Made by a program: the position numbers and the translations under genes. Positions 1 to 64,000 of a DNA stretch of 64,000 nt are shown in pieces; positions within the stretch are counted from its first letter, which is position 1; the number at the start of each line of letters is the position of its first letter. The DNA is taken from positions 6,278-70,277 of the forward strand of contig CAKULV010000002.1 of the NCBI GenBank assembly GCA_934667425.1. The letters are read 5' to 3'. The notes beneath the pieces are model-generated. The model had not been told where the DNA came from, did not search any database, and saw only the letters and a list, made by a program, of their open reading frames with translations. Origin of the DNA: an uncultured Kiritimatiellota bacterium. GTDB taxonomy: Bacteria > Verrucomicrobiota > Kiritimatiellia > RFP12 > UBA1067.

Positions 1-657
1 GGGGTCTCTTCGGAAATAAAGGTCCGCACGTTCCCCGATGAGGATTGGACGCTGTCCTATCGGCTGCATTTCAAGACCACCGTGCTGTCCCCGCGCCTTG
101 CCATCGTTCCCGCATGGGAGAGCTACGAGCCGACGGAGGGGCAGAAGGTTGTCAGGATTGATCCGGGGATGGCGTTTGGCACCGGCAACCATGCGACGAC
201 GCGGGCCTGCCTTGAGTATGTGGCGGAATCCGGCGCAAGGACGTCGTTCCTTGATGTCGGGTGCGGAAGCGGGATACTCGCCGTTGCCGCGAAGCTTCTT
301 GGCTTTTCGGATGTGCGCGGCTTTGATATCGATGCCGACGCCGTGAAGGTCGCCAGGGAGACGGCCGCCGCCAACAAGGTGGACGTGGATTTCTTCCGTG
401 GCGACCTTTCCGGAATCATGAAGGATTGCCCGGATATAGCCCCGGCCGATCTTGTCGCGGCTAACGTGCTTGGCCCGGTGCTGATCCGCTTCGCAAGGCG
501 CATATCGTCCCTGGTGAACCCGGGCGGGAGCATAATCCTCTCTGGCATACTTGATGAGCTTTATCCCGAAGTGAAGTCCACATACGAGGGGTTCGGCTTC
601 ACTGAGCGGTCGTCGAAGATAGTCGGCGAGTGGCGCACTGGACTTTTTGTGCTATAA
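1..657 (+). CDS. prmA: ribosomal protein L11 methyltransferase, 5' end cut by window edge
   Basis: Frame 1 is open from base 1. The translation has IDPGMAFGTGNHATTRACLE, LDVGCGSGILAVAA and FDIDADAV, the typical PrmA SAM-methyltransferase motifs. Stop TAA at 655-657. Confidence 0.85.
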   Translation, partial: GVSSEIKVRTFPDEDWTLSYRLHFKTTVLSPRLAIVPAWESYEPTEGQKVVRIDPGMAFGTGNHATTRACLEYVAESGARTSFLDVGCGSGILAVAAKLLGFSDVRGFDIDADAVKVARETAAANKVDVDFFRGDLSGIMKDCPDIAPADLVAANVLGPVLIRFARRISSLVNPGGSIILSGILDELYPEVKSTYEGFGFTERSSKIVGEWRTGLFVL

Positions 658-667
658 TCGCGGCGTC

Positions 668-1141
668 ATGGATGTTTTCTGCTTGTTGCTTTCCTTCCTT
701 CTAATCCTGGCCGGCGTCATCGGGTGCGTGGTTCCGATGCTGCCGGGTCCGGCAATCGCATATTGCGGAGTGCTGGCGCTTCTGCCAACCAGGTTTGCGC
801 CGTCAACCACGGCCTGCATCGCTTTCGGCGTCGCGTGCGCTGTGGTGCTTGCCCTGGACTATGTCGTTCCGGCCTACGGGGCGAAACGGTTCAACTGTTC
901 GCGCATGGGCGTTGCCGGGTGCATGGCCGGCACATTCGTTGGCATGTTCTTCATGCCGTGGGGAGTGATCGCGGGGCCGTTCATCGGAGCGGTTGTCGGC
1001 GAGATCGCGGTGGGCAAGCGGTTCGCGGCCTCGCTTGTAGGCGGCATGGGCGTCTTGCTCGGGTTCCTGTGCGGGACTTTGCTCAAGGTCGTCTATTGCG
1101 CGGTATGTGCAGGTTGGTGCCTGGCCGTGCTTTGGAGGTAG
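668..1141 (+). CDS. small polytopic membrane protein (DUF456-like)
   Basis: ATG at 668 (MDVFCLLLSFLLILAGVIGCVVPMLPGP...). The protein is about 157 aa with 3-4 hydrophobic helices and Gly-rich segments. Family assignment is from memory only. Confidence 0.5.
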   Translation: MDVFCLLLSFLLILAGVIGCVVPMLPGPAIAYCGVLALLPTRFAPSTTACIAFGVACAVVLALDYVVPAYGAKRFNCSRMGVAGCMAGTFVGMFFMPWGVIAGPFIGAVVGEIAVGKRFAASLVGGMGVLLGFLCGTLLKVVYCAVCAGWCLAVLWR

Positions 1142-1146
1142 CGCGC

Positions 1147-2457
1147 ATGGAGAATGTCGAGCAGCATCGCCGCGTCGCGGCGGATGGGCCAGGAGACGGC
1201 CTTGTCCTGTGCGGATGCCGCATGCTGCTCCCGGATCGTACGGTCGGAGACGGCGACATCCTCATCGAGAATGGGGTGATAGCGCGGATCGGCCATGGAC
1301 TTGCGGACTTTGGCCGCGCGGTCAGGCATCTGCATGGAGCGCTTGTCATGCCAGGCCTCGTGAACGCGCATGGGCATACGGCGATGACGCTCCTGCGCGG
1401 CGTTGGCGGCGGATTGCCCCTCGGCCGCTGGCTTCAAGAGGCGATTTTCCCGGTGGAGGCGAGGCTGACCCAGGCCGACGTGGAGGCCGGAGTCCGATGG
1501 GGCGTGGCGGAGATGCTTGCGGGCGGGACCGTGTGCGTTGCGGACATGTATGATTTCGCCGACGTGGGAGGGAGGGTGTTTGACGGCGCTGGATTCAAGG
1601 CGAACATCTGCTGCGTGGGCCGGAATGCGCCGGGGCGGCTGAGGGAATGCATCGATTTCACCCGCCATTGGGGGAAGGGGACGCATGGCGGCATTGCCGT
1701 GGATCTGTGCATACACTCCGAGTACCTTACCGACGAGCCGTTCTGCCGGGACCTTGCGGCCGCGAACCGCGACATGAGGCGTCCGCTCCACGTGCACGTG
1801 TCGGAGACGAAGCGAGAACACGAGGAGTGCATCGCCCGCCACGGGAAGACGCCGATCGCGTATCTGGCCGACGTGGGGCTTCTCGACCATGGGGGATATG
1901 CCGCGCACTGCGTGTGGGCGACGGACGACGATTTCAGGATCATGCGGGACCATGGCGTGTCGCTCGTACACAATCCCACGAGCAACATGAAGCTCGGCAG
2001 CGGCTTCGCCCGCATTGAGGCGGCAAAGGCCATCGGAGTGAACGTTGCGCTTGGGACCGACGGATGCGCGTCCAACGACAACCTCAACCTTTTCGAGGAG
2101 ATGCACCTTGCCGCCCTCGTCCACAAGGGGCTTGCGCACGATCCAACGGTGCTGTCCGCATGGGACATCGTGGAAATGGCTACGTCCAACGGTGCGAATG
2201 CACTTGGAAGATGCGATTCCGGCTCGCTGGCGGAGGGGAAGCGCGCCGACCTTTGCGTAGTGGATCTCGACAGGCCTCACCTTGCGCCCGCAGACGACAT
2301 CCCGAACCTGCTCGTCTACAGCGCACAGGCCTCCGATGTCATAATGACCATCGTTGACGGTAGCATACTGTTCGATGGGGGACAGTACCCGACCATCGAC
2401 GTGGAGAAGGCGAAGGCGGATTTCCTCGCCTCAAGCCGGCGGATAAGGCCGCGTTGA
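1147..2457 (+). CDS. mtaD: amidohydrolase, 5-methylthioadenosine/S-adenosylhomocysteine deaminase-like
   Basis: Internal ATG of ORF 724..2457. Motifs include PGLVNAHGHTAMTLLRG, LxxWLxxxIFPxE, HVHVSET and GTDGCASNDNLNLFEEM, the metal-dependent hydrolase signature shared with MtaD and guanine deaminases. Confidence 0.7.
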   Translation: MENVEQHRRVAADGPGDGLVLCGCRMLLPDRTVGDGDILIENGVIARIGHGLADFGRAVRHLHGALVMPGLVNAHGHTAMTLLRGVGGGLPLGRWLQEAIFPVEARLTQADVEAGVRWGVAEMLAGGTVCVADMYDFADVGGRVFDGAGFKANICCVGRNAPGRLRECIDFTRHWGKGTHGGIAVDLCIHSEYLTDEPFCRDLAAANRDMRRPLHVHVSETKREHEECIARHGKTPIAYLADVGLLDHGGYAAHCVWATDDDFRIMRDHGVSLVHNPTSNMKLGSGFARIEAAKAIGVNVALGTDGCASNDNLNLFEEMHLAALVHKGLAHDPTVLSAWDIVEMATSNGANALGRCDSGSLAEGKRADLCVVDLDRPHLAPADDIPNLLVYSAQASDVIMTIVDGSILFDGGQYPTIDVEKAKADFLASSRRIRPR

Positions 2458-2498
2458 CGGTCGGCCTGTGCAGTGCATTCCGCGGCCTCGGGCAAAAG

Positions 2499-2507
2499 TG
2501 GTATACT
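2499..2507 (+). promoter_or_regulatory. extended -10 promoter element TGgTATACT upstream of buk
   Basis: The match to TGnTATAAT was read directly. It lies 46 nt upstream of the buk ATG. Confidence 0.4.
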
Positions 2508-2553
2508 ACCCGCCCATGCCGCACAACAGCGGAGGCAAAATCGCATAACAACC

Positions 2554-3660
2554 ATGGCAAAGAGAATATTGGTCATAAACCCAGGGTCGACGTCGACCAA
2601 GGCAAGTCTGTTCGAGGATAGGGACGTAAAGTTCGAGAAGAACGTCTTTCACGATTCTTCCGTCCTCCTTAAGTTCGCGCACGTGAACGACCAGCTCCAG
2701 TTCCGCTACGACCTGATCGTCTCGCAATTGAGGGAAAGCGGCGTGTCGCCCGATTCCATAGACGCATTCGTCGGCCGTGGCGGCAGCGCGTGCACCCAGC
2801 CTGGCGGCATCACGGTCATCGACCGGAAGCTTTACGACGACACGGTCGCCGGCGTGGGCGGCTCTGAACATCCCGCGAAGCTTGGCGTGATGCTCGCATG
2901 GCGGTTCGCGCAGGAGTACGGCAAGCCTGCCTACACCCTCAACCCCACGAACGTCGACGAATACGGCGAACTCGCCCGCCTCACGGGAATCAAGGGCGTC
3001 TACCGTACGCCCCATTCGCACGTGCTCAACCAGAAGGCCGTGGCCGAACACCATGCCGAGAGGATCGGCCGCCGCTATGAGGACTGCAATTTCATCGTGG
3101 CGCACATCGATGGCGGCATTACCGTTGGCGCACACGACCACGGGCGCATGGTGGACGGCAACATGGGGGCCGATGGCGAAGGGGCCTTCACGCCCACGCG
3201 CATCGGCTCCGTGCCGGTCATGCAGGTTCTCGACTACATCGAGTCCCATTCCATCGAAGACGTGCGCCTGCGCTGTTCGCGCGCAGGCGGCTTCGTCGAT
3301 CTCTTCGGCACGTCAAACTCCGACACGATCCATGCGATGGTCGACGCCGGCGACAGGAAGGCGACGCTCGTATGGAACACCATGATCTACCAGGTGTGCA
3401 AGATGATCGGAGAGATGGGCGCGGTCCTGTGCGGCAAGGTCGATGCGATCCTGCTGACGGGAGGCCTTCTGCGCTTTCCGGACGTCATCGAGGGGATCCG
3501 CCGCCGCTGTGGCTTCATAGCCCCGATAGAGACCTATCCGGGCGAGATGGAGCAGGAGGCGATGGCGTATCCGGCGCTGCGTGTACTGAACGGCGAGATT
3601 GAGCCGCGCCGCTACCAGGGACGCAACGTCTGGAACGGCTTCGGAGACATCGACCTCTGA
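2554..3660 (+). CDS. buk: butyrate kinase
   Basis: MAKRILVINPGSTSTKASLFED... is an ASKHA acetate/butyrate kinase N-terminus. At about 368 aa, the length and motifs fit Buk. Confidence 0.85.
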   Translation: MAKRILVINPGSTSTKASLFEDRDVKFEKNVFHDSSVLLKFAHVNDQLQFRYDLIVSQLRESGVSPDSIDAFVGRGGSACTQPGGITVIDRKLYDDTVAGVGGSEHPAKLGVMLAWRFAQEYGKPAYTLNPTNVDEYGELARLTGIKGVYRTPHSHVLNQKAVAEHHAERIGRRYEDCNFIVAHIDGGITVGAHDHGRMVDGNMGADGEGAFTPTRIGSVPVMQVLDYIESHSIEDVRLRCSRAGGFVDLFGTSNSDTIHAMVDAGDRKATLVWNTMIYQVCKMIGEMGAVLCGKVDAILLTGGLLRFPDVIEGIRRRCGFIAPIETYPGEMEQEAMAYPALRVLNGEIEPRRYQGRNVWNGFGDIDL

Positions 3661-3748
3661 TGCCGCGGGGGGCCGTCCTCCGGCCTCTGCAAGTTGCCTG
3701 TCGCCGGCGGGAGGGACGCGATTCATTTCGTCCATGTTCGCTCGGCAC

Positions 3749-3777
3749 TTGACTTGCGCCGCGCATTATGGTTTAAT
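3749..3777 (+). promoter_or_regulatory. sigma70-type promoter of rplM-rpsI (TTGACT-17-TTTAAT, with TGg extension)
   Basis: TTGACT at 3749-3754, a 17-nt spacer, and TTTAAT at 3772-3777 preceded by TGG. Confidence 0.55.
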
Positions 3778-3875
3778 ACCCACTTCAAGTCTCATCGGGT
3801 GATGAAGTCGGTGAGACCGCAGGAACGGACAAAACCCCGGTTGGGGACAAAGCCACAAACAAAAGGAAAAAGATA

Positions 3876-4310
3876 ATGCTGCAGAAATCTACTCGCGGCC
3901 AGAACCCCGGCGACAACCGGAAGTGGTATCTGGTGGACGCGAAGGATCAGGTACTCGGCCGTATTGCCGTGCTGATCGCGAACAAACTCCGTGCGAAAGA
4001 CTCCCCGCGTTTCGATCCTTCGGTGGATCAGGGTGCTTTCGTGGTGGTGATCAACGCCGCCCAGGTGAAGCTCACCGGCAAGAAGGAGTCCCAGAAGGAC
4101 TACCAGCGCTATTCAGGGTATCGTGACGGACTCAAGCACTTCACGGCCGCCGAGATGCGCGCCACGCATCCCGACCGCATGATCAAGGAGGCTGTGTGGG
4201 GGATGCTTCCCAAGAACAACATTGCGCGCAAGATGATGACGCGCGTCAAGGTGTTTGCCGGCCCGGAGCATACGCACGCCGCGCAGAAGCCTGAAACAAT
4301 CACACTCTAA
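3876..4310 (+). CDS. rplM: 50S ribosomal protein L13
   Basis: WYLVDAKDQVLGRIAVLIANKLRAK... is the canonical L13 sequence. An AG-rich RBS lies upstream. Confidence 0.95.
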   Translation: MLQKSTRGQNPGDNRKWYLVDAKDQVLGRIAVLIANKLRAKDSPRFDPSVDQGAFVVVINAAQVKLTGKKESQKDYQRYSGYRDGLKHFTAAEMRATHPDRMIKEAVWGMLPKNNIARKMMTRVKVFAGPEHTHAAQKPETITL

Positions 4311-4324
4311 GGGGTCGAGAAGCT

Positions 4325-4726
4325 ATGGCTAACAAGAAGGTAATTTCGGCCGGCACCGGCCGCCGCAAAACCGCCGTCGCGCGCGTTACGCTCGTCGAGG
4401 GCAAGGGAGAGTGGACTGTAAACCGCGAGCCGCTTGAGGCGTACATCACGTCCGAGGCGCTCCGCGACTATCTGAAGCAGCCGATCGCGATTTCCGGCTA
4501 CGATCTTTCCTCGACCGACGTCGTGGTGTTCGCGAAGGGCGGCGGCGTGTCCGGCCAGGCCGGCGCGATCCGTCATGGCCTTGCGCGCGCCCTTGTGGCG
4601 GCGGATGCCAATCTGCGCGCCGCGCTCAAGAAGGCCGGCTGCATGACGCGCGACAGCCGCATGAAGGAACGCAAGAAACCCGGCCAGCCGGGTGCACGCA
4701 AGCGCTTCCAGTTCTCGAAGCGTTAA
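4325..4726 (+). CDS. rpsI: 30S ribosomal protein S9
   Basis: GTGRRKTAVARV...GGGVSGQAGAIRHGLARAL...PGARKRFQFSKR is the canonical S9 sequence, in the conserved rplM-rpsI order. Confidence 0.95.
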   Translation: MANKKVISAGTGRRKTAVARVTLVEGKGEWTVNREPLEAYITSEALRDYLKQPIAISGYDLSSTDVVVFAKGGGVSGQAGAIRHGLARALVAADANLRAALKKAGCMTRDSRMKERKKPGQPGARKRFQFSKR

Positions 4727-4819
4727 TGCTCAGGCCGGCGGCTGGCAGATTGCGGGGCGCTTGCCATTGCGGTGTGTCCCCGTCTGCCATTCGCCGTCTG
4801 TCAATTTCAAGTTACGTAT

Positions 4820-6796
4820 ATGGCATTTGGTTTTATCGGAAAGCTGCTGTCCAAGCTTACGGGGAAGGATGGTGCACCTCGTTCCCGCAAAGGTCAGGAT
4901 GGTCAGGCGGGTAACGGTCGCGGGAAGCGTGGCAAGAGGGGGCGGCACGGCAAGAATGGCTCCGAGCGGCCCAAGGATAAGGATGCTTCCTCGCAATCCC
5001 GCAGCCAGCAGCAGCGCAAGCCACAGCAGAAGGGCGTCCGTGGCTCGGAATGCTCTGCCGATGATGGGCAGGGGCGTCGCGGTCGTGGCGGCGACAGGCG
5101 TCGCAGGGACGGGCAGCGCACGGATCGCCGCCGTCAGGATGGACGCGATGGATTTGGCTCGCGGAAAGGCGGCGCACGCGGAAAGCCGATCCCGATGGAC
5201 ACTGCGCCGAACGAGATGCGTCCTGGCGGAGAGGTGTCTGCCGAGGAGCGCAAGAGGCGGCAGGATCTTCATGCCGCGTGGTCTGTCGATCAGTTTGCCG
5301 TGGCTCCGGCGGAGGGGAAGAAACGTTTCCACGATTTCGATCTTCCGGCGGAGGTCATGCATGGCATAGCGGATCTTGGCTTCCAGTATTGCACCGAGAT
5401 CCAGGCGCTGTCGCTGCAGAATGCGCTTGACGGAAAGAACATCGCCGGCAAGGCGCAGACGGGATCCGGCAAGACCGCCGCGTTCCTCGTCGCGATCCTT
5501 ACGCGCTACTTGCGCACTCCAGACCTCCGGTCCAAGAAGAACGGATGCCCGCGGGCTCTCGTCATAGCCCCGACACGCGAGCTTGTGATACAGATCTGCA
5601 AGGATGCCGATGCGATCGGCAAGTACTGCGACCTGCGTTCGCTTGCCGTCTACGGCGGCATGGATTACGACAGGCAGAAGCGCGAGCTGCAGGAGTCCCC
5701 GATAGACCTGCTCGTGGCCACCCCCGGTCGTCTCCTTGACTTCTGCAACCAGCACGTGATCGACCTCAACAAGGTGGATACGCTCGTCATCGACGAGGCG
5801 GACCGCATGCTCGACATGGGCTTCATACCCGATGTCCGCCGCATAATGGGCCGGCTTCCCACCAAGGACAAGCGCGCGACGATGCTATATTCCGCCACGC
5901 TTTCCGACAGCGTCATGGAGCTCGCCTCCCAGTGGATGGAAGAGCCTGTGCGCGCAGAGGTCAGCAGCGAGCATAACGCCACGGATACGGTAAGGCAGAT
6001 CGTATATGTGATTCGTGCCGAGGATAAGTTCAAGGTCCTGTACAACCACATAGCCCTGCATCCCGACGCGAGGGCGATAGTGTTCTGCAACCGCAAGTCG
6101 ACTACGGAGGACGTGTACGAATCGCTGAAGCGCAGGGGCGTGTCGTGCGAGATGCTTTCCGGCGACGTGAACCAGAACCGTCGCCTCAAGACGCTTGAGG
6201 ACTTCCGCAACGGCAAGGTGAAGATCGTCATCGCAACGGATGTCGCAGGGCGCGGAATACATGTGGACGACATCGAATACGTGATCAACTTCGATTTCCC
6301 GTACGAGCCGGACGACTATGTGCATCGCATAGGGCGCACAGGCCGGGCCGGGAACACGGGCATAGCGATTTCGTTCGCCGACGAGGATGAGTCGTTCGCC
6401 ATCCCCGAGATCGAGGAATACATAAACGAGCCGCTTAAGTGCACTCTCCTGCAGGAGGACGATCCGCTTCTCAAGCCGCTCGAGAAGCTTGCCCGCGGGC
6501 AGCGGTCCGAGCTCAAGCCGGTGGACGAGGCGGCGAAGGCGGAGGTCGACGCGCGCGAAGCGGTCACGAAAGAGCAGATCGACGCGGCAGCCGCGCTTGT
6601 TGGCATACGCGACGGAATGATCGTCAGGAACGCCGCCGGCAAGGAGGGCATCGTGGCGATGGACGAGAATGCCCCGCTCCAGCGCAAGATGCCGACCTTC
6701 GAGAAGGCTCTTGAGCCGAAGAAGGTGGTGGACGAATCGGATGCGTATATCAAGTCGGTGGACCAGAAGGATCATTTCGAGGAATGGTCTGTCTGA
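4820..6796 (+). CDS. DEAD-box ATP-dependent RNA helicase with Arg/Gly/Lys/Gln-rich N-terminal extension
   Basis: Q motif (FQYCTEIQ), AQTGSGKT, PTRELV, DEAD (VIDEADRMLDMGF), SAT, ARGIH and HRIGRTGRAG are all present. Start placed at the ATG at 4820 (MAFGFIGKLL). Confidence 0.85.
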   Translation: MAFGFIGKLLSKLTGKDGAPRSRKGQDGQAGNGRGKRGKRGRHGKNGSERPKDKDASSQSRSQQQRKPQQKGVRGSECSADDGQGRRGRGGDRRRRDGQRTDRRRQDGRDGFGSRKGGARGKPIPMDTAPNEMRPGGEVSAEERKRRQDLHAAWSVDQFAVAPAEGKKRFHDFDLPAEVMHGIADLGFQYCTEIQALSLQNALDGKNIAGKAQTGSGKTAAFLVAILTRYLRTPDLRSKKNGCPRALVIAPTRELVIQICKDADAIGKYCDLRSLAVYGGMDYDRQKRELQESPIDLLVATPGRLLDFCNQHVIDLNKVDTLVIDEADRMLDMGFIPDVRRIMGRLPTKDKRATMLYSATLSDSVMELASQWMEEPVRAEVSSEHNATDTVRQIVYVIRAEDKFKVLYNHIALHPDARAIVFCNRKSTTEDVYESLKRRGVSCEMLSGDVNQNRRLKTLEDFRNGKVKIVIATDVAGRGIHVDDIEYVINFDFPYEPDDYVHRIGRTGRAGNTGIAISFADEDESFAIPEIEEYINEPLKCTLLQEDDPLLKPLEKLARGQRSELKPVDEAAKAEVDAREAVTKEQIDAAAALVGIRDGMIVRNAAGKEGIVAMDENAPLQRKMPTFEKALEPKKVVDESDAYIKSVDQKDHFEEWSV

Positions 6797-6826
6797 CCAT
6801 CGGGTACGGCAACATCGGCGGCTCCT

Positions 6827-8617
6827 TTGAATACACTCTTCGAGGCGTTCAAGTTCAACCGTGACAATCGCCCTGATGCCACGGCGTTCTTGATTTCCTC
6901 CGGAGACCGCTCGATTCCCGTAAAGTGGGCGCAGTTCGCCGATGACATTTCGGCCGTCGCGTGGGTGATCCGCAAGTATGCTCCGGGAGGGACGATAGGT
7001 CTTCTCGGAGAGAATTCCTGCGAGTGGATCACGGCGCATGCCGCCTGCGTGTTTTCAGGGGCGACGGTCGTGCCGATAGAGGTGACGCAGTCGGCTCCGG
7101 AGATCGCCGAGAGGCTTCGCTTCACCGGGGCTGTCGCGCTGATCCATTCCGCGCTCTATACCGAAAAGGCCAATGACGTGAAGCGTCTGCTCCCGGGACT
7201 CGTCATCGGCGGATTTGGCTCCCGGCGCACCGATTTCTTCATAGACAAGGGGCGTCGGGCGATAGCCGATGGAGAGTGCGGTCTGTTCGACGGGCCTCCG
7301 CCGGACGAAGACCGCACGTCCATGATCGTGTTCACGAGCGGAACCACCTCGAAGCCGCATGGCGCGGAGCTTACGCTCAGGGGAATGCAGACATTCGTGG
7401 AGTTCGCGCAGCGCCAGCTCAGGATGAAGTTTGGCGACCGTTCCCTGATGGTGCTTCCGCTCCACCACATATTCGGCATATGCACAACGTATCTGATGCT
7501 CGCGCAGGGCGTTGCGCTTGGCGTATGCCCGGATTTCCGCCGGCTTTACGACACCGTTGAGCGATTCCGCGTAAACTACATCTTTCTCGTGCCGGCCCTT
7601 GCTGGAATCCTGGCGGAAAAGATCGCCCAGAGGGCTGCATCCGCCGAGGAGGCGTTCGGCTCTCCGATAGACTGGATACTCGTTGGAGGGGCGCCGCTGT
7701 CGCGGAGGGTCTACGAAAATCTGCGGGCGCTTGGCATCAAGCCGCTTGGCGGCTATGGGCTTACGGAGACGACTTCCCTGTATTCCCTCGCCCCCATTGA
7801 CGACGACCCGCGTGTCGGCAGCGCAGGAAAGGTGTGCGACACCCCGGGCGTGGAGACGAAGGTCTCGCCGGATGGCATGCTGATGATGCGAGGGCCTAAC
7901 GTCCTCAAGGGATATTACCGCGATCCGGAACATACGAGCAAGGCGCTGTCTCCCGATGGCTGGTTCAGCACTGGCGACGTTGGGCGCATAGACGAAGACG
8001 GCTATGTCTGGATTACGGGACGAGCCTCGCGGACTATCGTTCTCTCGTCCGGCAAGAAAGTCGCGCCGGAGGAGCTTGAGGAAAGGATACTTGCCCTGCC
8101 GGGCATACGGGAGGTCGTGGTGTCCGGAGACGGCGAAAGACGGGAGATCAGGGCCGAGATATTTGCCTCCATAACCGATGCCGCAGTCAGGCGCGAGGTC
8201 AACGAGCTTAATTCGCGGTTGCCCGTGTACAAGCGCATAAAGACGGTATTCGTTCGCCTAGAGCCTTTCCCGAGGACTGCTTCCGGCAAAATATGCCTGC
8301 ATCCCGGCAAGGGGGTGGCACCGCACGGGAAAGACGCAGGAACGCCGCCCCCGGCCACCGGCAGGAGGCGCAAGCTCCTGGCTCAGCCTTCTCCTATGCG
8401 GGGAGGGAGGCTTCGCTTCCTTTTCGTGCTTGCCCTTGCCGCCTCCGCCATCGCAGTAGCGGCCCTTGGCCTCGTGCCGCTCATACTGCGGCATTATGAG
8501 GTGGACTGCCCGGCCCGGATGGAATCGTTCTTCGAATACATCGATCTCGCGGGGGAAATCCTTCTCGGACTGTTTGCGCTGCTCGTCGTGTTTTGGTTTA
8601 GGGAGCGCGGCAAGTGA
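6827..8617 (+). CDS. AMP-dependent acyl-CoA ligase (long-chain-fatty-acid-CoA-ligase-like) with C-terminal two-helix membrane tail
   Basis: TTG start. FTSGTTSKPHGA, GYGLTETTS and GWFSTGDVGRIDEDGYVWITGR are AMP-binding motifs. The last ~80 aa contain two hydrophobic helices. Confidence 0.8.
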   Translation: MNTLFEAFKFNRDNRPDATAFLISSGDRSIPVKWAQFADDISAVAWVIRKYAPGGTIGLLGENSCEWITAHAACVFSGATVVPIEVTQSAPEIAERLRFTGAVALIHSALYTEKANDVKRLLPGLVIGGFGSRRTDFFIDKGRRAIADGECGLFDGPPPDEDRTSMIVFTSGTTSKPHGAELTLRGMQTFVEFAQRQLRMKFGDRSLMVLPLHHIFGICTTYLMLAQGVALGVCPDFRRLYDTVERFRVNYIFLVPALAGILAEKIAQRAASAEEAFGSPIDWILVGGAPLSRRVYENLRALGIKPLGGYGLTETTSLYSLAPIDDDPRVGSAGKVCDTPGVETKVSPDGMLMMRGPNVLKGYYRDPEHTSKALSPDGWFSTGDVGRIDEDGYVWITGRASRTIVLSSGKKVAPEELEERILALPGIREVVVSGDGERREIRAEIFASITDAAVRREVNELNSRLPVYKRIKTVFVRLEPFPRTASGKICLHPGKGVAPHGKDAGTPPPATGRRRKLLAQPSPMRGGRLRFLFVLALAASAIAVAALGLVPLILRHYEVDCPARMESFFEYIDLAGEILLGLFALLVVFWFRERGK

Positions 8618-9777
8618 AGACGCTGCAGCTGGTTCCTGCCATGGAGCAGGGTGGCGTGGAAAGGGGCGTCGTCGAGGTGAATCGAGCCCTTGTCGCCGCA
8701 GGGTGGGAAAATGTGGTCGTCTCATCCGGCGGCAGACTCGTGGAGCAGATCGCGGCGGAGGGCGGGCGCCACATCGAGATGGACGTCAAATCGAAGAATC
8801 CGCTTACCTGCGTATCGAGGGCGTTGAGGCTGCGCAGGATACTTTCCTCTGAACGTCCGGATGTGGTATGCGCCCATTCAAGGGTGCCTGCGTGGCTTTT
8901 CGTGATGGCAAGCCGTGGGCTGGGCCTGAAGTGGATGACCTTTGCGCATGGAGCGAATTCCGTATCCTGGTACTCCAGGGTCATGACGTTCGGCGATCTC
9001 GTTGTGACGCCGTCGCGATTCATCGCCGATTATCTCAAGGAGAATTACGGGCTTCCCGACGAGCGCATCCGGGTGATACCGAGGGCCATCGACAGAAGGA
9101 AGTTTGACGTTGAAGGCCTTGACGGCGACTTCATTGCCACGAAGCGGAAGGAATGGGGCGTAGACGGGAAGTTCGTGGTCATGGGGGTCGGTCGCATCAC
9201 CCAGCTGAAGGGCTACGACATGCTGATCCGCGCGGTAGTCAAGGCGAATGCGATCGCCATGTCCGAGGCTTCTTCTGATCCGCATGGAATAAAGCCGTTC
9301 AAGCTTGTGATCGTCGGCGAAGCCGAGCAGGCCCGGAAGGGCGTTGAGGATGGCCTGCATGCGCTCGTCGAGTCCCTTGCGGCCAATGGCGATGTCGTGT
9401 TTGCCGGCAACCAGAGGAAGATCGCGGAGTGCGTCTCGATGGCGAATGTGGTAGTGTCGTCCAATACGCGCAAGCCAGAGGCGTTCGGCCGCTCCATGGC
9501 GGAGTCTATCGCGATGGGTACGCCTGTCGTCGCAAAGGGGTTCGGCGGCGCATTGGACATAGTGGAGGATGGCGTGAACGGAGTCCTCGTCCCGTCCGGT
9601 GTCGATTGCGGTGACGAGAGCGACGCATTCGCGGAGGCGATAGTCAAGGTGTCGCGCATGAGGTTCGGGGATTTGCGGTCGGCGGCGCTGAAGAAGTTCT
9701 CGTTCGATCTCATGATCGAGCGAACGATGGCCGCATACAGTGAGCTGGCGGGGCCGGACGGAAGCCGTTCCACTTGA
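8614..9777 (+). CDS. glycosyltransferase family 4 (GT-B)
   Basis: The GTG start overlaps the upstream stop (GTGA). EQGGVERGV at the N-terminus and EAFGRSMAESIAMGTPVV...GVNGVLV (E-x7-E) at the C-terminus. Confidence 0.8.
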   Translation: MKTLQLVPAMEQGGVERGVVEVNRALVAAGWENVVVSSGGRLVEQIAAEGGRHIEMDVKSKNPLTCVSRALRLRRILSSERPDVVCAHSRVPAWLFVMASRGLGLKWMTFAHGANSVSWYSRVMTFGDLVVTPSRFIADYLKENYGLPDERIRVIPRAIDRRKFDVEGLDGDFIATKRKEWGVDGKFVVMGVGRITQLKGYDMLIRAVVKANAIAMSEASSDPHGIKPFKLVIVGEAEQARKGVEDGLHALVESLAANGDVVFAGNQRKIAECVSMANVVVSSNTRKPEAFGRSMAESIAMGTPVVAKGFGGALDIVEDGVNGVLVPSGVDCGDESDAFAEAIVKVSRMRFGDLRSAALKKFSFDLMIERTMAAYSELAGPDGSRST

Positions 9778-9810
9778 TTTCCTTTGCGCAAGGCAATATA
9801 ATATGCGCAA
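9774..9810 (+). promoter_or_regulatory. sigma70-type promoter (TTGATT-17-TATAAT) overlapped by perfect palindrome TTGCGCA-N13-TGCGCAA
   Basis: -35 at 9774-9779 and -10 at 9797-9802. The palindrome half-sites are 9784-9790 and 9804-9810. Confidence 0.55.
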
Positions 9811-9828
9811 GATTTTTTGGAGGTACCG

Positions 9829-10035
9829 ATGTCGAAACCGATAATTGATGAAGATTGCTGCAAGGGATGCGGGCGTTGCGTTTCCGCCTGCATGAAAAAG
9901 TGCCTTGAGATTGCCGCCGACCATCTGAACGCGGCAGGGCTGAAGCCGGTTCGCTATGTCGGAGAGGGGTGCGTCGGGTGCGGAATGTGCTTCTACAATT
10001 GCCCAGAGCCGTATGCCATTCGGGTTGAACGGTGA
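9829..10035 (+). CDS. 2x[4Fe-4S] ferredoxin-type delta subunit of a 2-oxoacid:ferredoxin oxidoreductase
   Basis: GGAGG RBS followed by the ATG at 9829. Two CxxCxxC...CP clusters (CKGCGRCVSAC, CVGCGMCFYNCP). The gene sits directly upstream of the alpha subunit. Confidence 0.7.
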   Translation: MSKPIIDEDCCKGCGRCVSACMKKCLEIAADHLNAAGLKPVRYVGEGCVGCGMCFYNCPEPYAIRVER

Positions 10036-10080
10036 TGCGGGTGGAATGTCCAATTCGCGAAAGTTGAGGCCAGACAAGCT

Positions 10081-11139
10081 ATGACTAAATTCGTTAAGAG
10101 CAATGAAGCTGTTGTGATGGGGGCTCTTTATGCGGGATGCGAGCTGTATTTCGGCTACCCGATAACTCCGGCAAGCGAGATTGCGCATGGTGCGGCCAAA
10201 TGGTTCCCAATGCTCGGGCGCACTTTCGTTCAGGCGGAGTGCGAAACCGCGAGCGTCAACATGATGTTTGGCGCCGCCGCCGCCGGGAAGCTCTGCATGA
10301 CCGCCACTTCCGGCCCCGGATTCTCCCTGATGCAGGAGGGCATCTCCTATCTGGCCGGTGCGGAATTGCCGGCAGTGATAGTCAACGTGAATCGTGCCGG
10401 CCCGGGGCTCGGCAACGTATATCCGGAGCAGAGCGACTACACTCCGGCGGTGAAGGGCGGCGGGCACGGGAACTACAGGACCTTCACGGTGGCCCCGGCA
10501 AGCGCCCAGGAGATGTTCGACCTCACGAGGCTTGCCTTCCGCATGGCGGCGAAGTGGCGCACCCCCGCCGTGGTGTTCGCCGACGGCCTTCAGGGGCAGA
10601 TGATGGAGAGCGTGAGGCTGCCGGACGATGAGGATCCGAAGCCTGACTTTTCCGGCTGGGCCGCACAGGGGGAGCCCAAGACCCGCGGCAATCTCGTGAA
10701 GTCCATATTCCTCGACGCCGCCCAGCAGGAGGAGTTCAACCTTCACCTTCAGAAGAAGTATGCCGATATGGAGGCCGACGCCAAGTCGGAGGCGTACCTT
10801 GCGGAAGATGCCGAGCTGCTGATCGTCGCGTACGGGATCTCTTCGAGAATTGCCCGCACTACCGCCGAGACGCTTCGCGCGGAAGGCATCAAGGCGGGCT
10901 GTTTCCGCCCCATCACATTGAGCCCGTTCCCAAGGAGCGACCTTGAAAGGGTCGCGAAGGGGCGCAAGTTTCTTGTGATCGCGCTTGACGCCGGCCAGTT
11001 CGCCGACGATGTGCGCCTGAACCTCGCAAAGGCGGGGCTCGGCAACGAGGCGGCGTCCCTCCGGCTCATAAACCGCATGGGCGGCCAGGTGGTCGCCGTG
11101 GACGATGCCGTAAAGGCCGCGAAGCGCGTCTTGGCATGA
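10081..11139 (+). CDS. 2-oxoacid:ferredoxin oxidoreductase alpha subunit (VorB/KorA-like)
   Basis: NEAVVMGALYAGCELYFGYPITPASEI...ECETASVNMMFGAAAAG...TSGPGFSLMQE is typical of the alpha subunit. Confidence 0.8.
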   Translation: MTKFVKSNEAVVMGALYAGCELYFGYPITPASEIAHGAAKWFPMLGRTFVQAECETASVNMMFGAAAAGKLCMTATSGPGFSLMQEGISYLAGAELPAVIVNVNRAGPGLGNVYPEQSDYTPAVKGGGHGNYRTFTVAPASAQEMFDLTRLAFRMAAKWRTPAVVFADGLQGQMMESVRLPDDEDPKPDFSGWAAQGEPKTRGNLVKSIFLDAAQQEEFNLHLQKKYADMEADAKSEAYLAEDAELLIVAYGISSRIARTTAETLRAEGIKAGCFRPITLSPFPRSDLERVAKGRKFLVIALDAGQFADDVRLNLAKAGLGNEAASLRLINRMGGQVVAVDDAVKAAKRVLA

Positions 11140-12149
11140 TGTTGCGCCGGCTTCTCATCCTCTCGTCATGCGCACTCTTGCGCACCTTGCCGCTTGAGGC
11201 CGATGCCGGATACAGGTGGCGCATCGAGCCTGTCGGCGAGATCGCAAGGCCAAATGTGCCGGGATCGGCGTCGATGGGCGGCATTGCCTGGGTGTCCAAC
11301 AATGTCTATTGGGCGGTGACGGACTGGAATCCGGTTGTGTGGAAGCTGGAACTGCCCGTGGATTTGCGGAGCGGCAGGCTGTCCGGATGCAGCCTTACCC
11401 GGATGTGCGAGCCGCAGGATGCGGTTGACGTCGAGGCCATTGCGCGCGATCCTACGGACGGATCGGTGTGGGTCGCCGACGAATGTTCATGCCGCATCAC
11501 AAGGCATGATCCGGCGACTGGACGCCGCACGGGGCAGGTGGAGCTTCCTCCGATGATGGATGGCATACATAAGGATCTGGGACTGGAATCGCTGACCATT
11601 AGCGAGGACGGCCTTGTGATGTGGACCTGCACGGAAGAGTCGCTTAAGGCTGACGGCCCGCGTTCCACGAAGGCGCGCGGCTCGGACGTCCGCTTGACGA
11701 AACTCGTCCGCAAGGGCGTTGCCGACCGATGGAAGGTTGCCGGGCAGTGGGTGTACCTGACGGATTCGATTGCCGGAGGTCCTTGGTCCATCAAGGGCGG
11801 GGATGCGTCGCGCAGCGGAGTGTCTGAACTGTGCCTGCTCGAAGACGGGACGCTGCTCGTTCTGGAGCGGGAATTCAGCAAGGTGATCATCCCAAGGCTC
11901 CGTTGCCGCATCTACGAAGTCGATTTCACGTCCGCGACGGATGTCGCCAATGTCGAGTCCATCAAGCAGGCAAGCGGACTCGAGCGAGTGGGGAAGCGTC
12001 TGCTTTTCGAGACAAAGGGGCTTTCCATGTACGAGGGCATGTGTGTAGGACCGAAACTTGCCGATGGCTCTCGGCTTCTTGTGCTTGTCTCTGATGGGGA
12101 CAATCGCACGCTTTGCACGGTGTTTTCGCTTCGCCTCTACAGGCTTTAG
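11136..12149 (+). CDS. secreted beta-propeller protein, 'esterase-like activity of phytase' family-like
   Basis: ATGA overlap with the upstream gene. A signal-like N-terminus is followed by repeated motifs such as WAVTDW, VWVADE and LESLTISEDG. Family assignment is tentative. Confidence 0.5.
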   Translation: MMLRRLLILSSCALLRTLPLEADAGYRWRIEPVGEIARPNVPGSASMGGIAWVSNNVYWAVTDWNPVVWKLELPVDLRSGRLSGCSLTRMCEPQDAVDVEAIARDPTDGSVWVADECSCRITRHDPATGRRTGQVELPPMMDGIHKDLGLESLTISEDGLVMWTCTEESLKADGPRSTKARGSDVRLTKLVRKGVADRWKVAGQWVYLTDSIAGGPWSIKGGDASRSGVSELCLLEDGTLLVLEREFSKVIIPRLRCRIYEVDFTSATDVANVESIKQASGLERVGKRLLFETKGLSMYEGMCVGPKLADGSRLLVLVSDGDNRTLCTVFSLRLYRL

Positions 12150-12299
12150 CTGAAATGGCCGGACAAACCTCAAGCGAAGGACAGGGAGGTTGAATTTGCG
12201 GTTTTCCGATTTGTGGCTGGGATTGCGTCTTGGAATCTTATGATTGTTTGATTTGTATATGTTTTTGTTGAAAATGGGGAGGTGTGCGGAAACGTGGTG

Positions 12300-12308
12300 T
12301 GCTACAAT
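12300..12308 (+). promoter_or_regulatory. extended -10 TGcTACAAT, 8 nt upstream of the uxuA-like ATG (leaderless candidate)
   Basis: Read directly. No Shine-Dalgarno sequence can fit between it and the ATG at 12317. Confidence 0.4.
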
Positions 12309-12316
12309 ACATCCCC

Positions 12317-13318
12317 ATGAAACACGTTGAGTTTGTTCCACCGCGACAGCATCCGCTTTGGAGGCTTTGCCTTCAAATGGGGATTACGGATGTTGTCGTA
12401 AAGGTGAATCCGGCTTTGACGGGGCTTGAGGATCCGTGGAGGATGTCGACTTTGCGCTCTATCGTTGATGGGTTGGCATCCAATGGATTGCGTGTTGTCG
12501 GACTTGAAGGTGACCCGTTTGACATGTCTCCAGTGAAGCGGTATGGCGAAGCTGGCTTTATGCCGGAGATGCGCGACGAGGCGTTGGCGCACTATCGCGA
12601 ACTGATAGAGTCGATGTCCAACCTCGGCATTCGCCTGCTCTGCTACAATTTCATGGTTGGGCCAGGCTGGTCGCGTACTGGTGTGCGCACCGTGCGCGGC
12701 GGAGCTCTTGCAACCTATTTCAGCAAAGCCGAATATGAGGCGGCGTTTGGTCGATCTTGCGGCCTCATCCTTGATCGGGATCAAATATGGTCTAACTACG
12801 AATGCTTTGTCAAGGCGGTGATGCCGACGGCCGAGAGGGTTGGTGTGCGGATGGGGCTTCATCCTGATGATCCGTGCCTGCCGGAGCTTGGCGGCTATGC
12901 GCGAATCTTTGGAACGATAGACGATTATGACAGGGCGTACGCGCTTTATCCAAGCACTTCGAATTCTGTCACATACTGTCAGGCGAACTTCAAGCTCATG
13001 GGTGTAGACCTCATCGAAACTGCGAGGCATTTCGGCAAGCGCATCGCCTTTATACATGTGCGAGATGTAGAGGGCGACAAAACCGACTTCACCGAGCTGT
13101 TCCACGACCAGGGGTCGACCGATCAGTTTGCGCTCATGCGCACTTATCGTGAACTTGGGCTTGACGTTCCCGTTCGTGGCGACCATGTGCCTGAGATGTC
13201 AGGCGATAGGCTCTTTGCGGAAGATTGCGTCCCCGGCTATTTTACGTTGGGACGGTTGTTCGCCAACGGATATCTAAAAGCGCTATTGAAAGGAACAGAA
13301 AATGCCATCACTCGCTAA
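12317..13318 (+). CDS. uxuA: mannonate dehydratase (UxuA)-like TIM-barrel enzyme
   Basis: GLHPDDPCLPELGGYARIFGTIDDYDRAY...SVTYCQANF resembles the UxuA motif HPDDPP...G.PRI. The start was chosen at MKHVEF. The alternative GTG at 12284 has a poorly spaced RBS. Confidence 0.6.
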   Translation: MKHVEFVPPRQHPLWRLCLQMGITDVVVKVNPALTGLEDPWRMSTLRSIVDGLASNGLRVVGLEGDPFDMSPVKRYGEAGFMPEMRDEALAHYRELIESMSNLGIRLLCYNFMVGPGWSRTGVRTVRGGALATYFSKAEYEAAFGRSCGLILDRDQIWSNYECFVKAVMPTAERVGVRMGLHPDDPCLPELGGYARIFGTIDDYDRAYALYPSTSNSVTYCQANFKLMGVDLIETARHFGKRIAFIHVRDVEGDKTDFTELFHDQGSTDQFALMRTYRELGLDVPVRGDHVPEMSGDRLFAEDCVPGYFTLGRLFANGYLKALLKGTENAITR

Positions 13319-14057
13319 CATGCGCACGAAGGCCAAGGAAGCCGGCCTCATGAAGCTCGACAGGCTGATCGCCAAGCGTCAGCACATCCCCACCAACGAC
13401 TTCCCGATTCCGACGAAGGAGCTCTGCGAGCGCTTCGAGAAGCTCTACACGGGCTGCGTGAACGACGTCATGCGCGAGCTCACGCTCCTCGACCAGAACC
13501 TGCCGCACGAGATCATGCCGCTCCGGGACGAGATGGTCGTCTGCGGCGAGGCGTTCACGGTCAAGTCCGCGCCGAACTGCATGATCGAGGGCGAGATGAC
13601 GTTCCGTGCGCAGATGCTGGACGACTTCAAGCCGAACGGCGTCGTCGTGTGGGACACGTCGAACGACGTCGAGGCCTCGCTCTGGGGCGGCGTCATGACG
13701 GCGACGGCGATCTCGAAGGGGATTCGCGGCGCGGTCATCGCCGGCGGCATCCGCGACACGAAGCAGATCCTGGGGCAGCCGTTCCCGGTCTTCTACAAGT
13801 ACCGCGTCTCGAACGGCTCGCTCGGCCGCTGCATGATCACGCACTACCAGGTGCCGGTCAAGATCGGCAAGGTGACGGTGCGCCCCGGCGACATCATCAT
13901 GGGCGACATCGACGGCGTCATCTGCATCCCGCGCGAGATCGCCTACGAGGTGCTGCTGCGTGCCGAGGGCATCGAGCGCAACGAGGTGGACATCTTCTCG
14001 TGGGTGCGCCAGGGCGACACGATCTCGGAGATCATCGACAAGGGCGGGTACTTCTGA
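13302..14057 (+). CDS. RraA / 4-hydroxy-4-methyl-2-oxoglutarate aldolase family protein
   Basis: GEAFTVKSAP...SLWGGVMTATAISKGIRGAVIAGGIRDTKQI is an RraA-fold signature. The alternative start is the ATG at 13320. Confidence 0.7.
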   Translation: MPSLANMRTKAKEAGLMKLDRLIAKRQHIPTNDFPIPTKELCERFEKLYTGCVNDVMRELTLLDQNLPHEIMPLRDEMVVCGEAFTVKSAPNCMIEGEMTFRAQMLDDFKPNGVVVWDTSNDVEASLWGGVMTATAISKGIRGAVIAGGIRDTKQILGQPFPVFYKYRVSNGSLGRCMITHYQVPVKIGKVTVRPGDIIMGDIDGVICIPREIAYEVLLRAEGIERNEVDIFSWVRQGDTISEIIDKGGYF

Positions 14058-14809
14058 TGCTGAAGGACAGGTTTGACCTTCGGGGAAAGACTGCGCTTGT
14101 GACGGGTTCAGCTCGTGGTATAGGCAGAGGCATAGCACTTGCCTACGCCGAGTATGGAGCGAGGGTCATTGTTCATGGCACGAAGTCTTCTCCATGGCTT
14201 GATGAAACGTTGGCCGAAGTCCGGAAACTCAGCCCAGAATCGACATCTGCCTTAGCGGACTTGTCAAAGCCGGATGAGGTCGAGGCGTTGCCGGTCGACA
14301 CCGTTGATATACTCGTCAGTAACGTTTCCGTGCAGGAACGTATGCCGTGGCATGAATTTGACGTCGCCGAAGCGCATCGTGAAATGGAAATCAACTTTTA
14401 CTCCACGATGAGGCTCTTCCAAAAGGTGTATCCGCATATGCGCGATTCTCGGTGGGGGCGAATGATTGTCGTCGGTTCCGTTCAGGAAAGGCGGCCGCAT
14501 CCCATGATGTGTGCCTATGCCGCATCAAAGGGGGCTTTGGAGAACCTTGTCCGCAACATTGCGCGACAGGTCGCGGCTGAGGGCATAACGGTCAACAACC
14601 TATGCCCTGGCGTGTTCCTGACAGATAGGAACAGGGATGCACTCATGAACCGAGAGTATGCGAAGCAGGTGCTGGACACCATTCCGATGCATGACTATGC
14701 TATGCCTGAGGATGCGGCCGGTGCGGCTCTCCTGCTGGCATCTGATGCGGGGCGGTACATCACTGGCTCGACCATACTGATTGATGGCGGGCTATCCCTG
14801 CCGGGCTGA
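14057..14809 (+). CDS. SDR family oxidoreductase (KduD / gluconate 5-dehydrogenase-like)
   Basis: The start shares a base with the upstream stop. GKTALVTGSARGIGRGIA (TGxxxGxG), YAASKGALENL (YxxxK) and PGVFLTD are present. Confidence 0.85.
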   Translation: MLKDRFDLRGKTALVTGSARGIGRGIALAYAEYGARVIVHGTKSSPWLDETLAEVRKLSPESTSALADLSKPDEVEALPVDTVDILVSNVSVQERMPWHEFDVAEAHREMEINFYSTMRLFQKVYPHMRDSRWGRMIVVGSVQERRPHPMMCAYAASKGALENLVRNIARQVAAEGITVNNLCPGVFLTDRNRDALMNREYAKQVLDTIPMHDYAMPEDAAGAALLLASDAGRYITGSTILIDGGLSLPG

Positions 14810-14816
14810 TTGCGGC

Positions 14817-15809
14817 ATGGTTGCCTACGTAGGATGCTACACGGATGACATGAATCCCAATGGGATCCATGTCGTAGATGTAGATCCATTCACTGGCGGA
14901 ATGAGGCTCCTGTCGTCCGTTCGGTTGCAGAACGCCATCTATCAGGCCATTACGCCCGACGAACGGTTTCTGGTGTCGTGCGAACGGGGTGGGCTCGCGG
15001 CATTCCGCATCGTTGGCGATAGCCTTGTCCAGTCGGATCGGCTTCCATTGGGGGGACAATGCATCTGCCATGTCTCCGTAATGCCGGACGGGAGACGCAT
15101 ATGTTGGGCAGACTATCTCGCCGGCGAAGCCGGGAGCGTAGGCTTTGAGGAAGGACTGTTCGAGAAAGACAGCCTGAAGCGCCACCGCCACGACGGGTGC
15201 GGGCCGAATCTTCCGCGTCAGGCGACCGCCCACTGCCATCAGGCGATTCCATTGCCGGATGGTTCGGGCTATGTTGTGGTTGACCTTGGTCTGGATAGGC
15301 TCTCGGTGTATCCTCAGGGGCGGCATTGCCGAACGCTTCCTGCGGGGGCTGGCCCTCGGCATTTGGCGTTTCATCCAAACGGACGTTTCGCCTTTGTGGT
15401 TTCCGAACTTGGCAATCTGCTGTCTGTGTACCGCATGGCGGAAGATTGCGTCTTTTCGTTTCAGTCTTCAGTGTCGACACTTCCCGATGGATGGTCTGGT
15501 GCATCTGCCGCCGCAGCGGTTCGCGTGTCAGCGGATGGTTCGAGGGTGTTCGTGTCAAATCGCGGACATGACTCTATTGCGGCTTTTGGGTTTGACCGAG
15601 CATCAGGGGGGCTTGAGGCGTTGTCTTTCTCCCCGTTGCCGGGGGAGGTGCCGCGAGACTTTGTTCTGCTTCCCGGCGACCGTATGGCTCTTGCGGTACT
15701 TGAACAATCTGGATCGCTTGTATCTCTAAACTGCGATGCCGCCACTGGGCGGCTCATATCGCTCTGTCGCATTGATGGCCTTTGTCGCCCGTCTTCAGTC
15801 ATCGTCTGA
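14817..15809 (+). CDS. 7-bladed beta-propeller lactonase (6-phosphogluconolactonase family)
   Basis: VGCYTDD...GIHVVDVD and HLAFHPNGRFAFVVSELGNLLSVY, together with repeated blade-like segments. Confidence 0.65.
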   Translation: MVAYVGCYTDDMNPNGIHVVDVDPFTGGMRLLSSVRLQNAIYQAITPDERFLVSCERGGLAAFRIVGDSLVQSDRLPLGGQCICHVSVMPDGRRICWADYLAGEAGSVGFEEGLFEKDSLKRHRHDGCGPNLPRQATAHCHQAIPLPDGSGYVVVDLGLDRLSVYPQGRHCRTLPAGAGPRHLAFHPNGRFAFVVSELGNLLSVYRMAEDCVFSFQSSVSTLPDGWSGASAAAAVRVSADGSRVFVSNRGHDSIAAFGFDRASGGLEALSFSPLPGEVPRDFVLLPGDRMALAVLEQSGSLVSLNCDAATGRLISLCRIDGLCRPSSVIV

Positions 15810-16991
15810 AACACCGTGTTTCCGATGGGTCTGCCGATAGCTGCGCATGGAACATCCGTAAACAGACTTGAATGCCTCATTCAGTCGGCAGAGCTTCGAG
15901 AAGTGGCAGTCGCTGGCGATGTTCTCTATCGTGTCCTTTGTCTCAAGCAGACGCTTGCGGACCTCCATTAGGCGATATCGCTTGATGGTGTCGCCGATCG
16001 ATTCTCCCTGTAGTTCGCGGAATCGCAGGTCGGCAAGGCTTCGCGACGTTTTCAGGTGTGTTGCGACGTCACGTGGCTTGATGGCTTCGGACGCATGGGC
16101 CCGGATGAATGCGATTGCTCGCTGGACGAGGCGTCCCGAACATGATACGAGGCTTGTGGATTCCCGTACGATGATTTCCTTGATGCCAACGCGAATGTGT
16201 TCGGGGGTATGTCGCGTATTCCCGTCCATCATGCTGGAGAGCCGTTCGGCAGCAAGATACCCCATCCTGTCGTGGTCTGGCTGGATGGATGTGAGTGTCG
16301 GCATCGTGTTGGTGCAGAGCATTTCATCGTTGTCTACGCCGATGACGGCGACATCGGTTGGGATAGGAATATCGGCCTCATGGCAAGCCTCAACCACCTG
16401 TAGCGCACGATCGTCGAACGCGGCGAAGAGTCCGGCGGGCTTTGGAAGCCGTGCGATCCATTTCGCGAGGTGGGGCAGGTCGTATCCCTTTCCGCGCGTC
16501 GTGTAGCGGTGAACGGGAAGGCCATTCGCCTTCAGTTCGTCAATAAAGGCCTCCCCGCGCAGTTTTCCCCATGTATTCCCTTGCAGATCAGCCACAAATC
16601 CGTATGATCTGAAAAGGCCCTGCGACATCAGGTTTTGTGCGGCGGCTCTGCCGACTTCCCTCGCATCGCCCAAGATGTATACTATATTCTTGGTTCTGCC
16701 GGATAGCAGATCATCATCGTATATGTCGAGTGCGACCGTTGGTATGCTTAGCGTGGCGAGCTCGGCTGCGCCATCCTTTGCCGCCGGCATGGAGTAGACT
16801 ATCCCGTCAATGTTCCTCTCGCTAAAAGATGCGACGAGTTCCCTTGAGAAGTCTTCGCGTATTCGCGTGAATTGGGGCCGCCAGTCGAGTTCATGTTCGT
16901 TAATGTAGCGAAGGAATCCTCCGAACTTGCGGCGACCCGGTTCGCCAGCGAGGTGAAAGGCGACGGCAATGCGCTTGAAAGGCTGCGTCAT
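15795..16991 (-). CDS. XylR-like regulator: sugar-binding (LacI/PBP-like) domain fused to an AraC-type HTH
   Basis: The N-terminal part is a periplasmic-binding-protein fold. The C-terminal part reads HLKTSRSLADLRFRE...IASDCHFSKLCRLNEAFKSVYGCSMRSYR, an AraC HTH. Confidence 0.8.
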   Translation of the reverse strand: MTQPFKRIAVAFHLAGEPGRRKFGGFLRYINEHELDWRPQFTRIREDFSRELVASFSERNIDGIVYSMPAAKDGAAELATLSIPTVALDIYDDDLLSGRTKNIVYILGDAREVGRAAAQNLMSQGLFRSYGFVADLQGNTWGKLRGEAFIDELKANGLPVHRYTTRGKGYDLPHLAKWIARLPKPAGLFAAFDDRALQVVEACHEADIPIPTDVAVIGVDNDEMLCTNTMPTLTSIQPDHDRMGYLAAERLSSMMDGNTRHTPEHIRVGIKEIIVRESTSLVSCSGRLVQRAIAFIRAHASEAIKPRDVATHLKTSRSLADLRFRELQGESIGDTIKRYRLMEVRKRLLETKDTIENIASDCHFSKLCRLNEAFKSVYGCSMRSYRQTHRKHGVSDDD

Positions 16992-17147
16992 GGCGTTTGG
17001 CTCGATCCATTTACTTCATTTCTCATATGCGGACATTATACCAAACTGCGACGCAAATCGGCGCGACGCTTGCGGGACATCAATTTTCGTGTTATTCAAA
17101 ATGGAAGAATGATTGTTGAAAGTGGGATTCATTGCCGATTCGTTCTT

Positions 17148-17156
17148 TTGATATAA
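17148..17156 (+). promoter_or_regulatory. extended -10 TGaTATAAT upstream of the 865-aa secreted protein gene
   Basis: Read directly, in the divergent region shared with the XylR-like regulator. Confidence 0.45.
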
Positions 17157-17207
17157 TCGCCCCCGCAAGGCTGGGAGTGCGAAAACGAAAAAGAAAGGCT
17201 TTTAGGC

Positions 17208-19805
17208 ATGAATACTCTTATCAAGATGTTTTTTTTGGTGATGGCGGCACAGTTGGCCACAGTTTGCCGTGCGGATGTCGTGACGCTGAATCGGGCGGAC
17301 AGGGATGGGTCCGCAGCCGAGGGCGAGTCTTCCTTCATGAGCTCCTTCCTGTCCAACCCAGGTGAAGAGGGGTATGGCTGGTCGGACGGGTGTGACCCCA
17401 GTTCAGATAAAGACTATTTGGTTGTCGGCAACAATGTTGCTCTTCGCACGCCCTATCGCGAAGATTCCGATCTTGCTTCGCAGACATTTGTCTTTCCGGG
17501 GCGTTCTCTAACCTTGGACAATGGCGGGATAATCGCGTTTCGCTCAAGCTATGGCACGGCTGACAATGCGGCGACCGTTCAGATTGACGACTTGATCGTC
17601 AAAAAAGGCGTTCTCAGCCACGCCTATTGGGCGCGTGCTACGAAATGGGGCGGCAAGATCACGATTGACACCGCTTCGGCGGCAAATGGATCCGCGAGCT
17701 TCACCATCAACATGTCGACATGCCACATCTTGGCGAAGATGGTTGCCGCCGTAGGCGAGAGGGTCACGCTTGAAGGCTCCACAATGGCGCAGCTGAACAG
17801 TGCCGGGGACTATCGGTGGATGGATATGGCGCATCCCTACGTATTCCGTTTTTCCGGCGACTGTACGGAATACTGGGCGACGACCGCCTGTGCTTGGGGC
17901 TCGCAGGCTTGGATCGCGACGACGGACTTTGCCGGCTCCTTCAGTTTGGGGAACGCGGGTCTGGTCACGGTTGACGGCGTTTCGTCCGCCACGGTTAGAG
18001 GCATGATAGCGAGCCGCGATGGCCTCGTGCGCATTCCCGCCGCAACGACTCTGGATGTCTGCGGTGGAATCGATTCTGCGTTTGCGGATTACTCGACACA
18101 TGTCTGTCAAGGCACAAACGTGTACACGCGACAGGAAGCAGATGTGCCTTACGTGAACGTGAATGACGTCTCTGGCGGTTCTGTCGGCAAGTCTATCTCC
18201 GTCAACGCGCTCGTCATTGCGGAAGATGGTGCGCTATCCACGCCCAAGGCCAATCTGGACGGCACACTTGTCAGTCTTTCCTCTGGAGCGATGTTTACGG
18301 TGGGGGATGCTGATTTTACGGATGTCATCCTTGATGTGGCAGGTGACGGAAAACTCGTTGTTACGAACTCCTTCACGACGCACTCGCCCGTCAAGCTCCG
18401 TCTGAATGGGGTCACGGCGCAGAGAGCGGCGCTGGTGACTATGTCAACATCGTGCGGCGAACTGAAAGTGGACGATTTCACGTTCGTCGCGCCGCAGTTC
18501 CAATACATCCTGTCAGTCGAGGCGAAAAACGGCGTTCAGACGCTGTGGGCCGATAACCTAAATCCTGCAGCCAAGGATGCGATGTCCGGCTACGTCATCC
18601 TTGAGAACCCCGACGGCAACTCTCAGGCTACGTTTACCTACGGCTCATACAATCAGGCGGGCGGCTGGTCGGACGGACTGGCGCCGCATGCGGATGCCCA
18701 TTACTGCACAAACGGAAAGCTACTGCGTGACAAGGAACTCGGCACAGATGTTGCCTTCAAGGGGGCTTCCCTGACGCAATGCGGCACGTTCCGTCCAGAA
18801 GCGAATTCGTTTTCCATTGCGGACTGGCGGGTCGTGTCTAATGGCGGGACGAAGATCGACAACCGTACGATGCTGAACGTATCCGGCGCGTATTCCGCTA
18901 AGACATTCGGCGGATTTCTGAGGGTATTCACAGACGCGGCTTCTCCGTTCACGCTTTATGGCGGAATCACTAAGTTTTTCGAGGACGGCTCGTTTCAGAG
19001 CCAGACATACCGGATGGTAACGAAGGTCGTAGGGTCTGCAGAGGCCGTGATCGCGGCGGAAGGTGCTCTCTCCCGTGTACCCGGCGACAGGGAAGGTCGG
19101 GCCGTCTGCGAATTTTTGGGTGACATGGACGAATACTATGGTTCAATCTGGGTTGGAACGAATCAGACGGTCATTCTCGGAAACACGGGCCTCGCGAACG
19201 GAACGCTTGTTTTGCGCACGGCCTGGTCGATGGGCACGACAAGGGCTGACGCCGGAACGTCCGTACCCGTCCGGCGCCTTGAAACCCATGCCTCGGCCAC
19301 GCTTGACGTCCCCGAAGCGACGACGCTGGCGGTCAAGGAGGGTACGGCAATCGTGGGTACGTTGACCAAGAATGGCTTGGGCACGTTGGCGCTCTCTGGC
19401 ATGGCGACGCCAGGCGAAGAGGCTGGGATTCGTGTCGCTGCCGGGACGCTGAAGGTTTCTTCGGCGACGGCGTTGTCTGGTGTGTCCGTCGCGTTTGCGG
19501 ATGGGGCCGGCCTGGTCATGGACTGGGGTATCGAAGACGGAATCTTCCTTGACAATGTGGTGTGTGAAGGCGCACGGCTTCCGATTGCCTTTGATTTCAC
19601 AGGTGACGTGCCAACATTTGAGGAGCCTTGCGTCAAGAAGCTGCTTACCGTAAGTGATTCGGATGCAAGGGCCATTTTGGACAAGGTTGTCGTTCGGCGG
19701 GTTAAGGGCTATTGCATTGACATGCTGCCGCCTGTCTCGGAAAATGGGCTGACGACATTCTCCGTGCGTGTCTACAGGCTCGGCTTCATCCTAACGGTTC
19801 GCTGA
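17208..19805 (+). CDS. large secreted protein with autotransporter-associated beta-strand repeat (PATR-like) segment
   Basis: Signal peptide MNTLIKMFFLVMAAQLATVCRA. LTKNGLGTLALSG...GIRVAAGTLKV matches the PATR consensus. The protein ends ...RLGFILTVR. Confidence 0.7.
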   Translation: MNTLIKMFFLVMAAQLATVCRADVVTLNRADRDGSAAEGESSFMSSFLSNPGEEGYGWSDGCDPSSDKDYLVVGNNVALRTPYREDSDLASQTFVFPGRSLTLDNGGIIAFRSSYGTADNAATVQIDDLIVKKGVLSHAYWARATKWGGKITIDTASAANGSASFTINMSTCHILAKMVAAVGERVTLEGSTMAQLNSAGDYRWMDMAHPYVFRFSGDCTEYWATTACAWGSQAWIATTDFAGSFSLGNAGLVTVDGVSSATVRGMIASRDGLVRIPAATTLDVCGGIDSAFADYSTHVCQGTNVYTRQEADVPYVNVNDVSGGSVGKSISVNALVIAEDGALSTPKANLDGTLVSLSSGAMFTVGDADFTDVILDVAGDGKLVVTNSFTTHSPVKLRLNGVTAQRAALVTMSTSCGELKVDDFTFVAPQFQYILSVEAKNGVQTLWADNLNPAAKDAMSGYVILENPDGNSQATFTYGSYNQAGGWSDGLAPHADAHYCTNGKLLRDKELGTDVAFKGASLTQCGTFRPEANSFSIADWRVVSNGGTKIDNRTMLNVSGAYSAKTFGGFLRVFTDAASPFTLYGGITKFFEDGSFQSQTYRMVTKVVGSAEAVIAAEGALSRVPGDREGRAVCEFLGDMDEYYGSIWVGTNQTVILGNTGLANGTLVLRTAWSMGTTRADAGTSVPVRRLETHASATLDVPEATTLAVKEGTAIVGTLTKNGLGTLALSGMATPGEEAGIRVAAGTLKVSSATALSGVSVAFADGAGLVMDWGIEDGIFLDNVVCEGARLPIAFDFTGDVPTFEEPCVKKLLTVSDSDARAILDKVVVRRVKGYCIDMLPPVSENGLTTFSVRVYRLGFILTVR

Positions 19806-19810
19806 GGAAA

Positions 19811-22800
19811 ATGGTGATGAGCTTGAGAAGATGTTGTGTCCTTGTTGCCGCAATTGGAGCGTTCGCGTTCTCTTCAGAGGGGAATGCTCAGGCCGTGGCA
19901 CCGCAATGTCCCGAACGTGTCAGGGAGATCGCCGCGTGGCTGCGTCCGGAGGCGGGGTTTGACGAGACGCGAATCTCGAATCGCGAGGTTTGGGACAAAG
20001 AGGCCAGGACAAAACAGGCTTTGCTAATCATCGGACGTGCGGAACGGTTCCTCAAAGAGAAGCTTGTGGTCTCAAATGACGCGAAATACGAGGAAGTCTA
20101 CGCCTGGGCGCGTCCTCTCGGTAGGATCGCAAACGACTGGCTTCCTGCGCTGACGTATGCCGAGTGCCTTGAAAACAAGGGGCGGTTCCTTCCTCGCATC
20201 GTCTCGATCCTTGATGTGCTTTCGTCCATGCGCACATGGGTCAACCCATATCATGACAGGCCTGATTTCGGTTCATTCAATGGCCTTTACAGGAAGCTTG
20301 AACTCGGCAACGGCAACATTTCCCAGCATATTGCCCTCACACTGGATCTGTTGCGAGACGTGCTTCCGGCGGACTGCCGTGCCCGCGCCTTGGCAGCGTT
20401 GCGGCGACAGGTACTGGATGTCTACCTTGAGATAGCCAAAGACTGGAAGGCGGCCCGGAGGAACCGTTGCTGGTTCTATGACAGCCAGATCAACTGGTGC
20501 GCGGCCTGCAACGAGTATTTTGCAGTCTCATCCCTCCTTGTCTTGGACGACCCGATCGAACGCGCGACGGCAATCGAGTTGGCCGAACGTTCGACAAAAT
20601 GCTATTTAGACGGCTTTACGGCAGACGGAATGAGCCTTGAGGGGGTTGGATATTGGAGCTATGGGTTCGGCCAATACCTTCGGCTGGGAATCATGGCGCG
20701 ACGCGCAACTGACGGGCGGGTCGATTTCTTTTCGGCGCCACGTGTCAAGGCGTGTGCGCGATCCGGCTTCGACACGTACTACAACGACAACGGCGCACCT
20801 GCCTACGGAGACTGTAAGATTGGCTTGAATTGCGATGCCACGTGGTATCTGGCCGGGCTTGTCTGGCCTGAATTCGCCACGGAGAAGGCGAGTCGGGCGT
20901 CTGAAGCATCCTGGAACCTGCCGTTGGCGACGATTCGGCTCTTTCCGACTGTGGGCAGTGCGACAGGGGCTGGACGCGAGTCGCGCACCTATCCTATCCG
21001 TTCCTGGTACCCTGACGTGGTGCAGCAGTTGGTGTGCCGTCCGCAACCGGAAACGGCCGACTCGAAAAGCCTATATGCGTCGTTCCGTGGCGGATGCAAT
21101 GACCCGAAGAAGATCGGAGGGCACAACCACAATGATGTTGGCACGTTCGGGCTGGCGATCGACGGGCGCGAAATCGTGGGAGACCCTGGCATTAAGGAGT
21201 ATGACCTCAAGACGTTCGGCCCGCATCGCTACGAGAGTAACCTTCGCAACTCGTACGGGCATCCGGTGCCGTTGGTGGACGGGCAGATGCAGCTTGTCGG
21301 AAAGGTTGGCGCCAGACTCCTGAGAAGTTCGTTTTCCGATGCGAAGGACTTGGTGCAGCTCGATTTGCGCGATGTCTATGCGGTCACGAACCTGATGGGC
21401 TTGACGCGGACTTTTGTCTATCTGCGTGATGAGGAGAAGGTCATGATTCGCGACGAGATCGCCTTTGATGGCACTGGCACGTATGAGACGCCTATCGTCA
21501 CCTATGGAACGGTCAGCCCTTTGGGTGCAGGGGTGTTCAGGGTGACGTCGCGGGACGGCAAGGATTCGCTTGTTTGCCGTGTGCGCGTGATCGGCGGCAC
21601 GTTGACGACGCGAGAAGAGGCACTTGAGGCTCCGGCGAAAGGCAAACCCGCGCCGAAACGTTTTGCGTTGGCGTTCGCGGCACCCGTCAGTATGGCTACA
21701 CTGGAGATGACATGGGAGAAGTTTGTGCCTGAACGCACGGTATACCCGATGCTGACGCGGGATGGACGGCGTCTGACGAGCTGGACTGATGGGACTAACA
21801 CCGTCTACGACCTTGTCCCGACGAACCGTCTGCCAAACGGCGGCGGCCCGATGCGCGAATGGAAACTCTACTGCCTCAAGGCGACGCACACGGATGTCGG
21901 CCTCCACAATTCGCAGTACATCCAACGGCACGGAACCGTGCAGCGAATCGAGAACGCGGCGCGGCTCATCGATGCCGACACGCGCAGGGACGACGATCCT
22001 GCCGCCTACCGCTATGTCCTGGAAGGCACATGGTTTTGGGAGAACTATCCGATGGATCGCGGCGAGGCCGCCGCGTGGCGCATTGTCACGAACTACATGG
22101 CACGTGGCCGCATGGACGTGGGCGTTACGTGCGCGGGCAACCATACCCACGTCTTTTCGAAAGCAGAGTTGGAGCGGTCGGCGTACGCGAAGCGGCGGCT
22201 GGAGGAGAAGTGGGGAATCAAGACCCGTACGTTCATCATGGCCGACAATCCAGGCATCAGCTGTTCGGTCATCGAGCCGTATGCGCAGGCTGGCATCCGC
22301 CATGGGATATTTCTCCCCAACCAGTGGAATCCGCATCCATCGTCGATCTGGAAGCGAAATCCCGACATCATGGCCGGCACCTGGAATCCGGATGCCGGGG
22401 GCGGAGGCGCACGTGTGGATGTCTCGTTCGATTCTTCGTTGCCGATGGTCTTCCGCTGGATGGCTCCAGGCGGGACGAATTCCCTGCTGATGTGGTGTTC
22501 GACCCAGTATCACTACGGCTACTCGCGACTGGGCATCGCCCATGGGCGGCGTGACCGTTCGAACGTGCGGGATGTTGAGAAACGGATGCCGGAATTCCTC
22601 GCGTTGCTGGAATCGAAGTACCCGTACGACATTTGGCTCGCGGGCAACTACTCCGACGATGAGGACGCGAATGCGGTGTTCGCGGACTTCGCCGCAGAAT
22701 GGAACCGCAAGTGGGCGTGGCCGCAGTTCCGCACTGTCGGCCGACTGGACGAGCCGTTTGAATATCTTGAGAAGCGTTTCGGGTCACAGATACCGATCAT

Positions 22801-25003
22801 TCGCGGCGAAATGACGAGCGGCTGGCTGCAGCATGTGGCCTCCGCGCCGGAGCTGCTGGCGGACAAGTTGAACGTCGATCGGCTTCTGGAGACGGCGGAA
22901 CGGCTTGGGGCATATGCTGGGACAATCGATCCGGTCGCGGTGGCGCGCGCCTGGAAGATGCTCATCCTCAACGACGAGCATTCCTACGGCACGAGCGGCT
23001 ATCAGGGGCGACGCGTGTTCGAGACGTGGATGCAGAAGCGGGATTGGATCGAACGTGCGGCTGCGACGGCATCAAATGAACTCACGAAGGCTGTGGCGAG
23101 ACTGGGACTTGCACCGAAGGACGAGAGTCGCGTTGAAGTGTTTCCGGGCTCGACACGGGAAAACGCATTCTATCGCGTTACGGTCAACAAGAAGGGCGAA
23201 ATCGTCTCGCTCTTTGACAAGGCGCTTGGACGGGAACTGCTGTCGAGTCCGGCCAACCGCTTCCTCTACACGCGCGACAACCATAAGAGCTGGTGCGACG
23301 AGAATCTTCTTGGGGCAACCATTACGCGGCGCGTGTTCCTGCCAAGCGATGTGCGGCGAGTGGACATTGAAGACCGCTTCGAACACGCGAAGGATATGTT
23401 CAATGCCCACAGGTATAACCGGTTTGGATACTTGGCGTTCCCGTTCAACGTTCCGAAGGGCACCTTCAAGGCTCGGTTGGCGGGTGGCGAGATGATCCAT
23501 CCATACGAGGACTGCCATCCCTTTGTTTCGGATGCCTACGTGGCCGTGCGTGACTGGTGTGCCGTGGAGAACGACGACTTCGGCGTTGCGCTGATGATGC
23601 GCGACTCCATGCTGACGGAGTTTGGCGAAATCCACCCGGACAAGACCTGCTACACGGGTCGATCTCCCAAGGGAACGACCTCCATCTATCCGTTCCTGTT
23701 TACGGATTGGTTGCAGATGCATCAGCCTGACGGCGATTCCATGAACTTCACGTTCCGTTTCTCGATTACGTCGTATGCGTTCAGTGAACGGTATCGCGTC
23801 GAAGAGGTGTGTGCCGACTGGCTCGATACTTACGCCAAGTGGATGCGCGAGCAGAAGGTGCCGTCTGCAGGGCGTGTGGCCTGCGGCATGGCGGCAGATG
23901 GCTGGACAGGGCTTATTGAGGCGCCACGTGCAGGCCATGGCGAGAAGGACGGCCAACTTTATCTTTTGTGGGGCGCGGAGCTCGCTCCGGGATTCTCGCA
24001 TTACGAGCTATGGCGTGATGGGGCGTTCCGCGCCAATGTGACGAATGAGGCGCCGCAAGGCATCCCATATCGCGTGGCCCGTTTCGAGGACACGGGCCTG
24101 CCAACGCATTCGACACACGCATACCGTCTCTTCAAGGTCTGGAAGGACGGACGCAAGGAGCCATTTGGCGGGACGTTTTCAGGGCGGACTCGCTTCGTCA
24201 GCGAAGAGGAGCGCAATGGCGTTGTCTGCGAAGGCGAAGACGGACGCTTGGCGATTCGGTTCGACGGTGCGCAGGTGACAAGCTGGAATCCCGAAGCGAT
24301 GAAGGGCGAGGACGTGTTCTTCCTGCCGAAGGACACGCCGTGGGGGCAGGAGGTTCATGGTGGACTGCCGATTTGCTGGCCATGGTTTGGAAAGCCTGAG
24401 AAGGAGGGACTTCCGAAACATGGACTTGTGCGCTACCTTCGCTGGAATATTGTACGGCGCAACGGCAAGAACGGTGTCGTCCTGCGGACTCGATCAAATA
24501 TGGAGACGCGGAAACTGTGGCCTCACGACTTTGAACTTGAGGCCCATATTGGGATTGTCGATGCTTCTGCGCTGAAAATCACGATCATAGAGCGCAACAC
24601 TGGTACGAATCGGTTCGAGTCGGCGTGTGCGATCCATCCGTATTTCTCCATGTCCGATGCGACGAACGTGGAACTTGACGGTACACGATTGCCGCGTCCG
24701 TGGACGCAACGGACATTTGGCGCGAACGGCAAGCCGCACGTGCTGGGCGATGGTGTGCGTCGGCGTCGCGTGGAGGTCTCATCCCCGCAAGCGACACGTT
24801 GGATGGTGTGGAATCCGGGCGAGGAGCGGACACCGCTGTGCAATGGGCTGCAAGCGGACGATTGGCGACGCTTTTATTGCCTTGAGCCTATTGCGGATCA
24901 ATCCAATCCGCTGAATCCGGGGAAAAGCCGCCGATACGACTTCACGATTCGCGTACTGTCGGCGCCAACCGTAGAGGATGGTCGGACTCGGCAGACGAAA
25001 TGA
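19811..25003 (+). CDS. 1730-aa secreted multidomain enzyme: heparinase II/III-like lyase fold + GH38-like alpha-mannosidase + Fn3-like + aldose/hexose-6-P 1-epimerase-like domain
   Basis: A single uninterrupted ORF with RBS GAGGA and a signal peptide. GGHNHNDVGTFGLAIDGREIVGDPG is heparinase II/III-like. KATHTDVGLH, MADNPG and LNDEHSYGTSG are GH38 metal/nucleophile-like motifs. GGLPICWPWFG...LPKHGLVRYLRW is YeaD-like mutarotase. Confidence 0.8.
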   Translation: MVMSLRRCCVLVAAIGAFAFSSEGNAQAVAPQCPERVREIAAWLRPEAGFDETRISNREVWDKEARTKQALLIIGRAERFLKEKLVVSNDAKYEEVYAWARPLGRIANDWLPALTYAECLENKGRFLPRIVSILDVLSSMRTWVNPYHDRPDFGSFNGLYRKLELGNGNISQHIALTLDLLRDVLPADCRARALAALRRQVLDVYLEIAKDWKAARRNRCWFYDSQINWCAACNEYFAVSSLLVLDDPIERATAIELAERSTKCYLDGFTADGMSLEGVGYWSYGFGQYLRLGIMARRATDGRVDFFSAPRVKACARSGFDTYYNDNGAPAYGDCKIGLNCDATWYLAGLVWPEFATEKASRASEASWNLPLATIRLFPTVGSATGAGRESRTYPIRSWYPDVVQQLVCRPQPETADSKSLYASFRGGCNDPKKIGGHNHNDVGTFGLAIDGREIVGDPGIKEYDLKTFGPHRYESNLRNSYGHPVPLVDGQMQLVGKVGARLLRSSFSDAKDLVQLDLRDVYAVTNLMGLTRTFVYLRDEEKVMIRDEIAFDGTGTYETPIVTYGTVSPLGAGVFRVTSRDGKDSLVCRVRVIGGTLTTREEALEAPAKGKPAPKRFALAFAAPVSMATLEMTWEKFVPERTVYPMLTRDGRRLTSWTDGTNTVYDLVPTNRLPNGGGPMREWKLYCLKATHTDVGLHNSQYIQRHGTVQRIENAARLIDADTRRDDDPAAYRYVLEGTWFWENYPMDRGEAAAWRIVTNYMARGRMDVGVTCAGNHTHVFSKAELERSAYAKRRLEEKWGIKTRTFIMADNPGISCSVIEPYAQAGIRHGIFLPNQWNPHPSSIWKRNPDIMAGTWNPDAGGGGARVDVSFDSSLPMVFRWMAPGGTNSLLMWCSTQYHYGYSRLGIAHGRRDRSNVRDVEKRMPEFLALLESKYPYDIWLAGNYSDDEDANAVFADFAAEWNRKWAWPQFRTVGRLDEPFEYLEKRFGSQIPIIRGEMTSGWLQHVASAPELLADKLNVDRLLETAERLGAYAGTIDPVAVARAWKMLILNDEHSYGTSGYQGRRVFETWMQKRDWIERAAATASNELTKAVARLGLAPKDESRVEVFPGSTRENAFYRVTVNKKGEIVSLFDKALGRELLSSPANRFLYTRDNHKSWCDENLLGATITRRVFLPSDVRRVDIEDRFEHAKDMFNAHRYNRFGYLAFPFNVPKGTFKARLAGGEMIHPYEDCHPFVSDAYVAVRDWCAVENDDFGVALMMRDSMLTEFGEIHPDKTCYTGRSPKGTTSIYPFLFTDWLQMHQPDGDSMNFTFRFSITSYAFSERYRVEEVCADWLDTYAKWMREQKVPSAGRVACGMAADGWTGLIEAPRAGHGEKDGQLYLLWGAELAPGFSHYELWRDGAFRANVTNEAPQGIPYRVARFEDTGLPTHSTHAYRLFKVWKDGRKEPFGGTFSGRTRFVSEEERNGVVCEGEDGRLAIRFDGAQVTSWNPEAMKGEDVFFLPKDTPWGQEVHGGLPICWPWFGKPEKEGLPKHGLVRYLRWNIVRRNGKNGVVLRTRSNMETRKLWPHDFELEAHIGIVDASALKITIIERNTGTNRFESACAIHPYFSMSDATNVELDGTRLPRPWTQRTFGANGKPHVLGDGVRRRRVEVSSPQATRWMVWNPGEERTPLCNGLQADDWRRFYCLEPIADQSNPLNPGKSRRYDFTIRVLSAPTVEDGRTRQTK

Positions 25004-25027
25004 GGTCGGGTCCAGATCCCTTTGCCG

Positions 25028-27538
25028 CTATTGCCTGAACGTAAGATGGCCATCCTCTGACAGGGTGCCTTTGATCTTGCCCGGCTTCAGCTTGCCGCCG
25101 AGAAGCAGCTCGGCAAGGGGATCTTCCACGAACCGCTGTACTGCGCGGCGGAGGGGCCTTGCCCCCATCGCTTCGTCGGATCCGTTCTTGACGAGGAATT
25201 CGATGGCCTTCTTGTCGAGATCAAGGGTCATGTCCTTCTCGGAAAGGCGGCTGCGGAGAAGGGCCAGCTCGAGGTTCAGGATGGTTTCCACGTTCTTCGA
25301 ATCGAGTTTGCGGAACACAACGGTCTCGTCGAAGCGGTTCAGCAGCTCTGGACGGAAGGTGCGCTTCGCCTCCGCGAGCAGCTTTTCCTTCAGGGCATCG
25401 TAGGATGTGGCGACCTCGTCCTGCAGGAATCCGAACGAGTTGCCTTCACGGGCAAAGTCGAATCCGAGGTTCGCCGTCGCGATGATGATCGTGTTCCTGA
25501 AGTCGATTGTCCTGCCCTGTCCGTCGGTAAGCTTGCCCTCGTCAAGGATCTGAAGGAGCATGTTCATCACGTCGGGGGAAGCCTTCTCGAATTCGTCGAA
25601 CAGCACCACGGAATACGGGCGGCGTCGTACGCGTTCGGTGAGCTGGCCACCCTCATCGTAGCCCACGTATCCGGGAGGGGCTCCGACGAGCCTTGAGGAC
25701 GTGAACTTGTCGGAGAATTCCGTCATGTCGAGCGATATGAGGGACTTGGGGTCCCCGTACACCTTCTCCGCGAGCATCTTTGCGAGCAGCGTCTTGCCTA
25801 CGCCAGTGGGGCCGAGGAACAGGAAACTCCCTATCGGACGCTTCGGGTCGCCGAGGTTCGCCCGACTGCGCCTAAGCGCGCGTGCGATGGACGATATGGC
25901 CTCCGTCTGACCGACCACCACTGTGTTGAGGTCGCGTTCCATGCCGAGAAGCCTTTCTGCGGCGGCGAAGCTCATGCGCTCAACCGGTACGCCGCTTATC
26001 GATGCTACAGTGGCGGCGATGTCGTCCGCCGTCACCGTAAGGACCTTCTCGGCGTGTTCGGCCTTCCATGCGTCAAGCCGCCTTTTCAGTGCGGCCTTGG
26101 CGGCCTTTTCCGCGTCACGCCATTTTGCCGCCTCTTCATACACGCCACGGTTTGCCGCATCCTGCTTCTTCAGGTTCAGTTCCGCGATCTTCTCCTCGTC
26201 GGCCTTCATGTCCGGCGGACGCACCGCATTCTTCATCCTTGTGCGGGAGCCTGTCTCGTCTATGGCGTCTATTGCCTTGTCCGGCAGCAGACGGGCGGGC
26301 AGATAGCGTGCCGTAAGCTTCACTGCGGCGGAGAGCGCCTCTGGCTCGTACTTCACGTTGTGGTGCTTCTCGTACCTCGGGGCGATGCCCTTCAGTATCT
26401 CTATGGCGTCGTCCTGTGAAGGCTCGTTCACGATTACGCTCTGGAACCTGCGCTCCAGCGCGGCATCCTTCTCGATAGACTTGTGGTATTCCTTCAGAGT
26501 CGTTGCGCCGACGACCTGTATCTCTCCCCTGGCGAGGGACGGCTTGAGTATGTTTGCCGCATCCATTGCGCCTTCGGGACCGCCGGCCCCTACGAGCGTA
26601 TGTATCTCATCGAGGAACAGAATGCAGTTCCTTGCGTTTTTCGCCTCCTCGATCAGCTGCTTCAGGCGTTCCTCGAACTGTCCCCTGTACATCGTCCCGG
26701 CGACGACGCGTGTCATGTCGAGGGCTATGACGCGCTTCCCGCGCATCCTCTCCGGCGCATCCCCGGCGGCGATCGCCTCCGCCAGGCCTTCGACTACGGC
26801 CGTCTTGCCGACTCCGGCTTCACCGATCAGCACCGCGTTGTTCTTCGTCCTCCGCGACAGCACCTGCAGTATGCGCTCTATCTCGGCCTTGCGCCCTATG
26901 ACGGGGTCGAGTTCCCCGTTCATCGCCGCCTTCGTCAGATCGCGGCCATATGTGTTTAGAGCCGGCGTCTTGATCTTCTTGCCGCCATCGCCATCCTGTT
27001 CGCCTTCGGACGTGTCCGTGAGGCTGGGGTCGTCTCCATCGCCGTCCGAGGCGTCGTCATGGCCTTGTCCGGCATTGCCGGTTTCGCCGGAAGCCTGGGC
27101 CGGCTCTGACTGCCCGCTAAGGGACTTCGCGAAAGTGTCGGCGGTCACGTTGTGGCCGAACAGTATCTGCGCCCCTACAGACTCGCCTTCGCGCAGCGTC
27201 GCGAGCATGATGTGTTCCGTGCCTATCTTTTCGGCTTTGGCCCGAATGGCCTCCATCTTCGCGAATTCGAGCACCTTCCTTGTACGGGCCGTCAACGGGA
27301 GCGCACCTTTCACGGCATAGGCTTCGCCCCGGCCTATTATGCGGTCCAGCTCCATGCCAAGATCGTCGTTGTCGAGCCCCATCCTCTTCAGGCATTTGCA
27401 GGCCGTGCAGTTTTCCATCTTCAGGATGCAGGCCAGTACGTGTTCCGTTCCGATGTATGTGTGGTTGTAGTGCCGGGCGACAGCTTCCGCTCCGTCGAGC
27501 GCCTGCTGCGCATATGGCGTATATAGTTCGTTCATCAA
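25028..27538 (-). CDS. clpC: ATP-dependent Clp protease ATP-binding subunit ClpC
   Basis: A double Clp_N region, two AAA+ modules (GEAGVGKT and GPTGVGKT) and a short M-domain with a UVR-like motif ([13 protein letters not shown]). It lies downstream of mcsA/mcsB-like genes. Confidence 0.9.
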
Positions 27539-28365
27539 AGGTATCCCTTCGCAAAGTCGTTTAGCCGCACGTTCCTGAAGCGCCTGTTGGCCTTGTCCGC
27601 AAGTGCGGCGTCCTTGCGGTCCAGCTCCTTCTGCTCTTCATATGTGTTTGGGACGGAAGGGGGCGGCTGGCCTATCCGCGACATCATGATTTCGGAGGCC
27701 TCCTCCCGTGTGAAATTGTCGAGGAAGTTGATGGATGCCGCGAGCTTGAGCGGCGAAATGATGTCCACAAGCTCCAGGTTGGACAGTAGGCGGCAACTCC
27801 TCAGGACCGCAAGCGACCGTTCAATCGCATCCTCGAACACGCGGGGAAACTCTTCGACAAGCCTGATCCGGGCATTGGACTCCTGCTTCACGATATCGGA
27901 GAAGATCTGCCTGATCCTTGCCGCAAGCTCAAGCTCCTCCAGGCCGAGGGCCTGGGCGTTTACAATGCGGAATATGTGCGCCACATCCTTGAGGCCGTCG
28001 CCATCGCAGCCGTATGCGTTCATTCGCATCCCGTTGAGCGCATTGAGCGCCATCGGAAGATCCCCGATCAGGTGCAGTCCCTCAAGGTGGAACATCGCTG
28101 ATATCTCCAGGCCAGTCCCGCACATGTAGGGGGATGCCGTGACATAGCCGAATCGCGGATTCCATGCGAATGGATGCTCGTCCGCAGCCTTGGACTCTTC
28201 ACGCAGAAGTTTTGCCACGGTCTGGCGTATGCGCATCGGCGACGATATTTCCGCCTTGAAGCAGATTGCGTTCTCATGCGTGAACGGCAGATCCGTGCGC
28301 TGCCTGTACAGTCGCACCATGCCATCGGAGAATATGTCTGAACCGCCTATCTCAATGTCTGTCAT
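27535..28365 (-). CDS. McsB-like protein (ATP:guanido phosphotransferase fold), short and apparently degenerate
   Basis: GYVTASPYMCGTGLEISAMFHLEGL aligns with the McsB stretch GYLTSCPTNVGTGLRASVM.HLPAL. The protein is only 276 aa, and the NEEDH-type motif is not recognisable. Confidence 0.65.
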   Translation of the reverse strand: MTDIEIGGSDIFSDGMVRLYRQRTDLPFTHENAICFKAEISSPMRIRQTVAKLLREESKAADEHPFAWNPRFGYVTASPYMCGTGLEISAMFHLEGLHLIGDLPMALNALNGMRMNAYGCDGDGLKDVAHIFRIVNAQALGLEELELAARIRQIFSDIVKQESNARIRLVEEFPRVFEDAIERSLAVLRSCRLLSNLELVDIISPLKLAASINFLDNFTREEASEIMMSRIGQPPPSVPNTYEEQKELDRKDAALADKANRRFRNVRLNDFAKGYL

Positions 28366-28928
28366 TCTTCGTCGCCGTTTCCATTTTCTGCGGGGCCATT
28401 GCCGGATAGTTCGTCGAGCTGCTTCCTGATGCGGGCTGCCTTGCGGTAGTCCTGGCGTGACACCGCATCCCTAAGCTCCTTTTCGAGGAAGGCTATGGAT
28501 GGCTTGCCGTCACCGCTCTTTTCCGGCATCCTGCCCTTGTGCGTTGGGCCGTATGAGGCGGAGAGGAACTCCTCCTTCAGTTCGTTGCCGAACATTGTCC
28601 AGCAATCCGGGCATCCCACGGACTTCGTCTCCTTTATCTTCTCCCACGTAGATCCGCATACGCGACACTTGCGCGCCTTGCCCATCTTGCCGTCCGCAAC
28701 GCCCTCTATGAGCCCCACTGCGGCATCGAGGAAGTTCTTCACGAATGCCGGCGGCTCGCTGCCGTCCGCCGTGATTATGGTCGGCTTGACGTTACCGGAC
28801 CGCGCCTTCTGGCTCTTGTCGCCATCAAGGCATTGCTTGCACACGTACAGTTCCTCGTCTTCTCCATCTGGGCCCTTGCGGTGCAACACGCCGGCCGCCT
28901 CATTCTTGTGGCACAGTTCACACAGCAT
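28362..28928 (-). CDS. mcsA: McsA-like zinc-finger / UVR domain protein
   Basis: Internal ATG at 28928 (MLCELCHKNEA...). It has CxxC pairs (CELC, CKQC, CRVC, CPDC) and a C-terminal UVR motif (QDYRKAARIRKQLDEL). Confidence 0.7.
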   Translation of the reverse strand: MLCELCHKNEAAGVLHRKGPDGEDEELYVCKQCLDGDKSQKARSGNVKPTIITADGSEPPAFVKNFLDAAVGLIEGVADGKMGKARKCRVCGSTWEKIKETKSVGCPDCWTMFGNELKEEFLSASYGPTHKGRMPEKSGDGKPSIAFLEKELRDAVSRQDYRKAARIRKQLDELSGNGPAENGNGDEE

Positions 28929-28932
28929 GTCT

Positions 28933-29859
28933 TCAGTCCACGTAAAGGGGTGGGATCGCGATGCCGGACGACTTGAGGTCGCCGGAGCGCACCGGCTTGG
29001 ACTGCTTCTCCGCGCCGTTCGGCTTGTCTGCTCCGGCCTTGGACGGCGGCTTCCTGCCCAACCCCTTGTCTGCCGAGGCATTTCCGGATTCCGCAGGCTT
29101 GTCTTCGCCAGACCGCATTGCCGGCTTGGCGGATTCTGCGCCGGACGCATTCGGCGTCGTCGCCTTGTACAGGATCGTTATCCCCCAGGAGAGCAGTGCC
29201 ACCACAATCGCCGCCAAGGCCACGACGGTGGCGATCCTGCCAGTGTTTGGCGGGAGTTTCTTTACGTTGGCGAAAACGCCGGACGACACGTTGCTCATTG
29301 TGCTGCGGAACTTGTCCGCGGCGGATGGCCTCTCCGGTTCCTTGTCCGCTGCGTACGACTGGCTGAAGAGGTCTCCGTATGAGCGGCGTGGCGATGGCTG
29401 CCTGACGGCCTCGGCCTCAAGCCGCAGCTCCATTGGCGCGTCAGTACGTGGCGGTTCGTCCCGTGGATCCTCTGGATGTTGCGGCTCGTCAATGCCTGCG
29501 AGAGCGGGCGAGGCCTCTTCATGGGCAACGGGGGATGTCTTCTCTTCCGTAGGCGTTGCTGCGGGCTCACTGGCGGCAGGCTTCTGCTGTGGCATTGCGG
29601 GCGGCGCCTTCGCCGCAGCGCTCTTCCCATTCGCGTACAGAGCGGTGAATTCGTCCTGAAGAGGCTTGGGGTCTATGCCTACGGCTTCGCAGTACATCTT
29701 CACGAATCCGCGCCCGTATATGGCCGCCGGAATGCGCTTGAAGTTCTCTTTCTCCAATCCTTCGATGACCTGGACAAGGATGTGGGTCGCGGCGGCCAGC
29801 TGGGATGTCGTCAGGCCCTTTGCCTCGCGCGCTGTGCGCAGTGTCTCTCCAAATGACAT
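28933..29859 (-). CDS. RodZ-like HTH membrane protein
   Basis: An XRE-type HTH (FGETLRTAREAKGLTTSQLAAATHI), then FKRIPAAIYGRGFVKMY, a Pro/Ala-rich linker and one TM helix. Confidence 0.55.
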   Translation of the reverse strand: MSFGETLRTAREAKGLTTSQLAAATHILVQVIEGLEKENFKRIPAAIYGRGFVKMYCEAVGIDPKPLQDEFTALYANGKSAAAKAPPAMPQQKPAASEPAATPTEEKTSPVAHEEASPALAGIDEPQHPEDPRDEPPRTDAPMELRLEAEAVRQPSPRRSYGDLFSQSYAADKEPERPSAADKFRSTMSNVSSGVFANVKKLPPNTGRIATVVALAAIVVALLSWGITILYKATTPNASGAESAKPAMRSGEDKPAESGNASADKGLGRKPPSKAGADKPNGAEKQSKPVRSGDLKSSGIAIPPLYVD

Positions 29860-29874
29860 TGTATTTCCTCCTGG

Positions 29875-32517
29875 TTAATTGCTTGCGCCGGTATCTGGCT
29901 GTTCATCAAGGTTTGCTTCTGGAGGCTGCATGGCATCCATCCCGCCCTCTGGGCGGATTCCAGCCCCGTCCCCGTCCGCAGACGGCCCTTCGGGTGTGGA
30001 TGGTGCCTGCTCCGCCGGCATCGGCGCATCGAAATCTATGAGGATTTCCCTCGGTCCGGCGCCCTTGGCCGGGCCAATGACGCCGCGCTCCTCAAGGGCG
30101 TCGATGAGGCGGGCCGCATGGTTGTAGCCAATGCCCATCTTGCGCTGAAGGTGTGACGTGGAGGCCCTGTTCGTGAGCCGCACCACTTCGAGGGCGCGGT
30201 TGTACAGTTCATCGTCCTTCGATCCGGCGTTTGCCGCAGAAACACCGCCTGGAGCGCCAGACCTCTCGTCCGCCGGCGGCGCATTGTCCGGATCGTCCTC
30301 GTTGTCGGCGAATGGATCGGTGATCGCCGCCTCCTTCACCTTCGCGAGCTTTGAGGCGAAAGTCTTGTCGAACTGGACGTTTGCGTGTTCAGCGATGAAG
30401 GCGGTTATTCGGTTTATCTCGTCGTCCGACACCCATGCGCCCTGCGCACGGATGAGGATTCCCTCCTTCGTCTTGTACAGCATGTCGCCGCGTCCGATCA
30501 GCGATTCGGCCCCGGTCGCGTCAAGGATCGTGCGCGAGTCGATCGCCGATGCCGTCTTGAACGCGATGCGCCCTGGGATGTTGGACTTGATGGTACCCGT
30601 GATCACCTTGGTGTCAGGCCGCTGCGTGGCGAGTATCACGTGGATTCCCGTGGCGCGTGCCTTTGCGGTGAGGCGGGCGATCTCGGGTTCGACCTCCTTG
30701 CCGGCGGAGGCCATGAGATCGGCAACCTCGTCGATGATTATCACGATGTACGGCACGGTGCGCGGCATGTCGTCGCCTCCCGCCTCATCGCCGCCGAACA
30801 TGTCCGGCTGGGTCATGATCTCGCGGGTGTTGAAGTCCACGATGTTCCGCTTCCCGGCCTTCGCGAACATCTTCAGCCGCTTTTCCATCTCGGCGACGGC
30901 CCAGCGCAGTGAGTACACAACCTTCTTCGTGTCCGTGACGACCGGCACAAGGAGGTGCGGAAGCATCCTGTACGCGGAGAACTCCACGCACTTCGGGTCG
31001 ACCATTATGAACTTGAGCTGTTCCGGCGTGCGGCACATGAGAAGCCCGTTTATTATCGAGTTGAGGCACACCGACTTGCCTTGTCCAGTGGCGCCTGCCA
31101 CAAGCATGTGAGGCATGGTGGCAAGGTCGGACACGAGGTCGTGGCCGGCGGCATCCTTGCCGAGGAGGAGGGGCAGGTTGTACTTGGCCTGTCCTTTCCT
31201 GTCGATGGACACGTTTCGCCTCCACGTGTCGGACTCTATCAGCTCCCGGAACGATACGCCCGCCGCGACCTTGTTCGGCATTTCGATGCCCACTGCGTCC
31301 TCTCCCGGTATCGGGGCCTGGATGCGCAGGGATTTCGCCTTCATGGCCATCATCAGCGTGTTCTGGAGCGACTCCACCTTCTCCGGCCTCGTGCCCGGCG
31401 CGAGCGAAAGCTTGTACTGGGTGACTACCGGGCCCTGAACCTTGTCGACGAGCGTCGCATCGACGTCAAAAAGCTTCAGCGTCTCGATGAGCTTCAGCCC
31501 TATCGCGGCGACGTCCCCATGGTCTGCCGTGGATTTAGAAAGCGGATTGAGGAGGTTGACCCCGGGCAGCACGTATGGTCCCTTGTCTTCCTCCGGCTCA
31601 TCTGCGGCGGCGTCTGCGCTCGGCTGCCCGATGCTCCCGGCCGGTTGCGCCCGCCTGCCCGGATCCGCAAGTTGCGGCTGAGGCGCCGCGGCGGGTTCGT
31701 CAGGCGGGCGCCGCTGCTCGGCGGCCTGCCTGACGGCGGCTTCCCGCGCCATCTGCCTTTCGGCGCCCTTGGCGGCCTTTGCCGCTGCGCGTTCCTCCGC
31801 AATGCGGCGCTTCTCCTCTTCCTTCGCGGCCCTTGCGGCCTCCTTCGCGGCCCTTGCGGCCTCGAGCCGATCCTTCTCATCCTGCCTTTCGCGTTCACGT
31901 TCGGCAAGCTCCTCGGGCGAAAGCGGCCTTCCGCCCACGAAATTCCCGATGGCTGCGAGTATGGTTCGGATCCCTACGAGCGAAAGCATGGCGAATGTCA
32001 TGAGCGTAGCCATGAGGACGGAGGCCCCGAACGGCGACACGAGGCGCGACAGTCCGCAGTCCATGACGAGATATCCCAACGCTCCGCCTGCGTTCCGTCC
32101 GAGGTTCAGCCGCTCCAGCAGCGGCGCGATCGAAGGCGAGTCCCCGAGCAACTGGAGAAGGCAGGTCGTGGCGAACAGGAACACCGCCAGGGCGAGGAAC
32201 CTGAAGCCCGGGCGGAACGACCGGCCAAGCACGAGAAGCAGCCCGAGCAGGATCGTAAGCGGCGGCACAGCCCAGATCGCAAGGCCGATGAGCAGGTATC
32301 CGTAGTACGCGAACGTATCGCCGACGACGCCTATCAGGTTCGTGGATGTCTCGGGCGGTATGTTGAGCGTGGGTATCGCCTGCCAGCGGTACGACATGAG
32401 CGACAGAAGGGGGAACAGGGCTATCGGGAACAGGAAGAATCCCAAGAGCCAGCGGCGCGTGCGCGCCTCGTTGCCGGTAGGTTGTTCCCTGACCTTGCTA
32501 TTTCCCGCTTCCACCAT
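29875..32517 (-). CDS. ftsK: DNA translocase FtsK/SpoIIIE
   Basis: N-terminal TM helices, a charged coiled linker, a motor domain with AGATGQGKS Walker A, and a gamma winged-helix (STSHLQRKMGIGYNHAARLIDALEE). Confidence 0.9.
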   Translation of the reverse strand: MVEAGNSKVREQPTGNEARTRRWLLGFFLFPIALFPLLSLMSYRWQAIPTLNIPPETSTNLIGVVGDTFAYYGYLLIGLAIWAVPPLTILLGLLLVLGRSFRPGFRFLALAVFLFATTCLLQLLGDSPSIAPLLERLNLGRNAGGALGYLVMDCGLSRLVSPFGASVLMATLMTFAMLSLVGIRTILAAIGNFVGGRPLSPEELAERERERQDEKDRLEAARAAKEAARAAKEEEKRRIAEERAAAKAAKGAERQMAREAAVRQAAEQRRPPDEPAAAPQPQLADPGRRAQPAGSIGQPSADAAADEPEEDKGPYVLPGVNLLNPLSKSTADHGDVAAIGLKLIETLKLFDVDATLVDKVQGPVVTQYKLSLAPGTRPEKVESLQNTLMMAMKAKSLRIQAPIPGEDAVGIEMPNKVAAGVSFRELIESDTWRRNVSIDRKGQAKYNLPLLLGKDAAGHDLVSDLATMPHMLVAGATGQGKSVCLNSIINGLLMCRTPEQLKFIMVDPKCVEFSAYRMLPHLLVPVVTDTKKVVYSLRWAVAEMEKRLKMFAKAGKRNIVDFNTREIMTQPDMFGGDEAGGDDMPRTVPYIVIIIDEVADLMASAGKEVEPEIARLTAKARATGIHVILATQRPDTKVITGTIKSNIPGRIAFKTASAIDSRTILDATGAESLIGRGDMLYKTKEGILIRAQGAWVSDDEINRITAFIAEHANVQFDKTFASKLAKVKEAAITDPFADNEDDPDNAPPADERSGAPGGVSAANAGSKDDELYNRALEVVRLTNRASTSHLQRKMGIGYNHAARLIDALEERGVIGPAKGAGPREILIDFDAPMPAEQAPSTPEGPSADGDGAGIRPEGGMDAMQPPEANLDEQPDTGASN
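31821..31862 (-). repeat. perfect 21-bp tandem duplication inside the ftsK linker (encodes EAARAAK x2)
   Basis: CCTTCGCGGCCCTTGCGGCCT occurs at 31821-31841 and again at 31842-31862. Confidence 0.85.
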
Positions 32518-32665
32518 TGGCGGAGCCTTTCATTATGAAGATGTGCTGGGGATCGCGGGCCTCGCCGGACGAATCCCTCATTGAGTAGTAGATCACGAGC
32601 GCAAGGATCAGGGATATCACCTTGAGTCCCCAGTTGCGCCTGAAGATGTCCAAAAACGCCGTCAC
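32498..32665 (-). CDS. possible 55-aa single-TM remnant resembling the N-terminus of YbbR/CdaR
   Basis: The GTG overlaps the cdaA stop (GTGA). VTAFLDIFRRNWGLKVISLILALVIYYS resembles a YbbR N-terminal anchor, but no YbbR repeats follow. This is a very weak call. Confidence 0.25.
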   Translation of the reverse strand: MTAFLDIFRRNWGLKVISLILALVIYYSMRDSSGEARDPQHIFIMKGSANGGSGK

Positions 32666-33510
32666 TTCTCGCAGCTCCTTCCGAACTTCGCAAGCCTTTC
32701 CCTGAACCATTCCGCCGCCTTCTCGCCGACGGCCTTCTTCATCGGCATGGCCTTTCTCACCCAGCGCAGCACGGAGGCCTTGGATACCTCGCTGTCGCCG
32801 TTGTAGCGGATTAGCCTGCCGTTGTGTGCGACCGATATGCGCCCGCTCTCCTCGGACACGACCAGGACCAGCGCATCCGTCTCCTCCGATATCCCCACTG
32901 CGGCCCTGTGGCGCATGCCGGATTCGTAGAGGTCGTGGTTCACGGACACGGGGAACAGGCAATGGGCGGCGGCGAGCCGGCCATTCCTTATCGTAACCCC
33001 GCCATCGTGGAGCGGCAGTGGCGGCGTGAATACCGACACCAGCAGTTCCCTCGACGGGATGGCGTCGATGGCGACGCCGCTTTCCTCGTAGCCTCGAAGC
33101 GATATGCCGCGTTCGAACGCGATCAGGGCGCCGATCTTCCTGCGGGCGAGGTCGAAGATGGCCTCGGTCATCCTTTCCGGCGTTACGTGCTTGCCGTCAA
33201 ACTGGCGCGAGCCTTCCGAGAAGAGCAGCGACCCCAGGGCGGCGAGCGTGCGCCTTATCTCCGGCTGGAACAGCACCACCGTGGAGAGCGCGAGGTAGAG
33301 CAGCATCATCTGGAGAATCCGCGCCAGCACGTCGAAATGGAACAGGAAAGAGAACGCTATTGACGCGCCGAACAGGATGCCAACGCCGGTAAGCACCTGC
33401 CCGAAGCGTGTGCCGCGAGCGGCCTTGAGTACCGAGTAGATCGCGAAGTACAGGATCGCGATCTGCACGATGTCGCGCGCGAGGTTCCAGTTCAGCCATT
33501 CCCATGTCAT
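32662..33510 (-). CDS. cdaA: diadenylate cyclase CdaA (DisA_N domain, three N-terminal TM helices)
   Basis: Internal ATG at 33510 gives an ATGA overlap with the ftsH stop. GALIAFERG, LHDGGVTI and GMRHRAAVGISEETDALVLVVSEESG are present. Confidence 0.85.
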   Translation of the reverse strand: MTWEWLNWNLARDIVQIAILYFAIYSVLKAARGTRFGQVLTGVGILFGASIAFSFLFHFDVLARILQMMLLYLALSTVVLFQPEIRRTLAALGSLLFSEGSRQFDGKHVTPERMTEAIFDLARRKIGALIAFERGISLRGYEESGVAIDAIPSRELLVSVFTPPLPLHDGGVTIRNGRLAAAHCLFPVSVNHDLYESGMRHRAAVGISEETDALVLVVSEESGRISVAHNGRLIRYNGDSEVSKASVLRWVRKAMPMKKAVGEKAAEWFRERLAKFGRSCEK

Positions 33511-35399
33511 TCCGTCTTCTCCAATCCGAGCAGGGTCTCTATGTCGCGCCCGTCCATCGACTCCTTCTCGAGAAGGGCGGTGGCGAGGATCTCGAGCTTG
33601 TCGCGGTTCTTCTTCAGAAGCTTCTCGGCCCTTGCGAACGCATCGTCGACAAGCCTCTTCACCTCTGAGTCGATGCCTTCCGCCGTCTTCTGCGAGAAGG
33701 GGGGCGGCATCGGGTCGGGCGAGAACTGGCTCGGCTCCACGAACGACTGGAACCCGTAGGTGTCGCTCATGCCGTATTTGCAGATCATGTCGCGGGCTAT
33801 CATCGTGGCCTGTTGTATGTCCTGCGCGGCGCCGGTGGAGACGTCGCCTGTCTTGATTGACTCCGCTATGCGCCCTCCGCAGCAGATGCACATCTCGTCC
33901 AGGAAGTAGCTCCTTGTGCGGTTCAGGACATCCTTCTCTGGAAGGGCCATGGTTGCGCCGAGTGCGCGCCCGCGGGGGATTATGGTCACCTTGTGGAGCG
34001 GATCGGCGTTCGGCAGGAGCAGCTGGAGGAGCGCGTGCCCCGCCTCGTGCCACGCCGTGGTCTCCCGATCCTTGTCCGTAAGGTTGGCCGACTTGCGCTC
34101 GCGCCCCCACAGCACCTTGTCGCGGGCCTCCTCCAGCGTCTCCTGCGACACGCCGGAAAGTCCCTTGCGGACGGCAAGAAGCGCCGCTTCGTTCAGCAGG
34201 TTCGCGAGGTCCGCGCCGGAGAACCCCGGCGTGCCGCGCGCGATTCGCGCAAGATCCGCGTCCGGCGCGAACTTTATCTTTGCGCCGTGCAGCTTCAGTA
34301 TGTCCTCGCGCCCCTTGAGCGACGGAAGGTCCACGTATATCTGGCGGTCGAAGCGGCCCGGACGCAGAAGCGCCGGATCAAGGACGTCAGGGCGGTTCGT
34401 GGCCGCGATTATGATCACGCCCTCGTTTGCGTCGAACCCGTCCATCTCCACGAGCATCGCGTTGAGGGTCTGGTCGTTGGAGTGCCCGCCGAGTGCGTTC
34501 GCACCCGTGCGCTTTGCGCCTACGGCGTCAATCTCGTCGATGAATATCAGGCACGGCGCGGAGCGCTTTCCCTGCTCGAACATGTCGCGCACTCGGCTTG
34601 CGCCCACGCCTACGAACATCTCCTCGAAGTCGGATCCCGAGATCGAGAAGAACGGAACCTTGGCCTCGCCCGCGATCGCCTTGGCGAGGAGGGTCTTCCC
34701 CGTGCCGGGGGGGCCTACGAGCAGTACTCCCTTGGGGATCTTGCCGCCGAGCTTCGAGAACTTGGCGGGCGACTTGAGGAATTCCACGATCTCCTGCACC
34801 TCCTCCTTGGCCTCGTCCACGCCGGCCACGTCGTCGAACGTGACCTTCTTCTTGGACTTGTCCTCGTTGAGCAGACGCGCCTTTGACTTGCCGAACCCGA
34901 ACGGGCCTCCGCCTCCGCCCATCTTCCTGTAGAAGATGAACCAGAAGAAGCCCAGCAGAAGCAGGAAGAACAGCAGCTGCTGGAAAAGCGGGCCTATCAG
35001 CGGCGAACGCTCCGTGACGGGGCAATCTATCCCCTTCTCGACGAGCCAGGACATCAGCTTCTCGTTCTCGCCCGGCACGAGGCGAACCCTGAATGCGGAG
35101 TTGGTGCCCGAATGCGGCAGATATTCGCCGCGCAGGTACGTGCTGCCCGAATCGAGGTCGCGTACGCGCTCCACCTTGGCGACGCGGTGCTCCTCCACCG
35201 CGCGCCTGAAGCCGGTGACGGAGATGTCTTCGGTCCTCTCACCGCCCGACTGGCCCAGAAAACGCATCGCCACGAATGTGCCCGCCACAATCAGAAGCGC
35301 GAGCCAGCCGCTTCTGGACGGGTTTATGTCGGCGCTTTTCGGCACGTTTCTGCCCGTACGCGCATGCGTACGTTCCTCTTTTTTCTTCTCTTGAGACAT
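33507..35399 (-). CDS. ftsH: ATP-dependent zinc metalloprotease FtsH
   Basis: [18 protein letters not shown], the SRH motif, and HEAGHAL zinc site. Start placed at the ATG at 35399 (MSQEKKKE). Confidence 0.92.
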
Positions 35400-35409
35400 A
35401 TAGCGGTAG

Positions 35410-35418
35410 AGTATATCA
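35410..35418 (-). promoter_or_regulatory. extended -10 TGaTATACT, 10 nt upstream of the ftsH ATG (leaderless candidate)
   Basis: The minus strand reads TTTGATATACTCTACCGCTATATG. Confidence 0.35.
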
Positions 35419-35617
35419 AAAAAAGCGGTTTTGTGGGGTCTGCAATGCACGGGAAGTTGAGGGGGCTGATATAATCCTTCCGCTTGGCATGGCAAAGAAA
35501 CTGCTACAGGACACGAGGCGGCGAAGCGGGGCAACGAGACATGTCTCTTCAACGGCGCGAGGGACGGGCGGTGCTTCGCGGCGGCGTTCGCCGGACTGTT
35601 CTCGCGCGACGGGCTTG

Positions 35618-35746
35618 TGCGACGACGAGGGCGTCGTCGCTACGAAATTCAACAAATGACCAAATGCAATCGTAAATCTCTACCCACTACCAACTACCCT
35701 CTACCATCTGCCTGTCGTAAATCGAAAAATCGTAAATTCGTAAATC
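35618..35746. repeat. modular intergenic repeat, copy A (GC hairpin + conserved box + CTACC heptad array + GTAAATC-type heptads)
   Basis: GCGACGACGAGGGCGTCGTCGC (35618-35639), ACCAAATGCAATCGTAAATC (35658-35677), the CTACC array (35678-35708), and CGTAAATCGAAAAATCGTAAATTCGTAAATCCC (35714-35746). Confidence 0.85.
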
Positions 35747-35763
35747 CCAATACTTCGTTTTGC

Positions 35764-35792
35764 GTTGATTCGGACGGTGGTTTGTGCTATTC
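35764..35792 (+). promoter_or_regulatory. promoter TTGATT-17-TATTCT (TGc extension) for the GH95-like gene
   Basis: -35 at 35764-35769 and -10 at 35787-35792. A GGAGA RBS precedes the ATG at 35833. Confidence 0.45.
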
Positions 35793-35832
35793 TTCGGCGC
35801 GTTTCACTCATATGCATATGGAGACCTGATTC

Positions 35833-37845
35833 ATGATTTGTACGCTTCTGTTGGCAACCATCGTGCAGTGGGAGTTCCCCCGCACCGCATCCTGCCACGA
35901 GGGGATCCCGTTCGCGGACGGGAGAACCGGCGTTCTGGTGTGGGGCGGCGGCGACACGATCAACCTGACCGTCGGCCGTGGCGACCTCTGGGACCATCGT
36001 GGCGGATATGCCTGGACGGACGAGCAGAGCTACACCAACATCTGCGCGGCGGTGGCGACACGCGACAACGATAGGCTGAAGTCCCTCTTCTCCAACGAGC
36101 CTCCGCCCAACTGGGGCGGCAGGTACAATCCATACATGCTTCCCCTTGGGCGCGTTGTCGTGAAGATCCCGGGCAAGACGGTCCGGCGCGGTGCGCTTGA
36201 CACGGCTACGGGGCTTGGTGAGCTTTCGTTCACCGACGGCACGGGCGTACGGCTTGCCATGTCGAAGGCGAGCCATGCCTTTGCCATGCAGTTCCCGAAG
36301 GATGCGGAGTATTCGGTCCGGTCGGTCCCAGGGACGGAGTTTGACGTGTGGAAGACGCTTGCGAACCGGGGATTCGAGAAGGCGCGCGTGCTGGACGGAA
36401 GTGTTATCGGTGTGGGAGGCTTTTCCTGGAAACTCCCTGCGGACGAACAGGTGTGGCTGTCTTGGACCGTTGAAGGTCGGGAATTCGTGCTCAAGACCGG
36501 GCGGGGATACAAGGTGCTTGCTGGCGGTGTGCCGTTCGATCGCATGGCGTCAGAGTCGGCCGCGCATTGGTCTGCGTTCTGGCGCGAAGGCGCCCGCGTG
36601 AAGGTGCCGGATCCGGTCGTCCAGCAGATATTCGATCTCGGAATGTACAAGTTCGGCGCAATGACCGATCCTGACGGCTTTGCCGCCGGACTTCAGGGGC
36701 AGTGGCTCGAGGATGACAGGCTCGTGCCGTGGAACGGCGACTACCACTTCAACATCAACGTGCAGGAATGCTATTCGCCGGCGTATCGCGGCGGACACTT
36801 CAAGAACCTCATGCCGCTGTTCAGGATGGTGCTTTCATGGCGGCCGCTCCTTCGCGACAATGCGCGGAAGTTCGTGGGGATAGACCACGGCTACGTGCTG
36901 CCGCATTCGGTTGATGACCGGGGCGTGTGCATCGGCGGATTCTGGACCGGCACGATAGACCACGCCTCTACCGCTTGGATCGCATCCATGATGATGCGGT
37001 ATGTGCGCTATTCCGGCGACACGAGTTTCCTGAAGTCCGGCGCGTTCGACTTCATGAAGGGCGCGATGAGCGTGTACCGGGCGATGATGGAAGAGCGGAA
37101 CGGACGGCTCTCGATCCCGATCGGACCTTCCCCCGAATGGGGTGACAGCAATGTGCAGAAGGCCGTAGGCCGGGACCCTTCGTTCCAGCTTGCGGCGGCG
37201 CATCGCCTTGCGATGGATCTCGCGGATGCCGCCGTCCTTCTCGGCGAATCGCCAGATCCGATGTGGCTCGATGTCTCGAAGCGTCTGCCTGCATTCACCG
37301 ATGGGCCAAATGGCTTCCAGCTTTTCGAGGGCCAGCCATTCATCGCGTCGCACCGCCACCACTCCCACATGGCCGGCATCTATCCGTTCGACACTGTGGA
37401 TTTCGGCGACCCGAATTCGCGCCGTGCCGCATATGCGACGTACCGGAACTGGGTGTTCAAGGGTCCGGGAGAATGGAGCGGATGGTGTGTGCCATGGGCG
37501 GCGATCCTGCATACGCGATTCGGGAGCGCCGATGCCGCAGTCCAGATGCTCCACAACTGGAAGGTGTTCTACAACAATCCGGGACACGGGTCTTTGCACG
37601 ATGCCTTCCGCAGCGGGTTCACCGTGTTCACCGGCCGCCCCACGATCATGCAGATGGACGGACAGTGCGCGGCCGTGACTGCAATACTCGAGTTGATGGC
37701 GCATGAGACGAATGGGCGCGTGGAGTTCTTCAAGGGCTGTCCTGACGATTGGAAGGAAGTGTCGTTCGAGAACCTTGCCCTCTCGGATGGCCGCCGGGTC
37801 TCGGGCTCCCGCATAAACGGGAAGGTGAGAGTAGAGGGGTTTTAG
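35833..37845 (+). CDS. GH95-like (alpha/alpha)6 glycoside hydrolase
   Basis: GRTGVLVWGGGDTINLTVGRGDLWDHRGG and GLQGQWLEDDRLVPWNGDYHFNINVQECYSPAY resemble GH95 signature stretches. The TAG stop is the first TAG of repeat copy B. Confidence 0.55.
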   Translation: MICTLLLATIVQWEFPRTASCHEGIPFADGRTGVLVWGGGDTINLTVGRGDLWDHRGGYAWTDEQSYTNICAAVATRDNDRLKSLFSNEPPPNWGGRYNPYMLPLGRVVVKIPGKTVRRGALDTATGLGELSFTDGTGVRLAMSKASHAFAMQFPKDAEYSVRSVPGTEFDVWKTLANRGFEKARVLDGSVIGVGGFSWKLPADEQVWLSWTVEGREFVLKTGRGYKVLAGGVPFDRMASESAAHWSAFWREGARVKVPDPVVQQIFDLGMYKFGAMTDPDGFAAGLQGQWLEDDRLVPWNGDYHFNINVQECYSPAYRGGHFKNLMPLFRMVLSWRPLLRDNARKFVGIDHGYVLPHSVDDRGVCIGGFWTGTIDHASTAWIASMMMRYVRYSGDTSFLKSGAFDFMKGAMSVYRAMMEERNGRLSIPIGPSPEWGDSNVQKAVGRDPSFQLAAAHRLAMDLADAAVLLGESPDPMWLDVSKRLPAFTDGPNGFQLFEGQPFIASHRHHSHMAGIYPFDTVDFGDPNSRRAAYATYRNWVFKGPGEWSGWCVPWAAILHTRFGSADAAVQMLHNWKVFYNNPGHGSLHDAFRSGFTVFTGRPTIMQMDGQCAAVTAILELMAHETNGRVEFFKGCPDDWKEVSFENLALSDGRRVSGSRINGKVRVEGF

Positions 37846-37949
37846 TTGGTAGATGATAGTTGGTAGTTGGTAGTGGGTAGACGGTAGGTTTTGGTGGGAG
37901 AGGCGCAACTATCCTCTACCATCTACACTCTACCAACTATCCACTGTAG
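37843..37949. repeat. modular intergenic repeat, copy B (GGTAG-heptad arm, 21-nt loop, CTACC arm; no AT-rich core)
   Basis: The left arm is 37843-37888 and the right arm is 37910-37949. A perfect 12-bp complement is GATAGTTGGTAG (37855-37866) with CTACCAACTATC (37930-37941). Confidence 0.85.
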
Positions 37950-37971
37950 TGTCGGAAAGGTCTGGTGCGGA

Positions 37972-39786
37972 ATGATGCGGATAATGAGCAAGCTGCTGTG
38001 CGTGGCTGCCCTTGCGGCAAGTGTCGCATTCCCGGCGGATGCGTCTGCCGGTGACGTCTTCGACGGGCTTTCCGTCTGGCTGGACTTTCGCGGCGATGGG
38101 CCGTCGGCGGGCGGCGGCGCCGTCGGGAACCTTATAGACGCCATGGCGGGCAGTCCGCTCGGCGGAAGCCACGAGACCAACCGGGCCGCACTCGTTTCGG
38201 TTGAGGTTGTGCCTCCGGCCTTGCCGTGGGAGACTAACGTTGTGAAGGCGCTTCGCCTTCCGCAATGCTTCGACGCGGAAACGGGAAAGATCATGCCGGT
38301 CGCGCTTGACCTGCCGCAGGCCGCCGTGGATGCCGCTGTGCAGACGGCCTATGTCCGCTTCAGGTGGAATGGCGCCCCGAACCCGTCCAAGGCATACTCC
38401 GAGTGGCTGATCCTGAATGGCTACAACTGGGGAGCTGCTTCAGGCTGGGGGCTTGGCGTCAGCAATGTCGCGAATGCAGACCCGGCTCGCGGGAACCTAT
38501 GCTGCATGGTGCCGCAGAAGACGATGGTGTTCAACTGGAATGACGGCTTCAGCTTGTCTCCGGGAGTGTGGTACGACCTGTTTGTCCAACTCTCGCCCAG
38601 TGAGGACGAGACGAAGACGGTGTTCTCTTTCTTCCTTCTGAAAGAGCCGTCGAAGACAATCGTGGATGGCATGCTGTTGTGGTGGATGCCATCCTTCGCG
38701 ACGGCCTCGGTGACGGTGCAGGCTCCGCTTTCCGTTTCGCCGGCGCATCGCACGCTGCGCCTTGGGTCGGAGAACACGGCTACGTCCTTCGTCGGGAGCG
38801 ACGACAACTGGGGCGCGTATTCCAAGGGCTTTAGGGGAGAGATCGCCGCCTACATGGCCTGGTCGCGCAAACTGACGGAAGAGGAACGCTGGCAGGTCGT
38901 GCGCGGAAGTTTCGGCTACGACTGGCGTTTCGGCGTCCCGAACGGAAGCTCGGCGGAATTTGCCGCCGATGCGTCAGGTGAAGCGAGGACGACGGTAACC
39001 GCGAAATGCGATTCCGTCGCATTCCTCCCCGGGAAACTTACCGAGGAGTCGCCGACGCTAACGATCAAAGGCGAGGTCATACCGCGCGAAACCGGGATAG
39101 GCAAGATCCTTTCGATAGCGCCGATCCTTTCCGATGGCGCGGAGGCGAGAATTGATGTGTCGATCAACGGCGTACCGCTCGGAACCTATGGCCTGTCGTC
39201 TCGCGTGGGCTGCAACATCGTAATCCCCGGCAGGCTCTGGGAAGCCATGGCGGATGGCTGTGCGACGATAGCCATGACAAGGACCGTGCCGTTCGTCGGC
39301 GACCTTTCACTTGACGCGATCACGCTTTGCGGAGGCTGGAGGATGGGCGGCATAATGACGCGTGAGGGCTATGCCCGTTCGCGCTATTCCATCGGCGCGG
39401 TTTCGCCGCGATCCATCCAACGGGGCACGATGATCTCCTCGGCGAGCGAGCTGCGGACAATCGACATCATGGCGCACGTGCCAAAGGGTGCGATGGATGC
39501 GGCCACATACACGATGTCCTTCACTGTCTCCGGCTTTGGCGCAAACGACAATGCCCAGCCGCATTCGATCTCGGTGAATGGAACGCAAGTCGCCGTGTTC
39601 CCGGAATTGGCGGCCGGCTCCACCTATCAGGCCAGAATCCCGGCATCCTGTCTGACAGCCGGCGAGAATGTATTCCGCCTCTCCAACGATGCGCCCGTCA
39701 TTTCAGGCGCAACCCGTTGGGCGGCATATTCCGGCTTCGAGATCAATGTCCGGCCGCGCAGCGGCTTCATGGTGATCTGCAGATGA
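37972..39786 (+). CDS. secreted LamG (concanavalin-like) domain protein
   Basis: Signal peptide MMRIMSKLLCVAALAASVAFPADASA. GFRGEIAAYMAWSRKLTEEERWQV is a typical Laminin_G_3 C-terminal motif. The protein ends ...RSGFMVICR. Confidence 0.65.
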   Translation: MMRIMSKLLCVAALAASVAFPADASAGDVFDGLSVWLDFRGDGPSAGGGAVGNLIDAMAGSPLGGSHETNRAALVSVEVVPPALPWETNVVKALRLPQCFDAETGKIMPVALDLPQAAVDAAVQTAYVRFRWNGAPNPSKAYSEWLILNGYNWGAASGWGLGVSNVANADPARGNLCCMVPQKTMVFNWNDGFSLSPGVWYDLFVQLSPSEDETKTVFSFFLLKEPSKTIVDGMLLWWMPSFATASVTVQAPLSVSPAHRTLRLGSENTATSFVGSDDNWGAYSKGFRGEIAAYMAWSRKLTEEERWQVVRGSFGYDWRFGVPNGSSAEFAADASGEARTTVTAKCDSVAFLPGKLTEESPTLTIKGEVIPRETGIGKILSIAPILSDGAEARIDVSINGVPLGTYGLSSRVGCNIVIPGRLWEAMADGCATIAMTRTVPFVGDLSLDAITLCGGWRMGGIMTREGYARSRYSIGAVSPRSIQRGTMISSASELRTIDIMAHVPKGAMDAATYTMSFTVSGFGANDNAQPHSISVNGTQVAVFPELAAGSTYQARIPASCLTAGENVFRLSNDAPVISGATRWAAYSGFEINVRPRSGFMVICR

Positions 39787-41843
39787 GCGCAAACGACGGA
39801 CTTCAAAGGGGGGCGTGCATGGCGGCCCTCGTGTCAGGCATGGCCTGGCTTGCGTCGGCCTCGGCGGCGGAGGGCTTCTATCGCGTGGGGCATTCCAACG
39901 GGCGCTGGGATATCCTGGATCCGCAGGGGCGCGTCACGTTCCTGCGGGGCGTGGATCATGTGCGCTATCGTGGGGTCTACACTTACGTCCATGGCGCGCC
40001 GTTCGGACACTACGAGCGCTGGAATGACGCGCATTACGCGAATGTGGCTGAATGGTGCGCGGAAACGTCGGACCGTCTGCGCACTTGGGGCTTCAACATG
40101 CTGGGCGGAGGCGAAGGCGAGGAAATGCGCGGACGAGGCTTCGCCTACGCGAAGTCGTTGGCGCTGAGCCACGGCTTGACGGTTGGCACGGGCAACAATG
40201 CGACAGGCGCGGGGAAGGAGGGGCTTTGGATATGCCCGCACGAAGGCTCCCCGTGCACCGAGTTCCCCAACGTGTTCCACCCCGGCTTCCCGGCATACTG
40301 CGACGGCGTGGCGGCGGAAAAGTGTGCGCCGTTGCGCGATGACCGCGATCTTGTGGGATATTTCATAGACAACGAGCTTGCCTGGTGGGGACGCGGCCCG
40401 CGGGCGACAGGTCTCTTTGACAGTACAAGGGCGTTGCCTCCGAGCCATACTGCGCGACAGGCGGTCGAGTCGTTTTTGCGTGAACGCGGGATTCCTTCAG
40501 AAGAGGCGACGGTCCCCGTATCCGTCAAGCGCGAGTTCCTGCGTATGGCCGCAGAAAAGTATTTCACCACGACCGTGGCGGCCATTCGACGCCATGACCC
40601 AAACCACATGGTGCTTGGCGCCCGGTTCGCCGGTGTGGAGGTTAACGACCCGATTGTATGGGAAGTCGCGGGACGCCATTGCGACATGCTGACGGTCAAC
40701 TGCTACCCATGGGCCGATCTTGATCGCAATGTCATCCTCACACGTCAGGCCGGCGGCGAACGGATCGCGGATGTGTTCCGTCGCCTGTGTTCCTTGGCCG
40801 GGCGACCTCTGTTCGTGACGGAATGGAGCTTTCCGGCGTTGGATACGCCGTGTCCGAGCACGCACGGTGGAGGCATGCGCTGCCGGACCCAACGCGAAAG
40901 GGCGCGTGCCTCGGAACTGTTTGCGCGAACATTGCTCGCGATGCCGGAGATCGTTGGCTACAGCTATTTCATGTGGGTGGACGAGCCTCCAGAAGGCATC
41001 AGCACGGTCTACCCGGAAAACTCAAACTATGGGCTCGTGAATGAACGGGGCGAACCATACGGGGATTTGACGCGGATGTTTGCGCAGTTGCATCGCAACG
41101 TGAAGAAGCTTCGTTGCGCACCGTTGCCAAAGGAACGTCCGGGCGGCGTGTTGGCCTCAAGGTTCGCCAGTTTGCATGGATTGAAGCCAGCGAATGGCTT
41201 TGCCGTGACAGGCAACGATTGGAGATGGACGAATGATGCGGGGCTGACGATAGAGGGCGGCACCGGTGCGGGACGAATGGTGCGGCGCACGACGCTGAAA
41301 GGCGCGGATCTCGGCACTGTCGGTGCGATGGGTCAGTACACGCTGGATGGCGCATCCGTATGGCATGAGCTTGAGACCGTTTCGGATGTGCGTTTCGCAG
41401 ACGGGGCCTTGGAATTGACGGCTTCCCGTCGCGGATGGAAGGGCGTTTCGTTCGAGATGACCTTCCGGCTGACGCTTGACGCCAGCCGTCCGGAGTTCAT
41501 GCTTGAACTCCTGCGGGTCCGCAACAGGGGCAGTGCGCCAATCCGCTTCAAGGCGTTCTTCCTGTGCCAGTATTCGCCGTTTGCCCGCGAGGGCGTCTTG
41601 CGCAGGAAACGTCCGCCGACGTGGGGGGACGACATCGCCACCGGCTGGCAGGCCAGGGATGGGCGCGTGTTCTCCGCGATGACACGGGCGCCGGATGTCG
41701 CGGTATTCAACTACTACGTCGATCCGCAGAGCGTGCATCCTGATGCCGCGTTTGCGCCGTCCGACCTGCCTGCGGAACTGTCGCCTGGCGCGGAGTATGA
41801 ATGCGCCGGCAGGGTGTGGATGCTCTGCCGTGGGGGTAGATGA
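39783..41843 (+). CDS. clan GH-A TIM-barrel glycoside hydrolase, family not assignable by eye
   Basis: ATGA overlap with the upstream gene and a signal peptide. FIDNELAWWG looks like an NE acid/base motif, and LFVTEWSFPA looks like a nucleophile E motif. Confidence 0.55.
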   Translation: MSANDGLQRGACMAALVSGMAWLASASAAEGFYRVGHSNGRWDILDPQGRVTFLRGVDHVRYRGVYTYVHGAPFGHYERWNDAHYANVAEWCAETSDRLRTWGFNMLGGGEGEEMRGRGFAYAKSLALSHGLTVGTGNNATGAGKEGLWICPHEGSPCTEFPNVFHPGFPAYCDGVAAEKCAPLRDDRDLVGYFIDNELAWWGRGPRATGLFDSTRALPPSHTARQAVESFLRERGIPSEEATVPVSVKREFLRMAAEKYFTTTVAAIRRHDPNHMVLGARFAGVEVNDPIVWEVAGRHCDMLTVNCYPWADLDRNVILTRQAGGERIADVFRRLCSLAGRPLFVTEWSFPALDTPCPSTHGGGMRCRTQRERARASELFARTLLAMPEIVGYSYFMWVDEPPEGISTVYPENSNYGLVNERGEPYGDLTRMFAQLHRNVKKLRCAPLPKERPGGVLASRFASLHGLKPANGFAVTGNDWRWTNDAGLTIEGGTGAGRMVRRTTLKGADLGTVGAMGQYTLDGASVWHELETVSDVRFADGALELTASRRGWKGVSFEMTFRLTLDASRPEFMLELLRVRNRGSAPIRFKAFFLCQYSPFAREGVLRRKRPPTWGDDIATGWQARDGRVFSAMTRAPDVAVFNYYVDPQSVHPDAAFAPSDLPAELSPGAEYECAGRVWMLCRGGR

Positions 41844-41980
41844 TAGTTGGTAGTTGGTAGAGTTTAGGGGAATTTACGATTTACGATTTACGATTGCATT
41901 TGGCCATTTAGGTATTTGATTTTACCTGCTACCAACTACAATCTATCAACTACCAACTACCCTCTACCAACTACCCACTA
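41835..41980. repeat. modular intergenic repeat, copy C (full: GGTAG arm + AT-rich core + CTACC arm)
   Basis: The arm is 41835-41862. The core TTTAGGGGAATTTACGATTTACGATTTACGATTGCATTTGGCCATTTAGGTATTTGATTTTA is 41863-41924. The CTACC array is 41925-41978. Confidence 0.9.
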
Positions 41981-42598
41981 AAACCTAAGCAGATGGCGGC
42001 GGAGGGCGATGGCGACGGCCTCGGCGCGATTGGCGGCGCCGATTTTCGAGAAGATGAGGTTCAGGTGCTCCTTCACGCTGTCCTCGCGGATGCCGAGCTG
42101 ATGCGCAATGTCCGCGTTGGTGAGCCCGCGCACGATCGACGACAGGATCACTTCCTGACGCTCGGTGAGCTTCTGCACCGGCGGGTCGGTGGCGATCTGT
42201 TTCTCGATTTCCGGCGACACCCAGCGTTTGCCGGCGGCAATGGCCCTTATCGCCGTAAGCAGCTGGGCATTGGCGTTTGACTTTGTGATCGCGCCATCGG
42301 CTCCCGCTTCGAGTGCGCGAGACAGGTCGTCGGACACAGTCGAGGTGGTTAGGATAAGCACACGGGTGTGCGGAAGCCGCGACTTGATCTCCTGTGTGGC
42401 GGAGATTCCGTCCCTAACCGGCATCATGATGTCCATGATCACGATGTCCGGCCTGTTGCGCATGGCCTTGCGGATGGCCACATCTCCGTCGTCTGCCTCT
42501 CCGATGACGCGGATGCCGGACTCCGGCTCAAGCAGGGCCGCAAGCCCCATGCGCACGATGGCGTGGTCGTCGGCGATCAGTACGGTCGTCTCCTTCAT
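41978..42598 (-). CDS. NarL/LuxR-family response regulator
   Basis: REC domain (VLIADDHAIVR...DIVIMDIMMP) plus a LuxR HTH (LTERQEVILSSIVRGLTNADIAHQLGIREDSVKEHL). Confidence 0.9.
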   Translation of the reverse strand: MKETTVLIADDHAIVRMGLAALLEPESGIRVIGEADDGDVAIRKAMRNRPDIVIMDIMMPVRDGISATQEIKSRLPHTRVLILTTSTVSDDLSRALEAGADGAITKSNANAQLLTAIRAIAAGKRWVSPEIEKQIATDPPVQKLTERQEVILSSIVRGLTNADIAHQLGIREDSVKEHLNLIFSKIGAANRAEAVAIALRRHLLRF

Positions 42599-44709
42599 GC
42601 GTTCTCCTGTTTGGGCAATGCCATCTCGACGACTGCGCGTGTGCCGTGTCCGGGGGCGCTGCTGATCTTCAAGGTGCCCCTGAATGCCTTGATCCTCTCC
42701 ATTATTCCCTGGATGCCGAAATGGCCCTCGGCTATGCCGGGACGACTTGCCACGTCAAAGCCGCATCCATCGTCCGCCACGGATATGCGAAGCATTCCGT
42801 TGTCAATCGCGCCTGCGACGTGGATTTCCTTGGCGTGGCCATGGCGGACTGCGTTGACCGCCAGTTCGCGAATGATGCAGAGGATGTCGTGCGCGGTCTT
42901 GTCAGAGAACTTCGTCCGTGATACATTGAATCTCACGCCAAGCCGCGCCTCGCCGATGTGGCGCAGAAGGGCCATGCGTATCGCATCGCCCATGACCCTC
43001 TCTTCGAGCGCTCTGCTGCGAAGGTCCCAGATGCAGTTGCGAAGCTCTTCGCGGCAGGAATCGAGGGTGCGTGACGCGATCCCAAGGTGAAGCCTTGCCT
43101 TTCTTCCGTTGGAGTCGAGAAAGCGATCCGCCGAATCTATCTGCATGGATACCCCGGTCAGGTTCTGGGAGATGGAGTCGTGCAGCTCCACTGCGAGGCG
43201 GGTGCGTTCGTCGATGCGCAACTCAGAGCTGACCTTGGCGACCTGCGCCTTGAAGAGCTCGTGTCCCTTTCGCGCGGCCAGGCGGCGCAGCGCGGCGTTC
43301 CACGTGAGGATCCCGGCGAGGACGGTGAGCAGGGCGGCGATCACGACCGCGAGTCGGCGAGGGGTCCACCACGGCGGACGCCTCAGGACGACCAGGTCGG
43401 CGGCGGCCCGTGGCACGAGGACAATCCCGCAGATATGCGGGAAGTCCGAGTTCGGGCGCCAGCTGTCGGTCTCCATGACGCAGACGCCGGAGATCTCCAC
43501 CTCGCAGCCGATGGACAGGCCCCGCGCGGCGGCTTCGCAGGCGTGGAGGTCGACGGGGACGGAGTGCCCGTCGTCGTCGATGACCATGCGGCGGGAGCCG
43601 TCCTGCGGGAGGATGCGGATGATGCCGTTGAGCCGGATCGCCCGGCCGTGGTAGGCGTAGTTGAAGCGGGGCGTCCCGGATTCGTGAAGGAGCAGGCTCC
43701 CGGCGCGAACGGCCCGCGCCGGCTCGAGGCGCCGGTCCGGCGGCGCCGCCTCCCGCCATGTCGCGCGCGCCAGGTTGATCTGGTAGAGGTCGGTCTCCGG
43801 GAACCCGACGATCTCGATCCTGTCGCCATAGCGCGGCGCGGCGCCGTCCGCCGTCCGGGCGCCGAGCGTGGAGCCGTCCTTCCGGCGCACGAGCACGTTC
43901 CGTCCCTGCCACACGGCGACGACCCGCCCGGACGTGCGGCGCCGGCCGATGCCGTTCAGCTCGATGGGCTGCATGTTCTGCGGCAGGTCCTCGAGCGCGG
44001 GGACGTCGAAGGGCGAGGTCGGCGGGCGGACGACGGTGATGAAGTCCTCGGCGCAGACGAGGATGTAGCGCCCCAGGTGCCGGCGATACCCGTGGCCGGA
44101 GTGGGTGCAGACGCCCTGCACGGTGACGACGGCCCCCTCGTACCGCGCCCGGTTCGCCGACGGGCCGGAGGGACTGCGGGGAAGCGCCGCGTAGACCGTC
44201 CGCGAGCCGTCGCTCAGCACGAAGAAGAGCGTCCGTGGGTCGATCTCGTCAATGAAGATGTCGCGGACGGTCCCGGTGAACGAGACCGACTGGAAGTCGA
44301 GCGTCCCGTCGAGGAGCTGCCCGGCGGTCACGGCTTTCGGCGGCGGCGGGGCGTCTCGGCCCAGGACGCTGAACGCGCGGCAGCTCGGGTACACCAGGTT
44401 GCGGCTGTCCGTCTCGGTGCGTCCCGTCACGCGGATCCGGTCGCCGGCCGACACCGACGCCCCCGGACGCGGCGTGACGTCGTACAGCCCGATGGCGCCG
44501 GTGCCGTCGGCGATCGTCATGAATCCGCCGGGCGTCAGGGGCCTGGGCGGGTAGAGTACCGTCCCCACGATGTCGAAGCGCACGCCATCCGCCGGACGCG
44601 AGTAGGTCGCGTCGAGCAGCTCTCGCACGGTGCGCAGCGCGCATGGCGTCTCCGCGCGCGCCGGAGCGAGCGCAAGCGCGGCCATAAGCAAAGGCAGGGA
44701 TCGGAACAT
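42595..44709 (-). CDS. sensor histidine kinase (HisKA_3 + HATPase) with large extracytoplasmic N-terminal sensor
   Basis: Internal ATG at 44709 with a signal peptide (MFRSLPLLMAALALAPARA). After a TM helix come ERTRLAVELHDSISQNL (H-box) and an HATPase domain (DDGCGF, GIQGIMER). The gene overlaps the response regulator start. Confidence 0.85.
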   Translation of the reverse strand: MFRSLPLLMAALALAPARAETPCALRTVRELLDATYSRPADGVRFDIVGTVLYPPRPLTPGGFMTIADGTGAIGLYDVTPRPGASVSAGDRIRVTGRTETDSRNLVYPSCRAFSVLGRDAPPPPKAVTAGQLLDGTLDFQSVSFTGTVRDIFIDEIDPRTLFFVLSDGSRTVYAALPRSPSGPSANRARYEGAVVTVQGVCTHSGHGYRRHLGRYILVCAEDFITVVRPPTSPFDVPALEDLPQNMQPIELNGIGRRRTSGRVVAVWQGRNVLVRRKDGSTLGARTADGAAPRYGDRIEIVGFPETDLYQINLARATWREAAPPDRRLEPARAVRAGSLLLHESGTPRFNYAYHGRAIRLNGIIRILPQDGSRRMVIDDDGHSVPVDLHACEAAARGLSIGCEVEISGVCVMETDSWRPNSDFPHICGIVLVPRAAADLVVLRRPPWWTPRRLAVVIAALLTVLAGILTWNAALRRLAARKGHELFKAQVAKVSSELRIDERTRLAVELHDSISQNLTGVSMQIDSADRFLDSNGRKARLHLGIASRTLDSCREELRNCIWDLRSRALEERVMGDAIRMALLRHIGEARLGVRFNVSRTKFSDKTAHDILCIIRELAVNAVRHGHAKEIHVAGAIDNGMLRISVADDGCGFDVASRPGIAEGHFGIQGIMERIKAFRGTLKISSAPGHGTRAVVEMALPKQENA

Positions 44710-44783
44710 GGCCGAGATTATATCAGAATTGGCGAAAGCGGTATGCCCCCCGAAAGTGGGGCTTGTTTGCGTTGAAGGTGGCG

Positions 44784-44792
44784 TGGTAAAAT
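44784..44792 (+). promoter_or_regulatory. extended -10 TGgTAAAAT, 8 nt upstream of the lipoprotein ATG (leaderless candidate)
   Basis: Read directly, in the divergent region shared with the histidine kinase. Confidence 0.4.
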
Positions 44793-44800
44793 CATGCGCC

Positions 44801-47200
44801 ATGAAAGGATTATGCATTTGCGCACGTGGCATCGCGGGGGCTGCGGCCCTGTTCGCCGGCCTCCTGGGGCCGTTGGCCGCGTCCTGTTCGCCCGGCTGGG
44901 AGAACGTCAGTCCCGCCCGCCGGGAGATCCCCCCGGCGAAGGTCGTCTGGCGGGCGGCGCCGGACGGCGTGCGCGTCGAGCGCATAGACGGGGCGGAGGG
45001 CACGGTCTCCGTGACGAACGGCGAGGTGCGCATCCGCAAGACCGGCGCGCGCGGCTACATTGTGGTGAGCTGGCCTTCCTTTGGCTGGCCGAAGGGGAAG
45101 CTCATCCGCTTCTTCGCGGAAGTCGAGGCGAAGTCCGGCAGACCGGAGAAAACGTACGGAATGCTCTCGCCATGGTCGGGTGAGCGGCACGTTCCGGCTG
45201 ATGACCGTTGGGGCCGCTACGAGGGATATCTGAGCGGCGGCATCCACATGCGCAAGCTGATCAACTCCGCGCCCGGCACGCCTTACTGGAAGTACCGCAA
45301 CTTCGAGCCCTCGTCAGACGCGGTGACGCCGATGATCGTCATTGGCGGTGCGCCAAGCGAATCGGTATGGCGGCAGATCGGGGCCGAGGACGGCGTGGCG
45401 TCGGCAAAGCTGTGGAACGACCGGTTCCGCAGACTGAGTAAGCCAGACCATTCTTCCGATATGCAGGATGCCGATGCGTTTGCCCGCGCACTTGCGGCGG
45501 ATACTGACCACTCGGCGGAAATCCGCACCGTCAACGGGGTGTCCGCGTTCTTCGTGGACGGGAAGCCCGCGCCGCCCATCGTCTACAAGGCGTCCGAATG
45601 GAGCGCGCAGGACGGCTCCCGCTACGGCGGGAAGGCACTGCAGGATCTCGGCGGCGTGCGAATCGGCATCGCCGACCTGCGCCTCGGGGACCTCGGCTTC
45701 GACGGGTTCCGGGGCCCCTGGGACGCGCGCGGCTTTGACGCGAAGGCGGCCGCGAAGACGATAGAGAGGCAGATGCGCATCGGCGAGAAGTCCCTCTTTA
45801 TGCTGGCGATCAACACGAGCGCCTACCCGGCATTCACGGAGAGGGAGCATCCGGACGAGGTCTGGGTCAGGAAGGACGGCTCCGTCGCCCTCGGCAATTC
45901 CGGCAGCATCACGCCCGACACGTACAACGACGGCGGCGACGTGGATCCGGGCGACCGCCGCTGGCCGTGGGTTTCCTACGCCTCGCCCTCGTGGCGCGCG
46001 GCGATCAAGCGGGTGACGGCCGAGCTCTTCGCGGAACTCCGGCGGCAGGGGCTCATGAAGCGGGTCATCGGCGTGCACTACTGCGGCTACCACGACGGCC
46101 AGTTCGCGTCGCCGATCCTCGACTATTCGCCGGCCGCGAAGGCCGAGCACGCGCGGTACGTGCGCGAGCGGGGCCTGCGCCCCGGCGACCCGGCCGGAAG
46201 CTTCGAGTTCTTCTCGCGCCAGCTTGGCTTCCGCGCGCTGGAGGACTTCTCCCGGGAGGCGAAGCGCCTGGCGGGGAAGCCCATCGTCGCGGCCATGTGG
46301 GACATGACGCCGTTCGGCATCTCCTTCGACGTCACCTCGTTCACGTATTCCGACGCCGTGGACATCATCGCCCCGCAGGCCATGTACCAGCGGCGGATGC
46401 CGGCGCTGTCGCAGGGGATCAACGTGCCGACCGCGTCGTTCCACCGGCACGGGAAGATGCTGTGGATGGAGTTCGACTTCCGCACGTGGGCGGCGCTCGA
46501 CCAGTGGGTCCGGGACCTTGTCGTCTACAAGGGGCTCAACACGGCGGACGACCTTGTCTGCTGGCAGACCCTCCTGCGCAAGCACGCGGGGATGCTGAAC
46601 GCCGCCCGCATGGGCTGGTGGATGTACGACATGTCGGGCGGCTGGTACTCGCCGCGCGAGATCGCCGAGGACTTCCGCCAGGTGGTGGACGTGCGCCGGG
46701 CGCTTGACGCCGTCGCCCCCGACCCGTGGCATCCCGACGTCGCGCTCGTCATCGACGAGGTGGAGATGGCCGGGCTGAAGACGGCCGGAAAGCTCGACTT
46801 CCGTCTGCGCTGGGAGGACTATGGCGCGTCCGGGGTGCCGTACGAGACGTACCTGGCGGCGGACTTCGACTCCGACCCGGCGCTGGCCGGGCGGCACAGG
46901 CTCGTGGTGCGCGACGGCTTCAGGCGCCTGGACGCGGACGGGCTGCACGCGCTGGCCGAGAAGGCCGGGGCGTTCGTGGCCTGCGCGCCGGGCGTGCTGG
47001 AGGTCGACATGAACGGCGACTTCATGTCCGTCCATTGCCTCGTGCCGGGAACGCATCCGGTGCGCCTGCCGTTTGCCGCCCGCGCGACAAACGTGAGGGA
47101 CGGCTCGCGGGCCGTCGGCACGCGCCTTGACCTGGCGATGACCGCCGGCGAGACGCGGTGGTTCAGGATCGAACGGCTGAAGGGAGGGGATGGGAAATGA
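44801..47200 (+). CDS. putative lipoprotein, glycosidase-like, family unknown
   Basis: MKGLCICARGIAGAAALFAGLLGPLAASC has a lipobox-like LAASC. GC3 is very high. The rest of the sequence suggests a TIM-barrel enzyme, but no family motif is recognised. Confidence 0.55.
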   Translation: MKGLCICARGIAGAAALFAGLLGPLAASCSPGWENVSPARREIPPAKVVWRAAPDGVRVERIDGAEGTVSVTNGEVRIRKTGARGYIVVSWPSFGWPKGKLIRFFAEVEAKSGRPEKTYGMLSPWSGERHVPADDRWGRYEGYLSGGIHMRKLINSAPGTPYWKYRNFEPSSDAVTPMIVIGGAPSESVWRQIGAEDGVASAKLWNDRFRRLSKPDHSSDMQDADAFARALAADTDHSAEIRTVNGVSAFFVDGKPAPPIVYKASEWSAQDGSRYGGKALQDLGGVRIGIADLRLGDLGFDGFRGPWDARGFDAKAAAKTIERQMRIGEKSLFMLAINTSAYPAFTEREHPDEVWVRKDGSVALGNSGSITPDTYNDGGDVDPGDRRWPWVSYASPSWRAAIKRVTAELFAELRRQGLMKRVIGVHYCGYHDGQFASPILDYSPAAKAEHARYVRERGLRPGDPAGSFEFFSRQLGFRALEDFSREAKRLAGKPIVAAMWDMTPFGISFDVTSFTYSDAVDIIAPQAMYQRRMPALSQGINVPTASFHRHGKMLWMEFDFRTWAALDQWVRDLVVYKGLNTADDLVCWQTLLRKHAGMLNAARMGWWMYDMSGGWYSPREIAEDFRQVVDVRRALDAVAPDPWHPDVALVIDEVEMAGLKTAGKLDFRLRWEDYGASGVPYETYLAADFDSDPALAGRHRLVVRDGFRRLDADGLHALAEKAGAFVACAPGVLEVDMNGDFMSVHCLVPGTHPVRLPFAARATNVRDGSRAVGTRLDLAMTAGETRWFRIERLKGGDGK

Positions 47201-49299
47201 CGGCGAAGCCGATGCTCGTGTCCGCCGGCGCGCTTGCGTCGCTTGCGCTCCAGGGCGCGTCACTGTCGAACGAGGCGATGGAGATCCGGTTCGCGGACGC
47301 GTCGCGCTCGTTCGCCGTCGAGTCGATCGTCAACCGCCTCGACGGCGAGCGCCGGTTCGTCCGCGGGACGGCGGACGGCAAGGGGCCCCATCTCTTTGAG
47401 CTCGTGTTCGCCCGCGTTGACGCGACGGGCGGCGTCGAGCGCGCGTATCTCCGCGACAGGAACGAGTCCCGCGAGAGGGACCTCTCCGTCTCGGGCGAGA
47501 CGGCGGTCATCTCGCTGAAGGGCTACGACCTGCCGGGCGAGCCGGGCGCGGTCGACGTCGAGGCCCGCGTGACGCTGGCGGCGGGGAGCCCCTTCGCGGA
47601 ATGGCGCATCAGGGTCGCGAACCGCAGCGCGACGTGGGGCCTCGACAGGACGCGGTATCCGTGCCTGCGCGGAATAGTCCGCCCGGGGGAGGCCGACGTG
47701 CTCCTGCCGCACGCGGGACATGGCGCGCGCCTGCTGAGGCGCTTCGACGGGAACGCCCGCAACCGCGTGTGCGCCTGGGGGGAGTACGAGTACCCCTCGT
47801 ACTACCCGATGATGACCGCGTACATGCTTGATGGCGCGGGGCTCGCGGTGTATGCCGACGATCCCGACGCGCGCGTGAAGACGCTGTGGGCGAACGGCCT
47901 TGACTGCTGGTTCGAGACGCCCGTGGAAAACGCCGGGCTCGTCGGCCGGGCGGCGGACGGTCCCGGCTACGTCGTCCGCACGGAGGCGTTCCGCGGCAGC
48001 TGGTGGAACGCCGCGAAGGCCTACCGCCGGTGGGCGCTTCGGCAGAAGTGGTGCGCGAAGGGCCCGATCGCGAAGCGCGCCGACTACCCGAAGGCGATGA
48101 GCGAGCCGTCCTTCTGGCTCTGCAGCTACTGGTTCGGGGCGGAGAGCTTCACGAACAAGTTCAACCGCATCCGCGCGGAATGCCCGGACCTGAAGGTCGG
48201 CGTCCGCTGGTACGACTGGAGCCTGCCCGGGTTCGGCGTCTATCCCGAGATGCTTCCGGCGAAGAAGGGCGTGGCGGAGGCCGGCGCGGTCGTGTCCCGG
48301 CTGGGCTACACGGTCATGCCGTACGTCAACGCCCGCATCTGGGATTCCGTGCTGGCCTCGTTCCGCTACGCGAAGAAGGATATGTGCCGGAAGCCGGACG
48401 GCTCGCCGTTCGTCGAGCAGTGGGGGCTGAAGGGTGTGAGCGGGATCCATCGCCGGCGGGACTACGGCATCATGTGCCCGGTGACGCCGGATTGGCAGGG
48501 CGTCCTTCGCGACATCGCCGCGGGCACGGTCGCGGCCACGAGCGCCAGCGGCATCTACTATGACCAGCTCGGCTGCGCGCCGCCGCGCGGCTGCCGCAAC
48601 CCCGGCCACGGGCATCCCCTCGGGGGCGGGCGCTGGTGGGCCGACGGCAACCGCGAGATCATGCGACAGGCCCATGCGGCCCTCAACCCGAGGGGGATCG
48701 CGGTCACGACGGAGGGCACGGCGGAATGCTACATGGACAGTTGCGACGGCTTCCTCGCGGTGACCGTGCCGACGGTGGCCGACGTGCCGTTCTACGCCGC
48801 CGTCTACTCGGGCTACACGGTCTACTTCGGCACGCGGACGGCGCCGAGGATGGATCCCGCAAAGGCCTTCCCGCTGATGGCGCGCGACTTCATCTGGGGG
48901 TTCGCCAACGGCTGGAGCGACGACTGGTCGGGGCCGGACGCCCTGAATGCGAACCGCGCGGCGGCCGTTCGCTTCGCCCTGGCCCGCCAGCGGTTCTCGG
49001 ACTTCCTTGTCTACGGCACGCTCATGGGCGAGCTGAAGGTCGAGGGCCCCTTGCCGGAGGTCGCGTTCGGGGCCTGGGAAGAGCTCCACAACCGGAGGAA
49101 CCCGGTGGAGGGCACGATGCCCGCCGTCATCGGCGCCTGGTGGCGCGACTGTGACGCCACGCGCCTGATGCTGCTGGCGGTGAACGTGTCGGGCGAGCCG
49201 CGCACGGTCCGCTTTCGCGTGCCGGGGCAGGAGGGGCTTGCCGAGCTCAGGCTCGCCCCGCGGTCGATTGGGTCTTACGAACGGAAGCTGCGCGAGTGA
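47197..49299 (+). CDS. uncharacterised protein, putative glycoside hydrolase-like
   Basis: ATGA overlap with the upstream gene. It is a long ORF with strongly coding GC3 bias. The motif YYDQLGCAPPRGCRNPGHGHPLGGG is noted, but no family is assigned. Confidence 0.55.
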   Translation: MTAKPMLVSAGALASLALQGASLSNEAMEIRFADASRSFAVESIVNRLDGERRFVRGTADGKGPHLFELVFARVDATGGVERAYLRDRNESRERDLSVSGETAVISLKGYDLPGEPGAVDVEARVTLAAGSPFAEWRIRVANRSATWGLDRTRYPCLRGIVRPGEADVLLPHAGHGARLLRRFDGNARNRVCAWGEYEYPSYYPMMTAYMLDGAGLAVYADDPDARVKTLWANGLDCWFETPVENAGLVGRAADGPGYVVRTEAFRGSWWNAAKAYRRWALRQKWCAKGPIAKRADYPKAMSEPSFWLCSYWFGAESFTNKFNRIRAECPDLKVGVRWYDWSLPGFGVYPEMLPAKKGVAEAGAVVSRLGYTVMPYVNARIWDSVLASFRYAKKDMCRKPDGSPFVEQWGLKGVSGIHRRRDYGIMCPVTPDWQGVLRDIAAGTVAATSASGIYYDQLGCAPPRGCRNPGHGHPLGGGRWWADGNREIMRQAHAALNPRGIAVTTEGTAECYMDSCDGFLAVTVPTVADVPFYAAVYSGYTVYFGTRTAPRMDPAKAFPLMARDFIWGFANGWSDDWSGPDALNANRAAAVRFALARQRFSDFLVYGTLMGELKVEGPLPEVAFGAWEELHNRRNPVEGTMPAVIGAWWRDCDATRLMLLAVNVSGEPRTVRFRVPGQEGLAELRLAPRSIGSYERKLRE

Positions 49300-49328
49300 A
49301 AACAAACAAAAAGGAATCGAGGCAAATC

Positions 49329-51914
49329 ATGAAAAGACTGTTTACTGCCGCATGTGTTGCGTTTTCGGCCACGCTTGCGTCGGCCGGGACGGAGGTCGTG
49401 CCCGAGCTGCCGGTCGCGGGCGACACGACGATCGAGGTGCCGTCCGGCACGACGAGGCGGATCGAGTACCTTTCGGGGACAGATTCCGCGACGGTCACGA
49501 AGACCGGCGACGGAACGCTGGAGATCGCGGTCGTCGGCAACGCCAACATCGCCTTTGCCGTGCAGGAAGGCACGTTGCGCAGCGTGCGCCCTGGGCGGAT
49601 GCGCGCGATCGACGGCGTCTACTTCCACGTTGACGCGAACGACGTCACGGGAATGAGCGTCGTCCCCGCGAACGGCACGAACTTCGTCTCGCGCTGGGGC
49701 GACGTCGACGGCCGCGCGCCCTTTGCCCAATCACTGCCGGGGAAGCCGCGCCCGTTCCTGGCGGAAGGGACCCTCAACGGCTTGCAGGTCATGGATTTCG
49801 GCGGCTTCTCCAGCACCGAGGGCGTCGGCAGAGACGCGGACACGGCGGCCTACATGGACTGGAATGCGAAAAGGTTCGTGCGCGAGTCGTTTTGGGTCTG
49901 GAAGGATCATGATGGTCTGAAGGACCTTGCCTCCGCCAGCCAAAACGACTTTTACGGCCCGACGCCCGTGCTTCTCGGGGCGGCCCTGTATCGCGGCAAG
50001 GGCGGCAACGGCAAGGACTTCCTCTTCTCCAATGTCGAGGCGCCGGAGTCCCTGAAGCTCTCGGCCGCCGTCGATGGCGTCGCGCTGTCGTCGCCAACGG
50101 CCGCGCGCATCGGGGAAGGCTGGCACGTGGGCTGTGTGCGGATGCCGGGGACCTATACGGGAAGCAATGACCTTGACAAGGACTACGGCGGCGCCGCGTT
50201 CGGACGCCGCACGTACACGCCGCCGTCCGGCGGATTCCAGATGGCGGAGGCCGTGTTCTGCACGAATGCGGTTTCCGATGCCGACGCCGCCTACCTGAAC
50301 GACTACCTGCGCTGCAAGTGGTTCGCCGCCTCGGTCGGCGACGTCACGGTCGCGAAGGGGGCGACGCTGGATGTCGCGGAGGTTCCGCTGCGCATTGGAC
50401 GCCTTCACGTCATCGACGCGGCGAGCGTGGCCGGACTCGACAACCTTCGCGCCCTGGAGGTGTTCTGCCCGAGCAACACGATGCTGTCCGCAGGGGCGAC
50501 GTTCCATGCCGTGGACTTTGCGGAGTCGGCGACGCCCAACCTCGCGTTTGCCGGCGACGGGGAGATCGCGGTCGCGTCGGGAAGGGCTCGCGGCAACATG
50601 GTGGAGGCGTCGGGGACGCTTGCCAAGACCGGGATCGGCGAGCTGGAGCTTTCCTATCTGACCGAAGGCGTTACGGGGCTGTCCGTGACGGAAGGCGCAC
50701 TGACGCTCTCGCCGCTCCTTTCGTCCGCGAGCGTCCTGCACTTCGACGCGTCGCAGCGCGTGATGACGGAAGACGTTGGCGGGAAGGCGGTCGTGACCCG
50801 CTGGGACGACGTCAATGCCGGGCGCGGCAGCTCGCTGAAGGAAGTCGCGGGCGGCTATGCGTTTGACAGGTCGCGCCCGGTGAATCGCCCCTGCCTCGTG
50901 CCCGGGCTGGCAAACGGTCTCCCCTTGGTGGATTTCGGGGGCTTTGCCGACATGAACCACCCTGACGGGCATGGCGCGGGGCTTCAGTTCACCAGGCCGC
51001 TTGCAGGCGGGAAGTCGTCACTCACGACAAATGACGGATGGCTTCAGGCGTTTGCCGTCTGGCAGGACGACGAGTCGGCAAGCGCATTGGGCCTGGTCGA
51101 CGGAAGCGAGTTCGTCGGCCCTTGCCTCTTCGGGTCGAACTGGGCCTGGACACGCGGCAAGGGCGGCGGCGGAAACGGGTTCCCGCTCGCCGGAACGACG
51201 TCTTCCGATTTCCGCCAGAGCCTGAAGCTGGATGGCGTTCTGGTGCCGCCTGTCGAGTGCGGAAGCCGCCGGGTGCCTTCGGGGCTTCACCTTCTTGACA
51301 CGCGGCCTGGCTGTCAGGATGGCCTGAGCGGCGTTCAGGTCGTGGGCTGCAAGATCGGGGCGAAGGAAAGCTCGTACTACGGGGGCGTGAAGTTCGGCGA
51401 GTTCCTGTTCTTCCGCCATTACATTCCAGAGGGTCAGCGGCAGAAGATCGCCGCCGCGCTCGGCGTGAAGTGGTTCGGCACCGGCGCCTACAGGCTCGCG
51501 CAGACGTTCGGCTCCGTGTCCGTCGCGGACGGCGCCCGCGCGTCCTTCCCCTACGCGGACGTGACCGTGACGAACCTGACGGCCTCGGGCGAAGTGTCCG
51601 CGAGGTCGCTGACCGTCGCCGCCGGCGGACGGCTCATCGTCACCGGCGACGCGGAGTCCGTTTCGTGCCTGACCGCCAACGCGCTGCGCTTCGAGGGGTC
51701 TGGCGTCATCGAGCTGTCCGCGCCGGCGCTCGGCGGGCGCGTCGAGCGGGCGGTCAAGGTGGCGTCCGTCCCGAACGGGCCCGAGACGCCCGCACGGGTG
51801 CCGGGCTGGCGCGTGCCGTCCGCCGGCATCCTGTCGGTCGGCGGGCTGCTGGAGCGCCGCCAAGACGGGTACTACCTCGTCCCTCCACGCGGCGCGACAA
51901 TCGTGATCCGGTGA
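49329..51914 (+). CDS. large secreted protein with two LamG-like modules and a PATR-like segment
   Basis: Signal peptide MKRLFTAACVAFSATLASA. There is an internal duplication, with both modules starting [FL]H[VF]DA and ending KWF. LAKTGIGELELS is present. The protein ends ...RGATIVIR. Confidence 0.7.
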   Translation: MKRLFTAACVAFSATLASAGTEVVPELPVAGDTTIEVPSGTTRRIEYLSGTDSATVTKTGDGTLEIAVVGNANIAFAVQEGTLRSVRPGRMRAIDGVYFHVDANDVTGMSVVPANGTNFVSRWGDVDGRAPFAQSLPGKPRPFLAEGTLNGLQVMDFGGFSSTEGVGRDADTAAYMDWNAKRFVRESFWVWKDHDGLKDLASASQNDFYGPTPVLLGAALYRGKGGNGKDFLFSNVEAPESLKLSAAVDGVALSSPTAARIGEGWHVGCVRMPGTYTGSNDLDKDYGGAAFGRRTYTPPSGGFQMAEAVFCTNAVSDADAAYLNDYLRCKWFAASVGDVTVAKGATLDVAEVPLRIGRLHVIDAASVAGLDNLRALEVFCPSNTMLSAGATFHAVDFAESATPNLAFAGDGEIAVASGRARGNMVEASGTLAKTGIGELELSYLTEGVTGLSVTEGALTLSPLLSSASVLHFDASQRVMTEDVGGKAVVTRWDDVNAGRGSSLKEVAGGYAFDRSRPVNRPCLVPGLANGLPLVDFGGFADMNHPDGHGAGLQFTRPLAGGKSSLTTNDGWLQAFAVWQDDESASALGLVDGSEFVGPCLFGSNWAWTRGKGGGGNGFPLAGTTSSDFRQSLKLDGVLVPPVECGSRRVPSGLHLLDTRPGCQDGLSGVQVVGCKIGAKESSYYGGVKFGEFLFFRHYIPEGQRQKIAAALGVKWFGTGAYRLAQTFGSVSVADGARASFPYADVTVTNLTASGEVSARSLTVAAGGRLIVTGDAESVSCLTANALRFEGSGVIELSAPALGGRVERAVKVASVPNGPETPARVPGWRVPSAGILSVGGLLERRQDGYYLVPPRGATIVIR

Positions 51915-51916
51915 AA

Positions 51917-52030
51917 GATGGTAGTTGGTAGATGGTAGTTGGTAGGTTTTAGGGAATTTGCGATTTGCGATTTGCGATTGCATTTGGCCATTTAGGTATT
52001 TGATTCTACCCACTACCAACTACCATCTAC
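51917..52030. repeat. modular intergenic repeat, copy D (full)
   Basis: Perfect 18-bp inverted repeat: GTAGATGGTAGTTGGTAG (51928-51945) with CTACCAACTACCATCTAC (52013-52030). It flanks the core TTTTAGGGAATTTGCGATTTGCGATTTGCGATTGCATTTGGCCATTTAGGTATTTGATT. Confidence 0.9.
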
Positions 52031-52062
52031 GATTACATTGAGCCATTTGAGGATTTGCCGTG

Positions 52063-52083
52063 GCGACGACGCCCTCGTCGTCG
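52063..52083. repeat. GC hairpin CGACGACG-CCCT-CGTCGTCG (second copy, inverted, at 35618-35639)
   Basis: An 8-bp perfect stem. The copy in element A is the exact reverse complement, with loop AGGG. Confidence 0.8.
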
Positions 52084-52151
52084 TGAGGAAATCGCCGTGC
52101 AACCCGCCCTCGTCGTATAGAGAATGGCCGTGTGGGAGTGTAAATGGCAAC

Positions 52152-52176
52152 GGTCGCGACAAGCGCGACCCTCCCG
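52152..52176. repeat. hairpin motif GGWCGCG-ACAAG-CGCGWCC followed by CTCCCG (other copies at 62281-62306 and, inverted, 62341-62365)
   Basis: Three copies were read directly. The stem sequence differs between copies, but pairing, the ACAAG loop and the CCTCCCG tail are kept. Confidence 0.75.
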
Positions 52177-52250
52177 TGCAACGCACGACGGCGAGGGCGC
52201 ACCCCTCTTGCGACCGCTTGCGCGGCTCACTTCGTTCGGGGGATATGTCG

Positions 52251-52337
52251 CTACTACCAACTACCATCTACCAACTACCAACTCAAACGACCAAATGCAA
52301 TCGTAAATCGCAAATCCTAAATTCCCCTAAACCCTAC
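52251..52337. repeat. modular intergenic repeat, copy E (core in opposite orientation to copy D)
   Basis: The CTACC array is 52251-52283. It is followed by ACCAAATGCAATCGTAAATCGCAAATCCTAAATTCCCCTAAA, the reverse complement of the C/D core. Confidence 0.85.
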
Positions 52338-52349
52338 TTGCCTGATTTG

Positions 52350-52358
52350 TGGTATACT
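52350..52358 (+). promoter_or_regulatory. extended -10 TGgTATACT upstream of the Gfo/Idh/MocA gene
   Basis: It lies immediately downstream of repeat copy E and 33 nt before the ATG, with a GAAAGGAA RBS in between. Confidence 0.45.
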
Positions 52359-52391
52359 TACGGACATCGAAAAGAAAGGAATTGTTGCCTA

Positions 52392-53708
52392 ATGCAAAAC
52401 AGACGTGATTTCCTGAAGGGCGCGGCGGCGATCGGAGCATTCGCCATTGTGCCGGCCAGCGTGTTGCGCGGCGAGACCGCGCCATCCAACCAGCTCACCC
52501 GTGCGCTTATCGGCTTCGGCTCGATCGCGCATTCCGCGAACCACCTGCCTTTCAAGGGTTCGCGCCTCATCGGCCTGTGCGACCCTTACGAGGCCCGCGT
52601 GAAGGCCGGCCTCAAGGCTGCGGCGGACAAGGGCTTCGGCAAGGTCAAGGCGTACGGGAACTTCCTTGAGCTGCTTGCCGACAAGGATGTCGACATCGTC
52701 CACATCTGCACGCCGCCGCACTGGCACGGGTGCATGAGCGTGATGGCCGCGAACGCGGGCAAGGACATCTGGTGCGAGAAGCCCATGACGCGCACCGTGG
52801 GCGAAGGCAAGCGCGTGATGGAGGTCGTCAAGGCGAAGAAGCGCATGTTCCGCCTCAACACCTGGTTCCGCTTCCAGGGCACGTTCTACGGATTCGGCAC
52901 GACTGTCGAGCCCATCAGGCAGGTCGTGGAGAACGGACTTCTCGGGAATGGTCCGATCAAGTGCACGTTCGGCGCCGGGCAGGGCTTCAGCTGGAAGTTC
53001 TTCTGGTCCGGCCGCGTGAACGCCGCGCCGGAGCCGATCCCGCAGGGCTTCGACTGGGACATGTGGCTCGGCCCCGCGCCGTGGAAGCCGTACACGGCCC
53101 ACCGCGCCGGCACGTCGTTCCGCGGATACTGGGACTACGATTCGGGCGGGCTCGGCGACATGGCGCAGCACTACCTCGATCCGCTCCAGTACCTCCTCTG
53201 CAAGGATGATACCAGCCCGGTGAAGGTGGATTACGTCGGGCCGAAGCAGCATCCCGAGGCGGTGGGCCGCTTCGACCGCATCACGCTCACGTATGCGGAC
53301 GGCACGGAGGTCGTGCTTGACGGCGACGAGACGCTGAAGGGCGAGCCTCTCCTGCGCGGCTCCAACGGCCTGTGCGTGTATCCGAAGGCGAAGGGCGGCA
53401 AGACGCTCCGCCTCGTCGACGCCGGCGGCAAGGAGCTGGACGCGGAGAAGATACTCGCGGACCTTCCGAAGCCCGCCGCACAGCAGACGGACTTCATCGA
53501 CAGCTGCAAGAACCGCAAGACGTTCGCGCTCAACGAGTCGAACGGCTTCCGTTCCTGCACCATGTTCAACCTCGGCATCGCGGCCGAACGTCTTGGACGC
53601 GGGTTCAGGTTCGACCCGGAGACGCTGCATGCGGTCGACGATCCGGCCGCCGAGAGGTTCCTCTACCAGACAATGCGCGAACCGTGGCGCACGGAGATGT
53701 GGGGCTGA
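52392..53708 (+). CDS. TAT-exported Gfo/Idh/MocA family oxidoreductase
   Basis: MQNRRDFLKGAAAIGAFA is a twin-arginine signal. The Rossmann region and DIVHICTPPHWH are typical of the family. Confidence 0.85.
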   Translation: MQNRRDFLKGAAAIGAFAIVPASVLRGETAPSNQLTRALIGFGSIAHSANHLPFKGSRLIGLCDPYEARVKAGLKAAADKGFGKVKAYGNFLELLADKDVDIVHICTPPHWHGCMSVMAANAGKDIWCEKPMTRTVGEGKRVMEVVKAKKRMFRLNTWFRFQGTFYGFGTTVEPIRQVVENGLLGNGPIKCTFGAGQGFSWKFFWSGRVNAAPEPIPQGFDWDMWLGPAPWKPYTAHRAGTSFRGYWDYDSGGLGDMAQHYLDPLQYLLCKDDTSPVKVDYVGPKQHPEAVGRFDRITLTYADGTEVVLDGDETLKGEPLLRGSNGLCVYPKAKGGKTLRLVDAGGKELDAEKILADLPKPAAQQTDFIDSCKNRKTFALNESNGFRSCTMFNLGIAAERLGRGFRFDPETLHAVDDPAAERFLYQTMREPWRTEMWG

Positions 53709-53741
53709 AGTCCAATGTCTCGCGAAACTACAGAAGGAGCG

Positions 53742-55274
53742 ATGAATACAATGAAGAATCTTCTTTTCGTGGCGGCTGTGGCCGCAGGGATGTGCGCAAT
53801 CGCGGCCGACCCGAATCCGTTCGCGGACTACGGCGCGGCGATGAAGCCGAACAAGGACTATCCGATGGCGGTTGAGTGGCACGCCGCCAACCGCGATGCG
53901 ATCGAGGCGGAGACCTCGGACGACAAGCTCGCCGCGTTCGCGGACAGCGCCGAGAGCGCCGCCGCCCTGCTCGCCAAGGTGAAGCCCGCGTACGCGACGG
54001 ATCCGATGGTGGCGGCGCAGGTCGCCGCCGTGAGCCAGTACGTGATGCGGGCCGATCCGTCTTGGTGGCAGTTCTGGTCGTGGTTCTCCGACACGCCACG
54101 CGAGGTTTGGACTGCCGCGCTGCTCGATGCCGCCGCTAAGGGCGGCGACCAGTACCGCACGATGTTCTTCCTCGACCAGCTGCGCTGGTGCGGATTTTCC
54201 GAGCAGGCGGCCGCCGTCCGCAAGATCGGGAAGGATTCGAAGGACAAGGCCGTAAGGCAGATGTCCGGCATCGTGGCGACGGAGCTGTGTCCGGCATCGG
54301 CCTGCAAGCCTTGCGCCAAGGGACGCTGCTGCCCGTACGGAAGCTGGGCGCTCACGCTGCCGTTCGACACGATGAACGCCGGGCACCTGATCCTGTCGAA
54401 GGGCAAGGATGGCAAGCCGCAGGCGAAGCTTCTGTGGCGCTGGGGAAGCCCGTTCACGGTCGCCGGGGACGACCTGAAGATCGGCAAGGGATGCGTGACG
54501 CTTACGTTCGGCAACCACAAGCCGAAGGACCTGCCGCAGGACAAGAGCGCATGGAGGCGCGACCGCGTGGTGCTGAAGATCCGTGGCGACTGGGCCGCGT
54601 GTACGCTCCAGAAGGTGGACGGCAACGGCAAGCCCGCGGGCGACGCCGAGACGTTCTCGGCGAGGCGCAATCCCCCGATCGTAGGGCCTGCTCCAGACCT
54701 CAAGACCGCAGTGCGCGGCAAGCCGATCGACATCCTTGCCGGGACCATCGCCGACTTCGAGCTGATGGAGGCTACGAAGGTCAACGGCTGGACGCTTAAG
54801 GACGGAGTCCTCTCCAACCGCATACAGCGCGACGCGAACGGCAAGTCGCTCCACAAGAACGGCAACCTTCGGACGAAGCGCGCCGACTTCTACGACTTCA
54901 ACCTCAAGTACGATGTGCGCGTACTGCCGAACTGCAACTCCGGCGTGTACCTGCGCGGCATCTACGAGATACAGGTGCTCGACAGCTACGGCAAGCCTGT
55001 GGACTGCCACAACATGGCAGCGTACTACGGGCGTGTGACGCCTCGCGTGGCGGCGGAGAAGAAGGCAGGGGAGTGGCAGACCGTTGACGTCACGCTCTAC
55101 AAGCGCCACCTTACGGTTGTGCTGAACGGGGTGACAATCATCGACAACGTTCCGGTTGTGGGGATCACGGGCGGCGCCATGACGGCGAACGAGTTCGTGT
55201 CCGGCCCGCTCTACATCCAGGGCGACCATTCCGACGCCGACTTCAGGAACATGATACTCACGCCGCTCAAGTGA
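53742..55274 (+). CDS. secreted protein with C-terminal DUF1080 (3-keto-disaccharide hydrolase-like) domain
   Basis: A signal peptide, then WTLKDGVL...DFNLKYDVRV..NSGVYLRGIYEIQVLD...GEWQTVDV...LNGV...GPLYIQGDH, which matches the DUF1080 pattern. The N-terminal ~280 aa are unassigned. Confidence 0.75.
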   Translation: MNTMKNLLFVAAVAAGMCAIAADPNPFADYGAAMKPNKDYPMAVEWHAANRDAIEAETSDDKLAAFADSAESAAALLAKVKPAYATDPMVAAQVAAVSQYVMRADPSWWQFWSWFSDTPREVWTAALLDAAAKGGDQYRTMFFLDQLRWCGFSEQAAAVRKIGKDSKDKAVRQMSGIVATELCPASACKPCAKGRCCPYGSWALTLPFDTMNAGHLILSKGKDGKPQAKLLWRWGSPFTVAGDDLKIGKGCVTLTFGNHKPKDLPQDKSAWRRDRVVLKIRGDWAACTLQKVDGNGKPAGDAETFSARRNPPIVGPAPDLKTAVRGKPIDILAGTIADFELMEATKVNGWTLKDGVLSNRIQRDANGKSLHKNGNLRTKRADFYDFNLKYDVRVLPNCNSGVYLRGIYEIQVLDSYGKPVDCHNMAAYYGRVTPRVAAEKKAGEWQTVDVTLYKRHLTVVLNGVTIIDNVPVVGITGGAMTANEFVSGPLYIQGDHSDADFRNMILTPLK

Positions 55275-55338
55275 CGGCGGCGTGGGATGCTACGGCACAG
55301 GAAACCTATTGCAAGGCATATGGGAAAGGGGAGGTAAA

Positions 55339-55415
55339 TGGTCGGAGCGACGAGATTTGAACTCGTGACCTTTTGCACCCCAAGCAAACGCGCTACCAGA
55401 CTGCGCTACGCCCCG
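55339..55415 (-). tRNA. tRNA-Pro (anticodon GGG), CCA encoded
   Basis: The reverse complement folds by hand into a cloverleaf: acceptor CGGGGCG/CGCTCCG (one G-U pair), D stem GCGC/GCGC, anticodon stem TTTGC/GCAAA with loop TTGGGGT, T stem ACGAG/CTCGT with loop TTCAAAT, then ACCA. Length is 77 nt. Confidence 0.85.
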
Positions 55416-55438
55416 ACGGTTGGTCAAAAACGGCGCGA

Positions 55439-55447
55439 ATTATATCA
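55439..55447 (-). promoter_or_regulatory. extended -10 TGaTATAAT upstream of tRNA-Pro
   Basis: The minus strand reads TTTTGATATAAT, followed 23 nt later by the tRNA 5' end. Confidence 0.5.
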
Positions 55448-55510
55448 AAACGGCCCCGCTGGCGCAAGGGGCTTTGGACTTTTAGGCAAAACAACAGGAG
55501 AATCACGGAA

Positions 55511-56749
55511 ATGAGTTACCAGGAAGCGAAAAAGAAATACGCCGTACTCGGTGTCGATACCGAAAAGGCGATAAGCGCACTTCAGAAGGTTTCGATATCC
55601 ATGCACTGCTGGCAGGGCGACGATGTGGGCGGGTTCGAGAATGCCGGCTCGCTCACGGGCGGCATCCAGACCACGGGCAACTATCCGGGCAAGGCCCGCA
55701 CACCGGAAGAGCTGATGGCCGACATCGACGAGGCCCTTTCGCTCATCCCCGGCAAGCACCGCATAAACCTGCACGCCTGCTACGCGATATTCGAGGACGG
55801 CAAGAAGGTGGAGCGCAACAAGCTCGAACCGAAGCATTTCAGGAAGTGGGTGGAGTTCGCGAAGAAGCGCGGCCTCGGCCTCGACTTCAACCCCACGTTC
55901 TTCTCTCACCCGCTCGCAGACGGGCTTACCCTCGCGAGCGAGGATCCGAGGGTGCGCAAGTTCTGGATCGAGCACGGCATCGCCTGCCTCAAGATCGCGG
56001 AGTACTTCGGCAAGGAGCTCGGCACCCCGTGCGCCGTGAACTTCTGGGTCCCTGACGGCTTCAAGGACGAGCCTTCGGACCGCTTCGGGCCACGCAAGCG
56101 TCTCAAGGAGTCGTACGACAAGATCTTCAAGTACAAGTACAACAGGAAGTACTGCATCCCGACGATCGAGTCCAAGCTCTTTGGAATCGGCGTTGAGAGC
56201 TGCACTCCCGGCTCGCACGAGTTCTACATGTGCTACGCGATGAAGAACAACATCCTGTGCCTTCTCGATACCGGACACTTCCACATCTCGGAAAACGTCG
56301 CGGACAAGATCAGCACGCTGCTGCTCTTCTCCGGCAAGGTGGCGTTCCACGTGTCGCGTCCGGTCCGCTGGGATTCCGACCACGTGATCCGCCTTGACGA
56401 TGCGGTGACCGCCTGCGCTCACGAGATAGTCCGCAACGGCGTGGAGAACTTCATCATCGCGCTCGACTACTTCGACGCCTCCATCAACCGGATCGCGGCA
56501 TGGGTGCTCGGGATGCGCAACATGCAGAAGGCTCTCCTCCAGGCGATGCTCGAGCCGCAGGAGACCCTCAAGGCGCTCCAGGACGCCCGCCAGTACACCG
56601 AACAGCTTGTCCTCCAGGAAGAGCTCAAGTGCTACCCGTGGCAGGAGGTGTGGAAGGAGTTCTGCGCGAGGGCGAAGCTCCCGGCGGACGAATGCTGGAT
56701 GGCGGAAGTGCTCAAGTACGAGCGCGACGTGCTTTCCAAGCGCCAGTAG
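55511..56749 (+). CDS. rhaA: L-rhamnose isomerase
   Basis: [37 protein letters not shown] closely parallels the E. coli RhaA N-terminus (...[16 protein letters not shown]). Confidence 0.9.
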
Positions 56750-56835
56750 GAGGCAATAAAATAACCAGTTGCGTTTTAAGAAGCAAAATGAGATAATCCA
56801 AACCAATCGAACCAAAAGAATCAGGAGATATTTAC

Positions 56836-57582
56836 ATGAAAAAGAAAAACGAAGGATTTACGCTCGTCGAGCTGCTCGTCGTAATCGGCATTCTCGGCAT
56901 TCTCATGGGTGCGCTGTTCCCAGCGATCTCGTCCGCGATGATCAAGGCCAACCTTTCGGCCTGCGGCATGCGCGGCCGGAACCTGTTCGTGGCCATCACG
57001 GCGGCGAACACGGAGCGCGAGGCGCTTGGCCTCGGCAACGTGTGGCCCAAGACGCAGGCAGAGGAGGGCGCCGATACGACCACCGATCCGCTTTCGGGTG
57101 CGGTTTCCTCAGGCGCGGACTACTTCACCTATCTTTTTGACATGGCGAAGATCACGGATTCCACGCAGTGGAAGCCGTATGTCAGCGGCGTCGATCTCTC
57201 GGTGCTGAACGGTGCCGGCGTGCCCGCCATCCCGAATGGCGCCACGAGGATTGACGGCAAGAACCTGCTCTGGTGCGTCGCGGCAAACGTGACCGATGAG
57301 ATCTCCGACGTGTATCCCGTACTCTTCTCCCGCAACATCCCCGTCAGCGCGATGAAGACCTACGAGAAGACCTATGATGGCGGATCCACCGAAGTCAAGA
57401 TCGGCAAGAGCAACGGAGCCAAGTACGATACGCCGTTCTCCAACAAGGCTTTCGTGCTGATCCGCAAGGGTGGAGCTGTCATCACGCAGACGGCCAAGTA
57501 TGCGCTCACGTCCGTGATGTTCAACAAGCAGCCGTACACGATCGATGCCGACCCTGCCCCGCAGTTCCTCGACGTCGAATGA
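56836..57582 (+). CDS. prepilin-type N-terminal cleavage/methylation domain protein (pseudopilin-like)
   Basis: MKKKNEGFTLVELLVVIGILGILMGALFPA is a class III signal with G/F cleavage and E at +5. Confidence 0.8.
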   Translation: MKKKNEGFTLVELLVVIGILGILMGALFPAISSAMIKANLSACGMRGRNLFVAITAANTEREALGLGNVWPKTQAEEGADTTTDPLSGAVSSGADYFTYLFDMAKITDSTQWKPYVSGVDLSVLNGAGVPAIPNGATRIDGKNLLWCVAANVTDEISDVYPVLFSRNIPVSAMKTYEKTYDGGSTEVKIGKSNGAKYDTPFSNKAFVLIRKGGAVITQTAKYALTSVMFNKQPYTIDADPAPQFLDVE

Positions 57583-57586
57583 TGGT

Positions 57587-59794
57587 GTGTACGTAAAGGT
57601 CGCCATAGACCTTGCCCTCGACCGGCTCTTCACCTACGAAGTGCCGGTCGAATTGTCTGGTAGGATCAGGGTGGGGCAGATGCTGCGCGTGCCGTTCGGG
57701 CATCGCGAGGCGAGGGGCTTCGCCCTATCCACCGAAAGTGGCGACGGCGCCTCGCCGTCGTACAGGATCAAGCCGATCCTTGGCATTGCGGACGAGGCTC
57801 CGTTCTTCTCGCCACAGATGCTGCGGCTCGTAAGGTGGATATCCTCGTACACCTGCTCGCCAATCGAGATGTGCCTCAGGGCTGCGGTGCCGGCCGCAGT
57901 GCTGAAGCCGAACGCGAAGCCGAAGGAGCGCCTGTTCGTCGAGCCGGTAGCCGGTGCGCCTGATGCCGGGCTCACGGCCTATCAGCGCGAACTTCTCGGC
58001 AACATCGCGCGGGTGGGCGGCGGATGGATGCAGCAGCTCTGCCGCGAGTTCACGACGACGCCCGCGACCCTGCGCACGCTTGCATCGAAGGGCGTGGTGT
58101 GCATCGCGCCGCATGCGCAGCGGCGCGACCCTCTTGCGGGCCGCACGGTCCTCGCGTCCAGGCCGCTCGCGCTGAACGACATGCAGCGCAAGGCGCTGGA
58201 GGCGATAACCGGCGACGGTGCGCAGTCGGAGGGCGTGGATGGAAAGCCGCCGCGTCCGGTGCTGCTCCATGGCGTTACGGGGTCCGGCAAGACGGAGGTC
58301 TACCTCCAGGCCATCGCGCACGAGCTGGCGGCGGGGCGAGGCGCGATTGTGCTTGTGCCGGAGATATCGCTCACGCCGCAGACTGTGCGGCGGTTCGCCG
58401 GACGCTTCGGCGGCAAGGTGGCGGTTCTGCATTCGGCGCTTTCAGACGGCGAGCGGTACGACGAGTGGCATCGCATCCGCACGGGCGAGGCCCGCGTCGT
58501 AGTCGGGCCGCGCAGCGCGGTGTTCGCGCCAGTATGCAACCTGGGGCTGATAGTCGTGGACGAGGAACACGACATGAGCTACAAGCAGGACGAGACGCCC
58601 CGGTACAATGCGCGGGATGTCGCCGTGATGAGGGGTTCGCTCGAAGGCTGCCGGGTCGTGCTCGGGTCCGCAACCCCGTCGCTCGAGACGTGGCTGAACG
58701 CAAAGAGGGGAAAGTACGCTCTGGCGTCGATGGCCTCCCGCGTCGCCGGGCATCCCATGCCGACGGTGCATCTCCTCAATCTTGCGGAGGAGTGCGAGGC
58801 GTACGCATCCGCGCCGATCTTCTCGAAGTTCCTGCTGGACGCGATTGCCGAGCGCGTCCGCCGCGGCGAGCAGACGATCCTCTTCCTGAACAGGCGCGGA
58901 TATTCCCGCGTGTGCGAATGCAGGGGATGCGGATACGTGGCCACCTGTCCGAACTGCAGCGTGGCATACACGTACCATTCCGTGGACAGCTGCCTGCGCT
59001 GCCACATATGCGGGGCGTGGACGCCGCCGCCGATTACGTGCCCGGACTGCGGCGGACACGATTTCTCCTACGCTGGCGTAGGCACGCAGCGGGCCGAGCA
59101 GGCCTTGCGCAAGTGCTTTCCCCATGCCCGCATACTCCGCATGGACGCCGATTCTACGTCCAGGAAGAATTCGCACGACGACATCCTCTCTAAGTTCCGG
59201 GCGCGTGAGGCCGATGTGCTCATCGGAACCCAGATGATCGCGAAGGGGCTGGATTTCCCGAACGTAACGCTGGTAGGCGTGCTGAACGCCGATGCGTCGC
59301 TCAACATGCCGGACTTCCGGGCGGCGGAGCGGACTTTCCAGCTCATTGCGCAGGTTTCGGGAAGGGCGGGGCGGGCCGAGAAGCCGGGCGAGGTGTTCAT
59401 CCAGACGTTCCATCCGGACGAGTTCGTGATCCGTGCCGCCGCAGACGCGGACTTCATCAGGTTCGCCGACGCCGAGCTCAGGGATCGCGAGGCGGCGGGA
59501 TTTCCCCCGTACATGAAGTTCTCAACGGCAATGTTCCGCGCCAGGGACTGCGCATCGGCGCAGCGCTGGGCGGAGCTGTACTCGAAGTCACTCGCGAAAT
59601 GCCCCGGGCTGATCGTGACCGAGGCCGTTCCGCCCGCCATCGAGCGGGCGGACGGCTGGTACAGGTTCATGGTGCAGATACGGTCTGCCACCTCGAACGC
59701 CATATCCTCGGCCTGGCGCTGGATATCGAAGGCGCGTCCGGCGCCGAAGGACATGCGCGTCGCCATCGACATCGACGCCCTTGACGTGATGTAG
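57587..59794 (+). CDS. priA: primosomal protein N' (replication restart helicase PriA)
   Basis: VKVAIDLALDRLFTYEVP at the N-terminus, GVTGSGKTEVY, DEEHD, and a Cys-rich zinc insertion (CRGCGYVATCPNCSVAYTYH...CHICG...CPDCGG). The GTG at 57587 is preferred. The ATG at 57545 is the alternative. Confidence 0.85.
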   Translation: MYVKVAIDLALDRLFTYEVPVELSGRIRVGQMLRVPFGHREARGFALSTESGDGASPSYRIKPILGIADEAPFFSPQMLRLVRWISSYTCSPIEMCLRAAVPAAVLKPNAKPKERLFVEPVAGAPDAGLTAYQRELLGNIARVGGGWMQQLCREFTTTPATLRTLASKGVVCIAPHAQRRDPLAGRTVLASRPLALNDMQRKALEAITGDGAQSEGVDGKPPRPVLLHGVTGSGKTEVYLQAIAHELAAGRGAIVLVPEISLTPQTVRRFAGRFGGKVAVLHSALSDGERYDEWHRIRTGEARVVVGPRSAVFAPVCNLGLIVVDEEHDMSYKQDETPRYNARDVAVMRGSLEGCRVVLGSATPSLETWLNAKRGKYALASMASRVAGHPMPTVHLLNLAEECEAYASAPIFSKFLLDAIAERVRRGEQTILFLNRRGYSRVCECRGCGYVATCPNCSVAYTYHSVDSCLRCHICGAWTPPPITCPDCGGHDFSYAGVGTQRAEQALRKCFPHARILRMDADSTSRKNSHDDILSKFRAREADVLIGTQMIAKGLDFPNVTLVGVLNADASLNMPDFRAAERTFQLIAQVSGRAGRAEKPGEVFIQTFHPDEFVIRAAADADFIRFADAELRDREAAGFPPYMKFSTAMFRARDCASAQRWAELYSKSLAKCPGLIVTEAVPPAIERADGWYRFMVQIRSATSNAISSAWRWISKARPAPKDMRVAIDIDALDVM

Positions 59795-59815
59795 CGGATC
59801 CCCTGCGCGGGAATG

Positions 59816-59844
59816 TTGAAACTCAATTGCCGTTGTGGTACAAT
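59816..59844 (+). promoter_or_regulatory. sigma70-type promoter TTGAAA-17-TACAAT (TGg extension) for the NagB-like/DegT pair
   Basis: -35 at 59816-59821 and -10 at 59839-59844. Confidence 0.55.
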
Positions 59845-59898
59845 TGCGCATACAAACACGGAAGGTTCCTCTTCCACTAAAAAGAAAGGGATAGTTGA

Positions 59899-60843
59899 AT
59901 GGACTTTGTGTCAACGGTGAAAGGGTCTTTGCTTGAAGGATTCTATCCGAAAGGCTGGGACATGAAGAAGATCGACAAGTGCTGCGCGAACAAGCCGTCG
60001 GAGGTGGCGAAGCGCCAGAAGTTCTGGAACAAGGACTTCGAGCCGGTGGAGTGCGCGGACGTCAAGGAGTTCGACGTGAAGATGGGCCATGAGATCGCGA
60101 ACGAGATCAAGAAGGCCGCAGAGCGCAAGGAGAAGATCGCGTTCATCCTTCCAGTGGGGCCAATGGGCATGTACAAGTGGGCGGTGTACTTCCTAAAGGA
60201 ATGGAATCAGGACTGCAAGCACGTGTGGTGCTTCAACATGGACGAGTGGGCGGACGCGAAGGGCAATACGCTTGTCGGAGACGCATCGTTCCAGTATGCG
60301 ATGGAGCAGGCGTTCTACAACCCGCTCGGCAAGCTTACGATCCCGGAAGACCACCGCAACTTCGCGACGAAGAAGAACCTGCCGACCTACCCGAAGAAGA
60401 TCGCCGCGCTGAAGAAGGAGGGCGCGAAGCTCGTGCTCGTCTACGGCATCGGCCGCATGTGCCACATAGCCTTCTGGGAGCCGATGATCGGCGAGGAGTT
60501 CAAGACCGACGCCGAGTGGCTCGAGCAGCCGTACCGCATCGCGGTGAAGCTGCATCCGCTCACGGTCGAGCAGAACGCCATAACATCGTTCAAGAGCCGC
60601 ACGACGCTCGTGCCATGCAGGGCCAACACGATGGGGCCCGGAATCATGTTCAAGGCCGACTACGCGATCGGCGGCGCAGACGGGACGCTTGGCCGCGGAA
60701 TGCAGTGGCAGGGAATGAGCTTCTGGATGACCCTTCGCTATGGGCCAGACCGCAACGTCACATCTTCGTGGATTCCGACCCTTCCGGGGCGCCTCTTCTT
60801 CCTCAAGGAGCTGGCCGGTCCGTTGGTTGCGGAAGCAAACTAA
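59899..60843 (+). CDS. glucosamine-6-phosphate deaminase/isomerase (NagB/6PGL) family protein with N-terminal extension
   Basis: [15 protein letters not shown]...[10 protein letters not shown] matches the NagB-fold motifs (l.TG.Tp...y, fn.DEy). Confidence 0.6.
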
Positions 60844-60868
60844 AGACACAAAAGGAAAGGAAATAGAA

Positions 60869-62194
60869 ATGGCAGAGAAGAAGTGCGCCAAGGCGAAGTG
60901 CGCCAAGGCGAAGTGTGCCAAGGCGGCCCCGAAGGTCGAGAAGCTGGCCATAGATGGCGGCAAGAAGGTGTGGAGCAAGGGATTCCCTGCGTGGCCCCAG
61001 TTCAACCCGAAGACCGACAAGAAGGTGCTTGACATCCTTCATTCCGGCAAGGTCAACTACTGGACCGGTCCCGTTGGAATGCAGTTCGAGGCCGCGTGGG
61101 CCAAGTGGCTCGGCGTGAAGAACGCGATCTCGGTCTCCAACGGCACGGCGGCGCTTCACGTGGCGCTCACGGCCCTTGGCATCGGCTCCGGCGACGAGGT
61201 GATCTGCACGTCCTATTCGTTCATCGCCTCTTCGTTCTGCGCACTGCAGGCAGGGGCGCTCCCGGTGTTCGTCGATACCGGCACGGATCACCTGATCGAT
61301 CCCGCAAAGATCGAGGCCGCGATCACGAAGCGCACCAAGGCGATCGTAGTCGTGCACCTCTACGGCATGGTCGCCGACATGGATCCGATCATGAAGATAG
61401 CGAAGAAGCACAACCTCTACGTGGTCGAGGACTGCGCACAGTGCTTCGGCGGCAGGTACAAGGGCAAGAAGGCGGGCACGATCGGCACCGTCGGCTGCTT
61501 CTCGTTCTGCCAGAGCAAGCACTTCACGACCGGCGGCGAAGGCGGCATGGTGTGCTGCAACGACGACAATCTCGCCTGGGAATGCCGTTCGGTGCGCGAC
61601 CACGGGTATGACGTCCGCGCAAAGCTCAACCTCCTCAAGATGGAAGGCAAGCAGCTCTACATCCACCGTCGCGTCGGCTACAACTTCCGCATGACGGAGA
61701 TCCAGAGCGCCATCGGCCTCGGCGAACTCGAGCGCTTCGACAAGTGGAACCTGCCCCAGCGCAAGAAGCTCGGCAAGGCCCTGATCAAGGGGCTCAAGGG
61801 CCATCCGCTGATCAAGCATCTCCCCGTGGACACCAAGGAGCGCGAGAACTGCTTCTGGCTCGTCCCGTTCGTGGTGGACACCTCCAAGCTGAAGTGCACG
61901 ATGAAGGAGTTCATCGCCGCAGTCCAGGCCGAGGGCGCTTGCGCATATTCGGTGCTGTGGCCGGAGATGTACAAGGAGGAGGCGTTCACGAAGCAGAAGG
62001 GCTTCGGCTCGCGCCAGTATCCGTTCAAGGATCCCGCCGCCCGCAAGATCGACTACACGAAGTTCAACTGCGAGGTCGCGCACGCGCTCGCCGACTCCAC
62101 GATCTCCTTCTGGACGCATCCCACGTACACGCTCGCCCACATCGAGGCGGACGTAAAGGCGTTCAAGAAGGTCGCGGCAGCGATGATGAAGTAG
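60869..62194 (+). CDS. DegT/DnrJ/EryC1/StrS family PLP aminotransferase with KCAKA-repeat N-terminus
   Basis: AISVSNGTAALHVAL, CTSYSFIASS and FSFCQSKHFTTGEGG (PLP lysine region). ATG at 60869 follows an AGGAAA-type RBS. Confidence 0.85.
   Translation: MAEKKCAKAKCAKAKCAKAAPKVEKLAIDGGKKVWSKGFPAWPQFNPKTDKKVLDILHSGKVNYWTGPVGMQFEAAWAKWLGVKNAISVSNGTAALHVALTALGIGSGDEVICTSYSFIASSFCALQAGALPVFVDTGTDHLIDPAKIEAAITKRTKAIVVVHLYGMVADMDPIMKIAKKHNLYVVEDCAQCFGGRYKGKKAGTIGTVGCFSFCQSKHFTTGGEGGMVCCNDDNLAWECRSVRDHGYDVRAKLNLLKMEGKQLYIHRRVGYNFRMTEIQSAIGLGELERFDKWNLPQRKKLGKALIKGLKGHPLIKHLPVDTKERENCFWLVPFVVDTSKLKCTMKEFIAAVQAEGACAYSVLWPEMYKEEAFTKQKGFGSRQYPFKDPAARKIDYTKFNCEVAHALADSTISFWTHPTYTLAHIEADVKAFKKVAAAMMK
60881..60925 (+). 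repeat. in-frame 15-bp tandem repeat x3 (AAGTGCGCCAAGGCG), encoding (KCAKA)3
   Basis: Units are 60881-60895, 60896-60910 and 60911-60925. The third unit has one C>T change. Confidence 0.9.
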
Positions 62195-62217
62195 TAGCCG
62201 CGATCGGTGGTTCGAGC

Positions 62218-62247
62218 GAGACGGGCGGCCTTCGGGCCGCCCGTCTC
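62218..62247 (+). terminator. stem-loop GAGACGGGCGGCC-TTCG-GGCCGCCCGTCTC after the DegT-type gene
   Basis: A perfect 13-bp GC-rich stem with a TTCG tetraloop, 24 nt after the stop. The trailing T-tract is weak (CTTAAAT). Confidence 0.5.
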
Positions 62248-62399
62248 CTTAAATCAAGCATGAGAGGCCGTTGCAAAACCGGACGCGACAAGGCGCGTCC
62301 CTCCCGTATCTTCGCCGAACTGTCAAGATTCGCCATTCTTCGGGAGGGACGGGCTTGTCCCGTCCGCAATCGCTAAGGCTTGCAACTATCTGATACGAA

Positions 62400-64000
62400 A
62401 TGACGCCTGCCGACTTTACGAGTGACATACTGATAGGATGGGGTGGGGGAGACGTGTTCAACCAGGCCCTCAACCTGGTCCAGCACGGAGGCGTGCTGAA
62501 GGCCGAATGGGATGACGTTGAGCATGTGATCTCCGGAGAGCTGGCAGGTGCATCCGGCTACCCGATGAAGCTGTCGTTCGAGGTGCTGGATGACGGAACG
62601 GTGATCTCCCGCTGTCCGTGCAGGATGAACCAGGAGTACGGACAGGTCTGCCCGCATGTCGTCGCTCTCGGCATCCACCAGATGGTCACGTTCATGCCGG
62701 AGGATGCGGAGGAGGATGAGGTCGCAGCCGGACCCAACGGCAGGACCGTGGCGAGGAGAGTGCCGGACAATGCGCGAATGGTGCCCGACACGCCGAAGTT
62801 CCGCCTCGAACTGTACGGCTCGTCGGTCGTCGCGCTTGGCGCGGAGGTGTTCGCCGCATACGGTGATGTGGAGCTTCCTTGCTGCGGCGTTGCGGATGTG
62901 GATGCGGTCATGCGGCAGGATCCGGACGACCCGCTTGTCTTCCATGTGCGGAATCCGGATGCCGAGGAGCGGGCGGTGAAGCTTCTGAAGGGTTATGGCT
63001 TCGAGGATGGAAGGCGGCTTTCCGTCACGGGACAATACCATGTGCTGAACTTCATGGGCTCGGGCATCCCGTATCTCCGGCGGCAGGGGTGGAAGGTGAA
63101 CCTGTCCCGGAAGCTCGATGCCCTAACCGAAAGGATTCCCACGATCATCCCCGTGGTGACGGTCAGGGACGCCCCGCGAGGGTCCTTTGACGTGGGCTAC
63201 ACGTTTGAGGTCAACGGGCGGCATGTCGACAGCCGCCTCGTAAACGCCGCCCTCAATCGGGGCGACAGCTTCCTGCTCAACGACGGGACGCCCTTGCTGT
63301 TCGACGCCGAGGCCATAACCGACATGCACTCGGTGTTCTCGGACTGCGCCAAGGTGCAGGGCGATGCGCCGCCCGGATTCTTCAGGGTGGGCGGGATATA
63401 CGCCCCATACGTCAAGAGCGCGGTGGAGTCGTTCGACGCGATATGCCTCGACGACGACGCGGCCCCTTCGTGGCGCGAGACCGCCGCAACGCGCAACCGG
63501 GACAGGAACGCCAGATTCGAGCCTGTGGATCTCGGTGCGCTCGAATCCACGCTTCGTCCGTACCAGAAGCAGGGCGTGTACTGGATGCGCTTCCTTGAGA
63601 AGAGCGGGCTTTCGGGACTGCTTGCCGACGAGATGGGGCTTGGCAAGACGCTTCAGACGCTCACATGGCTTTCGCTGCGCCGCACCGATCCGGATGCGCA
63701 GGGGAAGCCCGCGCTGATCGTATGCCCAACGTCGCTTGTGCGCAACTGGGAGGCGGAGGCCGCAAAGTTCACCCCATGGATGAAAAGGCTTGTGATATCG
63801 GGGGCCGATCGATTCGGATCCTTTGACCGCATCGACGGAGCAGACCTCGTGATAACGTCGTACGCGCTGCTCCAGAGGGACATCGAGGATGCCTACCTCG
63901 ACCGGAGCTTTTCGGTGGTCGTGCTCGACGAGGCCCAGCACATAAAGAACAGGTCTACACGCAACGCGAAGTCGGCGAAGCTGCTCAGAAGCGTCCAGAA
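62400..64000 (+). CDS. SWIM zinc-finger + SNF2-family helicase, 3' end runs off the window
   Basis: This frame is open from the ATG at 62400 to the window end and is not listed in the ORF track. It has a SWIM motif (CPCRMNQEYGQVCPHVVAL) and SNF2 motifs (LRPYQKQGVYWMRFL, LADEMGLGKTLQTL, VVLDEAQHIKN). Confidence 0.8.
   Translation, partial: MTPADFTSDILIGWGGGDVFNQALNLVQHGGVLKAEWDDVEHVISGELAGASGYPMKLSFEVLDDGTVISRCPCRMNQEYGQVCPHVVALGIHQMVTFMPEDAEEDEVAAGPNGRTVARRVPDNARMVPDTPKFRLELYGSSVVALGAEVFAAYGDVELPCCGVADVDAVMRQDPDDPLVFHVRNPDAEERAVKLLKGYGFEDGRRLSVTGQYHVLNFMGSGIPYLRRQGWKVNLSRKLDALTERIPTIIPVVTVRDAPRGSFDVGYTFEVNGRHVDSRLVNAALNRGDSFLLNDGTPLLFDAEAITDMHSVFSDCAKVQGDAPPGFFRVGGIYAPYVKSAVESFDAICLDDDAAPSWRETAATRNRDRNARFEPVDLGALESTLRPYQKQGVYWMRFLEKSGLSGLLADEMGLGKTLQTLTWLSLRRTDPDAQGKPALIVCPTSLVRNWEAEAAKFTPWMKRLVISGADRFGSFDRIDGADLVITSYALLQRDIEDAYLDRSFSVVVLDEAQHIKNRSTRNAKSAKLLRSVQ

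What the first reader, a model, noticed from the sequence alone, without database searches (positions are those of the whole stretch)
19811..25003. 1730-aa secreted fusion of lyase-fold, GH38-like and mutarotase-like domains
One uninterrupted ORF encodes the following. A signal peptide comes first. A heparinase II/III-like module runs to about nt 21730 and contains GGHNHNDVGTFGLAIDGREIVGDPG. A GH38-like module spans about 21850-23900, with an HxD-type KATHTDVG, MADNPG and LNDEHSYGTSG. An Fn3-like segment spans about 23940-24200. A YeaD/aldose-1-epimerase-like domain spans about 24220-24960, with GGLPICWPWFG and LPKHGLVRYLRW. I do not recall seeing a polysaccharide-lyase fold, an alpha-mannosidase fold and an anomer-converting domain combined in one exported polypeptide. 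It could process a mannose- and uronate-containing glycan processively and hand over a defined anomer.
Basis: partly seen in the sequence, partly recalled or inferred. Interest (0 to 1): 0.65.

Follow-up and report, generated by a model that had tools for sequence, protein, structure and literature searches.

The report
Fused lyase–mannosidase–mutarotase secreted enzyme
A gut bacterium (class Kiritimatiellia) has fused two neighbouring sugar-degrading genes into one 1730-residue exported enzyme, made of a uronic-acid lyase module, an alpha-mannosidase-like module and a sugar-anomer-converting module; the three-way fusion is rare, but its mannosidase–mutarotase half is a common and unstudied enzyme type.

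Summary
ORF 19811-25003 is uninterrupted (1730 aa) and all quoted motifs sit at the stated coordinates.

The modules are:
- a signal peptide;
- a PL33-like (alpha/alpha)6-toroid plus beta-sandwich lyase module, with the PL33 catalytic Asn/Tyr/His/Tyr conserved;
- a divergent GH38-fold module with an invariant His/Asp/Asp/His metal site, nucleophile Asp and acid/base Asp;
- an Ig/Fn3-like spacer;
- a YeaD-type aldose-1-epimerase domain with its His/His/Glu triad.

The ORF is intact in four independent assemblies, and every module is under purifying selection (dN/dS 0.06-0.31).

The three-way fusion is rare: three protein clusters, all from animal-gut Kiritimatiellia. GH38-like–Ig–mutarotase proteins are common (51 of the 120 best clusters) and mostly exported. 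In one relative, a separate PL-like gene lies directly upstream of such a gene, so the window ORF is a fusion of adjacent genes.

The locus also conserves an AraC/PBP regulator, an unknown ~870-aa exported protein, and a cytoplasmic SDR, lactonase, UxuA-like dehydratase and RraA-like aldolase.

The likely substrate is a glucuronate- and alpha-mannose-containing glycan, such as a xanthan-like side chain or glucuronomannan. This is inferred, not shown.

Verdict: a new variant of a known kind, of moderate interest.

The parts
19811..25003 (+). Whole 1730-aa ORF including the stop codon: an exported PL33-like – GH38-like – Ig/Fn3 – YeaD-like fusion protein.
   Evidence: Orthologous uninterrupted ORFs in L004, L005, L031 and L032.
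19811..19888 (+). Sec-type signal peptide, aa 1-26 (MVMSLRRCCVLVAAIGAFAFSSEGNA|QA).
   Evidence: Sequence read directly. pLDDT is below 50 for residues 1-26. No predictor was run.
19889..21715 (+). PL33-like polysaccharide-lyase module, aa 27-635. It has an (alpha/alpha)6 toroid (about aa 34-376) and an antiparallel beta-sandwich (about aa 397-637). Candidate catalytic residues are N228 (nt 20492), Y281 (nt 20651), H438 (nt 21122) and Y464 (nt 21200). Candidate structural-metal residues are H440, D458 and H484.
   Evidence: Pfam Hepar_II_III_C at 29 bits. PDB sequence hits to PL33 structures 8r73, 8r75, 8r6z and 8r70, E 3e-21 to 3e-17. Model pLDDT 87. Foldseek best hit is BtPL33HA, E 5e-28, TM 0.67-0.74. 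The catalytic residues are invariant in 25 homologues. Residue roles are from PMC11848413.
21716..21739 (+). Fusion linker, aa 636-643 (EKFVPERT). It replaces the stop codon, the intergenic gap and the signal peptide seen in the two-gene arrangement.
   Evidence: L029 reads ...VTVTWFAK* / MVTSGLAILAALT-VYPMLTQDGRR, while the window reads ...LEMTW-EKFVPERT-VYPMLTRDGRR.
21740..23920 (+). Divergent GH38-fold glycoside-hydrolase module, aa 644-1370. Metal and catalytic candidates are H693 (nt 21887), D695 (nt 21893), D812 as nucleophile (nt 22244), D949 as acid/base (nt 22655) and H1057 (nt 22979).
   Evidence: Model pLDDT 89. The Foldseek hits covering this module are all GH38 alpha-mannosidases (7ufr, 6lz1, 2wyh, 5kbp and others), E about 1e-22. 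A family profile hits GH38 PDB sequences at E 3e-44, with the residues aligned. The residues are invariant in 64 and in 55 sequences, except D949, which is nearly invariant in the 55-sequence set.
23921..24205 (+). Ig/Fn3-like beta-sandwich spacer, aa 1371-1465.
   Evidence: The model is all-beta here. Weak profile hits to FnIII domains (1k85 at E 0.0026, 2w1n at 0.0046). No Pfam hit. The spacer follows the GH38-like module in nearly all homologues.
24206..24955 (+). YeaD-type (glucose-6-phosphate-1-epimerase-like) aldose 1-epimerase domain, aa 1466-1715. The catalytic triad candidates are H1537 (nt 24419), H1609 (nt 24635) and E1692 (nt 24884). The motif HGG (H1516) stands where solved YeaD-family structures have RGG.
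   Evidence: Pfam PF01263 at 68.4 bits against a cut-off of 27. PDB 2hta at E 1.4e-25 with the single sequence and 1.7e-32 with the profile, full length. Foldseek TMt 0.72-0.76 to 2hta and 2ciq. The triad is conserved in 43-47 of about 48 homologues.
17208..19805 (+). Conserved operon partner: an exported 865-aa protein of unknown family, ending 5 nt before the start codon of the fusion ORF.
   Evidence: No Pfam, NCBIfam or PDB match. Homologues lie next to GH38-like–mutarotase genes in L004, L028, L029, L031 and L032. It has a signal peptide.
15795..16991 (-). Divergently transcribed regulator with a periplasmic-binding-protein-like sugar sensor and an AraC-type HTH.
   Evidence: Pfam Peripla_BP_3 plus HTH_18. 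The same regulator type is next to homologous loci L002, L004, L008, L021, L029, L030 and L031.
12284..15809 (+). Cytoplasmic sugar-acid catabolic genes: UxuA-like dehydratase (12284-13318), RraA-like aldolase (13302-14057), SDR (14054-14809) and a 7-bladed lactonase (14781-15809).
   Evidence: Pfam and NCBIfam family-level hits. No signal peptides. These genes recur next to GH38-like–mutarotase genes in L001, L003, L004, L021, L028, L029 and L031.
11136..12149 (+). Exported Phytase-like (PF13449) beta-propeller protein. Homologues of it occur as the C-terminal domain of four GH38-like proteins, in the position of the mutarotase domain.
   Evidence: Pfam E 2.3e-46. Signal peptide. GH38-Ig-Phytase-like architecture in 4 of 120 clusters.

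Best explanation
The ORF encodes one exported, three-activity carbohydrate-active enzyme of an animal-gut Kiritimatiellia bacterium. It arose when a stand-alone PL33-like lyase gene fused with the GH38-like–Ig–mutarotase gene immediately downstream of it. In the fusion, an 8-residue linker replaces the stop codon, the intergenic gap and the second signal peptide.

Proposed mechanism:
1. The N-terminal module cleaves a sugar-(1->4)-glucuronate linkage by beta-elimination. Tyr281 acts as base and acid, activated by His438, and Asn228 stabilises the enolate. This is inferred from conserved residues.
2. After the unsaturated uronate is removed by a separate enzyme (GH88 in relatives), the metal-dependent retaining GH38-like module removes the exposed alpha-mannosyl-type residue, with Asp812 as nucleophile and Asp949 as acid/base. 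This is also inferred from conserved residues.
3. The C-terminal YeaD-like domain speeds up alpha/beta interconversion of the released reducing sugar in the periplasm. Uptake and the cytoplasmic SDR/lactonase/UxuA-like/RraA-like route are then not limited by spontaneous mutarotation. This step is the least certain.

The most likely substrate class is a glucuronate- and alpha-mannose-containing glycan, such as a xanthan-like side chain or a glucuronomannan. That is an inference from context only.
For: Architecture and integrity. Intact orthologues with full synteny. Purifying selection on every module, dN/dS 0.06-0.31.

Lyase module:
- Sequence hits to PL33 structures, E about 1e-21.
- Foldseek best hit BtPL33HA, TM about 0.7.
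- The PL33 catalytic N238/Y291/H444/Y470 (PMC11848413) align to N228/Y281/H438/Y464, which are invariant in 25 homologues.
- The same module is fused to GH88, which acts on lyase products, in P0012 and P0020 (P0019-P0024 carry precomputed GH88).

GH38-like module:
- GH38 fold.
- Profile E 3e-44 to GH38 structures, with H/D, nucleophile D, acid/base D and H aligned.
- These residues are invariant, except D949, which is nearly invariant across the distant set.

Mutarotase domain:
- PF01263 at 68 bits.
- Full-length match to YeaD.
- TM about 0.75.
- The His/His/Glu triad is conserved; the roles of the triad are from PMC5902678.

Gene-fusion origin: in L029 the two genes are adjacent and separate.

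Context: the conserved regulator, the unknown exported partner and the sugar-acid genes. Precedents are the lyase -> GH88 -> GH38 order in xanthan degradation (PMC10881899) and an SDR -> lactone -> UxuA-family dehydratase -> aldolase route for mannose in Thermoplasma acidophilum (PMC6901390).
Against: - No activity is shown for any module.
- The GH38-like module does not reach Pfam's GH38N threshold. The query has no hit, and P0003 scores 20.5 bits against a cut-off of 25. It is only about 12% identical to solved GH38 enzymes, so its sugar specificity could differ.
- The window contains no GH88 or GH105 to remove the unsaturated uronate.
- The catabolic genes match only at family level, below NCBIfam cut-offs. 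They fit glucuronate catabolism as well as oxidative mannose catabolism.
- The mutarotase domain is exported while the putative dehydrogenase is cytoplasmic, so the benefit of fusing it is unclear.
- One characterised mutarotase of this superfamily (HsSQM) does not act on mannose (PMC5902678).
Confidence: 0.6

Rival explanations
1. The C-terminal YeaD-like domain is not a working mutarotase. It serves as a sugar-binding (CBM-like) module or a structural module that anchors the enzyme to the reducing end of the substrate or to the product.
For: - Galactose-mutarotase-like beta-sandwiches are common non-catalytic parts of glycosidases (own knowledge).
- In 4 of 120 homologues the same position holds a Phytase-like propeller, and 62 of 120 have nothing there, so the domain is dispensable for the GH38-like activity.
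- The Arg of the RGG motif seen in all three solved YeaD-family structures is His here.
Against: - The His/His/Glu catalytic triad is kept in 43-47 of about 48 homologues.
- dN/dS is 0.15-0.31.
- The closest free-standing relatives (P0169, P0170, P0172; 45-51% identity) are small exported proteins with the same motifs, as expected of enzymes.
Confidence: 0.2
2. The GH38-like module is a real glycosidase but not an alpha-mannosidase. This divergent clade targets another glycoside, so the glycan need not contain mannose.
For: - About 12% identity to solved GH38 enzymes.
- Below the Pfam GH38N threshold.
- The motifs differ from the canonical ones: DxPG against DxFG, and DEHxYG against HDxxxG.
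- Neighbouring genes in other loci include GH78, GH29, GH20, GH5 and GH36-like enzymes.
Against: - All characterised GH38 activities are on alpha-mannosides (own knowledge of CAZy).
- The metal site, which in GH38 binds mannose O2/O3 (own knowledge), is intact.
- UxuA-family (mannonate dehydratase-like) genes recur next to these genes.
Confidence: 0.25
3. The N-terminal module is not a lyase. It is a uronyl C5-epimerase, or a binding domain, built on the same fold.
For: The PL33 paper notes that the fold and the catalytic apparatus are shared with the human dermatan-sulfate epimerase DS-epi1 (PMC11848413). DS-epi1 (6hzn) is among the Foldseek hits, E 3e-14.
Against: - The best sequence and structure matches are all lyases: PL33, then PL35, PL15 and PL17.
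- Relatives of the module are fused to GH88, which only acts on unsaturated lyase products.
- All four PL33 catalytic residues are invariant.
Confidence: 0.1
4. The long ORF is an assembly or frameshift artefact that joins two real genes.
For: In L029 the two halves are separate adjacent genes.
Against: - The fused ORF is intact in four independent assemblies at 93%, 93%, 91% and 56% identity.
- The junction has lost the second signal peptide and gained a clean 8-residue linker that is conserved in L004.
- Purifying selection acts across the whole length.
Confidence: 0.02

Closest known systems
Polysaccharide lyase family 33 (for example BtPL33HA / BT4410; PDB 8R6Z, 8R70, 8R75)
   Same: [quoted passage not shown] The best sequence match (E about 1e-21) and the best structure match (TM about 0.7). 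Conserved Asn/Tyr/His/Tyr catalytic set and the His/Asp/His structural-metal motif.
   Different: Only 17-25% identity. Here the module is one part of a 1730-aa fusion, and in relatives it is joined to GH29, GH88, GH2, GH27 or DUF6259. The substrate is unknown; characterised PL33 enzymes act on hyaluronan, heparosan, chondroitin sulfate or gellan. CAZy family assignment was not tested.
GH38 alpha-mannosidases (for example S. pyogenes SpGH38 2WYH, B. longum Bl_Man38A 7UFR, yeast Ams1 6LZ1)
   Same: The overall multi-domain GH38 fold. The His-x-Asp, nucleophile Asp, acid/base Asp and His positions align and are invariant, except the acid/base Asp949, which is nearly invariant in the distant set.
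   Different: About 12% identity. Below Pfam's GH38N threshold. Altered motifs (DxPG, DEHxYG). Exported. Followed by an Ig/Fn3 spacer and, in about 40% of relatives, a YeaD-type mutarotase domain.
YeaD / YMR099c hexose-6-phosphate mutarotase subfamily of aldose 1-epimerases (PDB 2HTA, 2CIQ, 1JOV)
   Same: A full-length sequence match (E 1.7e-32 with the profile), the fold (TM about 0.75) and the His/His/Glu catalytic residues.
   Different: Exported rather than cytoplasmic. Covalently attached to a glycosidase. The Arg of the RGG motif is His in 45 of 48 family members. From memory of Graille et al. 2006, which I could not read here, that Arg helps bind the 6-phosphate. A phosphate sugar is therefore unlikely to be the substrate.
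Xanthan side-chain degradation systems (PL8 xanthan lyase, then GH88, then GH38, as separate enzymes; PMC10881899)
   Same: The same logic: a lyase acting at a 4-linked glucuronate, followed by an alpha-mannosidase of the GH38 fold, in gut and soil bacteria.
   Different: In those systems the enzymes are separate, the lyase is PL8 (a different family), the GH38 is often intracellular and no mutarotase is involved. No link of the present locus to xanthan has been shown.
NanM (YjhT) periplasmic sialic-acid mutarotase, and the Gal10 epimerase–mutarotase fusion (own knowledge, not checked here)
   Same: Precedents for two ideas used here: an exported mutarotase that speeds use of a sugar just released by a glycosidase, and a mutarotase domain fused to another sugar enzyme.
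   Different: NanM is a Kelch beta-propeller and is free-standing. Gal10 is cytoplasmic and is fused to a UDP-galactose 4-epimerase, not to a glycosidase.

Membership tests
PL33 (polysaccharide lyase family 33) | (alpha/alpha)6 toroid plus antiparallel beta-sandwich two-domain fold | tested here: met
   AlphaFold model with pLDDT 87. Foldseek best hits are 8r70, 8r71, 8r6z, 8r73 and 8r75, E about 1e-27, TM 0.66-0.74.
PL33 (polysaccharide lyase family 33) | Catalytic Asn238/Tyr291/His444 and the capping Tyr470 (BtPL33HA numbering) | tested here: met
   The HMMER alignment maps them to N228/Y281/H438/Y464. All four are invariant in 25 homologues. Roles are from PMC11848413.
PL33 (polysaccharide lyase family 33) | Sequence membership as CAZy would assign it (family HMM or BLAST to curated members) | not testable with these tools
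   No dbCAN or CAZy library is available. PL33 structures are the best PDB sequence hits (77.6 bits, E 3e-21), ahead of PL35 (34 bits). At 17-25% identity the module could be a distant PL33 subfamily or a sister family.
PL33 (polysaccharide lyase family 33) | Beta-eliminative cleavage at a 4-linked glucuronate | not testable with these tools
   Indirect support only: fusions of the same module to GH88.
GH38 (glycoside hydrolase family 38) | GH38 multi-domain fold: N-terminal catalytic barrel, helical bundle and C-terminal beta-domains | tested here: met
   Model pLDDT 89. Ranks 1-14 of the Foldseek list are all GH38 structures, E 3e-22 to 5e-19.
GH38 (glycoside hydrolase family 38) | Metal-binding His/Asp/Asp/His, nucleophile Asp and acid/base Asp | tested here: met
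   The profile-to-Ams1 alignment places H693/D695, D812, D949 and H1057 on the GH38 positions. H693, D695, D812 and H1057 are invariant in both the 64- and the 55-sequence alignments. D949 is invariant in the 64 and nearly invariant across the distant set.
GH38 (glycoside hydrolase family 38) | Match to the curated family model (Pfam PF01074 GH38N, gathering score 25) | tested here: not met
   The query has no PF01074 hit at E<=1, and GH38C scores 22.3 bits against a cut-off of 25. The orthologue P0003 scores 20.5 bits. A profile of the query's own clade plus distant relatives does reach GH38 structures at E 3e-44.
GH38 (glycoside hydrolase family 38) | Alpha-mannosidase activity | not testable with these tools
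   Needs an enzyme assay.
Aldose 1-epimerase, YeaD / glucose-6-phosphate 1-epimerase subfamily | Match to PF01263 above the gathering score | tested here: met
   68.4 bits against a cut-off of 27. The profile match to 2hta covers residues 42-297 of 309.
Aldose 1-epimerase, YeaD / glucose-6-phosphate 1-epimerase subfamily | Mutarotase beta-sandwich fold | tested here: met
   Foldseek hits 2hta, 2htb and 2ciq with TMt 0.72-0.76, rmsd about 3 A, 22-28% identity.
Aldose 1-epimerase, YeaD / glucose-6-phosphate 1-epimerase subfamily | Conserved His/His/Glu catalytic residues | tested here: met
   H1537, H1609 and E1692 are present. They are conserved in 46, 47 and 43 of about 48 homologues respectively. 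Roles are from PMC5902678.
Aldose 1-epimerase, YeaD / glucose-6-phosphate 1-epimerase subfamily | Cytoplasmic enzyme acting on hexose 6-phosphates (RGG motif) | tested here: not met
   The protein and most family members carry signal peptides. RGG is HGG in 45 of 48 members. The phosphate-binding role of that Arg is recalled from memory, not verified.
Fibronectin type III / Ig-like domain | Sequence or fold match for aa 1371-1465 | tested here: inconclusive
   All-beta in the model. Weak profile hits to FnIII domains, E 0.003-0.5. No Pfam hit.

The most novel reading that the evidence does not exclude
The GH38-like–Ig–YeaD-like proteins, of which this fusion is an extended member, would form an unrecognised class of exported bifunctional glycosidase–mutarotases. 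The HGG-type mutarotase domain would be catalytically active outside the cytoplasm on the sugar just released (mannose, or a C6-anionic sugar such as a uronate). It would feed a bacterial non-phosphorylative oxidative hexose route (SDR dehydrogenase, lactonase, UxuA-like dehydratase, RraA-like aldolase), which so far has been proposed only for the archaeon Thermoplasma acidophilum.
Probability: 0.2. Interest if true: 0.7.

Novelty: new variant of a known kind. Interest (0 to 1): 0.5.

Why it matters
Kiritimatiellia are abundant but poorly characterised glycan degraders in animal guts. This locus shows how they build multi-activity enzymes by shuffling a small set of modules: PL33-like, GH38-like, GH88, GH29, GH2, DUF6259, a Phytase-like propeller and a YeaD-like mutarotase.

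The gene fusion gives "Rosetta-stone" evidence that three unannotated families act on the same glycan: the divergent PL33-like clade, the divergent GH38-like clade and an exported mutarotase clade.

If the mutarotase domain is active, it would be, to my knowledge, the first glycosidase covalently coupled to an anomer-equilibrating activity outside the cytoplasm. It would also provide a defined enzyme set for breaking down acidic mannose-containing gums.

Tried and rejected
- NCBIfam gave no hit for the fusion protein or for the 865-aa partner.
- Pfam, even at E<=10, and a PDB sequence search gave nothing credible for the 865-aa partner. Both structure-prediction jobs went to the fusion protein, so the partner's fold stays unknown.
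- A single-sequence PDB search found no GH38 hit for the middle module. Only a profile that included distant relatives did.
- The promoter and terminator scan of 15700-25200 found fewer sites than shuffled controls, so nothing can be said about transcription units.
- The exact protein is not on record in the assembly collection.
- Literature searches found no relevant paper on DUF6259, on GH38 plus mutarotase, or on alpha-mannosidase plus aldose 1-epimerase fusions.
- The Graille 2006 paper on YMR099c could not be read, so the role of the RGG arginine rests on memory.
- The SDR has only generic sugar or gluconate dehydrogenase-like PDB hits, which do not separate a mannose 1-dehydrogenase from a mannonate or KDG oxidoreductase.
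- I could not test whether the xanthan-induced Thermogutta GH38 (THTE_2605) belongs to this clade.
- A marine fucoidan or fucoglucuronomannan substrate was considered. It is less likely because every close relative comes from animal-gut samples.
Full report
**1. The observation**

The window carries one uninterrupted ORF at 19811-25003 on the + strand, 1730 aa with an ATG start. The N-terminus, MVMSLRRCCVLVAAIGAFAFSSEGNA|QA, has the n-, h- and c-regions of a Sec signal peptide. This was read by eye, and the region has low model confidence.

Pfam finds three families:
- Aldose_epim at aa 1486-1624, 68.4 bits against a cut-off of 27.
- Hepar_II_III_C at aa 422-561, 29.1 bits against a cut-off of 24.
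- A sub-threshold Glyco_hydro_38C hit at aa 1117-1162, 22.3 bits against a cut-off of 25.

NCBIfam finds nothing.

**2. The N-terminal module (aa 27-635)**

A PDB sequence search gives PL33 structures as the best matches: 8r73, 8r75, 8r6z and 8r70, with E from 3e-21 to 3e-17, covering aa 56-578. PL35 entries are much weaker. The AlphaFold model built with 25 homologues has pLDDT 87. It shows an all-helical domain followed by an all-beta domain. Foldseek ranks BtPL33HA first (E 5e-28, TM 0.67-0.74). PL35, PL15, PL17 and PL12 follow, and human dermatan-sulfate epimerase 1 is also among the hits.

The PL33 paper identifies N238, Y291 and H444 as the key catalytic residues, with Y470 capping the dyad (PMC11848413). 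The HMMER alignment maps these to N228, Y281, H438 and Y464. All four are invariant in the 25-sequence alignment, as is the metal-site-like H440/D458/H484 set.

Homologues of this module occur in many fusions:
- with GH29 (P0004);
- with DUF6259 (P0005-P0013);
- with DUF6259 and GH88 together (P0012);
- with NPCBM and a GH27-type alpha-galactosidase (P0016, P0017);
- with GH2 (P0018);
- with GH88 (P0019-P0024).

GH88 only acts on the unsaturated products of lyases. These fusions therefore argue that the module is a working lyase rather than an epimerase or a binding domain.

**3. The middle module (aa 644-1370)**

The single sequence finds no solved relative. It does have hundreds of metagenomic homologues: 371 clusters in the word-indexed search. 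In the exhaustive search, run with aa 640-1729 and so also counting stand-alone epimerase-like proteins, 3911 representatives reach E<=1e-3.

The AlphaFold model of aa 640-1730 has pLDDT 89 and pTM 0.83. Every Foldseek hit that covers this module is a GH38 alpha-mannosidase: Bl_Man38A/B/C, Ams1, SpGH38, the E. faecalis GH38, Golgi mannosidase II and jack-bean mannosidase. The E-values run from about 1e-22 to 1e-15 at only 9-13% identity.

A profile that adds distant relatives hits GH38 PDB sequences at E 3e-44. Its alignment to Ams1 pairs the following:
- SHxD of the family with HCHID of Ams1;
- TDvPG with PDTFG, the nucleophile motif;
- ysDn with GDGG, the acid/base motif;
- DEH with QFH.

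In the query these positions are H693, D695, D812, D949 and H1057. They are invariant in 64 close homologues. Across 55 sequences that include members at 20-25% identity they are invariant or nearly invariant.

The module is therefore a catalytically intact, divergent member of the GH38 fold. Its formal family status and its sugar specificity remain open.

**4. The spacer and the C-terminal domain**

Residues 1371-1465 are all-beta in the model. They give only weak FnIII hits and no Pfam hit.

Residues 1466-1715 match YeaD from Salmonella (2hta). The single sequence gives E 1.4e-25. The family profile gives 1.7e-32 over residues 42-297 of 309. The fold match has TM 0.72-0.76.

The conserved mutarotase residues are two His and one Glu (PMC5902678). 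Here they are H1537, H1609 and E1692, kept in 46, 47 and 43 of about 48 homologues that have the domain.

The RGG motif seen in all three solved YeaD-family proteins is HGG here, in 45 of 48 homologues. From memory, that Arg helps bind the 6-phosphate. I could not verify this.

The closest free-standing relatives (P0169, P0170, P0172; 45-51% identity) are proteins of about 285 aa with signal peptides and the same HGG motif. So there is an exported subfamily of YeaD-like proteins.

**5. How rare the architecture is**

The full PL–GH38–Ig–Epim order occurs in only three 90% clusters: P0001 (93% identity), P0002 (88%) and P0003 (56%, a horse-faeces Kiritimatiellia MAG).

Among the 120 best GH38-like clusters:
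- 51 are GH38–Ig–Epim;
- 62 are GH38–Ig, though some may be truncated by contig ends;
- 4 are GH38–Ig–Phytase-like.

By a crude hydrophobicity test, 94 of 118 have signal-peptide-like N-termini.

**6. Origin by gene fusion**

In contig L029, a 634-aa stand-alone PL-like gene lies at 16502-18406. It is 41% identical to the query module over 622 aa (E 1e-138). It ends 15 nt before a 1090-aa GH38–Ig–Epim gene that has its own short signal peptide.

The two junctions compare as follows:
- L029: ...VTVTWFAK* then MVTSGLAILAALT-VYPMLTQDGRR...
- Window...LEMTW-EKFVPERT-VYPMLTRDGRR...

The fusion therefore removed the stop codon, the spacer and the second signal peptide.

The fused ORF is intact in four other assemblies (L004, L005, L031, L032). 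L031 shows full synteny with the window. The dN/dS values are 0.15-0.17 for the PL module, 0.11-0.22 for GH38, 0.06-0.15 for Ig and 0.15-0.31 for Epim. No part is decaying, and a frameshift artefact is excluded.

**7. Genomic context**

Upstream, ending 5 nt before the start codon of the fusion ORF, lies an exported 865-aa protein with no family or structure match. Its homologues sit next to GH38–Ig–Epim genes in L004, L028, L029, L031 and L032.

Divergently transcribed is a regulator with a periplasmic-binding-protein-like domain and an AraC HTH. Similar regulators are found at L002, L008, L021, L029 and L030.

Further upstream are:
- an exported Phytase-like propeller (11136-12149);
- four proteins without signal peptides: a UxuA-like dehydratase, an RraA-like aldolase, an SDR and a 7-bladed lactonase.

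Subsets of these four recur beside the GH38-like gene in L001/L005 (lactonase), L003 (lactonase, UxuA), L021 (RraA, SDR), L028 (UxuA, RraA) and L029 (SDR, UxuA, DUF6259).

Downstream, on the other strand, are ClpC, McsB and McsA housekeeping genes. The glycan locus therefore ends at 25003.

**8. Mechanism**

Shown:
- the module identities;
- conservation of the catalytic residues;
- export of the protein;
- origin by fusion of adjacent genes;
- the conserved neighbourhood.

Inferred:
- The lyase cleaves at a 4-linked glucuronate, as all PL33 enzymes do.
- The GH38-like module removes an alpha-mannosyl-type residue with retention of configuration.
- The mutarotase domain equilibrates the anomers of the released reducing sugar.

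The order lyase, then GH88, then GH38 is exactly the known route for xanthan side chains, Man-beta1,4-GlcA-beta1,2-Man-alpha1,3- (PMC10881899; PMC5673643). Glucuronomannans of plant gums would fit as well (own knowledge).

The cytoplasmic gene set parallels the oxidative mannose route proposed for Thermoplasma acidophilum. That route runs from an SDR aldohexose dehydrogenase to the lactone, to mannonate, to a UxuA-family dehydratase, to KDG and then to an aldolase (PMC6901390). It could equally serve glucuronate catabolism through an SDR-type mannonate oxidoreductase plus UxuA. The data do not separate the two.

An exported mutarotase has a conceptual precedent in NanM (own knowledge). Why the mutarotase is fused to the glycosidase is not explained.

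**9. Verdict**

This is a new variant of a known kind, a multi-activity CAZyme made by fusing adjacent genes.

It is the widespread, undescribed, exported GH38-like–mutarotase architecture and its conserved link to a sugar-acid pathway.

Interest is 0.5.

Noticed in passing
window 13302-14057 (+): The RraA-like aldolase ORF matches PDB entry 5ir2, deposited as 'Cellulase' (222 aa), at E 9e-89. An RraA-fold protein named a cellulase looks like a questionable functional label. The close match suggests the crystallised protein could come from a related organism.
   Followed up: no
window 44000-52000, including ORFs 44630-47200, 47158-49299 and 49296-51914 (+): This stretch has clearly higher G+C (0.66-0.71, against about 0.60 elsewhere). 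It carries a DUF6259 protein (E 3e-53) flanked by two large ORFs (856 and 872 aa) with no family match. DUF6259 is fused to the same PL33-like module in P0005-P0013 and lies in the homologous locus L029. It is probably a further uncharacterised glycan-active family acting on the same substrate.
   Followed up: partly
window 11136-12149 (+); proteins P0097, P0099, P0102, P0104: The exported Phytase-like (PF13449) propeller of the window has homologues that form the C-terminal domain of four GH38-like proteins, in the position otherwise held by the mutarotase domain. This is a second Rosetta-stone link within the locus. Its function is unknown.
   Followed up: partly
window 24206-24955 compared with L031: Between the window and its 93% orthologue, the mutarotase segment has dS 0.046, while the other modules have 0.23-0.72. 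This suggests a recent recombination or gene-conversion event that covers only the 3' end of the gene.
   Followed up: no
L004 (CAVJWR010000018.1): A contig labelled Limosilactobacillus gorillae carries the whole locus (SDR, lactonase, regulator, 865-aa partner, fusion ORF) at 82-95% protein identity to the window. It is almost certainly a mis-binned Kiritimatiellia contig in a Lactobacillus bin.
   Followed up: no
window 17208-19805 (+): An 865-aa exported protein with no Pfam, NCBIfam or PDB match. It is restricted to Kiritimatiellia-like metagenome contigs (19 clusters) and always lies next to GH38-like/mutarotase genes. It may be a surface glycan-binding or glycan-capture protein.
   Followed up: partly
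window 52038-56749 (+): A GFO/IDH/MocA oxidoreductase with a TAT signal, a 3-keto-disaccharide-hydrolase (DUF1080) protein and an L-rhamnose isomerase lie in a row. A DUF1080 protein was proposed as an endo-xanthanase in Thermogutta. A GH95-like gene lies at 35833-37845. The region therefore holds several further glycan-use genes.
   Followed up: no
window 25028-29150 (-): A ClpC–McsB (arginine kinase)–McsA-like operon lies directly downstream and convergent. As far as I recall it is best known from Firmicutes. It is conserved in the orthologous contigs L031 and L032.
   Followed up: no
proteins P0169, P0170, P0172: These free-standing YeaD-like proteins of about 285 aa have signal peptides and the HGG variant of the RGG motif. 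They point to an exported mutarotase subfamily distinct from the cytoplasmic hexose-6-phosphate mutarotases.
   Followed up: partly

Follow-up and report, generated by a model that had tools for sequence, protein, structure and literature searches.

The DNA analysed in this study (the window) is a stretch of 64,000 nucleotides from an uncultured Kiritimatiellota bacterium (assembly GCA_934667425.1, contig CAKULV010000002.1). Within it, a 708-aa gene and a response-regulator gene converge on a gap of 134 bp (41844-41977) that is occupied by an intergenic repeat, copy C, which overlaps the stop codons of both genes. The TGA of the 708-aa gene (41841-41843) sits within the first heptads of the left arm, and the stop codon of the response-regulator gene is the TAG of GGTTTTAG (41978-41980, minus strand); the CTACC heptads of the right arm occupy 41929-41980. 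Beyond the arms, the sequence continues with CCCACTAAAACC on one side and CCCCACGG on the other. Between them lies a single AT-rich a-B unit (heptad array a followed by box B), which is 89% identical to that of copy D and could be lined up with about 75 different units from elsewhere. Copy C is a solo a-B unit, an arrangement that is common elsewhere too, with heptad arms in place of single palindromes.

The initial annotation had proposed a modular, non-coding intergenic family of five copies, and its description of copy C is matched by positions 41835-41985. All five copies were confirmed, the others being A (35650-35745), B (37838-37950), D (51912-52033) and E (52253-52340); A and E have the opposite orientation to C and D. 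The motifs occur far above chance, since the core pattern GATTTRCGATTGCATTTGGYCRTTTR has four matches in the window versus none in 100 shuffles, and GGTAGNTGGTAG, with at most one mismatch, has 28 matches versus 0.31 expected. The AT-richness and the lack of an ORF held as well: the elements have a G+C content of 0.32-0.46 versus about 0.62 for the window (0.32 for the a-B unit of copy C, in a genome of 62%), and the largest ORF inside the copy C gap has at most 21 aa. The long hairpins were also borne out, with RNA folds of copy C at -55.1 kcal/mol on the plus strand (z = -5.2) and -60.3 kcal/mol on the minus strand (z = -7.2). For the longest perfect inverted matches, the lengths given earlier were correct for copy B (12 bp) and copy D (18 bp), but that of copy C is 14 bp instead of 12. 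Copy B is a hairpin of arms only, without a core; its inverted repeat spans 33 nt with 79% complementarity (DNA fold z = -4.4), and the GH95 gene stops at the TAG of its GGTTTTAG. Copy D begins 2 nt past the TGA of an 872-aa gene, and copy E ends about 11 nt upstream of the extended -10 TGGTATACT (52350-52358) of a Gfo/Idh/MocA gene (52392-53708).

Several members had been overlooked, namely the palindromes at 35619-35643 and 52060-52083, the modules across 52127-52254, and an inverted P2 doublet at 62281-62368 (Table 1). The first of these palindromes folds as single-stranded DNA at -12.5 kcal/mol (z = -5.2), and several strain contigs break at it. The P2 doublet marks a sixth intergenic region, in which heptads and core box are both absent. 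Two resemblances of the motifs were considered by the way. The plant-telomere-like TTTAGGG of the core is present in a single copy and was put down to coincidence. The TACCNNC of the arrays, next to a NarL-type regulator gene, bears a loose likeness to the NarL heptamer; the arrays are found at many unrelated loci.

Table 1. Repeat modules in the window (positions of the window; strand "." for features holding modules on both strands).
Feature	Position	Strand	Remarks
P3 REP-like palindrome, GTAG head	35619-35643	-	GTAG-CGACGACG-CCCT-CGTCGTCG; part of copy A mosaic
Copy A, core box B and its last heptad	35653-35678	-	GATTTACGATTGCATTTGGTCATTTG; exact pattern match
Copy A, GGTAG heptad array	35680-35712	-	
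Copy A, second GATTTNC-type array	35715-35748	-	GATTTAC, GAATTTAC, GATTTTTC
Copy B	37838-37950	+	GGTTTTAG, GGTAG array 37848-37887, inverted CTACC array 37909-37941
Copy C, left arm, GGTAG heptads	41835-41860	+	overlaps last codons and TGA of 708-aa gene
Copy C, AT-rich a-B unit	41862-41924	+	GTTTAGGGGAATTT, three GATTTAC heptads, then GATTGCATTTGGCCATTTAGGTATTTGATT
Copy C, three GATTTAC heptads	41872-41895	+	after GTTTAGGGGAATTT
Copy C, box			ATTGCATTTGGCCATTTAGGTATTTGATT; 3' of the GATTTAC heptads
Copy C, right arm	41929-41985	-	minus strand reads GGTTTTAG, then GGTAG heptads
Copy D	51916-52031	+	GGTAG array, GGTTTTAGGG, three GATTTGC heptads, box B, inverted CTACC array
D-E composite interior	52032-52254	.	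degenerate second box and P3, V, P2, X
P3 palindrome, GTGG head, D-E interior	52060-52083	+	
V motif, GTAG-rich, D-E interior	52127-52144	+	
P2 hairpin, GGGAGG head, D-E interior	52152-52175	-	
Module X, D-E interior	52183-52254	-	P3 palindrome split by a nested 46-nt hairpin insert
Copy E	52252-52338	-	GGTAG array, box B 52284-52309, GATTTNC heptads, outer end GGGGAATTT...GTAG
Inverted P2 doublet, GGGAGG-headed hairpins	62281-62368	.	P2- 62281-62305, P2+ 62343-62368

Module types and their arrangement

At least eight module types were distinguished, and they are joined in many orders and orientations. They include GC-rich, REP-like palindromes with an unpaired GTAG or GTGG head; hairpins headed by GGGAGG; (GGTAGNT)n heptad arrays, which pair with inverted copies into long slippable hairpins; and the invariant AT-rich a-B unit, (GATTTNC)n followed by GATTGCATTTGGYCATTTRGG, with the consensus (GATTTNC)n then GATTGCATTTGGYCATTTRGGnATTTGATGATTT. 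The heptad array a precedes box B in every case. Copy C had been taken as the archetype of a discrete element, and it turned out to be one of many interchangeable module combinations.

The palindrome P3 has the form CGACGRCG-CCCT-CGYCGTCG. As in REPs, it is short with a GC-rich stem, carries an unpaired GTAG/GTRG head and stands in alternating clusters with other motifs, and palindromes of this kind lie beside copies A, D and E. Among 38 distinct copies, the head is GTAG in 16 and GTGG in 19 (35/38 either). Pairing in the stem reaches 97.3% with 19 double-change cells, a value attained in 0 of 500 shuffles, and compensatory changes from A-T to G-C and from C-G to T-A were observed. The P2 family comprises at least 20 different perfectly complementary stems, and P1 consists of GGTAG followed by GGCGATTTCGATGAAATCGCC. 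GTAG is present in each GGTAGNT heptad too, and the arrays hold 2-12 units each; of 87 cases, 13 lead straight into a REP head and 27 into an a-array. The GGTAGNT heptad arrays are tandem extensions of the GTAG head. Larger arrangements are exemplified by the locus L064, where a 120-bp unit made of an inverted P3 doublet with outward heads stands three times in tandem, and by L081, with three tandem P2-P3 pairs.

The initial annotation had likened the GTAG-containing palindromes to REP elements recognised by RAYT transposases. The REP half of this suggestion was strengthened, with heptads running into GTAG/GTGG palindromes that show compensatory changes, but no RAYT, IS200-type or other transposase was detected among the window genes or in about 0.63 Mb of genome fragments, searched by tblastn with approximate sequences of the E. 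coli RAYT and IS608 TnpA and by a motif scan. Pfam scans of the window genes gave no Y1_Tnp domain, and clustering of the ORFs near modules gave no recurring transposase-like ORF.

All copies seen are extragenic or merely overlap a stop codon, and modules span from stop codons up to core promoters. An integron attC or cassette array was rejected, as there is no integrase among the window genes, the neighbouring genes are served by extended -10 promoters of their own and point in different directions, and the heptads read directly do not fit GTTRRRY.

Distribution and restructuring between strains

Kiritimatiellae are poorly studied gut glycan degraders, and nothing relevant on repeats in Kiritimatiellae or Kiritimatiellota came up in the literature searched. 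Confinement of the element to the window would have counted against the initial proposal. Instead, no fewer than three representative genomes and many metagenome contigs carry the family: the modules are common to about 60 loci in several related gut Kiritimatiellae genomes; 19 loci were counted in three GTDB representatives and about 25 more in metagenomes, and mosaics were recognised at about 40 loci. Carriers include the assemblies CAVJWR01, CAVFWS01 and CAKTZI01 and the MAG to which ERZ27287442 k141_600995 belongs. The strict 26-nt box has 9-10 matches per MAG, in MAGs that are fragmented, with contigs breaking at the repeats. The a-B unit is nearly invariant across species whose genes align at about 70% DNA identity, and module sequence is conserved far better than the neighbouring genes. 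The family is lineage-restricted; orthologous genes in related Kiritimatiellae (85-92% amino-acid identity) lack upstream modules and keep the extended -10. No match was found by BLAST of the D-E composite against plasmid and phage collections, or with the core box in IMG/VR.

Between strains, the same stop codon is followed by at least four different module sets, while the flanking DNA is 98-99% identical. The convergent gap of copy C measures 134 bp in the window versus about 330 bp in L054, where a P2 hairpin is nested inside the a-B unit. At the D-E gap, strains differ in heptad count (4 versus 8, and 2 versus 3), module X is also found inverted, and an additional gene sits between duplicated blocks; in strain L086 copy A has 22 bp more heptads beside the box. 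Restructuring between strains of one species took the form of altered heptad numbers, replaced modules, inversions, nested insertions, and whole blocks duplicated around genes that had been inserted. Gene content differs at the elements as well: a GH95 block contrasts with a sulfatase-maturation block, and an additional ATPase gene is a further example. Many contigs end within elements. Some of these differences come from short-read metagenome assemblies, which are prone to mis-joins at repeats; the L054/L028 and L031/L032 alleles are backed by independent assemblies. Neither an empty site nor a clear target-site duplication was recovered, and no empty allele turned up at the gap between the response-regulator and 708-aa genes. 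In L054, a direct repeat of 8-9 bp flanks the nested P2, but it lies within a heptad array and is explicable by the periodicity of that array.

Origin of the repeats and alternative explanations

The mosaic family adds a new case to a class of repeats already known, and is not a gene. We consider that copy C is probably one arrangement of a BIME/NIME-like mosaic system of intergenic repeats with GTAG-tagged REP-like palindromes, belonging to a clade of gut Kiritimatiellae. In such a system, the heptad arrays would change by slipped-strand mispairing, and homologous recombination among scattered copies would exchange blocks. The GT[AG]G-tagged palindromes may spread, or may formerly have spread, as single-stranded hairpins by the action of a RAYT-type HUH tyrosine transposase encoded elsewhere. 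The stable hairpins at or over stop codons and mRNA 3' ends are likely a side effect and not the reason for the repeats, and the same likely applies to the portable homology by which gains and losses of glycan-utilisation genes are favoured. Counting against this explanation, a GTAG head joined to a palindrome is missing from the a-B unit itself.

The a-B unit is the starting point of an alternative in which it forms the terminal inverted repeat of a MITE-like transposon, mobilised in trans by a DDE or a TIR-associated tyrosine transposase (TIRYT), and the REP-like hairpins are secondary insertions. The frequent layout a+B+ (hairpins) B-a-, an inverted a-B pair capping both cluster ends, fits such terminal repeats: many composites, 170-560 bp long, have inverted pairs at their ends, the outermost side is always a and lies toward the neighbouring gene (its start in 14 cases, its end in 11), and in a 441-nt RNA fold of D-E (-167.5 kcal/mol, z = -5.8) pairing between the D and E units covers about 50 bp. 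TIR families tied to tyrosine transposases are documented (PMC3733652). However, the interiors between the pairs differ in nearly every composite, and neither a homogeneous MITE interior nor an autonomous IS sharing the ends was recognised; solo a-B units are common, outer boundaries vary, and the one candidate target-site duplication is the repeat in L054 described above, explicable by array periodicity. An autonomous transposon between distant inverted a-B pairs (L058) was likewise rejected, since the genes enclosed there are an ordinary histidine kinase and an NtrC-type regulator. No transposase recurs beside the units. Overall, a MITE-like origin appears unlikely.

A selected function of the a-B unit, for example protein binding, is possible because of its near-invariance across species and its fixed polarity toward genes. 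The unit might be a protein-bound cis-element (bound by a nucleoid protein or silencer, or acting as an insulator or UP-like enhancer), with the hairpins as passengers. About half of the a-B units lie just upstream of extended -10 promoters, and 32% G+C in a 62% genome would suit such a role, but nearly as many adjoin the 3' end of a gene, and at copy C there is no promoter on which to act. The distance from unit to -10 ranges from about 9 to 55 nt, sometimes with other modules in between, and therefore argues against a fixed promoter role as well as against the protein-binding iteron array suggested in the initial annotation. A fixed-phase UP element or an element-supplied promoter was rejected on the same varying spacing and on the related species, whose orthologous promoters work without an a-B unit. 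Moreover, the unit is present, inverted or replaced at one locus in strains with identical neighbouring proteins. We regard such a role of the a-B unit as unlikely.

Selection of the hairpins mainly as RNA, as bidirectional attenuators, 3'-end stabilisers or stop-codon stalling structures of the kind reported for E. coli REPs, is a poor prospect. The stable hairpins on both strands agree with the terminator or 3'-end role raised earlier, the elements begin 0-50 nt from stop codons (included in copies B and C), and the C-rich, G-free arm (CTACCAA)n might suit Rho loading. Yet the stems have no downstream T-run, and canonical intrinsic terminators were rejected for this reason; of eight terminator-like sites called in 35300-52500, none falls at an element. 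In addition, half of the units are upstream and not downstream of genes, and arm length and composition vary freely between strains. A small regulatory RNA encoded by the core, which is conserved and intergenic, is very improbable: nothing supports the small RNA gene once considered, because Rfam 15 returned only tRNA-Pro at the gathering threshold and only noise matches at the elements at E up to 5, and the core has no conserved internal structure, promoter or terminator of its own, lies either way round with respect to the genes beside it, and differs in its count of heptads.

Beyond a REP-like mosaic as such, it is tempting to speculate that the GTAG heptad arrays, instead of being plain microsatellites, were made by, or are a landing pad for, a RAYT-like HUH enzyme that over and over nicks and re-copies the 7-nt REP head, and that the blocks capped by the conserved a-B unit are a portable recombination scaffold swapping glycan-utilisation genes at fixed "sockets" placed exactly at stop codons. 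The two together seem doubtful to us; if true, the heptad and a-B blocks would be a repeat-based cassette exchange system between gut Kiritimatiellae strains.

Comparison with known repeat families

REPs are extragenic and usually exceed 100 copies per genome, and the cognate RAYT gene is flanked by REPs. The modules described here share with the GTAG REPs and BIMEs of E. coli, Pseudomonas, Stenotrophomonas (SMAGs) and O. terrae (GTAG-17 to -20) the GC-rich stems of 8-9 bp and the unpaired GTAG/GTGG head (PMC3733652, PMC2817692). They are also alike in compensatory stem changes, extragenic position, a strain-variable organisation, and grouping into dimers, tandem clusters and mosaics. In contrast to REPs and BIMEs, the arms flagged initially are tandem 7-nt arrays in which the GTAG head is repeated 2-12 times, the caps are AT-rich, non-palindromic a-B units, no cognate RAYT was found (in about 0.63 Mb), and the host phylum is Kiritimatiellota. 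GTAG REPs are known from the PVC superphylum, and in the GTAG-20 family of Opitutus terrae GTGG heads predominate (PMC3733652). With the present family, REP-like repeats tagged by GTAG are seen in a further PVC lineage, and in an unusual form, the GTAG head being amplified into heptad arrays. If a cognate HUH transposase were found, it would be a convenient case for the origin of REP heads and mosaic clusters.

In Anabaena variabilis, REP dimers are nested in AT-rich long palindromes (PMC3733652). These GTAG-15 dimers (section 7 of that paper) resemble our composites in placing REP dimers within an AT-rich inverted-repeat frame, and their published consensus contains ATTTGATT, which is also the end of the Kiritimatiellae box B. 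The phylum and the frame sequence are different, however, and the Kiritimatiellae frame halves hold variable heptad arrays and also occur alone.

The NIMEs of Neisseria (dRS3 and RS) likewise fill whole intergenic regions with interleaved short repeats, vary between strains, and act as recombination substrates adjoining accessory genes. The sequences are unrelated, and unlike our modules, NIMEs have no heptad arrays and are bounded by the 20-bp dRS3, a CGTC-type REP that is also a phage integration site. The Kiritimatiellae elements mark hot spots of gene-content difference between strains that are 98-99% identical in the flanks, and the family explains assembly fragmentation at particular intergenic sites. 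The pneumococcal BOX has three modules in the fixed order boxA-(boxB)n-boxC. Both families are modular and intergenic, with a variable tandem internal module, complementary ends that form a long hairpin, and no transposase of their own, whereas the Kiritimatiellae family has its larger module set in many orders and orientations.

The cyanobacterial STRR are said to have been described by Mazel et al. in 1990 as intergenic heptanucleotide repeats, in tandem arrays that hold between a few and about a dozen units, of several types and with no known function. The likeness to our intergenic heptad arrays is in form only: GGTAGNT and GATTTNC differ from the described STRR units, the hosts are Kiritimatiellae and not heterocystous cyanobacteria, and the Kiritimatiellae arrays are joined to REP heads and stand in inverted, hairpin-forming pairs. 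Given their variability, the heptad arrays could serve for strain typing. Four tandem GGTAGNT units match 17 viral contigs, most of which carry unrelated, STRR-like heptad arrays of low G+C; a single one (L038) resembles the Kiritimatiellae family.

The intergenic elements of the window

On re-reading of the sequence, the layout given for 41835-41985 in the initial annotation was borne out, and all five AT-rich repeat assemblies that it listed (copies A to E) are present at their sites (see the table). A degenerate 26-nt core pattern matched the window 4 times and 100 shuffles 0 times; GGTAGNTGGTAG, with at most one mismatch, occurred 28 times where 0.31 matches were expected. The longest perfect inverted matches of copies B (12 bp) and D (18 bp) are as previously stated, but that of copy C is 14 bp and not 12 bp. 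With a G+C content of 0.32-0.46 against about 0.62 for the window, the elements are indeed AT-rich; copy C does fill its convergent gap entirely, and the claimed absence of an ORF holds, nothing in this gap exceeding 21 aa. Both flanking stop codons are overlapped by copy C: the TGA of the 708-aa gene falls within its first heptads and the response-regulator stop is the TAG of GGTTTTAG. Likewise, the GH95 gene stops at the TAG of another GGTTTTAG, in copy B. The repeat DNA extends from stop codon to core promoter and fills precisely the room left open by selection. Genes near the copies encode FtsH, a GH95 glycosidase, two proteins without a Pfam family, a NarL-type two-component pair, a DUF6259 protein, a Tat-exported Gfo/Idh/MocA oxidoreductase, a 3-keto-disaccharide hydrolase and RhaA. 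A sixth repeat-bearing intergenic region (62229-62368), absent from the initial list, contains neither heptads nor the core box.

Repeat copies and other features of the window and of related contigs
Feature	Position	Description
Copy A	35650-35745	inverted relative to C and D
Copy B	37838-37950	only arms
Copy C	41835-41985	left arm: GGTAG heptads; core: GTTTAGGGGAATTT, three GATTTAC heptads, then box ATTGCATTTGGCCATTTAGGTATTTGATT; right arm: CTACC heptads
Copy C gap	41844-41977	134 bp
Copy D	51912-52033	same direction as C
Copy E	52253-52340	inverted relative to C and D
D-E intergenic region	51915-52391	478 bp
GC hairpin	62229-62258	terminator-like; precedes hairpin doublet
Hairpin doublet	62281-62305 (minus), 62343-62368 (plus)	inverted, GGGAGG-headed
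AAA_14/DUF4143 gene	L030 1438-2598	complete
AAA_14/DUF4143 gene	L032 2173-2493	truncated
AAA_14/DUF4143 gene		absent from window
Replacement genes	L020 6622-11431	DUF4838 and two FGE-sulfatase genes
ftsH	33507-35399 (minus)	
ftsH extended -10	35410-35418 (minus)	TGATATACT
tRNA-Pro(GGG)	55339-55415 (minus)	antisense, between 3-keto-disaccharide hydrolase gene and rhaA
ftsK repeat	31820-31863	perfect 21-bp duplication, in frame
DegT-type aminotransferase repeat	60880-60925	15-bp unit x3.1, GAAGTGCGCCAAGGC, in frame, near start
RraA-like ORF	13302-14057	

Modules, hosts and promoters

The window was compared with 19 genome-representative loci, about 25 informative metagenome loci and strain contigs, and at least eight recurrent modules emerged: g, (GGTAGNT)n with 2-12 units; t, a diverged terminal heptad (GGTTTTAG); a, (GATTTNC)n, including GATTTTTC; the box B, GATTGCATTTGGYCATTTRGGnATTTGATGATTT; V, GCCGTGTAGAAGTGTAGA; and the hairpin modules P1 (GGTAG + GGCGATTTCGATGAAATCGCC), P2 (GGGAGG + hairpin), P3 (GT[AG]G + CGACGRCG-CCCT-CGYCGTCG) and X, a P3 interrupted by a nested 46-nt hairpin. 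Copy C, presented initially as the archetype of one element, is one shorter combination from this set (g, a-B, inverted g). In an alignment of about 75 distinct a-B units, the sequence is near-invariant from the final heptads to the end of the box and the flanks are unrelated. Array a precedes box B in every case, and the neighbouring gene always lies on the a side (14 gene starts, 11 gene ends). A recurring layout is a+B+ (hairpin modules) B-a-, signs giving orientation; it is seen in the D-E region, whose predicted fold pairs its two a-B units (-167.5 kcal/mol, z = -5.8). The Kiritimatiellae elements are non-coding, multi-copy, modular repeat DNA with stable predicted hairpins on either strand and rapid turnover.

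An ENA gut-metagenome contig matches the window at 100% identity across 12.5 kb, and related contigs have sample names containing 'Hadza'. Proteins homologous to the Gfo/Idh/MocA oxidoreductase (81-85% identity) are labelled Kiritimatiellae or Lentisphaerae in their sources. The core box was found in three representative genomes, one of them labelled Kiritimatiellaeota. Two family-bearing representative MAGs, CAVJWR01 and CAVFWS01, bear the titles 'Limosilactobacillus gorillae' and 'Clostridium sp. CAG:138'; these titles look wrong, because the loci have 57-66% G+C and share repeat modules with a Kiritimatiellaeota-labelled MAG locus.

At the Gfo gene, repeat-laden DNA starts immediately upstream of the promoter. 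On other Kiritimatiellae contigs, orthologues at 92%, 86% and 85% protein identity lack any module within 3 kb and retain an extended -10 (TGTGGTATACT, TATGGTACACT, TTTGATATAAT) at the same position; therefore the promoter is not supplied by the element. By such comparisons, the elements are dispensable and lineage-restricted. Across loci the a array lies between about 9 and 55 nt from the -10, a variation that speaks against a fixed-phase UP element. The extended -10 of ftsH, kept in every strain contig, lies only about 10 nt upstream of the ATG, so close that the mRNA may be leaderless or nearly so.

Variation between strains

At least four different module sets follow the same response-regulator stop codon among strain contigs that match the window at 98-99% identity over 6.5 kb of flanking sequence and encode an identical regulator protein. 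The order is t g B- a- g- in the window, L021-24 and L057; t g X P3, then different genes, in L020; and, with a reversed core, t a+ B+ P3 P2... in L028 and L054. These alleles come from short-read assemblies, in which mis-joins at repeats are possible, and the main ones recur in independent assemblies. In L054 the gap between the same two flanking genes is about 330 bp and contains a P2 hairpin nested within the B/a junction. The L020 breakpoint, which could be an assembly mis-join, lies inside a heptad array; the replacement genes stand in place of the window's 708-aa, 604-aa and GH95 genes.

Between strains the D-E gap contains 4 versus 8 g units and 2 versus 3 a units, and X is inverted in one strain; in copy A, a-heptads are longer by 22 bp in one strain. 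In two strains the D-E gap holds an extra AAA_14/DUF4143 ATPase gene or its fragment, with a module block of about 270 bp directly duplicated on either side, which looks like integration, resembling the Campbell type, or the reverse, through recombination between repeats. Slipped-strand mispairing would change heptad numbers, and recombination between dispersed copies would exchange, invert and duplicate module sets. Contigs end inside elements in 5/10 cases at the regulator gene and 7/10 upstream of ftsH, as do several genome-representative loci, which is the usual signature of dispersed repeats.

Relation to known repeat families

The Rfam query proposed initially gave no match at the elements; the tRNA-Pro(GGG) is the sole Rfam or ARAGORN match in the window. 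The family failed tests for an integron, for an Rfam family and for a homogeneous MITE. It also failed as an intrinsic terminator, as the hairpins lack a following T-run and none of the copies coincides with a called terminator-like site. Plasmid and phage collections gave no match, and IMG/VR lacks the core box. Its viral contigs include 17 with (GGTAGNT)n arrays, most of them of low G+C and with other heptad arrays (GGCTTGG, GGCTGTA) alongside, often at contig ends; one (L038, 66% G+C) has at its end TTTTAG followed by GGTAGTT units, as in the Kiritimatiellae family. Cyanobacterial STRR heptamers and pneumococcal BOX elements are alike in form, but the family belongs to neither.

The palindromic modules passed structural tests for GTAG-type REPs and BIME-like clustering. 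Among 38 distinct P3 copies the head is GTAG in 16 and GTGG in 19, stem pairing is 97.3%, and 19 cells carry compensatory A-T to G-C and C-G to T-A changes, a value reached by 0/500 shuffles. P2 combines a constant GGGAGG head with at least 20 different, perfectly complementary stem versions. Locus L064 carries three tandem 120-bp units, each a REPIN-like inverted P3 doublet with outward heads, and L081 three tandem P2-P3 pairs. Heptad arrays continue directly into a-arrays in 27/87 cases and into REP heads in 13/87 (GGTAGTAG|CGAC..., GGTAGTGG|CGACGG...); the arms flagged initially are thus GTAG-containing heads amplified in tandem. These features fit published descriptions: GTAG-tagged REPs in the PVC superphylum, predominance of GTGG in the GTAG-20 family of Opitutus terrae, REP dimers within AT-rich long palindromes in Anabaena variabilis and mosaic intergenic regions in Neisseria (PMC3733652). 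A RAYT-type HUH transposase may spread, or may once have spread, the GT[AG]G-tagged palindromes. The window genes that were scanned encode no transposase, integrase or Y1 domain, and about 0.63 Mb of genome fragments yielded no transposase.

Most likely, the family is a BIME/NIME-like mosaic in Kiritimatiellae, distinguished by heptad arrays amplified from the GTAG head and by a conserved AT-rich cap. The a-B unit is its least explained part. AT-rich, non-palindromic and of fixed polarity toward genes, it is conserved far better than neighbouring genes; one homologous regulator-gene pair, both abutting a-B, aligns over 335 bp at only about 70% DNA identity. The unit may be a protein-binding site or form the terminal repeat of an element of the MITE or TIRYT type; both readings rank below the mosaic repeat. 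The family helps to understand how strains of this clade differ and where their assemblies break, and gives no sign of a new kind of mechanism.

Two coding sequences of the window, ftsK and a DegT-type aminotransferase ORF, contain in-frame tandem repeats. At third codon positions the RraA-like ORF reaches a G+C of 0.96, far higher than the 0.72-0.86 of its neighbours.

Follow-up and report, generated by a model that had tools for sequence, protein, structure and literature searches.

What is the non-coding locus at 51917–52337, which lies between the end of an 872-aa gene and a promoter-like site of an oxidoreductase operon? The first-pass annotation of this DNA, a 64,000-nt stretch from an uncultured Kiritimatiellota bacterium (hereafter, the window), described two inverted repeat copies, D and E, that bracket a GC-rich, highly structured, non-coding centre (52031–52250), and it proposed either a non-autonomous mobile element with terminal modules and a cargo or a structured RNA gene. 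The features that it listed are present where it placed them, but the reading of the locus needs to be changed. Our analysis indicates, with a probability of about 0.78, that 51917–52337 belongs to a mosaic, lineage-specific family of intergenic repeats, of which it is one copy, and that this family is comparable with REP/BIME/REPIN elements. Its copies are dispersed between the genes of a human-gut Lentisphaerae/Kiritimatiellae-type bacterium, and they combine 7-base tandem arrays with short palindromes that carry a GT(A/G)G tag and are of the known REP/BIME kind. The locus is neither a cargo-carrying transposon nor a dedicated RNA gene; it is ordinary repeat biology and should not be annotated as either of the two. 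As a REP/BIME-type family in little-studied human-gut PVC bacteria, the repeats appear undescribed, and their motifs were not found in the literature searched.

Modules of the locus and their recurrence

Both copies, D and E, are AT-rich (41% GC) leaders composed of (GGTAGNT)n and (GCGATTT)n arrays and a degenerate core, GATTGCATTTGGYCRTTT (Table 1). They are indeed inverted relative to each other: the core arms (51945–51993 and 52285–52333) are 86% complementary over 49 nt, and the heptamer arms (51916–51945 and 52254–52283) are 97% complementary over 30 nt. TRF detected period-7 arrays at 51919–51945, 51956–51979, 52006–52030 and 52253–52322, as well as in copies A–C, and the window contains 20 occurrences of the heptamer GGTAGTTGGTAG (up to one mismatch), compared with 0.12 expected. 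Because the array at 52006–52030 complements the one at 51917–51945, D is a self-contained hairpin, which folds at −45.8 kcal/mol (z = −5.7). Its leader is 89% identical to copy C over 84 nt, and leader plus core are also found at 18 metagenome loci. The leader of copy E reads, on the minus strand, GTAGGGTTTAGGGGAATTT, (AGGATTT/GCGATTT/ACGATT) and the core GCATTTGGTCGTTTGAG, and the array at 52255–52283 directly joins the GTAG head of H1::M3, a variant of palindrome H1 with a 50-nt insert.

Table 1. Features of the locus and of related copies in the window
Feature	Position	Strand	Remarks
Copy A	35620..35750	−	(TTTACGA)n, (GGTAGNG)x4, core, linker, GTAG-H1 (35620–35643)
Copy B	37836..37950	+	heptamer-array hairpin, no core, no REP; z = −2.8
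Copy C	41834..41987	+	heptamer-array/core hairpin between convergent genes; z = −5.7
Heptamer array (GGTAGNT)x4	51917..51945	+	period 7, 90–100% matches; begins 2 nt past the stop codon (51912–51914) of the 872-aa gene
AT-rich leader, unit 1	51946..52005	+	GTTTTAGGGAATTT, (GCGATTT)x3, core GATTGCATTTGGCCATTTAGGTATTTGATT; like copy C
Heptamer array (CTACCNA)x3.5	52006..52030	+	complement of the first array
Variant box	52031..52059	+	degenerate core copy plus linker (GATTACATTGAGCCATTTGAGGATTTGCC); box-then-H1 order elsewhere
REP-like palindrome H1	52060..52085	+	head GTGG unpaired, CGACGACG, loop CCCT, CGTCGTCG, tail TG
Second H1 copy, 3' half	52105..52116	+	CGCCCTCGTCGT; 5' arm of the annotated long-range stem
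Degenerate H1-tail module	52117..52150	+	GAATGGCCGTGT(A/G)G(A/G)AGTGTA(G/A)A; recurs at other loci
REP-like palindrome H2	52151..52176	−	CGGGAG-GGTCGCG-CTTGT-CGCGACC-G on the minus strand
Linker plus H1::M3	52177..52254	−	linker TGCGTTGCA, H1 variant with 50-nt insert; GTAG head 52251–52254
Heptamer array (GGTAGNT)x4	52255..52283	−	read on the minus strand; 97% complementary to 51916–51945
AT-rich leader, unit 2 (copy E)	52284..52337	−	inverted matches to D; kept in L144
Extended −10-like site	52350..52358	+	TGGTATACT, oxidoreductase operon; 12 nt past leader E, outside the repeat

The centre (220 nt) consists of H1, a half copy of H1, H2 and the H1 variant with the 50-nt insert. Among the elements first described there, we recovered the variant box (52031–52056), the hairpin CGACGACG-CCCT-CGTCGTCG (52064–52083), the direct repeat CCGTGCAAC (52095–52103 and 52174–52182), the hairpin GGTCGCG-ACAAG-CGCGACC (52152–52170) and the sequences of the long-range stem, in which CGCCCTCGTCGT (52105–52116) is complementary to 52189–52199 (extendable to 52158+31, giving 12 bp with one G-T pair). 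The centre is not distinctly GC-rich, however, since its GC content (62.3%) is close to that of the whole window (61.8%) and only the flanks deviate (41%).

H1 is a 26-nt palindrome of the form CGAYGRCG-CC(C)T-CGYCRTCG, with an 8-bp stem and a 3–4-nt loop, and the copy at 52060 folds at −17.4 kcal/mol (z = −2.6). In a sample of ~270 kb, selected by the core motif and therefore biased, we counted 38 sequence-distinct H1 copies and 36 H2 hairpins, alleles of one locus included. The heads of the 38 H1 copies are GTGG (25), GTAG (12) and GTTG (1), with TG or CA at the opposite end, and 36 of them are fully paired. Three stem types (ACGACG, ACGGCG and ATGGCG) differ by complementary changes, and the stems CGACGACG, CGACGGCG and CGATGGCG each have a matching 3' arm. 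H2, of the type GGGAGG-GWCGNNN-loop-NNNCGWC-CG, has at least eight compensated stem variants and is a palindrome family of its own; an H2 dimer at 62279–62366 is free of heptamers.

The remaining modules recur in similar surroundings (L numbers label the fetched loci). The order of box and then GTRG-H1 is repeated in copy A, L126, L129, L130, L135 and L139; the H1-tail module leads into GTAG-containing arrays in L125, L128, L129, L130, L139 and L142; and a conserved linker, TGCGTTGCRCG, joins H1 to H2. H1::M3, which reads GTAG-CGAC, ATATCCCCCGAACGAAGTGAGCCGCGCAAGCGGTCGCAAGAGGGGTG and CGCCCTCGCCGTCG-TG on the minus strand, is also present in L001 (twice), L002, L003, L004, L125, L128, L129 and L132. 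The motif CGCCCTCGTCGT occurs four times in the window, each time within an H1 unit, and is replaced in L002; the long-range stem is simply two H1 halves in opposite orientation.

A scan with the core found 18 metagenome stretches (~13 distinct loci), and in all 18 the leader is followed by H1/H2/M3 modules in varying order and orientation. Modules were found in other combinations at ≥15 loci of the source organism. The window itself, an unbiased 64 kb, holds five copies of the family, with four H1-type and three H2 units, six of these seven lying outside ORFs; an H1-like copy is contained, in frame, in priA. Copy B sits between a GH95 gene and the next gene, and copy C, which has no REPs in the window strain, has an H1 + H2 cluster at the same place in strain L126. 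The content of the centre is fully accounted for by repeat modules known from other loci.

Could the centre instead be what is left of a decayed coding gene, or of the ATPase cassette of other strains? An AAA_14/DUF4143 gene or fragment does occupy this site in L001 and L003. However, the 220 nt bear no similarity to the cassette and lie beside it in L001 and on both of its sides in L003, where the central unit is duplicated around it. As first described, only short ORFs cross the region: none of the six that cross the centre has a Pfam match, and the strain indels of 7, 2, 4 and 27 nt would break any frame. With its content explained by modules present at other loci, a coding origin is extremely improbable, and the alignments already contradict it.

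Read as a copy of a mosaic repeat family, the locus has two composite, converging units. In each, an AT-rich leader of (GGTAGNT)n and (GATTTRC)n arrays comes first and decays into the core, and the GC-rich palindromes H1 and H2 follow. The GTRG tags of the two units point outward. Because the units are inverted, the leaders look like the terminal inverted repeats D and E, and the palindromes look like a structured cargo.

Folding, alleles and the proposed RNA gene

Could the segment 52031–52250 encode a structured non-coding RNA, or serve the oxidoreductase operon as a cis-regulatory leader RNA? Its local hairpins do exist and persist between strains (in L002, H1 shows one compensatory double change from A-T to G-C, and H2 is invariant in five alleles), and the segment is bordered by a gene end and a promoter-like site. 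On the other hand, the centre, though annotated as highly structured, folds like dinucleotide shuffles on both strands (z = −1.10 on the plus and −0.96 on the minus strand). The whole locus (z = −6.7) and D fold significantly, and they do so because of the inverted heptamer and core arms. A search of Rfam, at the gathering score and at E ≤ 1, returned nothing at the locus and only a tRNA (55342–55415) in the rest of the window.

The comparison of alleles likewise argues against an RNA. In L002, a strain with a 100% identical flanking protein, 5 of the 12 pairs of the long-range stem are lost without compensation and ~50 nt of the centre are replaced. Covariation among five alleles falls within the range of shuffled controls, with 94 of the 500 shuffles reaching the observed value. 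Furthermore, the hairpins stand in both orientations to neighbouring genes at many loci, and the segment is absent at the 92%, 86% and 85% homologue loci. As the segment is upstream of the promoter-like −10 site, it would not be part of the 5' UTR of the operon. We consider an RNA gene or leader at this position highly improbable.

Comparison with known repeat families

The repeat-family reading, by contrast, draws on a close likeness to REPs of the GTAG superfamily. H1 has the stem-loop size of these elements and carries an unpaired GTRG/GTGG head at one end only; the stems of H1 and H2 fall into complementary subfamilies; and the units are predominantly extragenic. REPs of this superfamily are dispersed at about 100 or more copies per genome. 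As in BIMEs and REPINs, they form inverted pairs or reiterated clusters with conserved linkers: H1(+) at 52060 and H1::M3(−) at 52254 are an outward-headed pair, and inverted H1 pairs are reiterated with a period of 118 nt in L131 and L134. The shared traits are thus GC-rich palindromes with a 6–9-bp stem, a short loop and an unpaired GT[A/G]G at one end, compensated stem subfamilies, a mostly extragenic position, inverted dimers with tags outward, strain variability, and tandemly reiterated clusters together with other motifs. GTAG-tagged REPs with GTRG/GTGG variants, compensated stem subfamilies and tags-outward dimers have been described, REPs have been reported in the PVC bacteria Opitutus terrae (GTGG heads) and Rhodopirellula baltica as well as inside replication and repair genes, and NIMEs are mentioned in section 7 of the same paper (PMC3733652).

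The family also departs from the described REP/BIME/REPIN elements. Its long AT-rich leaders of 7-nt repeats lie outside their described anatomy, and H2 carries a GGGAGG tag in place of GTAG or CGTC and is, as a rule, coupled to H1. For the mobilisation of REPIN/BIME elements, the literature (PMC3733652, PMC3116915) invokes RAYT transposases acting in trans. By analogy with that literature, a RAYT-type HUH/Y1 transposase that recognises the hairpin and the GTRG tag would spread and maintain the palindromes in trans. In REPIN–RAYT systems, the same genome has a cognate RAYT (Pfam Y1_Tnp), which the REPs typically flank. No RAYT gene was found in the window, L001–L005 and L125–L142 (262 kb), where tblastn with the E. 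coli RayT gave nothing below E = 0.16. Also by REP precedent, hairpins that form part of the 3' end of the upstream gene's transcript would stabilise this mRNA as a barrier or terminate transcription. A consensus scan of 51700–52600 for intrinsic terminators gave no sites, and without a T-tract in the hairpins, there is no support for a canonical intrinsic terminator.

The nearest precedent for the architecture is Anabaena variabilis, in which GTAG-15 REP dimers lie inside long AT-rich palindromes (Di Nocera et al. 2013, PMC3733652). In both cases, inverted AT-rich arms bracket GC-rich hairpins, but the sequences differ, and the arms are variable heptamer arrays here and a fixed 25-nt palindrome half there. 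Furthermore, "empty" palindromes without REPs exist here (copies B and C), whereas none were found in A. variabilis.

The arrays themselves resemble heptameric intergenic simple-sequence repeats, being tandem, non-coding 7-nt units with a copy number that varies between strains. Intergenic heptamer repeats with positional preferences are known, namely GGGNATC (PMC4692102) and TAACTGA (PMC4679880). We compared our arrays with cyanobacterial STRR, GGGNATC of Xanthomonas/Nostoc and TAACTGA of Beggiatoaceae/cyanobacteria, and found in common the tandem units in ~2–8 copies (often four), the copy-number variation, and the non-coding position near stop codons or upstream of starts. The likeness to these named families is one of kind and not of membership, as the unit sequences differ; in addition, several heptamer types are concatenated here in a fixed order, and they form inverted pairs that make long hairpins and are fused to REP-like palindromes. 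Neisseria NIMEs, Correia elements and pneumococcal BOX are likewise shuffled, modular, short intergenic blocks with a variable number of internal modules, and they share with the present family the trait of being hotspots of rearrangement and gene insertion. Their sequences and boundary motifs are unrelated to it, and they are not GTAG-tagged hairpins.

Is the locus, then, a discrete MITE, in which D and E are the terminal inverted repeats of a 220-nt cargo inserted as one piece upstream of the operon? Like MITEs, it is small and non-coding and has inverted ends and a strong predicted hairpin. The complementarity of the D and E arms, the folding of the whole locus far better than shuffles, and the absence of the region upstream of the related oxidoreductase genes that we examined would all fit such an insertion. 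However, there is no direct repeat (TSD) at 51917 or 52337 and no cognate IS; D by itself forms a complete hairpin unit, the equivalent of copy C; and the ends are tandem arrays whose length varies between strains. We found no second full-length copy in the window or in the fetched loci, where the pieces, including the supposed cargo modules, recur separately and in other orders. Strains differ by the gain, loss and inversion of internal modules and not by the presence or absence of the whole unit. L144 retains only leader E plus two H2 units. Moreover, the relatives that have no element also have no upstream synteny, so that they offer no true empty site. An insertion of this type is very unlikely. 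Of the first-pass proposal of non-autonomous repeated or mobile DNA, what holds is that the centre is an inverted pair of GT[A/G]G-tagged REP-like palindromes (REPIN/BIME type); the form of terminal modules plus cargo is not supported.

The plasmid database, searched in distant mode, had no match to the locus. In viral contigs, all matches to the core pattern came from an unrelated coding motif (…TIAFGRFNPP…), and the H1 pattern gave one unrelated match, with no phage link.

Heptamer leaders, the oxidoreductase promoter and strain variation

Do the leaders affect the neighbouring genes? The locus had been placed just upstream of the promoter of the oxidoreductase operon, and this position is plausible: the extended −10-like TGGTATACT is conserved in the relatives L144 and L145 and is similar in L146 and L147, both of which are without the repeats. 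On the other hand, a scan of 51700–52600 with the sigma-70 consensus gave no sites and no canonical −35/−10 pair. The arrangement of the leader next to this promoter is suggestive of an AT-rich upstream promoter element of variable length. In a related explanation, the heptamer arrays and core would be arrays of protein-binding sites or a variable-length upstream promoter element that tunes or phase-varies the adjacent operon, with the palindromes being incidental. Leader E stops 12 nt short of TGGTATACT, and L144 has kept it despite different upstream DNA. By a raw count, ~8 of ~17 distinct loci have the outer end of the leader 11–85 nt from a TGnTAnnnT and a long outward ORF, and the arrangement is also found beside a Kiritimatiellae promoter in L024. 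The whole-heptamer variation in array length and the positional preferences known for other heptamer repeats (PMC4692102, PMC4679880) point in the same direction. However, copies C and D face gene ends and not promoters, relatives express the same operon context without the leader, and there is no known binding protein. We regard this regulatory explanation as rather unlikely; for the leader part, it is compatible with a REP-like repeat family.

A more speculative and distinctly doubtful idea is that the leaders are a functional component of a REP system, one not described so far, through which the spread of REPs would be coupled to a heritable, strain-variable tuning of neighbouring operons. 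It is suggested because the GTAG tag is repeated throughout the (GGTAGNT)n arrays, which pass without a break into REP heads, and because the (GATTTRC)n/core leaders adjoin extended −10 promoters. The REP-processing enzyme could make or use the arrays by repeated cleavage and joining at GTAG or, alternatively, the arrays could act as variable-length elements upstream of promoters. If true, this would bear on operon tuning in gut Lentisphaerae/Kiritimatiellae, and if the fusion of GTAG arrays to REP heads is mechanistic, it would bear on the origin and processing of REPs. A general coupling of (GGTAGNT)n arrays to GTAG palindromes was rejected, as unrelated phyla have such arrays without any adjacent palindromes; in a contig search with the general pattern GGTAGNTGGTAGNTGGTAG, the matches listed were in unrelated genomes, and none of them had the core or the palindromes. 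The arrays may therefore be an independent class of simple-sequence repeats that merely co-localises with REPs. The formation of G-quadruplexes by (GGTAGNT)4 arrays is unlikely, with only GG tracts and 5-nt loops.

More than 100 contigs carry the identical oxidoreductase. Between strains with identical flanking genes, indels of 7, 7, 28 and 7 nt lie in the arrays; L002, for example, has 28 nt (four more units) added to the array at 52255–52283 and 7 nt to leader E. This change by whole heptamers points to replication slippage. Larger differences include an extra inverted copy of H1::M3 in L001 and, in L144, the replacement of the upstream flank by HsdR/RadC genes. Upstream of the 92% orthologue, and of the 85–86% homologues in their non-syntenic contexts, the region is missing, and this absence in relatives shows the repeats to be lineage-restricted. 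A clean empty site was sought among the relatives and none was found: upstream synteny differs at the 97% and 85–86% loci, the 97% locus having other upstream genes, and the 92% contig reaches only 220 nt beyond the gene on its upstream side.

This site is a recombination and insertion hotspot, and the family marks strain-variable sites of gene insertion and flank replacement, such as those of the ATPase cassette and the restriction/RadC island. The repeats also break metagenome assemblies, three of which end within the region, and their 7-nt VNTRs are usable in strain typing.

Modular make-up of the locus

Between an 872-aa gene, whose stop codon is at 51912–51914, and the oxidoreductase gene, whose start codon is at 52392, a spacer of 477 nt contains the D–E locus (51917–52337). 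The window has a GC content of 62%, and its genes include FtsH, GH95, a response regulator, DUF6259, the TAT-signal Gfo/Idh/MocA oxidoreductase, a 3-keto-disaccharide hydrolase and PriA. Over 100 contigs from human-gut metagenomes encode the oxidoreductase without any sequence change, and its close homologues carry the NCBI labels Lentisphaerae, Kiritimatiellae or Verrucomicrobiota. The sole Rfam match within the window is a tRNA gene (RF00005, 66 bits; 55342–55415, minus strand).

All the sequence features listed by the first-pass annotation at this locus were found where it had placed them, and D and E are indeed inverted, with 49 nt at 86% and 30 nt at 97% complementarity. These two copies, as well as three further ones in the window (A–C), are written almost entirely in a 7-nt register, and the heptamer motif is very strongly over-represented (20 matches observed vs. 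0.12 expected). The AT-rich leader runs in the order (GGTAGNT)n, GTTTAGGGGAATTT, (GCGATTT or ACGATTT)n and then the degenerate GATTGCATTTGGYCRTTT(A/G)GG.ATTTG, this continuation often being followed by a complementary (CTACCNA)n array. Copies B, C and D each form a self-contained long hairpin directly after a stop codon; C is positioned exactly between two convergent genes, D starts 2 nt past the stop codon, and no T-tract was found after D. Two near-perfect tandem repeats, apparently within ORFs, are unrelated to the heptamer family (60880–60925, period 15 nt, 3.1 copies, 96%; 31820–31863, period 21 nt, 2.1 copies, 100%).

A metagenome scan with the core, the degenerate motif within the leader, recovered 18 stretches representing about 13 distinct loci. 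In two of these stretches (L127 and L140), the window's loci A, C and E are seen again in other samples; the 18 stretches therefore belong to this organism or to very closely related ones. At the scanned loci, the leader repeatedly leads into the same GC-rich modules. The hairpin H1 (GT[A/G]G-CGAYGRCG-CC(C)T-CGYCRTCG-TG) occurs in 38 sequence-distinct copies, some of them allelic, with the heads GTGG (25), GTAG (12) and GTTG (1). When five inner stem positions were left free in the search, all copies fell into three stem types with complementary changes between them, and 36 of the 38 were perfectly paired. The second hairpin, H2 ((C)GGGAGG-GWCGNNN-loop-NNNCGWC-CG), has a stem that varies in at least eight compensated forms; TGCGTTGCRCG usually links it to H1. 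In H1::M3, a constant insert of 50 nt interrupts the 5' arm of H1, and the H1-tail module, GAATGGCCGTGTAGAAGTGTAGAA, continues into GTAG-containing arrays.

These recurring modules fully explain the window's 220-nt centre. Consequently, what had been described as a long-range stem consists of two oppositely oriented H1 halves; CCGTGCAAC, which is repeated, belongs to the H1–H2 linker region. The GTAG head of H1::M3 adjoins the (GGTAGNT)4 array of E, and the hairpin neighbouring copy A is a further H1 with the same box, a variant copy of the core, in front of it. The locus thus comprises two composite units that converge; in each, palindromes come after a leader, and the GTRG tags point outward.

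Modules of the 220-nt centre and copies of the repeat family in the window
Feature	Position	Strand
Box/linker	52031–52059	+
H1	52060–52085	+
H1 3' half	52105–52116	+
Degenerate tail module	52117–52150	+
H2	52151–52176	-
Linker plus H1::M3	52177–52254	-
Copy A (adjoining H1 hairpin 35620–35643)	35640–35750	
Copy B	37836–37950	
Copy C	41834–41987	

Folding of the centre and its flanks

Could the centre be a structured RNA gene, as the first-pass annotation proposed alongside a non-autonomous mobile element? The segment had been called GC-rich and highly structured. Its GC content is 62.3%, compared with 61.8% for the window, and it is instead the AT-rich flanks (41%) that deviate. The structured-RNA reading of the centre fails by a refutation criterion that the first-pass annotation had itself set, in that the folding energy does not differ from that of shuffled controls (z = −1.10 and −0.96 for the two strands). 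The strong folding signal comes from the inverted arms (z = −5.7 for D, −5.7 for C and −6.7 for the whole locus). The long-range stem is not conserved: among five natural alleles, the contig L002 loses 5 of its 12 pairs with no compensation, and 94 of 500 shuffles show as much covariation as the proposed structure does in its entirety. The observation was real but its emphasis on structure misplaced, and the earlier reading holds only broadly, as non-autonomous repeated DNA.

Strain variation at the repeat site

We compared contigs with an identical oxidoreductase that differ at the repeat site. Relative to the window, L002 differs by −7, +7, +28 and +7 nt in its arrays, has a 50-nt stretch replaced and shows a double change in H1, from A-T to G-C. 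In L001, an intact AAA_14/DUF4143 ATPase gene (8438–9598, within 8306–9712; 54% GC vs. 68% in neighbouring genes), with an AT-rich upstream region of its own, is inserted, with a (CTACCNA)n array on one side of it; on the other, the gene is followed by an inverted box, then a (GGTAGNT)8 array and one more H1::M3, also inverted. In L003, the central unit is duplicated and flanks a truncated, internally deleted copy of this gene on both sides (8880–9600). Three independent contigs (L004:1–254, L005:1–223 and L145:1–220) end 220–254 nt upstream of the oxidoreductase gene, in or at the repeat region, the ends of L004 and L005 being consistent with assembly breaks in the repeat.

L144 has an oxidoreductase with 97% protein identity. 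Of the repeat region it retains no more than leader E and two H2 units, and upstream, genes for RadC and a type I restriction R subunit (602–4527) stand in place of the DUF6259/872-aa gene block; the synteny break coincides exactly with the repeat region. Locus C, a REP-free heptamer/core hairpin of 150 nt in the window, is about 315 nt long in L126 (1330–1665) and is built there in the same way as the D–E locus, with two inverted cores around H1 and three or four units of H2. Upstream of homologues with 92%, 86% and 85% identity, where the regions are short or different, no repeat modules were found, and a TGGTATACT-like −10 is retained. It follows that the element is restricted to this lineage, that the operon can do without it, and that it is a hotspot where slippage and recombination occur. 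The locus belongs to a repeat family, maintains its hairpins, slips by 7 nt and rearranges. It is of use for annotation, assembly and strain typing.

Relation to REP elements and possible roles

The GTAG REP superfamily comprises 20–40-nt palindromes with 6–9-bp stems, short loops and an unpaired GTAG at one end (GTRG in some families; degenerated to GTGG in most Opitutus terrae GTAG-20 elements), and its subfamilies carry alternative complementary stem residues (Di Nocera et al., PMC3733652). Dimers with tags outside or inside at 20–100 bp spacing, tandemly reiterated clusters, occasional in-frame copies in replication/repair genes, including in Opitutus terrae, and, in A. variabilis, dimers embedded in long AT-rich palindromes have also been described (PMC3733652). 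Judged by its sequence, H1 fits every REP trait testable at that level. Inverted H1 pairs recur in tandem with a 118-nt period in L131:2020–2340 and L134:6400–6900, the latter with H2 too, resembling BIME arrays. An H1-like palindrome, GTGG-CGACGGCG-CCT-CGCCGTCG (57738–57763), lies in frame in the priA N-terminal domain, encoding ...SGDGASPSY..., and is slightly decayed in L144 and L003. Between convergent genes, an H2 dimer (inverted palindromes 62279–62305 and 62337–62366) occurs with no heptamer array; a terminator-like hairpin, GACGGGCGGCC-TTCG-GGCCGCCCGTC, precedes this pair, and the whole spans 62219–62366. By analogy with REPs, a RAYT-type enzyme would spread or maintain the palindromes in trans, and they might act as terminators or stabilisers at mRNA 3' ends; no tblastn match to E. 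coli RayT was found in 262 kb (window plus fetched loci). The locus is best classified as a new variant, specific to this lineage, among mosaic repeats of the REP/BIME/REPIN type, the heptamer-array leaders being its unusual feature.

Such leaders are absent from described REP/BIME anatomy and most closely resemble heptameric simple-sequence repeats in intergenic DNA (PMC4692102, PMC4679880). In about 8 of roughly 17 distinct loci, D–E among them, the outer end of the leader lies 11–85 nt from TGnTAnnnT followed by an outward-reading long ORF, and in a Kiritimatiellae contig heptamer arrays adjoin a TTGACA/TGGTATAAT promoter. There is therefore room for a role of the leader as an upstream-promoter element or phase-variation device, which these positions suggest and which is compatible with a REP-type mosaic. 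Among the matches listed, (GGTAGNT)n arrays occur without palindromes in many phyla, and none of those in unrelated phyla carries the core or palindromes of the H1/H2 family; the arrays may therefore form a repeat class of their own that became fused to REPs in this lineage. There is a small chance of a new mechanistic link between GTAG arrays and REP processing. Long intergenic (GGTAGCT)n, (GGTAGGT)n and (GGTAGTT)n arrays were seen among the matches listed in L010, L041, L063, L068, L072, L058, L043, L061 and L024, the array-bearing groups being Betaproteobacteria, Chromatiales, Acidobacteriota, cyanobacteria, Ruminococcus and rumen Kiritimatiellae, and some arrays of unrelated phyla adjoin partial inverted copies or promoters.
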